From: Tubulanus polymorphus
Taxonomy: Eukaryota > Animalia > Nemertea
Direction of reading: 5' to 3'
NCBI RefSeq assembly: GCF_964204645.1
Contig: NC_134031.1
Span: 12,402,088 to 12,466,087, forward strand
DNA: 64,000 nucleotides
The notes beneath the pieces were generated by a model. That model had not been told where the DNA came from. It saw only the letters and a list, made by a program, of their open reading frames with translations, and made no database searches. This document shows, piece after piece, positions 1 to 64,000 of the stretch (position 1 is its first letter; each line of letters starts with the position of its first letter). The position numbers were made by a program, and so were the translations under genes.

Positions 1-360
1 GAAAAAGTCCAATTAAAAATGTTAGTAGTTTATTCAACGTTTCGTCTATGTCCTAATAGTCATCTTCAGAAATAATGAATACTACAGAAATTATGAGAGA
101 TATATACAATCCAGAGACAAAGAGACCAATTCAAGTAACCAGAGATGATACTAACTAAAGGAAAATTAACGTAGAAACAGTTACACGCTAAAACAGATTA
201 AAGAGAAGCAGTTAAGAGACAAACTAGGGGGCACTTAAATTTAAGACAATTGTGAATACAAGTTGATCGACTAAAATTGATGAGGGGAAATCAGGTGTTG
301 AGTTTAACCAGTTTAATTTTTATATAAGTTTATTATGGGATGAAAAACCGATATTCGGAA
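1..360 (-). mobile_element. Penelope-like element 3' end fragment with minimal hammerhead motif
   Basis: Minus strand of ~30-70 reads ctgaaga-tgactattaggacatagac-gaaac-gtt, nearly identical to the hammerhead at 13150-13197. Minus strand of ~325-358 encodes NIGFSSHNKL, like the Penelope C-terminus NNGFSSHNSL at ~25600. Confidence 0.6.
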
Positions 361-1419
361 ACAACTGAATTATTACGGAGATTCCCGATCTCGCTGGTTA
401 TCGCTTATCGGCGCGTTACGTAACAAAGCGCTCGCCGACGAACCGTTATCGGCTTTAAGGCAATTACAACGCACATTCGACAAGAGCTGCACAATAGCGT
501 CCGTATTCCATCTCATCACACTTCCCTGATGTAGCTAACCATATAAATTACAATTATAACAAATATACATGTCAGCACTTGTGCTGAAATGTAATTTAGA
601 ATTCAATACTGTCTTAATTTTTAAAGTTACGCTTGTTTTCTGGGCTTATTTTCTCAAAGATCTGCATGAGCTGAAACTTTCTGCTAGTAATTCCTTTGAG
701 GTTTATGTTTGATGCTCTATCCAACCATTCTAGTTACAAACTGCACATCAGTGAATACCTCTTAAAAGCAGATAGATGAATAACAGCCACAGCTATAACT
801 CCGAAGAAGGCAAAAAAGGTCTCTCAACAAAACTGTCTTTGCTATTAGGATTTAAAGGTTAATCGTTATCACTAGCAAAGTATGAATTAGCTTTGACATT
901 TAAACTAAACTTGTACAAGAAATTGTCACACCAAAACAAATGTTGCACCAAGCTCTCTATGTTCTGGAGTTGAAGTGTGAAGATGGCTGAACGAAACATA
1001 TGTGATTAAATCAAAATCGATCTACTTCTCGATAATTTTGATAACAGACAAGTTGTCGACAAACAGAAGATAGTCCGCTGAGACTTGAATTGTATTAACT
1101 TCAACTTTTTTAAATGTGCAGTCTGAGGGAAATTCAATGAACATACATAAGTAACATCCGATGTATCACTACTGCATGTGCTGGTACCACAAGGTTGTTT
1201 CAGATAGGAAATGCCTTTACTCTCATCTTCCCTTGCCAGGGTTTCGGTATCGATGTCAACAATTTATTGTTGACAATCCTACCCACATTACTACATGTGA
1301 TAATATCAGCACTAATGTCATCTCAGAAAACGAAGCCCTGCAAATTCTATTATCATAAATTGTGTAGGACTTCATGATTCCAATAAATTTTACTTTTAAT
1401 TGCTACTTAAAATCCAAAA

Positions 1420-3026
1420 ATGCCACGAAAGATAAGCAATCTTAGTTCTTCTTCAAGAACAGCAAGACAGAGCAGAATCTGACGTGAATCAGCACCACAC
1501 CCTGTCAAATGGAACACAGTATGCAGACACTGTCTTGCTATGAAATAGCCTCGAGAATATCCATAAATGTGCTGTTCCTTAGGCAAAATAGCTGTTCCTC
1601 GATTACCTGAACCACCAGAAGACTTGAAGACACTTATAACAGGATCCAACCATTATCTTGAAAACATATGTCGATATAACGCCTGCTTTCAGATGACATC
1701 TTTTGTAGGCAAACGGATATTCGAGCCAGGTTATATGCCCACATTTAAAGTTCAAGGCCAAGTGTACCATTTGATTGGTTCTTTATATCCAAGACACAAT
1801 GAGCCTCCAAAATTCTGATAGATATATTTCCTTGGTGACATGCAGCAGCAGGCAATTCATCGGCTGAATTCGACATCTAACCTGAAGCGGGAAACAGTTG
1901 TCACACTGCAAAATGTCTTACATTCTGTGAACAAGTATATTCATAGTTTCAAAACAGACATGGAGAAGTTCAGTGGCCCTGACTCCCAACTTATAATACA
2001 TGCTGATAAGGTACCACAGGGTCATCATCAACGCTGCTATAATGGCCCAACAACATCGGAGGTTGCAGTGATCATGAGTGGAGGACCTGGCACCAGTAGA
2101 GACATTATTTTGGAACAGCATGACACAAAATTAAAAAGGTTTGCAGAAACTCATAATCTTATGATGCCCTTCAATGTCCTCTACTTTTTCCTCATGGAGA
2201 AGATGGATATCACTTCGCCATTCCAAGGTTTGATCCTGTCAAACAATGTGTCCAGGAAAATACTAAGACTAATGCCTTGGAATAATATGCTTACAGACTT
2301 ACGTACAGGGAGCATGATTATAATATATTTTTAAAATGTTGTGCATTGTCACAACAATTTTGGTTGGACATGTTTGCTAAGATAGAAACGGAGAGGCTTA
2401 ACTATCTTCAACATAATCAAAAAAGTTGAGAGCAGAGCAATATGTTCATTTGGGGGATGCCGGATCACAGTTCAAATGCCATTGGTCAGTAATTCTGCCA
2501 TCCACCTTTCTTGGAAGACCTAGATACATGCATGAACATTCCCAAGATGCAATGTGCTATGTAAGTTCCTATGGGAAGCCTGATCTCCGGAAACCAAATG
2601 GATTGAAATAGAACGTGAACTGTTTGAGGGCCAAAAACCAAATAACAGATATGACATTATAGCATGCATCTTTAGACTGAAGGTCAAGGCTATAATGGAT
2701 CTCATTGTTAAATTCAAGGATTTTGGTGATGTTAGATGTCACATTCATACTATAGAATGGCAGAAGCATGGTCTACCTCACGCTCATATATTGATTTGGT
2801 TTCGTTCTAAACTAAAATCAACAGATATGGACAATATTGTATCCGCCGAACTTCCAAATAATGCAACTGATCCCAACTCTTCAGCACGATCACTAAAAAT
2901 ATGAATCATGGCCCCTGTGGTAGCATGAATAATCTAAGCCCGTGTATAAAAAATGGTATGTGCACTAAGAAGTATCCAAAACCACTCATTAGTAACACGC
3001 AGACAAGTTCGGATGGATATCCTCTA
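1420..3026 (+). pseudogene. Helitron RepHel, N-terminal/Rep (HUH) part, frameshifted
   Basis: YNACFQMTSF, TFKVQGQVYHLIGSL, VILPSTFLGRPRYM, IEWQKHGLPHAHILIW (HUH motif), HGPCG, CTKKYPK, GYPL in fragmentary ORFs. Confidence 0.93.
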
Positions 3027-3792
3027 AGTAATAGGGGTAATAGGCTTTCAAGCCAAAGGTCGAACGGTCGAGCTCATAAAAAATGAAAAACATGAAAATA
3101 ATTACAATATCTACTTGAATTACTCGCGAAACTCATAAAAATGAAAAATAAATTCTCACACACTCGAATTTATTTTTCATTTTTATGAGTTTCACTCCTA
3201 ATTCAAGTAGAAATTGTTATTATTTTCATGTTTTTCATTTTTTACTCACCCGCCCGTTCAACCTTTAACCTGAAAGCCTATTACCCCTATTACTCTTAAA
3301 ATAATCATATACATGAATAACATTTAAATTGACAGATTATTCAATTTAAAAGTGTAAGCTCTTATAGAATAGATATATAGATATATTTAAAACATTATTT
3401 CAATATTCATATTTGTATGAGTTAGATTTTTAAACATTAAAAGTGTTAGTAAAGTGTGATTGAAATAATACATGATATAAATCATTGAACTTCTAAAATC
3501 AATTTTAATAAAAAATTTAGTATTAAAATGGAAGCAAATAAGTAATACTGTTCAACATGTAATATCAATATAGATAAATCCCAAAAAGCAAGACACAATA
3601 AAACTAAAACACATTTAGAGAATAAATTGAAATTAGAATATGAAGATGATATATTAGAAACTAAATTAGATGAATTAAAGAATGAAAAAGAAACATACAA
3701 ATGTGATACATGTAATCAATCATTCAGTGATAAAAGATATTATAATGAACATTTAAAATCTAAAAGTCATATTAGAAATAAGAATAATGATA
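3027..3792 (+). repeat. Polinton left TIR (766 bp); first 268 bp form an imperfect palindrome
   Basis: Reverse complement of 19605-20368 apart from about 5 substitutions and one short replaced segment. Confidence 0.95.
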
Positions 3793-3983
3793 ACTTATTC
3801 TCATTATTTAACATTAAAAATTATATCTCAGCAACAAATTTAGTGTATGGAAGTAATTTAGATGATGAAATTGTTGCGCCTAAATATAATCCTAATGAAA
3901 GCGTTTTATGTAATTGTGGAAAATATTATACTCGAGGCAATAAATCACACCATCTTAAATCAAAATATCATAACTCCAAATAG
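3528..3983 (+). pseudogene. Triple C2H2-type zinc-finger ORF sharing its N-terminus with pPolB (TAA at codon 6)
   Basis: MEANK*YCSTC...HLENK...CDTC...HLKSKSH matches the pPolB start up to the TIR end, then a unique CNCGKYY...HHLKSKYH finger. Confidence 0.7.
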
Positions 3984-3993
3984 GGAAATCAAT

Positions 3994-4019
3994 TTTAATA
4001 AAAATGTGTATTATAAATG
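3994..4019 (+). promoter_or_regulatory. Class A promoter-like motif TTTAAT-A5-7...TAAA(A)TG (also upstream of 3528/19869, 8987, 15931)
   Basis: TTTAAT starts exactly 20 nt before TAAA at four different genes. Confidence 0.65.
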
Positions 4020-4808
4020 GAGCCGGAACAATCACAAGCTATAAATATAAACAATAATGGTGTAATAAATATATGCTATAAGAAATGTAATAAGTGTGAA
4101 TTGAATAAATCATTAACAGAATTTCAAAAAAATAAAACTAAAAAAGATGGCAAACAAACATATTGCAAAAGCTGTACTAAACTATACAATAACAAATTTC
4201 TTGAAAATAATCCAAATTATTCAACACAATATTATATGGATAATATTGAAAAATTCAAAGTTAGAAATAAACAATGGAGAGAAAATCACTCAGATTATAT
4301 AAGAGAATATATGAGAGAATGGAGGGATAATAATAGAGAATATTATAAAGCGTATCAAAATAATTATAAGAAAGAAAGATATCAAACAGATTTTAATTAC
4401 AAATTGAAAAAATGTTTAAGATCTAAAGTATCAAAATTATTCAGTAAAGAAAACCACTCAGTTACACTAGCACATTTATTGGATTGTTCAGATAAATTTT
4501 TTAAATCATGGATAATATATCAATTCGATGATAAAATGAATATAAATAATTATGGCAATTATTTTCATATTGATCATGTGTTACCAATATCTAAATTTGA
4601 CATGAATGATGAATATGATAAAAAGTTAATTTGGAATTGGAAAAACCTGAGACCTCTTGAAAAGAAGGAAAATATGATTAAACATGACAAACTAGATTTA
4701 CAGTTATATTTAGAACAGTTAACAAAAGTAAAGAAATTCATTGAATTATGGAACAATAATCCAAATAATGAACAATATGTTGAATCTTTATTGAGTGTTA
4801 AAGATTAA
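4017..4808 (+). CDS. HNH endonuclease with N-terminal CxxC...CxxC zinc ribbon
   Basis: CNKC...CKSC; FHIDHVLP...NLRPL...ENMIKHDK HNH-type motif; intact 263 aa. Confidence 0.8.
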   Translation: MEPEQSQAININNNGVINICYKKCNKCELNKSLTEFQKNKTKKDGKQTYCKSCTKLYNNKFLENNPNYSTQYYMDNIEKFKVRNKQWRENHSDYIREYMREWRDNNREYYKAYQNNYKKERYQTDFNYKLKKCLRSKVSKLFSKENHSVTLAHLLDCSDKFFKSWIIYQFDDKMNINNYGNYFHIDHVLPISKFDMNDEYDKKLIWNWKNLRPLEKKENMIKHDKLDLQLYLEQLTKVKKFIELWNNNPNNEQYVESLLSVKD

Positions 4809-5049
4809 TATATCTCAAATAAAATATATTAAAAAAACAATAACTTCAACTAGCCATTATTTCTATTTTAATTTTTGATATTTTCTTTTACAATTCTTTT
4901 CAAAAGAGAATACTTTATATCACAAATAAAAAATACTAAAAAAACAATAACTAATACTAAAATTCTTTACCATTAACTAAGCTAGTATTAATCTAAAGAG
5001 ATACTGGTATCATTTTATAATACTTATATTATTTTTTTCTCTAATATAA

Positions 5050-5652
5050 ATGTCAAAGAAATCGAGTAAGAATAGTATTGATATTGAAAAAACATTAGAT
5101 GATTTGGGTATTAGTGATAATAAAGATACAGTTGTTTCTAATTCTATTCAAGTTAATAACAATATTGATTATGAATACTACTTATATTGTAAGCATCATC
5201 TTCAATTATTAATTGCTAGTGGTAAATGTAATCAGTTTATCGGGAAAATAATAACTTTTCAAGAATTAGACACTATGAAACCCGATAAAGTAATAAAATA
5301 TTTTAAGATTTATGAAGAGGCAAGATTGGCCCGAATAAATGATTCTATTTCAGATGGTATTGTCAAATGTTATTCTAAGTTATGTAACCAGTTAATACCA
5401 ATTAATGATGAAAATAAATTATATAGTGATTTAAAAAATGACTACTTAGTTATGACTGAATTACAAAAATGGGTTGGTTATGCTTCATTTCAATTAGGAT
5501 CGGTTATGACATTAATTTCTACTGGCGTCATAACATTTTCGAACATCAAGCCTACGGAATATAAATCAGGTAAGAATGAAACAGATGTACTACAACCAAA
5601 CGTCGAAACAGAAAATGAATCAGAACAAAAATTAACTAAAATAAATGAGTGA
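5050..5652 (+). CDS. Polinton hypothetical protein with hydrophobic C-terminal helix
   Basis: Intact 200-aa ORF, TAAATG start, hydrophobic segment FQLGSVMTLISTGVITF. Confidence 0.7.
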   Translation: MSKKSSKNSIDIEKTLDDLGISDNKDTVVSNSIQVNNNIDYEYYLYCKHHLQLLIASGKCNQFIGKIITFQELDTMKPDKVIKYFKIYEEARLARINDSISDGIVKCYSKLCNQLIPINDENKLYSDLKNDYLVMTELQKWVGYASFQLGSVMTLISTGVITFSNIKPTEYKSGKNETDVLQPNVETENESEQKLTKINE

Positions 5653-6013
5653 TGGAGTTAAGAAAAAGGCTAGATCCGAGAAACAAATTAAATGGGCAAG
5701 AGAATTAGGTAAAAGATCTTCAGAATTAAAAAAAGCTAAGAAAAAGAAATTAACTGATATAAATGAATCACAGACATTATCTGATATTGATTTAAATAAT
5801 AATCCATCTGATTCTTCTAATGCTGGAAGTAATTATAAATTATATATTACAATTGGATTAGTAACAGTTATTATATTATCCGGTGTAATATATAAATCAA
5901 AATTCAAATCTGATGATAAAGATGATTCCAATGACAATAAACCTATTATACCAGAAAATAAGTCAAATCATAAAGCCATTGAAACTAAATCTAAATTATT
6001 ATTAATGGATTAA
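5645..6013 (+). CDS. Small basic single-pass membrane protein
   Basis: 122 aa; K-rich N-terminus; TM-like LYITIGLVTVIILSGVIY; overlaps upstream stop. Confidence 0.7.
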   Translation: MSDGVKKKARSEKQIKWARELGKRSSELKKAKKKKLTDINESQTLSDIDLNNNPSDSSNAGSNYKLYITIGLVTVIILSGVIYKSKFKSDDKDDSNDNKPIIPENKSNHKAIETKSKLLLMD

Positions 6014-6019
6014 AGTAAG

Positions 6020-7108
6020 ATGAAAAAAGAACAATATTTAAGAGATTTATATTATAACCCAGAAAGTGAAGTATCATATTCTAACGTTTCAGAATTATGG
6101 AATAAAATTAAATCTGATAATGAAAATGGTAATATAAAATATAGTGAATTGAAATCATGGTTACAAAATCAACCAACATATCAAATCCACAAGAAAATGG
6201 ATAAAACTTATTTAACAAGAAAAGTTATGGTTTCATATATCGATCAACGATGGCAAGCAGATTTAATTGACATGAAGAACTTAGAGGAATACAACAAAGG
6301 ATATTTCTGGATATTAAATGTTATAGACATATTCAGTAGATACGCATGGTCAATTCCAATAAAAAATAAAACTGGTATAGAAGTTACAAATGCTTTTAAA
6401 TCTATATTTAAAGAAGCTATTCCAGATAAGATACAATTTGATGAAGGTAAGGAATTCTATAACAAACATTTTAAAAAACTATTATCTGATAACGATGTAG
6501 AATATTTTTCAACACATTCAGATAAAAAAGCATCTATTATAGAAAGATTTAATAAAACATTGAAAACTAGAATGTGGAAATATTTTACTGCTAATGAAAC
6601 ATATAAATATATCGATGTGTTAGATGATTTAGTGAAAGGTTATAATTCTAAACATAGTTCTATAAATATGAAACCTATACAAGCTAGAAAAGAAGATAAT
6701 TCAGAAATAGTTTGGAATAATTTATATGGAGCATTTGTTACACATGATTTTGGAGAACCTAAATTTAAAATCGGACAACACGTAAGAATATCTAAATATA
6801 GAAAAACATTTTATAAAGGTTATACCCCAAATTTTACAGAAGAAATATTCAAGATTAAAAAGATAATATTAACTAAACCATTTGTTTATAAACTAGAAGA
6901 TCTAAAAGATGAAGAAATATTAGGTTATTTCTATGAACAAGAATTATCACTTGTACCAAATCCAGATGAAATAGAATACAAAATAGAAAAAGTATTGAAA
7001 ACAAAAACTCTTAAAGGAAAAAAGTATTCTTTGGTGAAATATAAAGGATATGATGATAAATTTAATGAATGGATTTTATCTAGTAAAATTAAAAGAATAA
7101 ATGAATAA
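6020..7108 (+). CDS. Retroviral-like DDE integrase with C-terminal chromodomain (c-integrase)
   Basis: WQADL, IDIFSRY, IQFDEGKEF, IIERFNKTLK; chromodomain YKIEKVL...LVKYKGYDDKFNEWI; intact. Confidence 0.96.
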   Translation: MKKEQYLRDLYYNPESEVSYSNVSELWNKIKSDNENGNIKYSELKSWLQNQPTYQIHKKMDKTYLTRKVMVSYIDQRWQADLIDMKNLEEYNKGYFWILNVIDIFSRYAWSIPIKNKTGIEVTNAFKSIFKEAIPDKIQFDEGKEFYNKHFKKLLSDNDVEYFSTHSDKKASIIERFNKTLKTRMWKYFTANETYKYIDVLDDLVKGYNSKHSSINMKPIQARKEDNSEIVWNNLYGAFVTHDFGEPKFKIGQHVRISKYRKTFYKGYTPNFTEEIFKIKKIILTKPFVYKLEDLKDEEILGYFYEQELSLVPNPDEIEYKIEKVLKTKTLKGKKYSLVKYKGYDDKFNEWILSSKIKRINE

Positions 7109-7712
7109 AGATTTATTTATATTCGAACCGCATAATATGTTAGTTACTGGTGTAACCAATTGTGGTAAAACACATTTCATATTAGATTTGTTAGAAACTA
7201 TTTATAAGAATCATTTTGATAATATAATATTATTCTGCCCTACTTATGAAATGAATAAAACATATAATAGAGATATAGTTAAGATAAAAAAGTTTATTAT
7301 ATTAGATCCTAAAACAGTAAAAGAAAATTTAGATAATTGTATTAAAATAGCAATTGATACTTATAAAGGATCAAATACATTATTCATTTTAGATGATTGC
7401 GCAAATTTACATGATTCAAAAGTGAGAGAAAGTGAGTTATGTTATTTAGCTTTCTCCGGGAGACATTTCGGGATAACAACATGGGTTTTAAATCAAAAAT
7501 ATAATTCAATTGTTAAAGACTTTAGGGAGAATATAAGATTTCTAGTTTTATTTTATAACAAAGATAGAAAATCTATGCAACAATCATTGGAAGAAAATCA
7601 AATTATACCTACTGAATTACATGATGAATATATGAATAAATTAAAGAATAATAAAGGTTCAAAATTATTACTGAGATTACAATTTCCATATGAATATAAA
7701 TTTATAAAATAA
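7101..7712 (+). CDS. A32-like (FtsK/HerA) genome-packaging ATPase
   Basis: Walker A GVTNCGKT, Walker B FILDD, SGRH motif, NQ sensor; intact. Confidence 0.93.
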   Translation: MNKDLFIFEPHNMLVTGVTNCGKTHFILDLLETIYKNHFDNIILFCPTYEMNKTYNRDIVKIKKFIILDPKTVKENLDNCIKIAIDTYKGSNTLFILDDCANLHDSKVRESELCYLAFSGRHFGITTWVLNQKYNSIVKDFRENIRFLVLFYNKDRKSMQQSLEENQIIPTELHDEYMNKLKNNKGSKLLLRLQFPYEYKFIK

Positions 7713-8080
7713 AATTTATATACCTATTTATTAGATACCCTAATACCTGATACCCTATTAGATACCCTAATACCTGATACCCTATTAGATACCTTAAATA
7801 CTTAAAATCCCCTTTTTAAAATAAATATTATTTATACAATATTCAACCAATTTATTTTTATTTTTTCAACTAATATATGAATAAGTTTGAAAATAATAAA
7901 GGTTATTTATTATTACTGAGGTTTCAATTTCCATATGAATATCAGTTTATAAAATAAGATATTTTATGTATTAGATTGTATTAGATTGTATTAGATATGC
8001 ATTAGATACCTTAAATACCTTAAATACTTAAAACCCCCTTTTTTATTTACTATTATTTTATACAATTTTCAACCAATATT
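7645..8080 (+). repeat. Imperfect ~244-bp duplication with 27-bp and 10-bp minisatellites
   Basis: aataataaaggtt...ttattactgag...caatttccatatgaatat...tttataaaataa at ~7649 and ~7893; (cctattagataccctaatacctgatac)n at ~7723-7795. Confidence 0.75.
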
Positions 8081-8108
8081 ATTATTTGTGTTAAATATAA
8101 TTAATATC

Positions 8109-8987
8109 TTAATCACTTTCACTATCAGACCCTAACAATTTATTCAAATTCTCTACCGAATTTTCTTCTTCAAATTCTTTATTATTTTTATACTTTTTCA
8201 TTCTTTTTACCGCATCATCAATAGTTGTTTCATTGTTATGCTTATTCATCCAATCAAATTTATCATTATTTTCTACTTTATGTTTCATAGAATCTTTAAT
8301 ATCAATATGCTTATCTGTAACTATATCACCATGTGGGTGCCGTATGGCACCATCTTCATTATTATCTTTATTAGTGTTTGCTCCTTATATTTCATTTACA
8401 GTGTTTGGTTTTAATATTTCATTAGCATCGGTTAAATCTAATTCATCTTTATTAGGTGTTGCTAATAATAAATCTTTATATAATTCTTTACCATTTACTT
8501 TTTGATTTGAAACAAACTTTGTAACATATCTAAATGGGTGTTCTATAAATTTTCTTAAACCAACACGTTTTATAACATTAGTAATATGTACCTTTGTATT
8601 CATATGTTTATTCCAATTTGATGGAGCGTTTGAAAATTCACTTTTACAATATCCACAATAATTTCTATTTTCACTAACATTTAATAATATTTCATTATTA
8701 GATGTAGAAGGTATTACATTATTAGATGTAGAAGGTATTACATTATTAGATGTAGAAGGTATTACATTATTAGATGTAGAAGGTATTACATTATTATCAA
8801 TTACATTACTTAAATTATCAACAACACCACTTTTATTATTATCGATTTCTATTAGTTTAGTTTTATAAATTTTGAAAATAGGATCAAATATCAAAGCTAT
8901 ATTACAAGGTATTACATAATATAAACCATCATTATTTTCATGTGTATCGATGTATGGAATATGTTTATATACTTTACCTCCTTCCAT
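8109..8987 (-). pseudogene. Zinc-finger protein with 4x NNVIPSTS (24-bp) repeat; internal stop at 8385
   Basis: YCGYCK...HMNTKVH finger; frame stays open past the TAA at 8385 to TAA at 8109. Confidence 0.7.
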
Positions 8988-9019
8988 TTATTATATAAAT
9001 TTTTATTAAAGTTAAAATT

Positions 9020-10265
9020 TTAATACATAACACTATTCAATTGAGGATTTACAATATTTAATTGCGCGTCAGATATAATATAAATGTGCATTTTAAAATT
9101 TTTGATTCCTTTATTCTTTGTCATGAATGATTGTATTCCATCTTTAGTGTTCTGTAGTTTTTTTCCAGAACCATGTAATGAATTATCCTCTGTTGTTCTA
9201 AAATCTAACCATAATGCATATTTATTACCGGTATAATAATCAATTTGATTAATATTACAATTTTCAGATGATTTCACTTTTTCATTCATAAAATGTTTTC
9301 TAATTTCTGGCCACTGATCTATCATTCTCATTCCTTGACAAAATATTTTATTTGCTATTCCTTCGATAGTTATTTCTACTTTTGTTATTTCAGGATTATA
9401 ATAATTATCAACATTTATTGCGCCATTAGTATATGTTGCAATGGTAAAAAATATCAATATACCTTTAATAGATCTTCTTGGGAAGTTAATATTCTCATTA
9501 ATTATTTCATCATTTGCATTAATAGTTACGGTTTTAAATTTATCAATATAATCATATAATAATGAAAATGCTTGATTGTATTTAGTTTGAATTAAACTTG
9601 AAATATTTTCATCAGTTACTGTATCATATTCTAAACATATATTCGATAATTTATAACTCATATCTTTATTAACGCTAGATATTACAATTTCATTAACAGG
9701 AGCAAATGTTATTTCGAATATAACATCTTCTTGAATTGCGTATTTATATAAAGGCGCATTGTTATTTATCGATTCAAAGTCTAATGGAATTTTATATTTG
9801 CTTCCATATATACTTTTTATCAATTTATCTACAGCATTAGTTAATATTGCATTATGTGCTTCTGATCTTAATTTATTTTGGTTTTCTGATTGGATTCCTT
9901 GAAATATCATATTATTTCTGTTTTCTTTAGTTAACCATAAATCTTTATCATGCATAAATAAATTATAATCATCTAATGAGAAAACTGTTTCTGGGCCAAT
10001 CTTTATAGTTAATTTTCTAATCAAATATCTTCCAACATTATCAACATAATTATTATTATTACCGATTACTTTTATATCGGCTGATAAATAAAATACTATT
10101 TGGAACATAAAAAGTATTTTGTGTTAATCGAGGAATTCTAACGTATAAAGTTTCATCGGGATTGATATTTGAAGGGTTATGAGTAATTATATGATGTGAT
10201 CTTTCTGCATTAATAGCATTAGATATTCTATGATTCTTAGAAGGATTGATATAACTCCCACTCAT
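9020..10265 (-). pseudogene. Double jelly-roll major capsid protein (one frameshift near 10100)
   Basis: ~415-aa beta-rich ORF (NPSNINPDETLYVRIP...KIPLDF...YALWLDFRT...MHIYIISDAQL); position and size typical of Polinton MCP; homologue at 60736-61989. Confidence 0.8.
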
Positions 10266-10282
10266 TTATTTAACAAAAAAAT
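10263..10282 (-). promoter_or_regulatory. Class B promoter-like motif T4-8-N6-8-TAAATG (also 5050, 11740, 13345, 13786, 14229, 14475, 14814)
   Basis: T-run then TAAATG overlapping the start codon of capsid/membrane-module genes. Confidence 0.65.
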
Positions 10283-10305
10283 TAATTATTTATTTTTTAT
10301 CATGT

Positions 10306-11740
10306 TTACTTGATATTTTTTGATATCATGTTTACTAACCCAAAAATAATTGCACTTACAACTGTAATTAAAAATAAAATAATATGTTCAGCAGCAAAGT
10401 TAATAATGTTTCCTGCAGATTTCAATATAAAACCAACAATTGATGCAATAATTCCTGGTAATGCTGCAGCAGATTTCTTTGATAGTTCCCATAAATATTT
10501 TGCTAATTTCTTTAAACCATCCTTAACTTTATCTTGTATAGAATTATTATCATTCGGGGGTTTATCTGGTTTATTGGGAGTAGGAGTAGATTTCAGTGAA
10601 TTTGATATTGCTAAACCAATTGTTGTAAATAACATAGTTATCTTATTCTATAATAATCTTATTCTATCTTTCAATGATATTTCAGAATCTGGTTTAATCA
10701 ACAAATCTTTAACAACAACTTTTAATCTATTTATATTATAATCATATGATTTTAACAATAATTTAATTTCTTCTTTTTGTAATTCTATGTTATATTCTAA
10801 ATCATCATTTTCTTTTTCTAAATACGCATTTCTTTTTTTAAATTCGATTTCTTCAATAACTTTATTATCTCTATCTAATTTTAGTTGTTCCGATTCTTTT
10901 CTTGATTTAAATAATTCATCTTCTAAAGTTCTAATTTTTAAATCTCTTATACTTTTATCATGCGCAATTTTATCAGCTTCATTTCTTATACTAATAATTT
11001 CTCTTATTGCTTTATCAGAAAATATATCATTTAAATCTTCTAATTCTTGATCTGTTGCATCAAGTAATCCATTTGGTAAAAGTTTTTCAATTGGAACTTT
11101 ATTTGATTTAAGTTTACTAGTTTTGGAAGTTTTATTCTGTTCAGAAGTTGTTTCTGTTTCTTGATTATCATCGATTATTTTAAATAAGTCATCAATTTTT
11201 TGACTAAATACTCTTCTACTAATCATCTCTTTCTTCTTGTGTAACATCAGTTATTTCATTACTAATACTTATTCTCTTAATTTTATCTAGACCTAATTTT
11301 CTCAAAGTTGATTCCGCTAATATTTTATTTAGTTTTGTTCTTTGATCAGTGATATCAATATAATAATCTCCATCCAAACGATAATAATATTTACCTTTAA
11401 AAAGTTTTAATTTTTGTACTAAATATCTGGCGCCTCTATCATTTATATTATATCCAGACTCTTTAAATACACGTTGAAAATCATACATAAAATCAATATT
11501 TTCAAGATCTTCCTTTGATAAACCTTGATTTTCATTTTCAGGATTTATTCTCAATCTTGTTCTTCTATCAAATTCATCTGTTGATGGGGCTTTAGAACCA
11601 CTATCTGCTAAATTAGAATTATATGTTGTATCATTATCATTATCAATATTAGTTTCTGCATCATTATTACCATCATCAATATATCCTTCATTATTATTTC
11701 CCATGCCTTCCATTTCATAATCTTCTCCACCTTCAGCCAT
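10306..11740 (-). pseudogene. Acidic N-terminus/coiled-coil protein with C-terminal TM helices (frameshifted)
   Basis: ORFs 11219-11740, 10648-11247 and 10306-10635 join as one gene by comparison with 62112-63479. Confidence 0.75.
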
Positions 11741-13043
11741 TTACATAATAAAAAATTAAAATTTAAAATATAATATTCCTCAGATTACAATTCCTATACA
11801 AGTTAAAGCTAATTTAGTATTTTCATGGGATTTATTATCATCATTTAGTTTAATTATATCATGTTGAATATTATCAGTTTTTATATTTTCTGATGTATTG
11901 TAATCTTTTATTTTAGAATCATTATGCAATTTAATATGTTTAGTTTTAGTTTCTGTTAATTGAATGTGTTTTTTATTTTTTTCACCTTCCATTAATTTTG
12001 GAGCAGTAACAATCTTTTTATTAATATCATTTAATCCAAATGAATTATTTATTGTTGCAGTTTTAATTAGATTATTATAACCAATTATATTTCCCATCTT
12101 TAATACTAAATCATTAGAAATAATTAATAGATTAGGGCCTATACAATAATTTAATCTAATATGTGATTTATCTAAACAATTTTGATATCTTACAATGTTT
12201 TCTGGAATCGATCTATTTTTATCATTATGAATCGAATCTTCAAATAATACTTTGAATTGCTTCTGCCCTTCGAATGAAGTGTTATCATTTCCAATTATTG
12301 GGGATCTTCTTTCAACTTGCGCACCTAAAATACATATCAAATAAGTTCTAATAGATTGATTTATTCTTTGTATCCCAGCTTTAGTAAAACCTTCACTATT
12401 TTCTAAAATGAAATTAACCCAACCATTATTGTTTTGTTGTTGTATATTATTATAATATTTTGGTAATTCATTCCAATTTAGTGTTCTTATATCTGAATTT
12501 GCCATTATTTTTCCAAATTCTTTAGTATATAATATTACTAAATCCACCCATTGTTCCAATTTTTGCTCGAAAATCTTTATTTGAATTAATATTAAATTCA
12601 TTACATATTTTATAAAACTTAGAAAAATTAATATTATTATTCAATTCTTTAAAATATTTTGAACCTGGTAAAGGACATTCAAATTCATCTAATATTAATT
12701 TTATTTGAAAATATGTATGAAATCTAAAAAGTGATAACATCAATGGTAAACTTGGTTTGTTTAAATGATCATTCCAACTAATTCCACATCCTGTTGTTGC
12801 GCAATAAACAGCAAAATTTAATTGGTTCTGCCAATACTTCATATTAGATTTTAATAACCATTGTTTTGCCTCATTTAAATTTTTGAAATTAATTGTATAC
12901 ACATGAAATATATTTTCCATCTTTACATGAAAATTATTACTTTCAGTAACATAAATATATAAATCAATTAATGAATTTAAAACTTCATTTCTATATGTAA
13001 TATCTTTATTAAAATCTATTGCTGGAATATTACATTTAATTGA

Positions 13044-13296
13044 GGAGAGAATCCCACAATGATAATAAAAAGTCCGAAAATGAAACTTCGAGATAGTAGT
13101 TTATTTCAACGTTTCGACTATATCCTAATAGTCATCTTCAGGAACTTCATTATTCCTGAAGATGACTATTAGGATATAGTCGAAACGTTGAAATAAACTA
13201 CTATCTCGAAGTTTATTTTCGGACTTTTAATTATCATTGTGGGATTCTCTCCTCTTCGCGTCAACACGGATATAGTGTTCTACCAATCGTGATTAT
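13044..13296. mobile_element. Minimal inverted Penelope-derived insertion
   Basis: 10-bp TSD atttaattga (13034-13043, 13297-13306); ~100-bp inverted arms plus ~40-bp tail. Confidence 0.85.
13150..13197 (+). ncRNA. Minimal type I hammerhead ribozyme (mirror copy on minus strand ~13100-13144)
   Basis: ttattc-CTGAAGA-t-gactat/atagtc stem II-GAAAC-GTT-gaaataa. Confidence 0.75.
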
Positions 13297-13361
13297 ATTT
13301 AATTGATTTATTATATTGGAAAGCTTTTGGAACACTATCTGCCATTTATATAATTAAAAAA

Positions 13362-13786
13362 TTAATAATTTATTAATTCTTTTAATAATTTATCTTGTTC
13401 TTCAACTGATATATGACCATTTAAACTCATTATATAATCTAGTGTATTCTTTAATTTATTAATTTCTTTTATATTAGTATTAATTTTTTCTTTATTACTT
13501 TTTATATTTAATTTTGAACTTATACCGGTTAAAACACTTGAACTTAATCCTAATACACCAATTGATACAGCTAAAGGTGTTAATGGACTGAATATTGCTA
13601 GAAATGTTATTACAGAACTAATTGTAACAGAACCACTTATAATCAAATAATATATAATTTTACTTTTTGAATATTTTTCTTTTTTATCTTTAAGTCATTT
13701 TCAAATTCTAATATTTGTTTTTCTAAATATGTTTTTAATTTAGTTTTATTTATATCATGAGGAATAATATTAATATTATCATCCAT
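13362..13786 (-). pseudogene. Small two-TM protein (frameshifted)
   Basis: TAAATG start at 13786; hydrophobic IISGSVTISSVITFLAIF and LAVSIGVLGLSSSVL. Confidence 0.6.
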
Positions 13787-13806
13787 TTATTTAGCAAAAA
13801 AAATTA

Positions 13807-14229
13807 CTAATTAGTAAATTTATAAGCAACAAATATAACAATAACTGTTCCCCCTAAAATCCAAATTATTTCATATTTCTGTTGTTCTTTACTTGGGGTA
13901 TAATAATCTGATAATTTAGGTTTGTATAGATGTAATTTTTCTTTATTGGTTACCGCGTTGTATAAACTCATTGCATCATCAACTGATTGAAAATCTCTAT
14001 GTGAAATATTCTGATCATATAATTCTTTGTTAATATAATCCATATAGTTTTGCCTCTTTTCTCTATATTCTTCCGCAGCTTTATTGTATTTCTCTAATGC
14101 TATGTTATGTCTTTTTTGTTCGGTTAATGATCCATTTTTATCAATATGTTTAAATAAATAACCACCACCAGTAAATGCTAAAGCGTTAACAATTGCTGAT
14201 CCTATAATAGTTATAACTGCAGAAGCCAT
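13807..14229 (-). CDS. Small Polinton protein with hydrophobic N- and C-termini
   Basis: Intact 140 aa, TAAATG start. Confidence 0.75.
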   Translation of the reverse strand: MASAVITIIGSAIVNALAFTGGGYLFKHIDKNGSLTEQKRHNIALEKYNKAAEEYREKRQNYMDYINKELYDQNISHRDFQSVDDAMSLYNAVTNKEKLHLYKPKLSDYYTPSKEQQKYEIIWILGGTVIVIFVAYKFTN

Positions 14230-14253
14230 TTATTTAGTAAAATAATTATGTAT

Positions 14254-14475
14254 TTATATGGGAGGAATATATTTTTGTTTTTCCAAATAATCAATAGTTA
14301 AATTAGATAAAGTGACTGCTAATGTTAATTTTAAAATATCATTTATATCAAATCTATCAACATTAACACTTCCCATTTTAAATACTTTTTTTAATACCAT
14401 TGAATAACCAACAGTTCCAACTGATAGTAATGCGCCATTATATAATCCAGTTATTATCCACTTATTATCACTCAT
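14254..14475 (-). CDS. Small hydrophobic protein
   Basis: Intact 73 aa, TAAATG start, tightly packed in the gene array. Confidence 0.7.
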   Translation of the reverse strand: MSDNKWIITGLYNGALLSVGTVGYSMVLKKVFKMGSVNVDRFDINDILKLTLAVTLSNLTIDYLEKQKYIPPI

Positions 14476-14491
14476 TTATTTATCAAAAAAA

Positions 14492-14814
14492 TTACTATCT
14501 TCAAAATATTTAGTTATCTTATTTATGATTAATTCAACATTTATTTCATTACTAGTTTCATTTGTATATATTTCAATTATTATTTTTTTAATATCATCAA
14601 TAATTCCATCTTCATTTAATTCATAATATTCTAAAGGTGATTAAATTAAATCAATTACTTTTTCTATATTATAATTTTCTTTATTAATCATTGATGCATT
14701 GTTAAATTATTTACTTTTTATATCAGTAATTACATCATTTAGTTTAATTCTCATTTCTTTACCATGTTTAAAATCAAACCCAAAACATATACTCGGTCCA
14801 ACAGTTATATTCAT
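14492..14814 (-). pseudogene. Small disrupted ORF
   Basis: T-run plus TAAATG start at 14814 fills the gap between neighbours; frame broken. Confidence 0.45.
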
Positions 14815-14835
14815 TTATATAGTGAAAAAAATTAC

Positions 14836-15563
14836 TCATCTTATAACTAATTCATAAATAACAGGGAAATTATTTAAATCAATTAAGCGCCCATTATGAT
14901 TTCTAATTTCTAATCTAAAATTATTAAAACGAGGAATGCATGGTTTGAAATCACATTCTGTTACATTATAATTTATTTGTGTGCCAAATTCTTTAACATT
15001 CTTCAATGGTAAAATGTTTAGTAAACCAGAATTACAAGTTATATCTTCAGTTGCTTCGAATGTTTTTGTAGGATAGATTAAATTGCAATAAATATAAAAG
15101 TGTGTAAAAGGCATTATATTTGAATTACCATCTACGTTTCCTGTAACAGTATCTGGTACAATTCCTAACAGTTTAGCTATAGGTTTTTTTACCATAAATG
15201 CATGTTGACTTTCATCATATACCTTTATTTTAATTTTATTTGTGCTATCACTTTTTATAAATCTAATTAAAAATTTATCATCTCTTCTAATTTTAAACCG
15301 TACTCTTCGATTAATTTCTTGAGCTAATGTTTCTAAATTATATAATCCTGGTTTTAAAATTAGATGAAACCATTTATCTACATTTCTAATATGAATTAAA
15401 ACAGTATTATCTTTAATAGTTAATTACATAAACTTATATTAACTAATTTTAAATCAACACAATTCTTAAATTCTCTATCTAATTGTACTAGTAAATTATG
15501 AGATTTGTAATTTGTAAGTTTTCTTGAATCTACAAATATTCCGTATTCTTTTAATTCTACCAT
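14836..15563 (-). pseudogene. Minor capsid (penton) protein, frameshifted
   Basis: GLYNLE; FYIYCNLI; GLLNILPL; FRLEIRNHNGRLIDLNNFPVIYELVIR, typical Polinton mCP C-terminus. Confidence 0.8.
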
Positions 15564-15577
15564 TTATTTTACATATT

Positions 15578-15931
15578 TTATTCGAAATCTATTTCATGGT
15601 GCCCTTTTTCATTCTTACCTTTGTATACGAAATCGAAATCTCCTGAACATAATTTTTCTAGGTCTTCACTTGATAATCTATGAAATCTATCCGGTAAATA
15701 TGTTCTGAATTTATGTGTATTTCCTTTTAATCCTTCGTATTCTAAGTGTATAACTAATTTATCTCCATATTTGTTAGTAACTGTATCAATATTTGTAATT
15801 AGATATTTCTTATGGATTGTTAATTCTTTTAACTTCTTAAATTTATATTCTACTGATTTGACATTTGAAGTATCTTTTATTCTATCTAGAAATGATTTGT
15901 TGTTCTCACTGTGTGTTTGTTTACTCTCCAT
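15578..15931 (-). CDS. Small basic protein, possibly OB-fold ssDNA-binding
   Basis: Intact 117 aa directly downstream of pPolB; alternating beta pattern FKKLKEL..YLIT..TNKYGDKLVIHLE..TYLPDRF. Confidence 0.6.
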   Translation of the reverse strand: MESKQTHSENNKSFLDRIKDTSNVKSVEYKFKKLKELTIHKKYLITNIDTVTNKYGDKLVIHLEYEGLKGNTHKFRTYLPDRFHRLSSEDLEKLCSGDFDFVYKGKNEKGHHEIDFE

Positions 15932-15960
15932 TTATAATACATTTTTTTATTAAAATTTGA

Positions 15961-18900
15961 TTAACACGTTAGAATTCTTTTCATTATCTCGTTCTCTTTT
16001 GTTTCTTCTCTTTTAAATTTTAAGTATTCATCTAAATTACAACCATAAGCAACTGTATGAATTCCATCATCTAAAATATATCTTTTATCATCAAATGGGT
16101 TTAGACTTATCTTTTCAATTTCTTCAATAAACATTTCATGATCTTCAGATCTTAAACATCTCATCTTATGTTTTCTAACTTCTTCATTGAATATACAATT
16201 GATGTAATCTTTGAAATGAATATTCTTTTCTACTACACTTTTGGTTATTCCTTTTAACTTTTTAGCTTCATGTTCTTTAGTTTTATATGAATACATTTTA
16301 GATCTAATACCGATGAATTCAATCATTTCTTCACCACCTAATTCATCTTTGAATTTACCGGGAACTTTTTTATTATCATTGCTAAACAATTCATGATCTT
16401 TAGGATAATTACTGAAATGAAAATGATGTTTTAATGTTTTTAAATCATAACTGAAGCGCCAACATAGATTGGTTTATTAAATGTCATTGATGTTCTTCTC
16501 ATCTTAACTGCAGCTAAATTTTCATCAAATTTTCTGCTACCAATGAACTTAGGATATGATTGTAAATGTCTAATTCTTTTACCATTACTGACTAACTCAA
16601 TATCATTTCTATTTCTAATATTTTCACAAGTCTTACCATAGAATGCATTATTCATTAACTTGAAGAAATCTTTTTCGAAATCAGTTTTAGCTTCAGTTCT
16701 CTGTTTGGTGTTAAAATCTATATATTTTTCTAACCACTTAGATTGACTGAATGAAATATATCTATGTACTTTTTTTAGAACCATTCCTTGTTTTAGATAA
16801 AACTTTAACATTCTATAATGTACTACATAATTATATTTATCATCTTGAGTTACCATTAACTTTTCTGTATGAATATGATTTTCGGGTTTAATTCTTTTTT
16901 GGTAATTTGATAATTCTTCATGAGTTACAGTTTTATGTTCGGGACAGTAAGCTAGATTTCTAGATTTAAATTTAATATGTTCAGGATATTCTAAGTCTAC
17001 AACAAAGAAATAACCAGTATCTGAATCATCTGCAATATCTAGGATTCTTTTCTTCCAATCAAATTTATCATTATTTTCATTCTGTAAAACTTCAGTTAAT
17101 TCAAATACTCCATAAGGTTGTGGTTCCATCATTGCCCAACCATACAAATTATTTGCATCCTTATATAATAACTTATATCCAGGGTTATCATTTACATTGA
17201 AATATCTATCCCCTAATACACCTGAAAATCCTCCTCTTATAGATTTTTCAAATAATAGTAATTGATCTATATTTGTTAACAAATCCATTTTTATATCTGT
17301 AAATTTTAATCCACAATCCCATGTTAAACCTGGTGATGAATAACAATGACAAGGATCAATATTGAAATATTTTAGGTTTACATCTCTAAACCTTTCGAAT
17401 ATATCGGTTAATAATAATACATCTGATTTTAGATATGAATCTACTAATTGTCCATGATTTTCTATTTTGAAATGAATCCAAATATTCAATGTTCTATTAT
17501 ATACTTCATCTTTAACCAATTCATTTTTTTAATTCATCATAGAATTGTTCTTTTAATAATTCAGTTATATTAAAATCATTATGTGATTTATAAAATGAAT
17601 ATGGAATTGCACCTTTATATTTCATTAATTGAAAATCATCATTATTTGGGTAGTGTTGCTTTAATATTCTTAATTCATCATCAACTAATGATTTTGATAA
17701 GTTATCTAATGAACTATTTAAAAATCTATATGAATCTATAAATCTTAGGCAACCAAATTGGAATGATATATAATTCTCAGATGTTTTAGCTAACATTCTA
17801 AATTTATAAGTTGGTATTTTATCTTTTGATCTATTTGAATTTAATCTTTCTATTTCATTATTAATTTCTTCTATTTTATGGCATAACTGTTTGATGAATA
17901 AATGTGCATCATATCCTGATAGATTATGAAATATAACTGGTACAAAATTAATTTTCTTAGCTTGTAAGTTACAATTCTCATGCGCTGCGCCTCTAAACTT
18001 TCCATTCAAATGATCATGGTCTCTTACTTTTTTATCTTTATAATTAAATATCTTTTCACAATAATAACATTTATCTGCAAACGCAAATTCTCCTTTATCT
18101 TCTTCTGTGATTATAATTTCTATATTTGTATTCAATAATTTACTAAATCTTATTTCATATTCAATTAATAAGTCACAAAAATGATTGATAACATTTTCAT
18201 TTCTACAATCATAATATTCACTTTCAATTAGTTCTGGATAATCAGATTTTATATATAACCCGAAAGCAGCAGCTGATTGATGAATCTTTTTAATAGTATT
18301 TGTTATTGGTGGTTTATCTGAAAAATCATTTTCATTAGAATTTAATTTCTTTCTTTTATAATATATTTCTTTTCTATCTTGATCGGTTAATTCTTTATTT
18401 AATGATTCAAAATCTCCATATATAACAAATGGAACTTTATTTTTGTAATCATATTTTTTGAATTCTAATATTTTATCCTTTTCATTTGGTAAAACTAATT
18501 TACAGTAATCATGATTTTCACATAATTGTTTATGATTTAATAATGTACTTTCATTACTGAATTTATGTAAAAAATTTTCTACATAGATATATTTTATTAT
18601 GGTGATCACTTTCTGTTCTAAAGAATAAATCTATTTGTTTAATCCACATATAATGATTCTCATAATATAATATATCTATAACATCATTTGAATCATAATC
18701 TTTTGATAGGTATAAAGGTTCTAATGTATAATGTTTTATATTGTTACCTTTTGTATTTAGTAATTTGATTAAATCAAATACATTTATCTTTATATTATTA
18801 TCTCTTTCTATTTTTGGGATGTTTTTAATTATAACAGGATACTTATCTATCTTATAATTATCTTCAAATGGTTTATAATGAGTTAATCTAAAACTATGTT

Positions 18901-19869
18901 GTTTATAATCTTCAACTGGGTGTAAACAACTTATTATAGCCCATAGAAAACATTTATCATCAAAATTTTGTACATTTATTACAGCATTCGTTTTTAATGG
19001 TAGTTAAATATAACTTGATGCTTCAATATCTGGTTCTTTATAATATGATACATTATTTTCATCAATTGGTTTTGATTTAGTTAACTTATTATATTTTGTG
19101 TTATAAACATGTAAAGTCATAAATATTATTTCATCAAATATTAAACCAGATCCTTCAAAATATTTCTTTTCTATTTTAGTTTTTACTTCATTATAAAATC
19201 TATCTAATTTATCATCTATATGTTGTTTTGAAATAATATGTTGTGAATGAGAATTTATATTATATATTGGTTTATCTTCAGATTTTATGAATTTAACTTT
19301 AGAAGATATACTTATTTTAGGATATTCAACATCAGTTATTATTTTTATTATTTCTTTCATATTTTCTAAATGTTTTTTATTTTCTTCTAATGTTTTTCCT
19401 TTATGAAATATAAACTCAATAGCTGCTGGACCAATATCACTTTTAAATGCTTCGGTTATCTCTATATCTTTTTATTATCCAATAAATTAATATATTTTCT
19501 TACATCTTCCATGTATGGTCTTTTATTGTTTAATTTATTTTTTATGCTTTTAATTGTCTTCTGTTTCTTATCATTATCTTCATCAAAATAATCTTCACCT
19601 AAAATATCATTATTCTTATTTCTAATATGACTTTTAGATTTTAAATGTTCATTATAATATCTTTTATCACTGAATGATTGATTACATGTATCACATTTGT
19701 ATGTTTCTTTTTCATTCTTTAATTCATCTAATTTAGTTTCTAATATATCATCTTCATATTCTAATTTCAATTTATTCTCTAAATGTGTTTTAGTTTTATT
19801 GTGTCTTGCTTTTTGGTATTTATCTATATTGATATTACATGTTGAACAGTAGTACTTATTTGCTTCCAT
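15961..19869 (-). pseudogene. Protein-primed family B DNA polymerase with N-terminal zinc fingers, OTU-like Cys protease region and endonuclease VII-like insertion; several frameshifts
   Basis: Exo I VIYGDFES; Exo II FHNLSGYDAH; YLKSDVLLL; YKDANNLYG; KLMNNAFYGK; GKFKDE; RSKMYS. VINVQNFDDKCFLWA...ENHY at ~18650-18990. CYYC...VRDHDH...GAAHENCN. Confidence 0.95.
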
Positions 19870-20368
19870 TTTAATACTAAATTTTTTATTAAAATTGATT
19901 TTAGAAGTTCAATGATTTATATCATGTATTATTTCAATCACACTTTACTAACACTTTTAATGTTTAAAAATCTAACTCATACAAATATGAATATTGAAAT
20001 AATGTTTTAAATATATCTATATATCTATTCTATAAGAGCTTACACTTTTAAATTGAATAATCTGTCAATTTAAATGTTATTCATGTATATGATTATTTTA
20101 AGAGTAATATGGGTAATAGGCTTTCAGGTTAAAGGTTGAACGGGCGGGTGAGTAAAAAATGAAAAACATGAAAATAATAACAATTTCTACTTGAATTAGG
20201 AGTGAAACTCATAAAAATGAAAAATAAATTCGAGTGTGTGAGAATTTATTTTTCATTTTTATGAGTTTCGCGACTAATTCAAGTAGAAATTGTAATTATT
20301 TTCATGTTTTTCATTTTTTATGAGCTCGACCGTTCGACCTCATAAAAAAGCCTATTACCCCTATTACT
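19605..20368 (-). repeat. Polinton right TIR (764 bp)
   Basis: Reverse complement of 3027-3792; contains the pPolB start codon. Confidence 0.95.
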
Positions 20369-20374
20369 CCTCTA

Positions 20375-22610
20375 TACAGACGTAGAACTTCAGAGGATAG
20401 TGGCCATACAGCTCAACTTAGTATTAAAGGACAGCCTGTTACGGTGACTAATAGTTGGGTTGTTCCACACAATAGACTTTTGTGCCGAGTCTTCAATGCT
20501 CATATAAATGTTGAGCTCTGTACTTCAATCAAAATTATCAAATACGTGTGCAAATATATTGTAAAGGCTCAGACATGGCTGTATTTCATGTAAAAGAAAA
20601 TGGAAAACCACTCAATGAAATTAAGCAGTATCAACTCGGACGATAAATTAGCACTAACGAAGCAGGGTGGAGAATTTAAGGGTTTCCAATACACGAAAGT
20701 TTTCAGCCTGTTACGCATCTTCAGGTTCACCTTGAAAATGGCCAGAGAGTTTATTTTACCGAGGGAACTCCTTTCGTTTAAGCTCAGAGTGCACCAGAAA
20801 CCACACTTACGGCATTCTTCAAACTATGTGCTACCGATGAATTCGCACAATATCTATTGTATAATGAGGTCCTGGAATTCTTCACATAAGTGTCTACCTC
20901 AAAGAAATGGCAAAGACGTCGTCAAGGAAACACTGTACCAAACTCTATAGGCATAATGTCATCGGTTACCTTGGGCAGAGAGTACACAGTTCACCGGAGT
21001 AATGAGGAATGTAACTATCTGCGACTGCTGCTACATACAATAAAAGGCCCAACAAGTTTTGACCCTTTGAGAACAGTACATGGATTTGTACATGGTACAC
21101 ACCGAGAGGTATGTAACGCTCTTGGCCTGTTGAAAGTCTAATCCAGTTACAATTTGGAATAACTACAAACAGGCAATGTCTGAAGAATTTTCATCATGAA
21201 ATGCAAGCCTCAAATCCTGATCTTAATATTAAATACAATGAGCGTATTTTCCACTGTGCCCTGAACGCTGTGGAAGACAAACTTACATCATTTCCAGGTG
21301 GTAAAACAGTAGACAGTAGTACTATAGCCCTCCTAAAACCAGAATTGATGACATTTCCACCAACGGAGAAATCACTTGGGAGACTAGCTACAACCAGACT
21401 GAACTACAGAGCCTTATCAACATTCGTTTGCCTAATTTTACAGCCGATCAATTGACCTGTTACAATATTATTATTGAATCATTAGATGATAGATCTGGAA
21501 TATTTTTCTTGGACGCACCGGGCGGCCCAGGAAAAACCTACCTTTTACATTTGATCCTTGCCAAGATTCGTTCCACCAGCAAAATAGCTTTGGCTGTAGC
21601 ATCTTCTGGTATCGCAGCTACACTCCTGAAAGGCGGAAGAACGGCCAATTCCACTTTCAAGATCCCTATTAATCTTGCTACAGTTGAACATCCTACATGT
21701 AACATTTCTGCTACATCTGGTCTGGCATTGTTGTTGTTGAGACAGAAAGTCTCATCGTGTGGGATGAGTGTACAATGGCACCTAAGAACGCCTTACATGC
21801 AATTGATGTAACATTCCGTGATTTGCGACAAACTGAAAAGCCCATGGGAGGAATAACTGTGCTTTTAGCTGGAGATTTTCGGCAGACATTGCCTATTGTG
21901 CGTTGAGGTACATGGTAGATCAAGTAAATGCTTCCCTAAAGTCATCTCCATTGTGGAGTGAAGTTGAGATCTGATTTTGGTCTCTGCGTTCATTCAAGGA
22001 ATCAGCTGATAGAATCTGTTTCCCAAACTTTAGAAATGAATATATAAATCATCAGTGGCTATCGGAACGTGCTATACTAGCATCCAGAAATGATGCAGTG
22101 AGTGATATCAATTTTAACCTATTACAACAGATTCCCAGTGATTCTACCATATATAGATCTATTGATACTGTGCCTGATATTGAGCACGTTTGGAATTGAA
22201 GCCAGGCACACCGATCATGCTGCTACGTAACCTGAATGCTCCAAAATTGCGTAATGGCACCAGATAATTAAGACATTACATCAGAACCTGATTGAAGCTG
22301 TAATAAGTGTTGGTGAATACCATGGAGAAAATGTATTGATACCCCGAATACCTCTTATATCCAGTGATTCACCATTTGAATTTAAACGCCTCCAGTTTCC
22401 TGTTATACATTCATGCGCCATATCAATCAACAAATCACAGGGACAAACGTTAAGAGTTGCTGGACTATCACTGACCCACCCTGTTTTTCACATGGACAGC
22501 TATATGTTGCATGTTCCAGAGTTGGTGATCACAAAAACCTGTATTACCACGCATGTGACAACAACACACAGACAGTTAATGTTGTTTATCCTGATATTTT
22601 TGATCTACAG
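20375..22610 (+). pseudogene. Helitron RepHel, rest of Rep plus Pif1-family helicase, frameshifted
   Basis: Resumes YRRR; HINVELCTSIKIIKYVCKYI (Rep tyrosine motif), FFLDAPGGPGKTYL (Walker A), VWDECTMA, LLAGDFRQTLP, FKRLQFPV, INKSQGQTL, CFSHGQLYVACSRV. Confidence 0.93.
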
Positions 22611-22900
22611 GTATGTACATTTACAAAATATAATATACATAAATAGGTACGTACATGTACATTAGTTATGTAATCATCTTTTTAAATTTCAGTAAAAATA
22701 TACGTCTTAGATTATATGTCTTAGTATGATATTTGAATTTCTCAATGTACATGACCCAGTATTTTTCAGCAGGCATGACGCCAATTATACTCCCTAAGCT
22801 TAATCTTTCAAAATCATTTCAAAATCAAATCAAAATGTTGCAGGCTCCCAAGCGTATGGAATGGGATAGAGCATGGAATGGGATAGAACTCATTCAAAAC

Positions 22901-22925
22901 CCGTCGAAGACGGATATTCAGCTAG
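22901..22925 (+). terminator. Helitron 3' hairpin and CTAG end
   Basis: ccgtcgaagacgg hairpin 8 nt upstream of CTAG|T. Confidence 0.8.
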
Positions 22926-23730
22926 TATAAACTAAGGCAGAAAGCAGACGGCATCGTAGCAAACTTGAATTACATGCTTATATAAAAATTTTTAAGGCAA
23001 TAAAGCGAATTTGGCCTTGGCTTATATTGATTCAGATTTCGTAATAGGCCTATAACTGTGTTTCCCAATACAAAGCATGTTAGAAAATTCTCACCTGCTC
23101 TTTTGGTTCTCGGAAACCATCATTATTTTCATTCTGAAAAATGAGATAAACTACTATGAGATGACAATATCATATTCGCCAAATGAAAAGGGGGTCAACA
23201 ATATACAGCATACATCAAATAGCATAATATACTACACTGAGAAATAAGATAACAGCAGTCACTAGAATGATTGGCAGGTTGTTGGAATGCTATGAACTAG
23301 GAACATTTTTTACACAATACATGCTGAAAACGCTACCTCTCAGCGCTTGCTTGACATTTACCTGTCATTAATTAGGACATAAAAATGTTTGTTATATTAC
23401 ATACCCCCAAAATATGAACGCTACCCCGGGTCAAAAGATCATCTTCATAAATATATTGAGTTAATTGATTTCTTGATCTCAGGTGGTCATGTGTTTATGC
23501 TGACTACGTTTCAGAGTTGTGATCTCAATGGATTTTCTAAATTGCCAATTCAGATGTCTGGATTTTCCAGATATCAAAGGAAATTTCATTTTCAGCACGG
23601 TAAGATAACAACATAGAACGATAACCACACTCAAACGTGGTGAACGGATAATAAGATAAAATCCCACTATTTACAGATTAAAAGAATTTAAAAACCAGAA
23701 TTTATTTATTCAATCAAAAATATATAAAAG

Positions 23731-23773
23731 ACACGACGTTTCGATCTCACCCTAGAGATCATCGTCAGGTGTG
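23731..23773 (-). ncRNA. Minimal hammerhead ribozyme in Penelope pLTR
   Basis: acac-CTGACGA-t-gatctc/gagatc-GAAAC-GTC-gtgt; the plus-strand copy (~25744-25785) has GACAC in place of GAAAC. Confidence 0.75.
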
Positions 23774-23996
23774 AGATTAAGATTAAAAACGGGGGTATAT
23801 ATACAGAGGATGACAGGTTAATTGAGTAAATTGGTGAATTTGTAAATAATTAGTGTTTGGCAAGGCATGAAGTAATATACTTAGAAAGAAGGGAATTTTG
23901 CGGAGAAAAGCCATTATTTAAATTAGCACTAATTTCTGAGTGACGAGTAATTAGGGCAGACTCAACTATGTGGCGTTTACTGTAATTGCTGGAAGT

Positions 23997-24842
23997 TTAA
24001 ATAATTTCGGCTTTATCAAAATTAAAACGATGACCAGTGTTCCAAACGTGATTGGCTACGCCACTAGCCGGTTTTTTATTTATTATATCGTTTTTGTGTT
24101 CCGAAATTCGAGTTTTTAAATCATGACCAGTTTCTCCAAAGTAAATTTTATCACAGCCAAAACAAGGAATTTTGTAAACTCCGCAGTCCAAAGGCTTAGA
24201 TTGATTGTTTTTAACCAAAGTCTTACTAATTTTGTTTTCATACGTGAAAATGATTTGTTTATCCAATAAAGGGAGAGAGTGATGAAACTTTTCCAAAACA
24301 GGTACATACGGAACTACAATGAACTCTGAAATGTGTTTTTTATTTTCTGGAGGTTTAGAATTGAAGAAAGTACCTTTAGCCTTAGAAATAGTGATTTTCA
24401 AAATGTGATCAGGGTAAGCCAATTTTCTAAGAGAGTTGGATATATGTTCAAATTCAGCCAAAAGGAAGGTTTCATCGCAGATCCGTAGTGCATGGAGAAA
24501 GAGGCCTTGAGCGCGACCAATTTTGATAGATTTAGCAGTAAACGAAAAGTGAAGGTATGCCTCGGCGTTGATAGGTTTACGGTAGACTGAGAATATCAAA
24601 TGAGAAAATTTATTGTGAATTAGAACATCTAAAAACGGAATTTGGTCATTTTGTTCCCATTCAAAAGTGAATTTCAAAGATGGATATTGGGAGTTGATGA
24701 AGTCGATAAAAGAGGTAAGATCAAAATTATCAGAAACTAAGCACAGAATGTCATCAACATATCTAATCCAAAAGTTAGGTTTAGAGCCAGCGTACTTAGG
24801 GAGAATTTCGGATTCAAAGTGTTCAAGGAAAAGATGGAACAA
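23997..24842 (-). pseudogene. Penelope RT C-terminus plus GIY-YIG endonuclease
   Basis: WIRYVDD, IPFLDV, VYRKP, GVYKIPC..C.KIYFGETG. Confidence 0.92.
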
Positions 24843-24849
24843 AAAATTT

Positions 24850-25519
24850 TGAATGGGAACAAAATGACCAAATTCCGTTTTTAGATGTTCTAATTCACAA
24901 TAAATTTTCTCATTTGATATTCTCAGTCTACTGTAAACCTATCAACGCCGAGGCATACCTTCACTTCTTTTCATTTACTGCTAAATCTATCAAAATTGGT
25001 CTCGCTCAAGACCTCTTTCTCCGTGCACTACGGATCTGGGATGAAACCTTCCTTTCGGCTGAATTTGAACATATATCCAACTCTCTTAGAAAATTGGCTT
25101 ACCCTGATCACATTTTGAAAATCGCTATTTTTAAGGCTAAACGTACTTTCTTCAATTCTAAACCTCCAGAAAATAAAAAACACATTTCAGAGTTCATTGT
25201 ATTTCCGTATGTACCTGTTTTGGAAAAGTTTCGTCACTCTCTCCCTTTATTGGATAAACAAATCATTTTCACGTATGAAAACAAAATTAGTAAGACTTTG
25301 GTTAAAAACAATCAATCTAAACCTTTGGACTGCAGAGTTTACAAAATTCCTTGTTTTGGCTGTGATAAAATTTACTTTGGAGAAACTGGTCGTGATTTAA
25401 AAACTCGAATTTCGGAACACAAAAACGATATAATAAATAAAAAACCGGCTAGTGGCGTAGCCAATCACGTTTGGAACACTGGTCATCGTTTTAATTTTGA
25501 TAAAGTCGAAATTATTTAA
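24850..25519 (+). pseudogene. Penelope RT thumb plus GIY-YIG, inverted second arm
   Basis: Near-identical to the minus-strand arm; YFGETGR. Confidence 0.9.
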
Positions 25520-27039
25520 ACTTCCAGCAATTACACTAAACGCCACATAGTTGAGTCTGCCCTAATTACTCGTCACTCAGATATTAGTTCCAATTTAAAT
25601 AATGGCTTTTCTTCGCATAATTCCCTTCTTTCTAAGTATATTACTTCATGCCTTGCCAAACACTAATCATTTACTCACTCACCAATTTACTCAATTAACC
25701 TGTCCTCCTCTGTATATATACCCCCGTTTTTAATCTTAATCTCACACCTGACGATGATCTCTAGGGTGAGATCGACACGTCGTGTCTTTTATATATTTTT
25801 GATTGAATTAATAAATTCTGGTTTTTAAATTCTTTTAATCTGTAAATAGTGGGATTTTATCTTTAGATAACAACATATACTGTATTTTCCGACGAAAAAG
25901 CCGATTTTCTAGCTTCAGATTTTTACCCCAAAAAATTATCAACTTATTGGACGGATACGATCGGACTTAAAAAATCACTTCCCAATCTATGTCATATTAA
26001 TGTTCCCAACAAGAGCCCCTGTGATGTCAAAAATTATAAGATATGGCCCAAAGACCTGTCTTTCAATCAATTTCATATTTTCTTCATTTGATTGAGGTCT
26101 TTAGATCATTATCATGACTTTCGGTGGAAAACTTGTTTTTTGAATTAGTTGATTGAGGAAAACACAACTTAATTCAACATCGTTTTTGGCGGAAGTTCAA
26201 AGGAAGATTAAATAAAATTAAAAAGCATAACATGTCTCCAATCGAACCAAGAAATTTTAATAGAAACATGTGAATTGGCACTGCAAAGTGCTATGCTTAC
26301 TATACAAGATGCCCATGGACCTTGAAGCTTCGGTTATAATGTAATGGAAAGATACATGTATAAATGGGTGAGATCACCATACTTGGGAAAAATACTTTTT
26401 ACATTTTTAAGGAAAAGAGTAGCCAAATGTTGAAAACAGTAAGTATTTCTATCGATATTTCTATTGACTGCAGTGACTTAGGAGACGTAACTAATTTCTA
26501 TCAACATAATGTTTGTCTTTCCTAGTAGAAGGGCTTAATCATTTCGGCCTCGACAGCGAACAAGACAAAAGAGCCCAATAATTCTTTTTTCAGGGCTAAT
26601 AACCCGCTAAAACCTTCTGGCTAATTATTCGGTTTATGTTAGATGCTCTGTCCAATCATTCCAGTATCGAAGTACACATCACTGAAACACTCTTAATGGC
26701 AGAACACTCCTCCGAGGTGAAAAAATGTAAGGCAATTGAATAACTTATTGAAAATCTTTTAGAAAATATTCCTATATCTAATCTTTTTACGAAAAGTTAA
26801 CCATTTCATGAAGGCCAAATAACAGGTAATCTGTCCACAAAAACATTTTTAACAGTTGTAACAATGTTGGTAAAAGATTGGAACACTTGGAACTTTTAGT
26901 TCTTTAAGATAATAACCATTGCAAATTATAAGTAATATCTATTGTAGCAGGACTTTTCGATATAAAACAATGTTGCCTCATCTACACTTAAAAATGTACA
27001 GCAGGCTACAATTTGTTAGAGCTAAGGTGGATACAGAAA

Positions 27040-27482
27040 ATACTCGATCATGACAAGACGAGAAGATACACAATATCCGTCTAAGATGATAACGAGCCAT
27101 CATCAGGCGTACTGAGAACAGGGGAATATTACAAGATATTTATACAAGACCAAAACAATAGAAACAGAGTGAGTCATTAAAATGTTGAAAAGGGAATATA
27201 TTAAAGTAATGACATAACGGCTGGAAAACAATAATAAAGTAAGTAAAGTAAGCCAAACTAGGGGCAATATAGATTAAAGTAATTTAAAAACAAAAGACAC
27301 AAATTAAAGTGATTAAAATGTGAGGACAAGCTAAGGGGTAATCAGATAAAAACAAAGAGAAGGAACATGAAAGGCGATAATCAGTGAATGAGTGGAAACA
27401 AGCAACCAATAATCAAGGCAAACAATTTATAAAATTTCCTGTAAAGTTTGTAACAAAATATATATTGGTGAAACCGGGCGCA
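27040..27482. mobile_element. Degraded Penelope fragment
   Basis: Plus strand 27425-27481 encodes IYKISCKVCNKIYIGETGR (GIY-YIG); adjacent A-rich segment resembles an inverted pLTR. Confidence 0.55.
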
Positions 27483-28629
27483 ATTTACTCAGGCGCATCC
27501 GTGAACATAGCAATGTGTGTGTGTGTATTAAAAACCTGACAGCAATTTAGGCCCAAGTTTAAAACGTTTTTTAACGTGACACCATGTCTTCGCATGACCA
27601 TTCAACAATTAAAATGTGGGTCTGTTGATGCATGTCTGTGAACACGCGGTAAAAACACTAATCTGCTTCGTGGGAGCGTTATCTATTACTACACGTAATT
27701 GATACATAAATGGTTAACGGATAACGCGTTATTGCTGACAATGCAATCGACTCGTGTCATGCACTAAGTATTAAAAAATATCAAAATCATAAGTGTTGCA
27801 AAATAAAAACACAAGATAGCCGGGCTCCAACGATTGCTAACAAAAGGGCATAAAAATGATCATGGGTTCAATTGATGACACATTATGCCATCTTTAATTA
27901 CTTAAGATTAGTTATCAGCTATCAAAACACTGATAGTTATCAAAACACGGATCTCGGGGGTAAACTGTGTGATGTTATCACTGCGGAAAATAGTGGATGC
28001 ACGCTACCTGGTGGGCTGATATCATTTCGGTGTTTAAATGATGTTTTTTTCAAATTAAATAAACTCTATTCATCGAAATGCCTCGTTTGTTTTGTGGAAC
28101 GTAATTAAACTGCGACTTTGTCATCAATATTTCTTGCGACTGTGATTGAAGCTCCCGTACTTAGTAAATTCGAGTGATATAATCGGGGCGGAAATCTCAG
28201 CTGGCCAATTAATTTATGCCGGTTTTTACGTAAAGAGAAGCGACTGTCTGAACTGCAAAGAATGATCCGGCCTTATCCAAATTCACTGCGTAGTCGTGTC
28301 CGGAACACTCCCCAGTCTCTCGGCATTAGCGCTGAATATCGCGCTAGAGGCGTTATACTAGATTAGCGCGCGCGCTGTACGATAAATATCTCTATGTACA
28401 AGCATGTTCTGTGTTACACACACACAGCGAGTGTATCGAGCGTCACCGTAGTAACGCGCTTCAGCGGGTTGAACTAACGAGTACCGTTGATTATTTTAAA
28501 ACCAAATTTGAGCACTTATAAACTTCAAAATCAAATATGAACCAAGCTACACCATCTACACCAAGTACAGAATATATGTACCAATTTATAGAATTATCGG
28601 TCCACACAAACAGCTTAAATCATTAAGAA

Positions 28630-28702
28630 ACATCCACAGACAGACAGACATGACGATGATGCCATAGATGGGTTCGTCTAAAGACGAAACCCATCAAAAA
28701 AA
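28630..28702 (+). mobile_element. Helentron/DINE-like non-autonomous element 3' end
   Basis: (GACA)n microsatellite, hairpin gatgggttcgtc-taaa-gacgaaacccatc, then A-run. Confidence 0.5.
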
Positions 28703-31699
28703 TCTAAATCAGGGACATATTCAAATTTTGTCAGCAGACCTGCCAAACCCAGAAATATGTTGTCAGTACAAATTTTTGAGTTTGTCAGTATTTTCTTGTG
28801 TTTGTCCGTATTTTTTCACATGTGACACGACCCGGGAAAAAGCTTCCAGTTCTGTTCATTAAAAAAATGTCTAACTAAACCATAGTACTATCACTTATGT
28901 TAGAACTAAATAATTATCAATGTTAACATATCAAACTAAAAAAAAAAAAAATTTTTAATTTTATAACAAATTTGGTTTCTATATTTCACAGTATCTAATT
29001 CAAGCAATTTTTTCAAGTCAAAATGTGTTACCGAATTAAAACTATCAATTGAATAAACTGAAAAATAATCAATTGAATATGCTGAATAAACTCTTCAATA
29101 GATAGTGTTCTAAATCTTATCACCATATTAATTCATAGGCCCTTATTACAATCTATGATTGATAAGGATATTATCATACTAGTAATTTCAAGATTCTGTT
29201 ATACTTGAATTAAATTAAACTATGCGCCCGTCAGGGCATCTTTGTGGTGTTCCAATACAGCATGCATGTTCTCTATTGATCACTATTGCATGTTCTCTAT
29301 TTATCGCAGGGAATCCCAGCTGTACTAGCGACATATAAGCGTGTCTGTGTGTGTAGACTATTATTAGCAATTACATTATTGAGCTGCCACGCTGTGGAGC
29401 TAATAAACAGAATCAATACTGACAAAATCATGAACACAATGCCACTGTTGATAAGATGAATAGCTGATAGCATTCCACTCCCAATTGTAGGCTGTACTAA
29501 AATGAGAGTGACCATAACACCGTACACAAAAGCCCACAGCCCTATGAAAATACGGAGAAACCGTACGGGTTGGCAGGTCTGTGTCAGGGACATCTTGTAA
29601 AAGTCATTTCTTCAGGGACATTATTAGAACTGTCAGGGACAAAAATACCCAGCCACATTTTCAGGGACATTTACAAGAATCTCAGGGACAAAACCTACTT
29701 AATTTTACAGTGAAACATTGTCCTGACTATACGAGATATTACAATATATTGTTTTTTACATAACTCGGTTTATAATTAGCTGCTTTGCTTTGATTGACAT
29801 GATGCCAGATTGCCCCCAGCTGGTCTTCAAGTAATTATCCCAAAAAAGCTGTGTCTTGATAAGCTGAATATCACTTATGTTGGGCCATGAAAATTTTTCA
29901 TTTTGTAATTTGTATCCATTAATAAATGAATTGTTGATACTATTTTACAGGCTTCTCGCTTAATCTATGCCTCTAGAATGCGGAAATAGCCAATCAGCAA
30001 TAAGCACGCGGCAAGTTTGATTGACAGCGCTACTGACTGTGTCTATGAGAGGCTGAGCTCTCTATCGCGCGCAAATGCATTTTGTTTCATTTTTCGTTGA
30101 ATGAACGGCAGCTTATTGGTTTCAAGGTCGTTGGTGTTTGTACATGGCCACCAGGGGGCATTGAATGACAGAATAACTTAGTATTTCCTTATTATATTGG
30201 TTCCCAGGAAGAAAGCCACTAAATATTTGGATGGATATATGAAAGCTGTGGGTACTGGAGTGTGTAATGGGTATTGTAGTGTGATCTGTGTGCATTTGTG
30301 GCCAGCACACAGATCACATTGTTCAATGGGGTTTGATCCAGGACTCGCGAGATTTTCAACAACACGGTAGTAACGTGTAATAAATGATGACTTGAATTGC
30401 ATGACTACCTACCACCCCTCAGTATTGTTGGAAAACTAAACGTTCCGCACTGACTAAAAATTAGTAATAATAATTAATAACGTTTTAGAAATGGCCAGAA
30501 TTTTAACTTAGGTTCTATCTCATTTTTATTTTACAATTGCGATTGGTATAATTTTTTTTCAAACGGCCGTTAAGGCTTCATGTTTCGTCTGCAATTCACT
30601 GCAAATAGTTACGCAACTACGCACATTTCAGTGTTTTTGGCAGCTATACACTCAATCGGCACCGTTTGTGACTAGCTTCACTGCGGAATTATCATTAATT
30701 AACATCGCCATATCACATCATCAACTTATATTGTGCCTTAAAACCCTAACAGCCGAAATAATTGAAATGCACACACGATTTCTATCATTGAAAATTGAGA
30801 GATTGGCCGTGTTTGTGTTCTGCTGCTTTGCGTAAATCCTGCGGGGTGGCGCCACCGCACGGAGTGGGGCCGATACGTCTAGGCATATTTTGTTACCATG
30901 ATCAATTGCAAAGTAGCTCATGACATGTTCTATGATTGTGGTGAGTTTCAAGGTCATTGGGTTTTGCATGGTCACCAAAGGCGTTGAATAGTAGAAACTA
31001 TAGTATTTCCATATTATATTGGTACCTAGGCATATTCCATATTTTGTTATCACAAACAATAACAGAATTGTAGCTGATGACATGTTCTATGGTTGTGGCG
31101 AGTTTCAAGGTTATTTGTTGTTTTTGTATTTGATCACCTGGGGGCGTTTTTGTCTGCGCATGACTTCATGGCGCAGATTTCTTTAACACAGCTTTATTAC
31201 TACGCGTAACTAAACACAGTCTTTTAGGCTGGGATTGTCACCCATACTCTCCATATGATTGTGTGACAAAACTATGTTCAGCCAAACTATGTTCAGCCAA
31301 TGTTCTACGACAGTACATCCTCAGGCAGAGATTCCAACCTTATGGCATCATGACCCGATAGGTACGAAACCCTGCCACACTAGACCGAATGCGCAGCCAC
31401 ATGCGCAGCTTGGATGATGGCATTATCAGCCATGAAGTCCTATTTTATTTTAGTCCAGGTTTTCTCATTTATAGTTCTTCTGTGAAATCTACCTCAGCGA
31501 CTATACAATGAGTAATCTGATTGGTGCCGCTAGTTTTCGTGCGGCACAGCTGCACATGTACCTGCGCATCTGGTCTACTGTGGCAGGGGTTCGTGTTGTG
31601 GCTGTGTGTAGCGATGCCATCAGGTTCGAATCCCTTCCGAGGGAGGATGATGGTAGTAGGAATGCAGTTACAGCTCAGAAAACCCGTCATCAAATGATA

Positions 31700-34403
31700 T
31701 TATTATGAATCTACGAACTTTCATATTTTAACAAAGCCTAGTTCCGATACGGAGCTCAATAAAGAGCCATTTACAGACATCAATTGTTCCCACTATAATT
31801 CTTTGTCTACTTTGAATGTAAATCCTGATGCCCTGATGTTTCATTTGAACATAAGAAGCATCAATAAGGATTTTGATAACCTTAAAATACATTTAAATTC
31901 CATGGATCATACCTTCAAAATCATTGGACTGTCGGAAACTTGGACAAATGATGGCCTTGTAATTCAGCAATGTTTTTAATTAGAAGGGTAAACTAGTAGG
32001 CTATTTTCAAGAATAGAAGTGATCAAAAAGGTGGCGGTCTAGGTCTCTACATTCACAATTCTTTGAAATTCTCAAATAGTGAAGACGTATCAGTCAGCTA
32101 TCAACCTTTTGAAAGTCTCTTTGGTGAAGTCTACAGATAATAAGTTTAACTTTTTATTAGGTGTCGTCTACCGGCTACCGGTCCGAAGTTTATGGATTTT
32201 AACTCCGACTTTTCAGAATCAATCAAATATTCAAAATGCTTCATCATGGGGGATTTTAATATTAATCTACTCAATCCAGCTACTCATAAACCAACCGAAA
32301 TATTCCTTTCAAATTCTTTGTCTAACTCATTTCGACCCCTCATTAATAAAACGTGTCACAAATAAATCGTCGACCTCAATTGATAGCATTCGTACTAACT
32401 GCTATCAAAATTATGCCATGTTCTCGGGTGTCCTTCTTCATAAGATTTCTGATACCTCCCTCTTTTCACCACGATGTCAAATTTGAAATCAAGAAATAAA
32501 GAGCCCAAGTTTGTCAGCTATCAAAATATCTCGGATTACACAATTGCCTCTTTCAAGCGCAAATTAATGTCACATGATTGGTCTCACATTTATAGCTATA
32601 CAGATCCAAATCAAGCCTACACTTCCTTCTTTGACCAATTCAACACAGTGCAGGCTGTGATGGCAAAAGGTACTCAAGTGTGTTATTGATGTCATATCAA
32701 TACCGCTGGCTCATATATTCAATCTCTCAATATTCAATTCAAGCATGTTCACTGGAGTCATACCTGATTCAAAATATCAAAAGTTCTACCCCTTTACAAA
32801 AGTGGATATATACACAAATTTTGTAACTATAGGCCCATTTCGATTTTACCTTCAATATCTAAAATATTAGAAAAAATTATTTACAAGGCTTGTCAAATTT
32901 CTAGATGTTAATGAAATTTTGTCGCCACGCCAATTCGGCTTCAGGAAAAACCATTCTACGTACATGGCAATAACAGCAATAGTCAACAATATCAGTGATT
33001 CATTAGACAGTGCATATTCAACAATTGGTATTTTCGGATTTATCGCGTGCATTCGACACAAAAGATCATGAAATTCTCCTTTCCAAACTCAGTCACTATG
33101 GAATCAGGGGTATCCCTTTCACATGGTTCTCAAATTATTTATGCAACAGGTCTCAAAAGGTATGTTTCAATGGTGCTTGTTCTTCCACATGTGGAGTTCC
33201 ACAAGGTTCAATTTTGGGTCTGATTCTTTTTCTCATTTATATTAATGGCCTACCGAATGCATCCAAAATATTTGATTTTATTATGTTTGCGGATGACACT
33301 AATGCTCTTGCCAGTCATAAAAACTTACCTCATTTAATCGCGGTCATTAATCAAGAACTAGCCCAACTTGATGTTTGGTTTAGGGCAAACAGACTTTCTC
33401 TGAACTTATCGAAAACCCATTTTTTGGTTTTTAGTAGAGTCAAAATAAAACAGCCAATTTTAATCTCTATTAATGATATCAATATCTTGAAAGTATCTGA
33501 CATTAAATTCCTCGCAATTCAAATTGATGATCAACTATCATGGAAACTCAGATTCATCAACTTACTTCTAAAGTATCTTGCTGTGTTGGTATCCTTCATA
33601 GACTAAGTAGTTATTTACCTAATAATGTTTTATACAAAAGTATAATTCTTTTGTAAACTGCCACCTCAGCGACCTGTAACAATTGATGGGGCAATACTTA
33701 CCCTTCATCGCTTCAGAAATTGGATCTGCTACAGAAGAAAGTTGTTCGTATCATAAGTAAATCCAACTTTTTGGCCCATACCTCACCTCTTTTCAAGTCC
33801 AGTAAAAGTTTGAAATTGGCTGACATTAATACCTTTCAAATAGCTCAATTTTCATATATTTACATGTAAATGGTAAATTACCAGATTTTTTTCGTAATTT
33901 ATTTTCAGAAAATAGAAATCCATACAACACTCGCTTTAAATCAAACAACAATTTACTAATAGACCGCTATAACTCAAATATTAAGTATTTTTCACTCAAT
34001 GTAAAAGGCCCAAAAATTTTGAACAATTTAGACAGCTTCTTCTCTCTTCAAGAGTAAAATTAAAAACTAAACTATTGTCCTCTTATCAGAATGTTTTTCC
34101 AATGGTATTTAACTTGCAACAGCTTAGGTGACCATTTTTTCTTAGCATGCATAACTTTTTTTTAGTGTAGTTATGCTTCTTAAATGCTTCTTTTTTTTGT
34201 GTTGTTTGTTTTTTCAATCTATCATCTGTAACTATTTTTTTTGGGGTCAGCATATGCAACAAGCCTTGCTTCTATATGTTGTCCAACTGATATATTGTAA
34301 CATTTTATAATGATCATATAATCATATTCATCTTAGAAAACTGATGTACAGGACTATATTATGTTATGATTTATGCAGGAAATAAAGTAAAAATAATAAT
34401 AAT
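31700..34403 (+). mobile_element. CR1/L2-group LINE ORF2 remnant (APE plus RT, internally deleted)
   Basis: HLNIRS, IIGLSETW, KGGG, NYRPISILP, QFGFRKNHST, GVPQGSILG, MFADDT; AATAAA and (AAT)n tail at ~34381-34403. Confidence 0.9.
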
Positions 34404-34867
34404 TACAAGAGCCCCAAGGGGCACAATGGCCAGCCTGTCAGATTTGCTTTTTATAAATGATGTAATCTGTGGGTTATATTTATCAATATACACTCCCTGC
34501 TCAATATCATTTACATAGTAAAATCGTGTGTTAACACAGACAGCAGGAACGAATGTAATATAGAAATACTAAGTTATTGTATTGTTCAACGCCCCCTGGT
34601 GGCCATAAAAAAACCAATGAGCTTGAAACTCACCTCGATCATAGAACATGTAATGAGCTACAACTTTCCAATTGATTATAGTAGCAAAATATGCTTAAGT
34701 ATCAATTATGATGTGGAAAAACTTTTTTCCACCTACGAATGAGTACTGATGACCCCAAGATGGCTGCCAAGTGCGTCATAATTGCCTGGTCAAAAATACC
34801 CTCCCGGATATAAAAGATCCCTTTCCAAAGAATACCCATTACAAATTGCAATGAAACATGGCGCACC

Positions 34868-35070
34868 ATTAGAAAGCTACAGTACTCAGAATTCAGGCCA
34901 AAATTGACATTTTTGGGAACAAAAAAGGTCACAGTACGGCCATCTTGAGTCCGATCGACTCAATTTTTCTCATGCCGATGGGCCCTCGGGGGATACAAAT
35001 ATATACGAATGATCAAGGTTATTGATAAAAGTGTCTTCAAAATTTCCCTCGAAAACTTCAAAAATGTGTA
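34868..35070 (+). repeat. Dispersed repeat (second copy ~38320-38520)
   Basis: gaagctacag...gaattcaggccaaaa...ggtcacag..cggccatct.gagtcc shared by both loci. Confidence 0.7.
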
Positions 35071-36114
35071 AAAAGTGCTGATTTTGGCGAACAACAATGG
35101 CTGCCAGTCGGCCATCTTGAATCTGACAGGGCCAGTTTTTGGCCTGAAGATGTGTCTAGGGTAGATACACGTATAAAACAAATATCAAGACATTACCTTG
35201 AAGCGTCTTCAAAACTTTGGAACTCTCACGAACTATCTAGATGGTTATCTCTCGACCTCAATAGCTTCAAGACCCATCTCAAAACAACTTAGTTCCATGC
35301 AGCATACCATTAACTCTCGGAAAGCGAATTGTATTTAACATTTTTTGGCAGAATAAAATTTGATTGAATTTGCAATTCGGGCACATAGCTAATTAGCATA
35401 TCAAGGTCATACACCCGATTTGGTAAAACCTTTTTTTCGCGAACCTTGCGCAATTGTCAAGGATGAATTTTCTGAAGAGCAAATAAAAATTCCTCCCAAA
35501 CACCAAATCAACTAAAGATTTCATAGAAATCGATCTTGAAATACAATTTTAAATCTTAAAATAAAACCCGGAAGTAAAACAGTAGACGATACCGCGGATT
35601 CACGTGAACACCTGATTTCTGTAAACGAAATGTTGGTTGTGACAAAATTGTTCAGACGGTTTTAGGTGGTAATAAGTACGGAAACGTAACGACCATGGTC
35701 GACTTATTCGATGAAATCAGGCCTATGTGATATCCAAATTTTGACTTTTTTATTCTCCAGACCTCACTGATATAGAAATAAAAAATTTTGGTGGTACGAA
35801 AGTGCAATCACAGCGCCGACGGGGACAGAGCCGTGTCAGAGATCGGCGGAGTGAAAATTGAGGTGGACGAACACGAAGAAGTAGGCTATTGCGCTACTTG
35901 AATCACGAAAACTCCTGGCGCGGCCCCAACGCTTTTCGTTGATTAAGTAATACAAATATCATGCAATGGGTTTTCACAATCTACCGCTGGTATTTACCGG
36001 ATTTCAAAATCACTCCAAAATTCAAAGAAACCTCGAAATATCGAACCGGAACACTTCCGGTAGATATCCGCGGCTGCCCAACCGGGAAACTTATTTGTTT
36101 CAATAGATATTGAT

Positions 36115-36215
36115 AGGATCCATCATCTTCACCCGTCAAGGGATTCGAACCCACTAAGCTAAAGCCATGCCAGAATCGGGTCGGGCCAATCACAGCGCTT
36201 GTAACAAACCACATT
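36115..36215 (-). repeat. tRNA-derived SINE-like fragment (related copy ~31600-31655, plus strand)
   Basis: B-box GGTTCGAATCCCTT followed by ga(a/g)gatgatgg in both copies. Confidence 0.4.
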
Positions 36216-39200
36216 AGGCTTCTGTGGAATTTCCCAGTAAATGGGCCAATCAGCGAACACGTAGCGAACGCGGAAGTATTGTCGCGTGTTGATACATGAC
36301 GTCATGCGCAAAAGCGCCAGTAATGAAATCGCGATAATTCACGTGAACAGCTGCTGATATTTTCAGATAAACCAATCACAGGGAAGACACAACTTCCTGA
36401 TTGGCTGAAAAAAATTGAAATTTTCCCGATTTAACTTTCGTGAAAAATGCAGAAAACATTTTTATGAGACCCTATTTCAAAATTCTGCTCGCTACGATTC
36501 CGAGAATGGATTACGCTTAAATACGTGATTTGTTCGAATATGCCCTCACTTGGCAAGCAAAAGAGCCTTTTGTGTGGAAACCATGTCATTTAAATTCGCT
36601 CCATTTGTATAGTAATAGGCTCAGCCTACGGCTGGCCTAATAAAGTGTCCAGATTAAAGAGAACTTATATAATCATTTTTAACCATTAAGCCTAAAATGT
36701 TGCTTAACGAGGGGGATGTAACATATCCATGTAAGTTATATATTGGCGAACTCTCTTCAGCTGCCTCATGTCATCCCATAAGGATCATCTATCATAACCT
36801 ATATCTATTATATCATGTTATGCAGTACAGCTTCTACTCCCTCTCTTATGCTGCAACCGCCATACTATGGACACAAATATATCAGTTAATATCAAGAGTG
36901 TTTTCTTGTCTTCATCGTAATCTAGAGGAAACCATTAAACATGAGAGGTGCGGATCTGCACTTACCCCATGTAAAATCCTAGCCAGTTTACAAAACCCTG
37001 TTTTGTGCAGGCGAATGGTAGGCTTGGTGAATCGAACCCTGGCAAGCGAGGATGAAATATCTCATTACTTTTCGCCCAGACTTCCATGTTTCAGTTCCAT
37101 GCTTAAGCCGAAGAATGCAAATAGGCCCACACATGCACACAAATTATATTTTTAGAACAAGAAATATCACTTTTCGAAAAAATGCAATGTCACCCTCTGA
37201 ACAAATATCTGTTTAATGAAATTAAGATGTCATGACATAATTTAGGGACTTATAAAATGTGAATAAAGGTTTTTAATTTTACGTACCCTAAGTAAAGGAT
37301 CTCACTAAACATGTACTTTTTTATTGATTCTAGGGTGACACGACCTCGAGTAGTATTAGTAGATTCGATAACCTAGTCACCAAACAAAAAAAAACGTAGT
37401 TATCACGCGCAACACTGCATCATGATTGCCGGTACATCATGAATATATGAATAGAGGGTTTTCCCTGATGACTCAAATAGACACCCTCATTCAGTACGTT
37501 ACTGCTATTGACAGCCGTAAATGGAATTTTTAAATTCACTTCTTTCACTACCCGTCATAGACCCTGTTTATCACAAAGGCCTGGATTCTTAAATAATAAC
37601 GTGATTTTTAGATTTCAACATATTTGTTTATTTAGCCAATCAGTGCCCGGGCGCAAACTGTCAAAGGCTTCCTTTAACACACTTCACAGAGGTTCATGCG
37701 CAGAGAAAATAGGCTGCCAAAATAGTTCCCACATCGACAATTCTTTTCACTATCACAAGAGGAACCTGGGCCATTTCACCTGAACTAATCAGGGTTTGGC
37801 CTACCCAACCAATGCTAGCTTCCGTGGGCCCTTTAGATACCTGTTCATTGATTACAGGCGCATCAACATGTATCACATTTACATGTACATGTATGACATG
37901 TACATGTAAGCAGTGAAAAGACTTTGTGTTATTTTGCTAATTTAAGAATTGCATGAATGCGACTCGTTAATTGAGGTTATCGGCTTAGGACAAAGCTTTT
38001 GTCGGGAGATTTAAAGAGACACTAGCTAGAGATGATAATGTGCGATTGACATTAAATTTCTCTCAGCTGTCTTAACAGCAGCTAAGCAAAAATCTGCAGA
38101 TGGCATTTTAATTTGGTGCATAGCGCTGCTATAAATCATCAAAATCAAGGAGAGTGGTCCATATTTATTTGAGGCGACAGAACTCTCACATCAGCACGCC
38201 TATTATGCAGCGTATTTAATCAGTGAATTTAACTCTCTGATACAGGGCCTTGGCTAATTAGGTGAAACATTAAGAAATCCACATACTTTAGGCTAAAAAC
38301 TGCACACTTATTGGCAAACCTTAAGGAAGCTACAGGTCTCGGAATTCAGGCCAAAATGGACATTTTTGGGCACAATAAAGGTCACAGGACGGCCATCTCG
38401 AGTCCAATCGACCCAATTTTTCTCGTGCTGATGGACCCTTTGGGCATAGAAATATATGTAAAACATCAAGATAATTGATTGAAGAGTCTTCAAAATTTTC
38501 CTCGAAAACTTCTAAGGGATCAAAAAGTAAACGCAATAGCCTGCTGGGACTTAAGTCACAAGTGGGCTAAAAACTTACCACAAAAACTGTTTTACCAACT
38601 AAATTGTTCAGAAATGAAGCTTTTGAGGTTTGCTGTAAAATCTGGGATTTACCAACAATAGAAACTACACAAACTTTATCATCTAATTCCTTGAAATCAC
38701 TGAAAAAACAAAGGAATCCACATTAATCCTTTCACTGCCATTATTTTTCAATCAATTAACCCTCTCCAGCAACTTATAATTAAAGGTTCTTGCAGGTGCG
38801 ATCCAGGTTGCCTTCCATGCCTTCAGGCAGTCAAAATTTTTAAGTGCCCTTCAAAAATCAAAGTAAATAATTTTTTTCTAAACTCTGAGAAAAAATGATT
38901 GCCTCTGGCATGCTTTCAAGCACGAAGTAGGGGTTTTACGATGAAATTCGAGGGGGAGGGGTAAGATTGATCATCTGATGTCGCTACAGGGATTCAAATC
39001 TTCTACTCCATGACAGTCATCATTGGTCTACAGCTGCAGGTTCTGAGCATTTGGCAGAACGTACTGCATGGCTCTATTGTCACAGCAATCCATATGTTGT
39101 ACTCTTTAGAACTGTTTTACATCTGTACATGACGTGTTTAAGAGAACAAAAATCTTTTTCAATGATTCGCTATATAAATCAAAATGCCAGAGAAAGAAAG

Positions 39201-39469
39201 AAAAATGATAAATGAAGAAAATGCTGGAGAGTGAGGCAAAGAAGTGCCGGACTACACATCCAGGGCTAGGTACGTTTTTTTACATTTCCATAAAAACCAA
39301 TTCAATTCATTCAGAATATTTTATTGCAGGCCAACAAGGCTCTCTGCCATTCACGAAATTAAAGGATTGCCAACAATTGTCACTTTTATTCATGCTTTTA
39401 AAGGGCACTTAGTTTCTTTGGTGTAGAAATAGAAGAAAAAAGGGCATTAATATTTTCAATCCAAAAAAG

Positions 39470-39810
39470 GTTGAATATGAATGGGATATCCAATGATCCC
39501 CTGTTACATTTGGACATCCAGAAGCACGCAATGTATGAGAAATCGCGGAGCGGTAACCTTTGATAGTTATAACCTGCAAACCTTTTACTACAAATAGGTG
39601 CAGTAAAAAATCTGCCAATTGAGCTACAGAGGGTGAGCATGGATCAATTTCCCCTGCAGCACACCAATCCGTAAAATGACCCCATTTGGCACCGTAAATG
39701 GTACTTGTTGATGGCCGCTTAGATCCTGCGATAAAGGAGGCAGCCTGTTCTGAAAAGCCTGAAGCTGACAAGGATCGCTGGACGATGGCCAGGCGAGCTG
39801 ATTTGTTGAT
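39470..39810 (-). pseudogene. DIRS1-type tyrosine recombinase N-terminal (core-binding) fragment
   Basis: GFSEQAA...RPSTSTIYGAKWGHFTDWC...DP...LADFLLHLF...TIKGYRSAISHT. Confidence 0.85.
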
Positions 39811-42008
39811 ACCCGAAGGCTTACTAGAAACGGGGAACCATCGATGAAATTCATTAAAACTCCAAAGATAAGTAACATTCCAACTGGAGCGAACTTACCG
39901 GAAGCAAAATATATATTATACACACAGGTATCAATGATCTGAGAGATAGGGTTCAAGCGAACGATCTCGCTAATGACATCTGTGCGCGAGTAAAAGAGTT
40001 TCCGAATAACCTTAAACTTGTTATCTCTCTCCCTCTGGTTACAGAGAGGAAGGATCTTAATTCCCGTATCTACTGTTTTAACGAAACGGTTTACAACGAC
40101 TTATGCAATCATGCGAACATTTATTGGGTTAACAATGACAATTTAATCCACGCAAAGCCATGTAAAGCTGGCGGGAACCAGAATATTTTTGCTGCAAACC
40201 TTATCCGAAGCCTTAAACTGATTACCCCGAGAAAAAATGATACACCAATATTTACCAAACCGAGACAAGTTCCGAATTGACCAAGAAGGGGAGCACAGTA
40301 TCAGCAGTCAGAAAAAACATTTCTCTGAGGATCAGTTCCTGCAAATGCTCGCGAATGCTCTTGCGTCAAAACAGTAACACTCAAAAAAATATGCCAGGCT
40401 CGATAAATTACGATTGTGTATTATATAATGTGTTTATCAACTTTAAAGTTTTCTGATCACTATATCTTAGTACTTTTTAATTTTTTTTCAAAAATTCTAT
40501 AAGGGAGTTGTGTAATTGTTATTGTAATACCTGGTTGTCTTTACAGAGGCGTAGCAACCAATTTATCAATTATTCAATCAACTTATTTTTGAACAATGTG
40601 TTAGAAAAATTTCGGTACGGCGAGCGCCGTACAATCGTTTCTGTTGCTACGCCCCTGCTTTATACTTATCTTGTACGACTGTATGTCAAATATTTTTTTT
40701 GGCATATCCATTTGATATAGTATTATTTGCAATGGTGCTCATTTGTGCGTGTATTTGGTAGTGGTAGGATTCTTTTTTATTCTTTTTTTTACTGATCTCT
40801 CACAATAAATTTGATTTACATGTCTGACAAAATTTGTCATAGACTGTCTCTTTCCTGCTGGAATGTACTTAGCTTAATCTATAGAGATGAAGACAATACA
40901 AGAAAATGTAAACTAGATGAGATTCATTTCACCCTAAATTTAAAAGAAGACTTGATATGCTTACTTGAAGCAAAAGTCAACCAAACAGATGATGTTCATT
41001 TAGAAGGTTATCACAATTTAAGTCACGTTTCAAGAAATCGTACTGGTAAAGGTATATACGGGGGCATTTTGCTTTACTGTAAGCCCCACTTAAAAGAAGG
41101 CCTCCAGATCTTATCGGCAAACGAGTCAGAATTTATTTGGGTAAAACTACGTAAAAGTTTTTTCAAAACGTATCACGACCGTAGAGTAGATACAGAATTT
41201 GTCAACAATTAATATTGATTTTCTGAGCCTCTTTTGAAAACCGATTGATGGCAGCACAATAAGCGCGCGCACCTGCTTTGTTCATTCTCATAGAAAACTA
41301 ACCGAATACGACCAGCTGTACGCGCGCAGTTCCGTAGAGAAAACGGACAACGGGATTCGAGCCCACTTCGTTCTAATGTATTCTCAACCAGGTTTTGAAG
41401 ATCTATTAGTAGTCACAAGTTGAAATTTGTCAGTCGTCTGCGCCTGGTTGGCTGCTGAAAACCGGTAAGGCCAAAACTAACGACTTTCGAGGTACATATT
41501 CGCTAATTATTTCTTAGGGGTTTGGGAAAACGAAATTATCTCAACATACCGATGTAGATGGTGCCATAAGCTTTCCGATGATATATGATACATATGGTTA
41601 GATACCTCATGAGTGGCTAGCGAATGTCATTCGTTTTTGCGTTTTAAGGACTTTTTTAAGTTTGGCGTTTTTCAGCGGCTACAACCTACGTAGCGCTAGC
41701 TGCCCAGGCCTTGCCCCTCCTTCGAACAAGAACTAGTCACTCTTGCACATCCAAAAAATAAGTCTGGTCTCTTAATATCGTTAAAGTTAAGACCTGAATG
41801 AAGCCCAGGGGCTGAAGTCAGGTCTAGCCTGACAGGCCTAGCCCTATTAGGGTACGACATGCCTAGGCCTACTACAATAAATAGTGAAAAAAACAAAATG
41901 ATTGATGTTGGAAGTTGAGAAATTATCAAGTTAGTTAGGCCAGTTATATAATTGTTTCGTTTACATCCTAAAATAGGTTTGGCGGCAGGATTTTATGTAG
42001 ATTCGGAT

Positions 42009-42543
42009 GGAGTCTCGAACCCCGAGTTAGTTGGACCAACTATTTTAAATCTGGGGTCGGAATCTGGTCAGTATTTCAAGTCTTGTGAATTAGTCATACA
42101 TTTGATAGTAAAAAAGTCTAATAATTGTTTGTTTACTTTTTAAAACAGGTTTTTCAGCAGCGTTTTTTGTAATTAAGGCGACCTACATTTGTACGGAGTC
42201 TCGAACCCCGAGTTAGTTGGACCAACTATTTCAAATCTCGGGTCGGAATCTGTCAGTATTTCAAGTCTCGTGAATTAGTCATACATTTGATAGTAAAAAA
42301 ACCTAATAATTCTTTTACTTTTTAAAACAGGTTTTTCGGCAGCGTTTTTTTGTAATTAAGGCGACCTACATTTTGTACGGAGTCTCGAACCACGAGTTAG
42401 TAGGACCAACTATTTCAAATCTCGGGTCGGAATCTGGTCAGTATTTCAAGTCTCGTGAATTAGTCATACATTTGATAGTAAAAAAGTCTAATAATTGTTT
42501 GTTTACTTTTTAAAACAGGTTTTTCGGCAGCGTTTTTTTGTAA
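42009..42543 (+). repeat. ~185-bp tandem repeat x~2.9 inside the transposon
   Basis: ggagtctcgaac units start at 42009, 42195 and 42379. Confidence 0.92.
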
Positions 42544-43197
42544 GACGATGGATAGTGATAAAAGTCTTTCCTCAAAGTCTGGTTCCAGCAAACGAAAAAA
42601 ATATTTCCAGGGAAGCAGTTCGAGAAAAAATAAAAAAAAAATTGTTCAAATAGTTTTATCTAGTAAGTTATTGATACAAATATTGTGATTTTTAGTACAA
42701 TTAAATTTATTCAAAAGTTACTAATTTGTTCGTGTAATTATTGTTAGAGGATTCTATGTTCTGTCTCATTTTCGTTCAATTCCCGTATCCAGAAGGTATC
42801 GTATACTCCATTTCTTTGCAATTGACATTTCATCTATACTTGGAGCAATCATTTAATGGTCAAATCGTTACTCCAAGATCAATTGTTATTAACTTGTGGT
42901 ACATAAGTCAAACGTTCTTCGACTTCAGCTGAAAATTGTTGTTCATTTGCAGTAAATTTTTGGAAGTTGCATTTGGATTTGTGCCTAATAACTTTAAACA
43001 AATTGGGATCACAAATTTCTTCAGAGTCAAATGAAACAGTATGCATTCGATGAATCATAGTAATTAGGCATAGTTTAAAAACTTAATTTTACTCGTTAAC
43101 TTAATTTCATCGATGCTTGTCAGACCGTCATTTCATTACAATAAAAATGAATCTCTACAAATGAATACAGGCAATGAAAATATTCTGAATTTCATTA

Positions 43198-45656
43198 GGA
43201 CAAGGCAATAAACTACACGACACAGAAAACCTTCTTGCGAGTGAAGATGCCACAACACCAGTACATGAACAAACGACACAGACAGACATATCTGAAGATT
43301 ATCTGGAACAACTGAATTTATTAAAAGAACAGCTGAAAAATGTCGAAAAGGAAAATGGCTATTTAAAAATCATTAATAGTCGCTTGGAAAAATTAATGAC
43401 GGATAATAATGTTTTTACTGTATCGGAAGGTTCTCTAGATCATATATTCAAAGCTATTATTCCATCAGGTTCTCGAACAAATGAACATCATTTTTGCAAA
43501 CTTGAAAAACCAAACACATCCATTTCAGAGTCGACAGACTGTTGAGAAGAGAGCTTCCAAAGCAAAATCAATACTACAATTTATTTCATCCAAAGACCAA
43601 AGTATCACTGAGGCTGCTAAATTAGTTGCACATATGTTGAAAAAAGATGAAAATCTAAAAAATCTTGTAATCAATGAATTTCCAGAAATGAAAGGAACTA
43701 AGCTCACTCCTGAACAGTCAGTTGACTTGAAACTGAATTTGCGTCTTACAATGACCAAAATGCTAGAATTAGACCGTAACTTGAAATGTCAAAATGTAAA
43801 GGTGTTTACCTCATCAGATAAGATTCGAGCAGAACTAAAAAAACGCAGTGATCACATCGATCAGAATATATTCACTGGCGAAATGAATTTAGTGATCAAT
43901 GCCGAACTCTAGAAGAAAAACTTGTCCCCTATGTATACATAGTGAATTTAAAATCACATCTTGAATACGTTGTTAACAATTTGATAGTCACCGGAAAATT
44001 TGTGACAGATGAGCATTTTCATGATGAAATTTGGGTAAAGATCGGAGCCGATAAAGGTGGTGGCTCTTCGAAGCTAGTACTGTATGTACTAAATAGTACA
44101 CTAGTAAACAGTACCGATCACACCGAGTTGATTTCATATTTCGAAGCTGTCGATACTTACAGCAATATGAAGATCATATTTGGCAAAATCTTTGATCAAC
44201 TGCCACAAATTAGATATGTCGAATGTAGTAGAGGAACTTTGGCTATAAGATTTTTTCTGATCGGCGATTTAGCTTTTCTGTGTACATGTATGGGCCACCA
44301 GGGTTCATCGGCTTCTTATCCATGCCTTTGGTGTGAAATTAGATTGGAACAGCTGAGAAAACGTGATGGTAAACCACACACACCTGATCATATAGTAGTG
44401 CAGTGTAGAACTGTAGCCGATTATAATGTTAATGCTGAAAAGCAGCAACCAGGGCAAAACACAAAAAGCATTTGCAAGGAAATGCTAGTGAGGATTGACG
44501 ATTTGGACCATTTAGTTCCTCCTCCACTGCACATATCTTTGGGGTTAGGTCTATCATTCTTTGAGATGTTGGAGCAGAAATGTCAGGAAGTCGACAATGA
44601 AGGATTAAAAGATCGGGATATCGATTTGTACAGAAACTGGAAAGAAAAATCCCTAGATGTATGCGCAGTGCAGGAGGAATTAAATCAGTGCAAGGAAATG
44701 ATTGTCACTCTTAATCAAACTGTTGACCTTCTAAAACAAACCAAAAAAAGGGTCGTTGTGTTATTAGTTGTTCAGCAAAGATTTGTTTGATTAGAAACAT
44801 TCTGAATGCCAAACAAAATGATTTTGTTGAGTGCATTGATTGCGATTTCCCCTATCACAAGCAATGTATATTTGGACCTACAGCTAATTTCAAATGTATG
44901 GAATGTTGTACGGGGAAAACTATGTCAACGGATAGTATTATCAAGCTGAAAATTCAAGAAATATCGGAAAAGAAATCTGAGTTAGCTGATCTAAAATCGA
45001 GATTGTCTGAAGCTCAAAACCAATTACAGGAAATATTCAAAGTTGTTAATTCATCAATGGCCGAAATAGGTATTGATCGGCAAGCGTACTATGGTGGTTG
45101 CATTGTTGGAAACCATATAAATAAAATGCTCAAAAATGATGACAAATCCAACAATCCACAGAAACTATGTAGTGTTCTCTCAGGTCATGCTGATGATGAT
45201 TACACGAAATTTCTCGAGCTATTCGAGAGACTTAGTAACTTATATGCACTATACACGGCATGTAGATTTCTCACAGCAGATGAAAAGTCCTTATTCCGTA
45301 AACTGTGTCATGATTTCGGACGATTTTACACCGACGCATTTCCTAGTTCCACTATCACGCCAAAACTCCATATACTTATTTACCACGCTCCTGATTTTGT
45401 TGATATGTGGGGTTCTCTGGGGCTCTTCGGTGAGCAAGGACTTGAAGGTAAACACGCAAGCGTGAACGGAGACAACAGAATCCACTGTACAGTCCGTGAT
45501 CAAGTTCTGCGAACTAAATATCTATTCATCAATCAAGGTCTTTACGCGACAAAACCACCAAAATCCGAAGCAACGAAACGAAAATGCGAGTGTGGTGGCT
45601 TTTACATCAGTCAAGATAACACTCGACAGTGTAAAAAGTGTAAAAGGCTTGTTTGA
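43198..45656 (+). pseudogene. RAG1-core-like DDE transposase with inserted coiled-coil/PHD finger (stop and frameshifts)
   Basis: KIGADKGG (D1), LIGDL (D2), YPCLWC, PPPLHISLG, TPKLHILIYH, GEQGLEGKH (E). Confidence 0.85.
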
Positions 45657-48600
45657 ATGTATGTACCGTTACCTGAAAAGAAAACGGAAAATTATTGTAA
45701 ATGTATACCACACGCATGTATATATACCATACGCATCTTATATTTCACTTTTATTCGTTAAAATCACACAGGTCGGTGAAATAAGGCAGAGTATTTCTTG
45801 TTTGCTCTTAATATAATTGAGAGAAAAAAATTATGAGATTTTATTTACTCACCTTTTTACTTCACACGAACAGTTGTCGGTTTCAAGATTCACGATATAT
45901 ATACAATTGTCTTCTCTGCATAAAAAATATTAATTACTGTAAAATATTAAATTGAAAATTTGGAATTCTAATACAAGTAGATTATGAGATTTTGTCTGGT
46001 TAGCTAATGATAGCTTATTGATTAATGTTGTGCAGTGATAAATGGAATAACAAATAAATTAATATATTTGGAACAAAAATACTGACAATCATTTTCATGT
46101 GCACAATCTTAAGTATCATGTTGGTTCTGCCAGAATGGGTTAGCTGCGTGAATTGACTTGGACACTTAACCAAACAGCACAGACTACAGCCTCGAATCAA
46201 CATTAAATGTTTCCCATGGACCCGAGTCGACCCAGTTTCCCAAATGAATAGTAGACCCAAATCGAACAAATCAACTAGCCACCAGAAACAAACATGGAAG
46301 TGGTTCAAAACTACTTACTTTATTCTAAAATATTCCTGGGTTCAATCGCCATATTAGTTTAGGGTTCATTTCATTTTAGGTAGCCAAGGCTAAGTTTTGA
46401 GTACGTTGTGAGAAACTTTTTGATTTCCAATCACTGAAATCAAAAGATGAAAGAAACTAAGCCTCCCATACTTAACCTCACTGCCATATATACGGCAATC
46501 AGTGGGTCTTTAGGCCTACTATTAGCTTAGTCTTCATCAAATAAAAAGGAAGGACAAAAAGGCCTACCAGGTACACTGGACCAGGAGACCTAATCAGCCT
46601 GTAATTTGCCTTACAAAAGATCCTATAAATACTTACACGCTTATTTGGCAGCACACATTTCCTAAATAGACTTAATTACTCTCTGCAGTTAAGGGAGAAC
46701 TCTTTTAAGCTTTTTTCTTCGTTGAAACATTGCATTCATCATCGATTCAATAAACCCGGAAGTAAAAGTAAACGTCAATATCAAGTAACTAACAAACTGC
46801 ATCTTCTCAAGAATTGTCTCAAGCTCAAATATGAACCGATTGAGGCATAAATATGGTGCGATAGTCCGTGTTTAAACTGATACAGACATCTAAAATACGC
46901 GTGAAACGGCAATAATCCGCGGTCGTGTCGCTAGCGAAAAGGCGGCCATTGTTATTTCTCGGAACCTATGTATCGGCTTGCTGTCACCGATTCAATTCAA
47001 TTAAACGTCGGTCAAGGTCATTTATAGTTAGTATTAGCTCTACGGTCGTGGTATAAAGACACATACGTATGTTTTGTATATAATTTATAATTCCCCCATA
47101 AACTCCTCTTTCTCTAAGAGTAACGTTGACAAGCCTAATGTCCTGGAGAGACTAGATTTAGAAATGGCAAAACTTCCCAGAGGTGATAATGTTCTAATCA
47201 TGGGTGACCTGAATGCTAAAATTAGTAACTCAGATAGTGATTTTATTTTAAACGATGATTTTATTGCAAATGATAACCAACTACCTTCAAATTACATCAG
47301 TGACACAGTCCTGAAAGACAGAAACTGTGTTAAGAAGGTCACCACTGATACCTTCGGAAAACAGGTTATCGATCTATGTAATTCTTCATCTCTTCGTATT
47401 CTTAATGGACGAACTGTCGGTGATACTTTGGGCAGATGTACCTCCTTTCAGTACAATGGTTCTGCCACTAGTGACTACTGTCTAGTAAATAGTAATCTAA
47501 TTGATAATGTTCTGTACTTCGCAGTCAAAGATCTGACGATTTTCTCTGATCACTGCCAAACAGCTGTCAGTCTGGACATTGAGTCACCGCTTTTGACTAA
47601 AGTGACTAACAATCTGGAACAAACCCCTAGCTTTCCAAAATGGAATGATAAATTACCGCTACTTTTTGATGAGTTTATAAACTCACCCTCTATTCAATTC
47701 CGGGGGAAAAAAATCCTGGATTGTAATTTTAAGTATGACCTAGAGTCGGTGGATAATTATAATACCAACATTCTATCAATGCTAAGGTCTTTTGCTGGAG
47801 CTAAGCCAGTTAGGAACAGGCAGCAAAATTTGAGGAAGAGAAATGTTCAAAAGTCATGGTTTGATAACGACTGCCATAATATGAAATCTAACCTACTATC
47901 TAGGGCCCGTCAAATCTCACGAGAGCCCCCTAACAAAAGCCTTTTGGCCCTTTATCAACGAAAGAAAGAATAAGAGATTTGTTAAGAAACGATGTAGGCC
48001 TATGGACTATAAATCAAAAACCTTAAACAGCCTGTTAGATTTAGAAAAGAAGAGCCCTAAAAGCTTTTGGTCCATGGTCTATAGTATCCGTAATGACGAT
48101 AATTTTACAAGCGATAAAGCGGGTCTCATACACCCAGATGCCTGGATTGACCATTTTAGTAAACTTTTCTCCAGTAGGCCTACAGTTCAACCTCCGTCCT
48201 CTGACAAAAACCACACCCAAGCTAAGTACCTCTTCTCTGAATAAATGAGATAGTAAAAGCTTGTAAATCGCTAAAAAACGGTACCAGTCCTGGACCAGAC
48301 AGTATTAGGAACAAAATGCTCAAAAGAGGAAGTAATATACTTATGGAATGTTTATGTAAATTATTTCATATGATCTTACCTCGGGCTGCTACCCCTCCAA
48401 ATGGGGAGATAGTTATATAAAGCCTATCTTTAAGGGTGGCGATTCTAGTGACCCTAATTGCTATCGAGGCATTGCTATTTCTAGCTCAATAAGCAAACTA
48501 TTTGCCAAAATAATTAACAACCGGTTCGAATCTGCCTGTGAAAAATTCAACATCATCTCTGAAAACCAAATTGGATTCAGAAAAGGTTACCGAACTTCTG

Positions 48601-48739
48601 ACCATATTTTACTCCTCAAATCTATTATAGATAAATATGTTAAAAAGGGCCAATATCTGTATATTTGTTTCGTGGATTATTCGAAGGCTTATGACAAAGT
48701 GTGGCGAAATGGACTCTTTTAGAAATTAGAAAACCTGGG

Positions 48740-49148
48740 TGTGAATGACGATTTGATGAATGAGTAACTCTAGGATAGGATTACAGTCCTCTCGATTATC
48801 GCTCGCTGTGTGCACAGAGTTTGTGCGCTGAACCTGTTTGTATTGTATTTTGCATTTCTAAACTCTATGAACTTGTACAGTCTTTATTCTAAATCTCTCT
48901 TCTAGCACTATTTCTGTGCACTCTGCTGAGCACTGTTTTCATGCTAGGCCTATCTCCCTCTCTAAATCTCTCTTCTAGCACTATTTCTGTGCACTCTGCT
49001 GAGCACTGTTTTCACGCTATCTCCCTCCGATTTGTATATAAACCATGTGCTTGTAAATACATTTATTCCAAATAAAACCACGGTAAAAGGCAGATAGTTG
49101 TTGTCCTCATATTCTGGGACCTATTGAGTTGGCCGTCTTTATCCAACA
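48740..49148 (+). mobile_element. Solo LTR (409 bp), BEL/Pao- or Gypsy-like
   Basis: TGT...ACA; 5-bp TSD ctggg/ctgga; TATA ~49036; AATAAA ~49071; internal ~73-bp duplication; interrupts the LINE RT. Confidence 0.8.
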
Positions 49149-50635
49149 CTGGATATTAATGGCCCTGTGTTATTGAAAGATATGCATAGCTCAGTAAATT
49201 ATTCTGTTAAGCTTCCAAACGGTATCACAAAAAGTATCCCCTCAGCCCTCGGACTAAAACAAGGGCGTGTCATCAGCCCCTTATTGTTTAATTTGTTTAT
49301 TAACGACTTACCATCGTACCTTAGACATGATTGCTGTGAACCTGTCCAAATCCATGACAAATCTGTAAGTGTCATCATGTATGCTGATGACCTAGTGCTT
49401 ATATCTCGGTCAAAAAATGGTCTTCAATCAAGTCTGAATGATCTTGAGCACTTTTGTAGGACATGGAAACTTGAGGTTAATATAGCTAAGACTCAAGTAA
49501 TGATCTTCAACAAAAATGGCAAAGCTCTCAATAATAAAGGTAACAATTTCTTATTTTGATAACCAGGTACTCACTATTACTCAAAGATATAAATACCTCG
49601 GTTTGATCATGTCGTCATCAGGTTCTTTCACCTATGGGGTCGAGTCTCTATGCCAAAAGGCCTAGGTGACCTTTATGTTAAGAAACAAATTTCGGTCTTA
49701 CAATTGTTATGCAGCTCTACTATTAAAATTGATGTATGTGTAAAACCAATATTATTATATGCTGCAGAACTGTGGTCCGTATTTCACTTGAATGTCGAAT
49801 CTGTTAGTACTGATAGTTTTAAACTGGAAAGCCTATATGAAGCCTTCTTGCCTGAGCGAATTCATACAAAATTTTGTAAATACGTCTTGGGCGTTAATAG
49901 AAAGGCCTCCAACTTAGCCACTGAGGCTGATCTTGGCAGATTACCTTTGAGTATTACTGCCATTTGCCTCTCTATAAAGTATCGGCTCTCCATTAATAAA
50001 AAGCAACATGAAGGCCTTAATAGGCTTTCCGGTAAATGTATTATGAAAAATCTTTTGATGGCCAAATACGTCTCCTACTCAAAGTATTAGGTCTAGAATA
50101 TATGTGGCATAATAGAAGTACCTTTTCTATCCACAAAACCCTGAAAGTGATCAAAGAAAAACTAAGGTTCAGATATGAAGAGTACTTTTTCAAATTTATT
50201 AATGGTAACATTCGAAACAATAGTAACTCTGATAAACTAAGATTTTACTGCCTCTTAAAAAAGGAGTATAAAATGGAATCATATGTATCCCAGTGGAGTG
50301 CCGATAACTCCTTGGTATCTACATATGCAAGGCTACGTACCTCTAATCACATTTTAGAAATCGAACAAGGTAGATACAAAAAAACACCTGCTGACATGAG
50401 ATTATGTCCTTTCTGTCCAGGAGAGGTTGAGGATGAAATACATTTCATCACTTCATGTACCCTTTACACTAATAATAGAACTACTCTCTATGAAAAACTG
50501 CAAGACTTTCTGCCTGACTTCACTTCTCTTAATGATATAGACAAAGTATGTCTATTACTGGGCTCCAATGAAAGTGGCATAATCTCCCCAGCCTTGAAAT
50601 ACTTACACGAGTGTTACTGCTCTAGAAAAAACCAG

Positions 50636-50752
50636 GGCTCCAGTTCTACTACCTCAGTTTTGAGTTAGAGTTAACTCTGAATTCAGTTTAGTCTATTTTC
50701 AAAGAGTTAACTCTGATTCAAATCTTAACTCATGGCTCAGTGGAACTGGGCC
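50636..50752. mobile_element. PIF/Harbinger-like MITE
   Basis: gg(ct)ccagttc...gaactgggcc inverted termini; palindromic interior. Confidence 0.55.
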
Positions 50753-51489
50753 CATGTATCTATTACTATGTACTGAAGGTAATGAATGTATTATGGACCT
50801 TTGGTAAAATTTCCTTTTTGTGATAATGTTACTCTGCTCCAATAGATGGAGTAAGCTTCAGGTGTACAAGCTCCGTGTACAAACGCACCTTGTTAACTAA
50901 TAATAATTAGTTCCTGCCTGTAGTGTCACCAAAAGTATTCCTATATTTCTGTTCTGTGTGTCTTTAAATCCTTCTTAGAGTTTTTTTCTTTTTGTTGCAT
51001 GACTGTTATGTGTAGTTTTTAGTTTACTATTTTTGTATAATTTATTGTACCAAACCAATGTGAATGTTGTATTCATACGGATCAATAAAGTTTCTTTGAC
51101 TTTGACTTTCAAATTATTTTATTCATGTCTTTTGCTTGTGCCTGCCACCGATTTTTATAGGTTTTTAGAAAAAAAATCTCAAAGTGTAAAACAATATTGG
51201 GCCCAATATTGTTTGCCAACATGTAATGGATTTTGAGGACTACAACCACATGATGATCTCAAACACAAACAAATCATGGGTCTCAAAGGAAATTTAAAAA
51301 AAAACATTATTATTTACAAATACAAACGTCTACGTCAGGTTTCACTAATATCGTATTATCGGTTTTACTTATCGCGTATTAGGCCTATATGAAGCCAAGA
51401 AATTGGGCTCCAATTTGTGGAACCCATTTTACAATGCTGTTCTAAACGGTGTAGGCCTATTGATCAGCTATATGGGCCAATAGCGGGTG

Positions 51490-51745
51490 AAATACATCAT
51501 CGTTTCCAGTGCCAAAATCGGTATCTGTACATGTATTCATCTAAGTATAATGGCAACATGCTCGGAATGCAACCGTGTCGTTCCTTAATCTTCCCTTTCA
51601 CACTACCCAATATTCCTTCAATGGTGTTTGTACACACCCCGTCAGCACTTATGAATTCTTTCGAATCGTTCACAGTTCCGTGCCGATATCCACATCTTTC
51701 TAAACACCGATATGCACTCCACATGTCCGAATACACCGTCGCACC
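51490..51745 (-). pseudogene. Merlin (IS1595/ISXO2-like) transposase C-terminal fragment
   Basis: VYSDMWSAY...HGTVN.S..F....GVCTNTIEG...YLDEYMYR. Confidence 0.85.
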
Positions 51746-52530
51746 AGTTTAAAAACTTAGTTAACGTGGTTATAATTGAGGGCATGGAAAGAGCAGCAAG
51801 CAGGGCAAGTGAGTTTTCGAATAGCACTTATAGCACAAATTTCGCCATTGGCCGCCATTTCTGTGTATTGCATACATGTGGCATGATAGACAAGGTGACC
51901 TACAAGGATTTATATAAAACTTCCAAGACGAAACAACAATTTTTATTTTTGATGGTTTTCAAACATCTATTTCAAATCTTCGTGCTTTCCATGATAAATA
52001 ATGAAATAATAAATTCTGGATGAAGAAAAATGTGAATTATTAGTGTTGATTTCTTAATTTTTTCAATTTCGTCGTTTCGCTTCGTTAGTTTGTGCGTTGT
52101 CCAGGCCTCAGTCCATAGGTGCCAGCACCCTCCAGTAATTTTCAAAATGGCAGCTGTTGACTCAACGGAAATTTACTCTCACTTTACGGCCGATTTGCAC
52201 ATGGACTAAGATCGTTAGGTGAGGTGTTATAGGTATCAGACAAACTACGAATCTGTTGTGCGTCGATTACAACAAAAATTAGACGGATAACTTAAGAGAC
52301 AATGAAATGCCAGGCAAATTACTCGTCAGTCAAATTGGCTGACGAAGATTGCATACAAAAATGACCTTCCCATTCCTGACTGTGGTTTGTGAAAATATCC
52401 GATCATGAAACTAAACCACTGACAGGTTACTGACTACCTGGAGACCTGACTGGAGCTCTTGTCTTCTGTTAACCTGCCCATTTTTCTACCCGGAGACTCC
52501 CCAAACTACAACACAAACATCTGTGATGTT

Positions 52531-52968
52531 GGGTCATCCTTATTACCGAGATGACGTATTTTACCGAGATGAACCGAGATGAAATGAAATATAGCATATT
52601 TATTTATTCCTTATCGATTTTAACACTTGAAATCATGTTATATCAGTAATAAATACCTTCTAGAGTCATATTTTACATATTTTTTTTATTTAAAAAAATT
52701 TTGACTTCAAATACGTAAACTCGGTTAGCAATTAAATTTCATTGAATTTGATTGATTGACGATCTCATCTCAGTAAAGTTTAAAGTTATTTTTCTACAAA
52801 AATATCTGACAAAATATGTAAAATATGACTCCAGCAGGCATTTATTACTGATATAATATGATATCAATTGTTAAAATCGATAAGGAATAAAATAAATATG
52901 TTTGTTATATTTAATTTCATCTCGGTTGATCTCGGTAAAATACGTCATCTCAGTAATAAGGATGACCG
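52531..52968. mobile_element. Foldback MITE with ~180-bp TIRs
   Basis: ggtcatccttattaccgagatgacg... inverted at the right end; 8-bp TSD gtgatgtt/gttatgtt. Confidence 0.8.
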
Positions 52969-53132
52969 GTTATGTTATCTTCACGCATTAATTTCGTACT
53001 ATTTCGTACTTTGGACTAGGGCCGGGAAACTTTGAGATTTTCTGCCACATAGCCTGCAGCCTAGCCCTAGGGGCCTACCTAGGCCTATATTAAAAAGTTC
53101 ATTGAATTGAATTAAATAATCACCTCCAACAC

Positions 53133-53261
53133 CACAGGGGCTTGTCACAACTTGATAATGGGTGAATGGATGAGACCAGTTCTTTTTTATGGATACTGCA
53201 CTGGTACTACTGTAGTAAGTAGTATCATCCATTCATTATCAAGTTGTGACAAGCCCCTGTG
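53133..53261. mobile_element. Small CAC...GTG MITE
   Basis: cacaggggcttgtcacaacttgataatg perfect inverted repeat; flanked by AC on both sides. Confidence 0.75.
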
Positions 53262-53657
53262 ACGGTGTCCAACACCAACCACCTCAGAATATTTTCTTAC
53301 TTGTGGTAATTAAAGCCCGAATAATCCAATTTCCAGTCCATCGTAAAGAGTTGAGAGTGTAAGGCCTACAGTTGGTACCGATTGAGTCCGTGCTCAAACT
53401 AAATCCGATTCTATTCAATTCAATTCAATATTTACATATGGAAAAGCCGGCGATAACGGGTTTTCTGCATTAATATTTCCAATAAAAAGGGTAGCTCCAA
53501 GCATATCCAAATCTCGATCAAGAACTATGTTCAATTTAGTAAGTAGACTGGTTGCCGGTCTCTACCTTCAGTTAGAGATGTCACAACCCAAGTGGCAATC
53601 GGTCGTCATTAGTTCCAAGACGAGTTGTCGATGACGTCATACGTAAATAATAACAAG

Positions 53658-53955
53658 AGGCGTTTTTACGAGCATCCGATTTTTGCGATCGATTTCGTGA
53701 ACGATTTGCTCCGATCGCGCGATCGAATCGAACGTTCGTAAAAATAACGATGGATTTGGCAGCACATGATATAAATATGGTGACGTTGAGAAAAAGTTGT
53801 ATCGTTATGAACTACCCGGTGCCGCCATCTTGGAAATCAAATCGCCAAATCGCTCGCCGAGCGAGTTGGTCGATTTCAAAAATCGATCGGAAAATCGTGT
53901 TCGTAAATGCGTTCCTACGATCGATCGCAAAAATCGGATGCTCGTAAAAACGCCT
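53658..53955. mobile_element. Palindromic MITE inserted in the left TIR of 53601-56768
   Basis: aggcgtttttacgagcatccgatttttgcgatcgat perfect inverted repeat. Confidence 0.8.
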
Positions 53956-54590
53956 ATAACCACATGCGTGCATGATGAGGGGAACAAATTCAAATACAAA
54001 GACTTTATTTAACCAATTCTGTGCGCCGAATTGCATAATCATAAACAAATTACTGCAATCTTTTCCTCCGTTATCATCTTTTGATGATTCTTTGTTCAAC
54101 ATTATTCAAAAAGGAATATCCACTGGTATGTAAATAAACAAAATGAATTATTTACTTACATAACTTTCTTGCAAGGTCGACTTATAACGATAAAATCAAA
54201 TACAACTCTATCTAGTAGGCTAGTGATCTAATTATATGGAGCCTTTCTCCTGGGATCCAATCATCAAATTGAAGAATGAATGAAGACGTGTTTTGTTATT
54301 ACAGTCATACCAGTTTAACACAGTTGAACTCCAAAAAGATCGAAAGTTCTAATTCAATTATTCAATTCGTCTTAAATTTAGTATGATACGTGAAACTCTA
54401 GCTTCAAATCTGCTTAAGAAAAATATCAATTCAAAACCCTGTCCTATTTTAGTATTATGAACCAACTGATAACTTATCATTAGAGATACCAGGAAAAAAA
54501 AACGTAAAACACGAAACAAAACATTTTTTATTTTTTCTTCTTGAAGCCTTATTACAGTCATAGAATTCTATTCTGACCACCTCGGAGTAA

Positions 54591-56515
54591 TTTAACAACA
54601 CTAAATGTCAATCATAATTGTTGTATACATTTCGTCTATATTCTATATTCCTTTAATGTTTAAATGTTTACGTGTAATAGCTCTTTGTTTCTTGAGACAG
54701 TTTGTCTGTGTCTAATGCATTAATTGTTGTTTGTCTCACTGATATGTAACTACTCGTCACCTTTGTTTTTATATAATTTTCCATGTCTCCACCTGTCTTG
54801 AATCTGTGTTATATAGGCCTAAAAAGCTATGTGTAAAAATAAAGTCAGTTCCAGTTTTGGTATTCCAAACTGATAGTTCGCTCGTTACTCTTTCGCTCTG
54901 TTCCAGATTTCCGACGTCGACCATTCTTCGAGAATAGGACTGAATATAGCTTTGCTAAATTGGTGGTTGAACCGGGCACGACTCTGTACCTACAGAAAAA
55001 AAGCTCTACCAAGTTCCTCAAGTGCACTACAACAAAAGATGAATTCTCTTCCACAAGCCGTGATCGTAGCTCTGCAAGAAGCTGGTTATTCAGGCAAGCC
55101 AAAATCTTGGAGCATCCATACAGATGAAGGAAGCATCCGAGTAAACTTGACATGGGGTCAACAGAATGAGTTTCAGTCTCGATCGAAACCGCGTTGGATT
55201 AAACCACCTTCTACACTGAGGAGAGATCAACAGAGAATGCAGGATTTCATCACCAAAAGAAGGGCACAGGAAAATAATCGCCCTGAATCGAAGACTTCTG
55301 AAACCTCTGCCATGGTCAGTACAGCTAGTGTTATATGTAAACCGTTGACCGTGAATTCTGCTGCCATGGCTGTCTGTTCTACGAAATATGCTGATACCCA
55401 AACCAATTGTAAGTTGATTTCTCTTGAAGTTGTGTCTGAGCGAGAGAACTCTCTCAGAAAAGATTTTGAGAGAGTGTCAAATGATCTAAGTGACCTCGCT
55501 ACGGAAATAAGTGCGAAAAATAAAACAATCGAAGGACAACTGAAAGAGATATATGGATTGCAATCAAAGGTAGACAAGTTAAAGATGCGTATTAGTACTG
55601 CCAGTGATAATGATATGAAATCATCTCAAAATACCGATAAAACAGTAGCGGATATCGGTATTCAATGTGCAGGCGTACCACCGAAAATTATGGCTGCGAA
55701 AAAAACCAGCTAAACGAATGTACGAAGTTCGAGTACAAGATCCGACATCGCAAAAGTACGCTGAATTTAGTGTTACTTGGCAGCAACCTCTTTCATAAGT
55801 TTTCAATGATACATGGAATTTATACGATTTAAACATAATAGCTTTTACGTATCGGGACCCGAGAAGCAAGAAATCTTTGGATATTGAATGTAACAATTCT
55901 TTGAAATCTTTGAGTGATTTAGGGATCCTCCACCAGTTATGGGATAAGAAGGGACGAAATATTATCTGGTTAGGAATGCGTTTAGACATTAAGTGATTAC
56001 TGTTGACTGTGTTTTTTATTATGATAATTATCAAATATGTATTCATAATTATTCCATAGCTGAGAGATTGTATACTCATATTCTTATAAAATGATACATA
56101 ATTTTCCTTTTGTTTTCGGGGACGAAAACTTTCAGAACGTAGTGGGGGAGGATTTAACAACACTAAATGTCAATCATAATTGTTGCATACATTTCATCTA
56201 TATTCTATATTCCTTTAATGTTTAAATGTTTACGTGTAATAGCTCTTTGTTTCTTGAGACAGTTTGTCTGTGTCTAATGCGTTAATTGTTGTTTGTCTCA
56301 CTGTCATGTCACTACTCGTCACCTTTGTTTTTATATCATTTTCCATGTCTCCACCTGTCTTGAATCTGTGTTATATAAATAGCTATGTGTAAAAATAAAG
56401 TCAGTTCCAGTTTTGGTATTCCAAATTGATAGTTCGCTCGTTACTCTTTCGCTCTGTTCCGGATTTCCGACGTCAACCATTCTTAGAGAATAGGACTGAA
56501 TATAGCTTTGCTAAA
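54591..56515 (+). mobile_element. Non-autonomous LTR retroelement with TTTA...TAAA termini
   Basis: Direct repeats 54591-54959 and 56153-56515; PBS-like tggtggttgaaccggg at 54961; PPT agtgggggagga at 56141-56152; 4-bp TSD GTAA. Confidence 0.85.
55039..55713 (+). CDS. Orphan coiled-coil protein inside the LTR element
   Basis: Intact ORF from ATG 55039 (MNSLPQ...SWSI...VNLTW...KPPSTLRRD) with C-terminal heptads; no gag/pol motifs. Confidence 0.65.
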   Translation: MNSLPQAVIVALQEAGYSGKPKSWSIHTDEGSIRVNLTWGQQNEFQSRSKPRWIKPPSTLRRDQQRMQDFITKRRAQENNRPESKTSETSAMVSTASVICKPLTVNSAAMAVCSTKYADTQTNCKLISLEVVSERENSLRKDFERVSNDLSDLATEISAKNKTIEGQLKEIYGLQSKVDKLKMRISTASDNDMKSSQNTDKTVADIGIQCAGVPPKIMAAKKTS

Positions 56516-56869
56516 GTAATCCGACTGATTACTCCAAGAGCTCACCCGCACCGTCTCTTGCAATACAGGGAAGAATGGATTGAAAAAGGATGTTTTTGTT
56601 CAACTGCCTGTGCTTTCTGGTCCTAATAAGACTTTTATCATGTATGTACCACCAAAACTGACAGGCCACCATCTGATCACGATCTGGTACACGGAGTATA
56701 CGAACGTGGTTATGTTATTATTTATATATGACGTCATCGAAAAACTCGTCTTGGAACTAATGACGACCGTGGCAATCACCCCGTATTCAAACTATTATAA
56801 ATTGAAGATTTCAAAGGTGGCACGATGATTTGTTTGCGGGCCGCCTACCGAATTTACCAATAATCCCTT

Positions 56870-57785
56870 AATGTGAAATTAAACCAGTGATGTCCAGCTC
56901 AGAGACTCGAAATTTACACAAACACTTGTGAAATTAAAAGGGCCATGATTTCAGTTCAGAAACACGGAATTTACCTATAAATCACTCGTGAAATACGATG
57001 ATTTCAGCTCCAGAAATGTAACTGTGTGACATCGCTCTCTTGAAAAGAATCATTTGTTGTTCTGGGCCCAGTTTCACAAAAGGGTTCAACTTTTAAATTG
57101 ATTTAATTTCTTCATTAATTCAGTTTATCTTAAATCGATTTCTAGGCCTAAGTTAATCCTTTTTGTGAAACTGGGGACTGGTGAGTTGTGTGTGATCCTA
57201 TTGTCTCGGTTCAAGAAGCTTATTGTCCCCTATTACAGCGGTGATCCCTGATATAGCCATAAGAATACCCCGAGGACAATTGTTACAGAAACTCGGAATT
57301 TATACCTAAAAAGTCACTTGCGAAATTAAAAGAGCGATCATTTCAGCTCTGAAACTCGGAAAATACCTACAAAAGTCACTTGCGAAATGAAAAGAGCGAT
57401 CAATTCAGCTCAGAAACTCAGAATATACCTACAAAAGTCACTTGCGAAATGAAAAGAGTGATAATTTCAGCTCAGAAACTCGGAATTTAGCTACAAAGTC
57501 GCTTGCGAAATTAAAAGAGCGATGATTTCAGGTCAGAAACTCGGAAAATACCTAAAAAGTCACTTGCGAAATTCATTTCAGCTCAGAAACTCGGAATTTA
57601 CATACAAAATCACTTGCGAAATTAAAAGGGCGATGATTTCAGCTCAAAAACTCGGAAAATACTTAAAAAGTCACTTGCGAAATTAAAAGAGCGATTATTT
57701 CAGCTCAGAAACTCGGAAAATACCTGAAAAGTCACTTGCGGAAATAAAAGGGCGATGATTTCAATTCAGAAACAAGGAATTTACG
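56870..57785 (+). repeat. ~60-bp satellite (about 8 clear copies 57288-57785, degenerate copies upstream)
   Basis: aagtcacttgcgaaattaaaagagcgatgatttcagctcagaaactcggaa units. Confidence 0.9.
57065..57177. mobile_element. PIF/Harbinger-like MITE
   Basis: ggcccagtttcacaaaa...ttttgtgaaactgggga; 3-bp TSD CTG. Confidence 0.75.
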
Positions 57786-59358
57786 TTGTCGGATACCGGT
57801 ACTCGCTTATATCACGATCACATTTATATCACATGAATACTGATGGTCCAGAATTTTCTCCTCTTTTCTCTTTTCTGTTCCGACCCTTTTTTTCTGGCTG
57901 TAAATCGATGATCCATTTCAACAGTCGTTATTCTAGTTGTGAGAGTATATTGGAAAAAATAAACCCGAAATATTTCAGTATTTTTAATCATATCTTGTAG
58001 ATATGGATTAAATTTTTCCGTTTACAGAAATTAATTGGAAGTCGTATAGTTTTTGGAAACGGCTGGAAATCGGAATTTTTCGAAGTCGAAGGATTTGACT
58101 TGGTCCCAAAAGATCCAACTTACGGAAGGCTTTTAAACTTCGGATAAACCGTCGAAATCACTTTTCAATTGTAAAACTAGTTATTCATAGCTCAGGAAGT
58201 CGGAAGAAACCCCACTTCATCTCTCTTTACAGATTTTGGCACTGGAAATTATTTTTTTAAATGTGTTTTAGCTACCCCACTTAACAACGAGTCAATATGT
58301 TTAATGGATGGCTGAATTTTTAAATGTTGATGCTATGTATGTTGCGCTCATCTTAATCACTTTTCTTAACATTTAGGCTAAGTAACATCACGATGTGAAT
58401 GCATTACATGTCATATTATGATTGAAACAATAAAAATAAATTCATGCTTTAAAATATTTCGTGTGGGGCTTACGTCGAGTACTTCAGTAATTATCATTAA
58501 ATGATATGATAGAATGCCAGAAAAATGCATGATATGTGTAGGGCTGAACAGGTCATTCATATGTTGGGCTCTGCATCAAAGATCTGGTCTGCAGCAGCGA
58601 TGTGGGGCCTCGAGATATTGCATTAGAAGCCTTGGCAGTACATAGAAATCGATCTGCAGTCTGGGCCGACCACAATTAGATATTTTTCCTTCTATATATT
58701 TGAGATATTCGCCCAACGGTGTTGTCTTCCAGTCAAAACTATACATGCATAAACTACTCAACTAAAATGTTGAACTAAAACCCAATACGATAACGTGAAC
58801 TTCGGAAATTGATGTCGGGGAATTTTACATATGTAGGCCCTAGTCGTATAAGGAATCAAGTATGCTGCATCGAATCGATCCTATTCCTTTTCAGCAATGG
58901 AAATACAACGCTATGGTCTTATTTGAAAATATCTTTATTGACATGTAAATATGCACAAAATCTGTAGAGATATGATTAATTCTCGATGACTACAACATTA
59001 ATACATATGTGTCAAACCTACGATGGAGAACCGAAACATTTTTTTCTCAACTATTTTTTCATTTTCTGACTGGTCCCCTGTTGTACAACCATGGACTCTT
59101 AGAGACAACATGCCATGCAACAGAAATAATCTATACTCACAATGGTTGTTACGTGGTATGGCATTGATGAATATTCCGACACTTTTGATAATTACAGCAC
59201 AAAATTAATCTTTTACACGGGGGTCATTTTAAACTATGTACGATATACATGTACCTGAGGTTGATAGAAATTCGAAAATAACTGAATCTACATGGGGGAA
59301 TCAATATATACCTTGTAGACAAATGGCCATTTAACATCATTATCAATACATAACATGG

Positions 59359-59577
59359 TACTGTTTTAGGATCTAATATAATAAATTTATTATTTCTAGT
59401 AATATTTCTATCATAAGTTTGATTAAATTCATATGTTGGACAAAATAATACTATATTATCAAAATAGTTTTTATAAACAGTTTCTAATAAATTTAATATA
59501 AAATAAGTTTTTCCACAATTTGTTATGCCAGAAATTAACATATTATGAGGCTCAAATATAAATAATTCCTTATTCAT
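59359..59577 (-). pseudogene. Packaging ATPase, truncated after ILDPKTV
   Basis: GITNCGKT Walker A; homology to 7101-7712 stops at ~59359. Confidence 0.88.
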
Positions 59578-60705
59578 TTATATATTTTTAATTTTACTTG
59601 ATAATATCCATTCATTGAATTTATCTGGCCATCCAACCCATTTTACTAAAGAATATTTTTTTCATTTAACAGTTTTTGTTTTTAATACTTTTTCAATTTT
59701 ATGTTCTTGTTCTAGATTTTCAGTGGTTAAACTTAATTCTTCTTCGTAAAAGTAACCATCAACTTCTTCACCATTTAAATCTTCTAATTTATAGACATAT
59801 GGTTTTGTTGTTATTACCTTTTTTATTTTATATATTTCTCTAGTAAAATTTCGATCGTATCCCTTGTAAAATATCTTTTTATACTTGGAAATTATAACAT
59901 TTTGACCAACTTTAAATCTAGGTTCACCAAAATCATCTACAAGAAATGCTCCATATAAATTATTCCAAACAATTTCAGCATTTTCAGGTTTTCTAGCATC
60001 GATAGGTTTCATTCCAATAGAAGAATGATAAGAATTATTATATCCTTCTATCAATTTTGGTAAAAGATCAATCCATTTAAAAGTATTATTTGCTGTGAAA
60101 TATTTCCACATTCTTGTTCTTAATGTTCTATTAAATCGTTCAACAACTGCTGCTTTTTTATCCGATTTTGTTGAAAAATATTTAATATTATGATTGTCTA
60201 AGAGTTCATGAACAAGTGAATTATCAAATTCTTTTCCATCATCAAATTGTATTCTTTCTGGTTTTAGTTTATCATCCGAAAGAAATTTTCTTAAAACATT
60301 TGATGTTTGTGCAGCATCTTTTCTGTAAAGTGGGAAGCTCCATACATAACGACTAAAATATCAATTTTATTCAATATTCACCAATAATCATCATTATCTT
60401 TCTTAACATTTTTCATATCAATTAAATCTCCTTGCCACTGTTGATCTACATAACTTACCATAGTTTTACGAGTTTTATATTTTCTAACAATTTTTTTATG
60501 TGTTGTATATGTTGGTTGTTCTAACATAAATTCATTTATATCTTTATATTTAACTAAATTTTGTGGGATTATCTTATATAATTTATCTTGTTTTACTTGA
60601 CGCCATATATTTTTGGTAGAAGAATAAGCAACCGAACTCTCAGGGTTGTAATATAAATTTCTTAAATATTGTTCTTTAGTATTAGGAGTTTTTTTTACCG
60701 CCCAT
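59578..60705 (-). pseudogene. Chromodomain integrase, frameshifted
   Basis: WQGDL, IQFDDGKEF, VVERFNRTLR, LVKWVGW..KFNEWI. Confidence 0.9.
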
Positions 60706-60735
60706 TTATATATCCTTAATTTTAACTTTATATTT

Positions 60736-61989
60736 CTAATATTGAATACTATCTAATTGTGAATTTACAATATTTAATTGTGCGTCAGATATAATATAAA
60801 TGTGCATTTTGAAATTTTTGTCTCCTCTTTTCTTTGCCATGAATAATTGTATTCCATCTTTAGTATTTTGTAGTTTTTTCCCAGAACCATGTAATGAATT
60901 ATCCTCTGTTGTTCTAAAATCTAACCATAATGCATATTTATTGCCGGTATAATAATCAATTTGATTAATATTACAATTTTCAGATGATTTTACTTTTTCA
61001 TTCATAAAATGTTTTCTAATTTCTGGCCATTGATTCTGGCCAATCATTCTCATTCCTTGACAAAATATTTTATTTGCTATTCCTTCGATAGTTATTTCTA
61101 CTTTTGTTATTTCAGGATTATAATAATTATCAACCTTTATTGCGCCATTAGAATATGTTGCAATGGTAAAAAATATTAATATACCTTTAATAGATCTTCT
61201 TGGGAAGTTAATATTCTCATTAATTATTTCATCATTTGCATTAATAGTTACAGTTTTAAATTTATCAATATAATCAGATAATAATGAAAATCCTTGATTG
61301 TATTGTGTTTGAATTGTGTTAGCAATATTTTCATTAGTTACTGTATTATATTCTAAACATATATTCGATAATTTATAACCCATATCTTTAACAACGCTAG
61401 ATAATACAATTTCATTTACGGGAGCAAATGTTATCTCAAATATAATATCTTCTTGAATTACATATTTATATAAAGGGTGCATTATTATTTATCAATTCAA
61501 AGTCTAATGGAATTTTATATTTGCTTCCATAAATCTTTTTAATCAAATTATCTACGTCATTAGTTACTACTGCATTATTGGCTCCTGATCTTAATTTATT
61601 ATGGTTTTCCGATTGAATGCCTTGAAATATCATATTATTTCTATTTTCTTTAGTTAACCATAAATCTTTATAATGCGTAAGTAAATTATAATCATCTAAT
61701 GAGAAAACTGTTTCTGGACAAATCTTTATAGTTAATTTTTTAATCAAATATCTCCCAACATTATCGACAACATAATTATTATCATGACCAGTTACTTTTA
61801 TATCGGCTGATAAATAAATACTATTTGGAACATAAAAGTATTTTGTGTTAATCTAGGAATTCTAACATATAAAGTTTCATCGGGATTAATATTTGAAGGA
61901 TTATGAGTAATTATATGATGTGAGCTTTCTGCTTTAATAGCATTAGATATTCTAGAAATCTTAGAAGGACTTATATAACTCCCACTCAT
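60736..61989 (-). pseudogene. Major capsid protein, frameshifted
   Basis: Highly similar to 9020-10265. Confidence 0.8.
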
Positions 61990-62019
61990 TTATTTAACAA
62001 AATAATTAATTATTTATTT

Positions 62020-63479
62020 TTTATTATTTTTTCTTGATATCTTTTTGATATCATATTCACTAACCCAAAAATAATAGCACTTACAACTGTAATTAAAAAT
62101 AAAATAATATGTTAAGCAGCAGAGTTAAGAATATTACCTGCAGATTTCAATATAAAACCAACAATTGATGCAATAATTCCTGGTAAAGCTGCAGCAGATT
62201 TTTTAGATAGTTCCCATAAATATTTTGCTAATTTCTTTAAACCATCTTTAACTTTATCTTGTATAGAATTATTATCATTCGGGGGTTTATTCGGTTTATT
62301 GGGAGTAGGTGTAGATTTCAAAGAATTTGATATTGCTAAACCAATTGTTGTAAATAACATAGTTACAGCTGTTAGAATTGAAAGAATTGTTATTCCTTCT
62401 AATTTAAATAATAACTTTATTCTATCTTTTAGTGATATTTCAGAATTTGGTTTAATCAACAAATCTTTAAAAATAACTTTTAATCTATTAATATTATAAT
62501 CATATGATTTTAATAATAATTTAATTTCTTCTTTCTGTACTTCTAAATTATCTTTTAAATTATTAATTTCTTTTTCCAATCGTAATTCTTTTTGCCTATA
62601 TTCTATTTCATCAATTACTTGATGATCTAAATCAGACTTTAATTGTTCTATTTCTTTATTTCTATCAGTTAATTCTTTTTCTAAAAATCTAATTTTAAAA
62701 TCTCTTATACTTTTATTATGTGCAATTTTATCAGCTTCATTTCTTATACTAATAATTTCTCTAATTGCTTTATCAGAAAATATATTTAAATCTTCTAGTT
62801 GTTGATCTGTTGCATCAATTAATCCATTCGGTAAAAGCTTTTCAATTGGAACTTTATTTGATTTAAGTTTACTAGTTTTCGAAGTTATATTCTGTTCAGA
62901 AGTTGTTTCTGTTTCTGATTTCTTTTTGATTATTTCAAATAATTCATTAATTCTTTGTTTAAATACGTCTATATCATTACCAGTAAATTCTTGTTTTATA
63001 ACATCAGTTAGTACATTACTATTACTAATTCTTTTAATTCTATCTGGATCTAAATTACTCAAAGTTGATTTTGTTAATATTTTATTTTTATTATTTTTAT
63101 AAGTGATATCAATATAATAATCACCTTTCAAATGATAATACCATTTACCATTATCTAAAAATTTTAATTGATCTGCTAAAGGTCTAACGTCTTCATCATT
63201 TATGTTAAGTTTAGAATTTTCAATTATACGTTCTAATTTAGGTATTTAATTTAAATTATCTAAATCATGTTTTACTAAACCTGGGTCTAAATTTTCAGGA
63301 TTTAATTGTGATTCTGCATTTTTAATATAATCAGGCATATTTAAATTATTATTATATTCTGGCTCATTACCGTCATTAAAACTTGTTTCACTAAAATCAT
63401 TATAATCATCATCAATATATCCTTCATTATTATTTTCCATTTCTCCTATTTCATAATCTTCTACACCTTCTAATTCCAT
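62020..63479 (-). pseudogene. Coiled-coil/TM protein homologous to 10306-11740
   Basis: Shared ETETTSEQN...SAAALPGIIASIVGFIL. Confidence 0.75.
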
Positions 63480-63496
63480 TTACATAATAAAAAAAA

Positions 63497-64000
63497 TTAA
63501 AATTTAAAATATAATATTCCACCTATAACAATTCCTATACAAGTTAAAGCTAATTTAGCATTTTCATGGGATTTATTATCATCATTTAGTTTAATTATTC
63601 CATGTTGAATATTATCAGTTTTAATATTTTCTGATGTATTATAATCTTTTATTTTAGAATCATTATCCAATTTAATATTCTTAGTTTTAGTTTCTGTTGA
63701 TTGAATATGTTTTTTATTTTTTTCACCTTCCATTAATTTTGGAGCAGTAATAATCTTTTTATTTATATCATTTAATCCAAATGAATTATTTATTGTTGCA
63801 GTTTTAATTAGATTATTATAACCAATTATATTTCCCATCTTTAATACTAAATCATTAGAAATAATTAATAGATTAGGGCCTATACAATAATTTAATCTAA
63901 TATGTGATTTATCTAAATAATTTTGATATCTTACAATGTTTTCTGGAATCGATCTATTTTTATCATTATGAATTGAATCTTCAAATAATACTTTGAATTG
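63497..64000 (-). CDS. C-terminal part of the homologue of 11756-13345 (partial)
   Basis: Near-identical C-terminus ending in TM ALTCIGIVIGGILYFKF. Confidence 0.75.
   Translation of the reverse strand, partial: QFKVLFEDSIHNDKNRSIPENIVRYQNYLDKSHIRLNYCIGPNLLIISNDLVLKMGNIIGYNNLIKTATINNSFGLNDINKKIITAPKLMEGEKNKKHIQSTETKTKNIKLDNDSKIKDYNTSENIKTDNIQHGIIKLNDDNKSHENAKLALTCIGIVIGGILYFKF

Follow-up and report, generated by a model that had tools for sequence, protein, structure and literature searches.

The window analysed here, a 64,000-nt stretch of the Tubulanus polymorphus genome, contains a decayed Polinton of 17.3 kb (3027-20368) that sits within a Helitron. It is flanked by identical 6-bp target-site duplications (CCTCTA; 3021..3026 and 20369..20374, + strand) and ends in terminal inverted repeats (TIRs) at 3027..3797 (+ strand, starting with 5'-AGT) and 19600..20368 (- strand), of which the left one opens with an imperfect hairpin of 268 nt (z -25) that is mirrored in the right one. 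The left end is supported by 2017 DNA reads in which the match stops at 3027 and the flanks beyond differ. Polintons/Mavericks have 5'-AG ends and a 6-bp target duplication, and both are present here together with the long TIRs. The family is abundant, with hundreds-fold read depth and many distinct flanks, and segment 3640-4695 is missing from many copies (deletion joint found in 253 reads). A second member, rearranged and decayed, runs past the window edge (59224..64000, - strand).

On the + strand the element encodes an HNH/endonuclease VII-like gene (4017..4808; PHROG 1035, E 1.6e-16), a conserved 200-aa gene to which no function is assigned and which outgroup elements have too (5050..5652), a 122-aa gene with a hydrophobic stretch (5645..6013), an rve integrase with a chromodomain (6020..7108; Pfam PF00665, E 1.7e-9) and an A32-like packaging ATPase (7101..7712; PF04665, E 1.4e-12), the latter two being expected of a Polinton/Maverick. 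The - strand carries a zinc-finger gene without assigned function that occurs only in loci of the AT-rich subclade (8385..8987), a major capsid gene (MCP) split over two frames (9020..10265), and two fragmented conserved genes, one with a hydrophobic C-terminus (10306..11756; 485 aa in the related locus L003) and the other interrupted by a palindromic insertion, about 13042-13254 (11780..13361; 442 aa in L003). These are followed by a small hydrophobic gene in two frames (13362..13803), hydrophobic genes of 140 aa (13807..14245) and 73 aa (14254..14491), a broken acidic gene (14476..14831; 126 aa in L003, four representatives found), a penton-family candidate in two frames (14836..15585), a putative single-strand DNA-binding protein (SSB; 15578..15931) and a protein-primed family-B polymerase (pPolB) with N-terminal zinc fingers, now in six pieces (15961..19869). 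Hence pPolB, MCP and several further genes are broken in this copy.

The MCP is predicted to be a double jelly-roll (DJR) capsid protein, as an AlphaFold model of its relative P0001 (73% identical; pLDDT 85) resembles DJR capsids in a Foldseek comparison (E 8.5e-15). No Sputnik MCP Pfam match was obtained in the element, while a virophage capsid (L130) scored E 4e-41 with it, and judged by its capsid the element is not a virophage in the strict sense (Maveriviricetes). The penton of Polintons/Mavericks is a single jelly-roll protein. The penton-family candidate belongs to a family of 213-277 aa with 15 members among the loci and viral Atlas neighbours; its own model is poor (pLDDT 39) and a PDB search gave no match. 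For ORF 15931 the nearest named Atlas cluster is Phi29_Phage_SSB (score 0.84), a weak lead. The pPolB shares 38-44% identity with its uninterrupted counterparts in relatives, ORFs of about 920-1300 aa, and displays what we take to be polymerase-type motifs, with no polymerase match in Pfam or PDB; it agrees with assignment to Polinton/Maverick. An ORF of L003 (11054) matched the pPolB start at E 0.034, too weakly for assignment. For the adenain maturation protease, an adintovirus trait, family scans including Pfam and PHROG gave no match, although Pfam also missed the presumably protease-like integrase N-terminus of another TAAATG-bearing locus, L131.

The original prediction was that nearly all genes of this element begin at a poxvirus-like motif, and its counts and coordinates are right: TAAATG is found at 14 of the 17 ORF starts (16 independent starts plus the TIR copy at 3528), TAAAATG stands at pPolB (19869) and at its TIR copy, and the motif is missing only at the integrase (6020). 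The TIR copy opens an ORF that stops after five codons. TAA directly precedes ATG at 14 of the 16 independent starts versus 43 of the element's 730 remaining ATGs (Fisher p 5e-15). The motif is not confined to intergenic DNA: at 5645 it lies within the upstream ORF and at 7101 within the 3' end of the integrase gene. In the second family member, TAAATG is present at the MCP, the ATPase and the homolog of ORF 11740, and another lies just ahead of the integrase match.

Two classes of upstream sequence had been proposed, and both are there. In class A, TTTAAT starts exactly 20 nt ahead of TAAA at all four genes named (pPolB, HNH-like, ORF 8987 and ORF 15931). This arrangement is found at 4 of the 16 independent starts and at 0 of the 730 other ATGs, and the word TTTAATAAAAA occurs five times in the whole element, always at a class A start or the TIR copy. 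The promoters lie at 3504..3530 (+; the pPolB start as copied in the left TIR, with TAAAATG), 3994..4019 (+; HNH-like gene, with TAAATG), 8985..9010 (-; ORF 8987, conserved in L001, L002 and L005), 15929..15954 (-; ORF 15931) and 19867..19893 (-; pPolB, with TAAAATG, within the right TIR). Over 46 nt, first codons included, the sites of 4017 and 15931 agree at 85% of positions, so that they may be copies rather than independent sites. Class B, a T-run ahead of TAAATG, is present at the eight starts named (5050, promoter at 5034..5052, +; MCP, promoter at 10263..10281, -; 11740, 13345, 13786, 14229, 14475 and 14814), that is at 8 of 16 starts versus 4 of the 730 other ATGs; among TAAATG sites alone, the T-run marks 8/14 starts versus 4/43 non-starts (p 6e-4).

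Three TAAATG starts fall outside both strict classes (5645, the ATPase at 7101 and the penton-family candidate at 15563), and unsupervised clustering assigned them to a looser or degenerate A-type. The two classes outdo column shuffles (gain 95.6 versus a shuffled maximum of 52), a gain that is inflated because orthologous promoters are not independent. The class A core covers about -21 to -11 relative to the T of TAAA, and a T peak at -12 from ATG is present in 92% of 61 non-A starts versus 34/101 non-start TAAATG sites. In favour of the reading as promoters, genes of the clade that lie back to back (five pairs) leave 19-30 nt between ATGs, a space occupied by two TAAATG units. However, in such pairs a single tract is T-rich on one strand and A-rich on the other, and several of the A-type sites fall within coding sequence, so geometry may account for part of the loose A class. 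Very short divergent spacers occur in outgroup elements too, so compactness alone does not discriminate.

The proposed split by function held as an enrichment and failed as a rule. Strict class A marks 7 of 19 starts of DNA-related or zinc-finger genes versus 1 of 55 other starts, but the A-type cluster, which was expected to hold DNA-related genes only, also takes the packaging ATPase (5/5 of the clade's ATPase starts with TAAATG) and the penton-family gene. In relatives, the T-type is frequent at genes for SSB, HNH, integrase and dNK, and L003 has class A at its penton-family gene and class B at its SSB homolog and dNK.

The signal is a property of one clade. TAAATG is present at 26 of 28 conserved-gene starts in clade loci versus 0 of 23 in AT-rich outgroups and 1 of 49 in GC-richer outgroups, and in a quick MCP tree (44 rows) the TAAATG loci share one side of a branch whose SH-aLRT is 98%. 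The clade keeps the motif also at loci of 36-44% GC, while some starts in the AT-rich outgroups L023 and L034 read TAAAATG. The first check set for the prediction, enrichment over background and conservation in relatives, came out in its favour, with start motifs far above other ATGs in the element, kept in relatives and absent from AT-matched outgroups. The same signal is found at 7/7 main ORFs of L131 (11 such sites among 328 ATGs), whose pPolB groups apart from that of the window and which represents a separate lineage; a search with the L131 integrase matched only itself.

In vaccinia, late promoters are described as conserving a T some 10 nt ahead of TAAAT (PMC11980589) and intermediate promoters as having a core around -20 and a 12-bp spacer followed by TAAA (PMC12917281). 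The element has the corresponding marks of poxvirus post-replicative promoters, with TAAAT overlapping the start codon, a core near -20 and a T peak about 10 nt upstream; its spacing fits both published descriptions, which served for the comparison in place of matrices, and in this respect the likeness to poxvirus promoter classes was borne out. Shared with vaccinia, as described in these papers, are TAAA/TAAATG fused to ATG, an AT-rich core near -20, the T peak and an A-type packaging ATPase, the vaccinia ATPase A32L being intermediate (PMC11980589, PMC12917281, PMC5294985). The vaccinia capsid homolog D13L is intermediate, not late, whereas the major capsid gene of the element is T-type. The class A word (TTTAATAAAAA) is also tighter than the vaccinia intermediate core, for which no consensus is described, and the element differs from vaccinia in being an integrating entity of 17 kb without a polymerase.

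Because nearly all gene starts carry TAAATG with A- or T-rich tracts, this lineage likely borrows a pox-type helper polymerase. Our main reading, to which we give a probability of roughly 60%, is that the element is a satellite read in two waves by the RNA polymerase of a pox-type helper virus. An integrated copy would be silent by itself. On helper infection, element DNA would encounter the post-replicative machinery of the helper; in vaccinia, the post-replicative stage is the only one open to DNA outside the virion core. The first wave would comprise A-type genes (pPolB, SSB-like, zinc-finger, packaging ATPase and some penton genes) and the later one T-type genes (major capsid and membrane proteins). 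Transcripts would initiate inside AAA and acquire a slipped 5' poly(A) leader, and such a leader would explain why T is tolerated at -3 of ATG. The element would then replicate via its own pPolB, be packaged in its own capsid and re-integrate. Two points speak against this reading: given the abundance of the family in the genome, the helper would have to infect germ cells repeatedly, and a nuclear copy would have to gain access to a cytoplasmic polymerase.

As expected of a satellite, no RNA polymerase or general transcription factor of its own was recognised: Pfam, PHROG, NCBIfam and PDB searches with the element ORFs and intact homologs gave no family match to RNA polymerase, TBP, TFIIB or general transcription factors, with small unassigned ORFs remaining. 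In IMG/VR, screened for a helper, the class A pattern had 47 matches, all single, of which 41 lay away from ORFs of at least 100 aa and 6 at such ORFs; no locus there had most ORFs starting with TAAATG, no helper was found, and neither IMG/VR nor the phage collection contained relatives of the MCP and ATPase. Searches for genes shared with poxviruses gave 13 matches for HNH and 38 for dNK, none to a named poxvirus protein and most of them unnamed. Depletion of TTTTTNT (O/E 0.37 in the clade) was considered as a sign of early terminators and rejected, as T- and A-runs are depleted generally. As a test of nuclear versus cytoplasmic transcription, AATAAA was counted: its O/E ranges over 0.95-1.04 for window, clade and the two outgroups, with no depletion in coding DNA of any group, and lacking a nuclear control these values do not tell the two apart.

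It is rather unlikely, in our estimate, that host RNA polymerase II reads a compact, clade-specific promoter that merely resembles the poxvirus type, perhaps guided by a factor that the element itself encodes, for which ORF 8987 (zinc-finger) and ORF 14814 (acidic) are candidates. Both are seen in clade loci only and are unassigned, and a high copy number suits ordinary germline transposition. However, none of the searches above recovered a TBP, TFIIB or polymerase family, and a TBP-like match sought specifically for ORF 14814 was not found. Transcription starts 25-30 nt from a TATA box, and class A taken as a TATA box would place the start site inside the ORF. Position -3 is a purine in 66 of 72 outgroup starts and T in 26 of 28 clade starts, the opposite of the context that the outgroups keep, and the recurrence of the signal in L131, a second lineage, also speaks against a host promoter peculiar to one clade.

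Alternatively, the promoters may be of pox type with a reader that is not a poxvirus, such as some related element of the cytoplasm that has a pox-like polymerase, or that is extinct, the motifs being a relic of an ancestral satellite phase; we regard this as unlikely. In yeast, pGKL2 serves pGKL1. These linear cytoplasmic elements have genes that start at a TAAAN initiator and transcripts with slipped poly(A) leaders (PMC6211774), and the empty helper search and the decay of the window copy fit such a reader as well. As described there, pGKL1/2 differ in having neither capsid nor integrase, a polymerase of their own within the pair and another upstream element (PMC6211774); the two-class layout of the Polinton has vaccinia spacing, not the yeast element. 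A lost reader is further disfavoured by the long selection implied by a motif that has stayed near-universal at starts although MCP identity ranges over 52-84% and locus GC over 20-44%.

A compositional or post-transcriptional origin, be it through AT-rich surroundings of the start, coupling of stop and start codons or the poly(A) signal of the preceding gene, is very improbable, and the outgroup controls go most of the way to refuting it. The composition of the element (76% AT) would favour it, and AATAAA overlaps the start in 30/68 TAAATG sites and lies inside class A, but AT-rich outgroups lack the motif, GC-richer clade loci retain it, TAA is the in-frame stop of a long upstream frame at just 4/68 sites, and the motif is also present at divergent genes and in the TIR, where there is no upstream gene. 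The TAAATG signal is not an artefact of Kozak context, stop-start coupling or a TATA box.

The satellite reading has parallels in known systems. The mavirus/EMALE provirophages of Cafeteria are integrated and encode rve integrase and pPolB; EMALE types differ in promoter motif, and induction is described only for the type matching the late motif of the helper (PMC10945749). They differ in their protist host, virophage-type capsid, single late motif and experimentally demonstrated helper dependence (PMC10945749). Entomopoxvirus-associated polinton-like viruses, proposed to be poxvirus hyperparasites (Barth et al. 2024, PMC11296320), are likewise small Preplasmiviricota elements with an A32-like ATPase, and the capsids of two of them adjoin the mavpol2 clade. 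They are described as about 12 kb long, without rve integrase, with a protease and from occlusion bodies (PMC11296320). The words 'promoter', 'motif' and 'TAAAT' are absent from the main text of that paper, and among the publications searched we found no account of the promoters of these viruses. Mavericks/Polintons and adintoviruses share with the element the TIRs, 6-bp target duplication, pPolB, rve integrase, packaging ATPase and DJR capsid (PMC8502044), whereas the element has no recognised protease and its clade has a TAAATG promoter code of its own; 'promoter' and 'helper' do not occur in the text of PMC8502044. Among publications on Polintons with poxviruses, late promoters or helpers, no title or abstract opening describes a TAAATG motif in Polintons.

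The transcription of animal Polintons, and their status as transposons, autonomous viruses or satellites, has long been an open question, which a clade-wide promoter code of poxvirus type makes testable. The code predicts an undiscovered pox-type virus in the host group, and two helper stages, if used, would exceed the single late motif described for mavirus. We suggest, as a tentative and rather doubtful generalisation, that animal Polintons may include endogenous satellites of cytoplasmic DNA viruses in which the promoter code names the helper of each clade: this clade and L131 would be transcribed in both post-replicative waves of a poxvirus yet to be discovered in invertebrates, a sister group (L017, L020) would carry an asfarvirus-like TATA start, and the integrated copies could be inducible antiviral provirophages. 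Promoter motifs could then serve to pair Polinton clades with their helper viruses, in the way described for EMALEs.

The Polinton in the window (3027 to 20368) is complete but decayed, with terminal inverted repeats of ~770 bp (99% alike), ends reading 5'-AGT and a flanking duplication, CCTCTA, and it lies in Helitron-like DNA (PIF1 helicase match). At 24%, its GC content is lower than that of the flanking DNA (33-42%). Its gene products are an rve integrase, an A32-like ATPase, an HNH-like nuclease, several conserved small hydrophobic proteins and a protein-primed family-B polymerase (pPolB) whose gene is broken into six pieces; the major capsid protein (MCP) is a double jelly-roll according to a model made on a 73% identical relative. 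The element ends (3027-3294 and 20101-20368) are 268-nt imperfect palindromes, each predicted to form a single long hairpin with bulges (-97 kcal/mol, z -25), and shorter variants of the palindrome are present in DNA reads. A palindromic MITE-like insert (13042-13254), with a match at 33-79, interrupts a conserved gene. Sequence matches within the window place a second decayed family member with its start near 59200. Outside the Polinton, a retroelement-like fragment is present as a large inverted duplication at 23653-25863 (897 nt, 97%), and a 61-bp tandem array occupies ~57250-57800.

One DNA run, filed under the species label of the best match, gave a several-hundred-fold read depth for the family (raw depth) and 2017 reads that exit the left end into unlike flanks, so the Polinton belongs to a multi-copy family. 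The host is a repeat-rich eukaryote, and its repeat types and the Atlas neighbours suggest that it is an animal. Block 3640-4695, which spans the HNH promoter along with the greater part of its gene, is missing from many copies (joint in 253 reads, with a depth dip); the HNH cassette is thus variable.

The motif counts behind the original prediction of two poxvirus-like promoter classes were borne out. In the window, TAAATG is found at 14 of the 16 independent starts versus 43/730 of the remaining ATGs, class A (TTTAAT plus an A-run) at 4/16 versus 0/730, each exactly 20 nt before TAAA, and class B (a T-run just ahead of TAAATG) at 8/16 versus 4/730. Relatives were gathered with an MCP alignment built from 41 of 120 homologs among the matches listed, which yielded 80 of the 115 confirmed metagenome loci and two genome loci. 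At the MCP start itself (52 contexts), TAAATG was detected in 13 of the 14 closest loci and in 0 of 38 others, for some of which the start is uncertain. Counted automatically in five conserved genes and without five near-copy loci, it stood at 26/28 starts of this clade, 0/23 of outgroups below 38% GC and 1/49 of GC-richer outgroups. In a quick MCP tree (44 rows), a branch supported at 98% SH-aLRT sets the TAAATG loci apart from the rest. Among 74 hand-curated starts (16 from the window and 58 from 13 loci), 68 read TAAATG and one TAAAATG; as this set omitted fragments, internal starts of broken genes and opposite-strand ORFs, the automatic count is the unbiased one.

At just 4 of the 68 TAAATG sites, the TAA terminates a long upstream reading frame, and in divergent gene pairs both genes have the motif. 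In five loci (L001, L009, L010, L011 and L012) such pairs have back-to-back ATGs 19-30 nt apart, and in most a single A/T tract is the T-run of one gene and the A-run of the other. Base -3 is a purine in 66/72 outgroup starts versus T in 26/28 clade starts, which is hard to explain by translation context; it would be expected of an mRNA lacking this T, as made by poxviruses, whose transcription is described as initiating inside TAAAT with slippage (PMC4542343).

Unsupervised clustering of 69 starts separated an A-run class (n=28) from a T-run class (n=41), with a gain of 95.6 versus a maximum of 52 across 60 column shuffles, although relatedness of the sequences inflates this gain. T at -12 from the ATG occurs in 92% of 61 non-A starts versus 34/101 non-start TAAATG sites. 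Late promoters of vaccinia are described as conserving a T ten bases upstream of TAAAT, and intermediate promoters as lacking it and being AT-rich further upstream (PMC11980589), with a core around -20 and a 12-bp spacer (PMC12917281). Judged against these published descriptions, both Polinton classes match the vaccinia spacing within 1-2 bases.

The proposed division of the classes by gene function survives as a tendency but not as a strict rule. Strict class A is enriched at DNA-related or zinc-finger starts (7/19 versus 1/55, p 2e-4), three of these seven being orthologs of a single function-unknown gene, while the loose clustering gives no split (DNA-related genes 7/28 versus 9/41). Locus L003 has class A at a penton-family gene and class B at its SSB homolog and deoxynucleoside kinase, and HNH homologs in other loci are mostly T-type. 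This kinase gene (10343-10981, minus strand; PF01712, E 1.7e-31) has a T-type promoter and four close homologs at 60-100% identity. The loose A class contains all five TAAATG ATPase starts, in agreement with vaccinia A32L, which is intermediate, whereas the Polinton capsid gene is mostly T-type and its vaccinia homolog D13L intermediate.

Scanning IMG/VR with pPolB matched three loci. One of them, L131, is 38% GC, has a different ATPase and starts 7/7 main ORFs with TAAATG (11 such sites among 328 ATGs), and its pPolB groups apart from that of the window (FastTree, 9 rows). No recognised capsid gene was found on its contig (1-9034); the N-terminus fused to its rve integrase is presumably protease-like. 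The TAAATG pattern is not shared by L130, an element in which a capsid of virophage type (Sputnik MCP Pfam) is combined with a pPolB sharing 41% identity with that of the window. In the MCP tree, a sister group (L017, L020) instead has TATA at most 16 nt from the ATG in 13/16 hand-picked starts versus 32/717; this resembles the late motif described for ASFV (PMC11788076) and could indicate another helper. TATA immediately ahead of the ATG is also seen in L015 and L043, and in the sister group it often lies behind a T-rich word. Such clade-specific start codes recall the EMALE types, of which only the type matching the helper's late motif is described as induced (PMC10945749).

Family scans of the element and its intact homologs gave no match to a polymerase, TBP or TFIIB. 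These promoters would be read most economically by the polymerase of a pox-type helper in two post-replicative waves (probability about 0.6). Against this stand the high germline copy number, the need for a nuclear copy to meet a cytoplasmic enzyme, and an IMG/VR search with the class A pattern that found no helper virus for the clade. Reading by host Pol II, alone or together with an element-encoded factor, is unlikely, and a non-pox or extinct reader slightly more so; poly(A) and terminator signals on coding sequences did not discriminate between the readings. Composition is a very improbable cause, since clade members at 36-44% GC keep TAAATG.

Polinton-like viruses have been described from entomopoxvirus occlusion bodies in a paper whose main text makes no mention of promoters (PMC11296320). 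In the openly accessible papers searched, supplements aside, no description of a Polinton with poxvirus-type promoters turned up. Among integrated satellites, mavirus is already known to borrow a promoter. The element is best classed as a Polinton that probably works like a provirophage, and not as a virophage.
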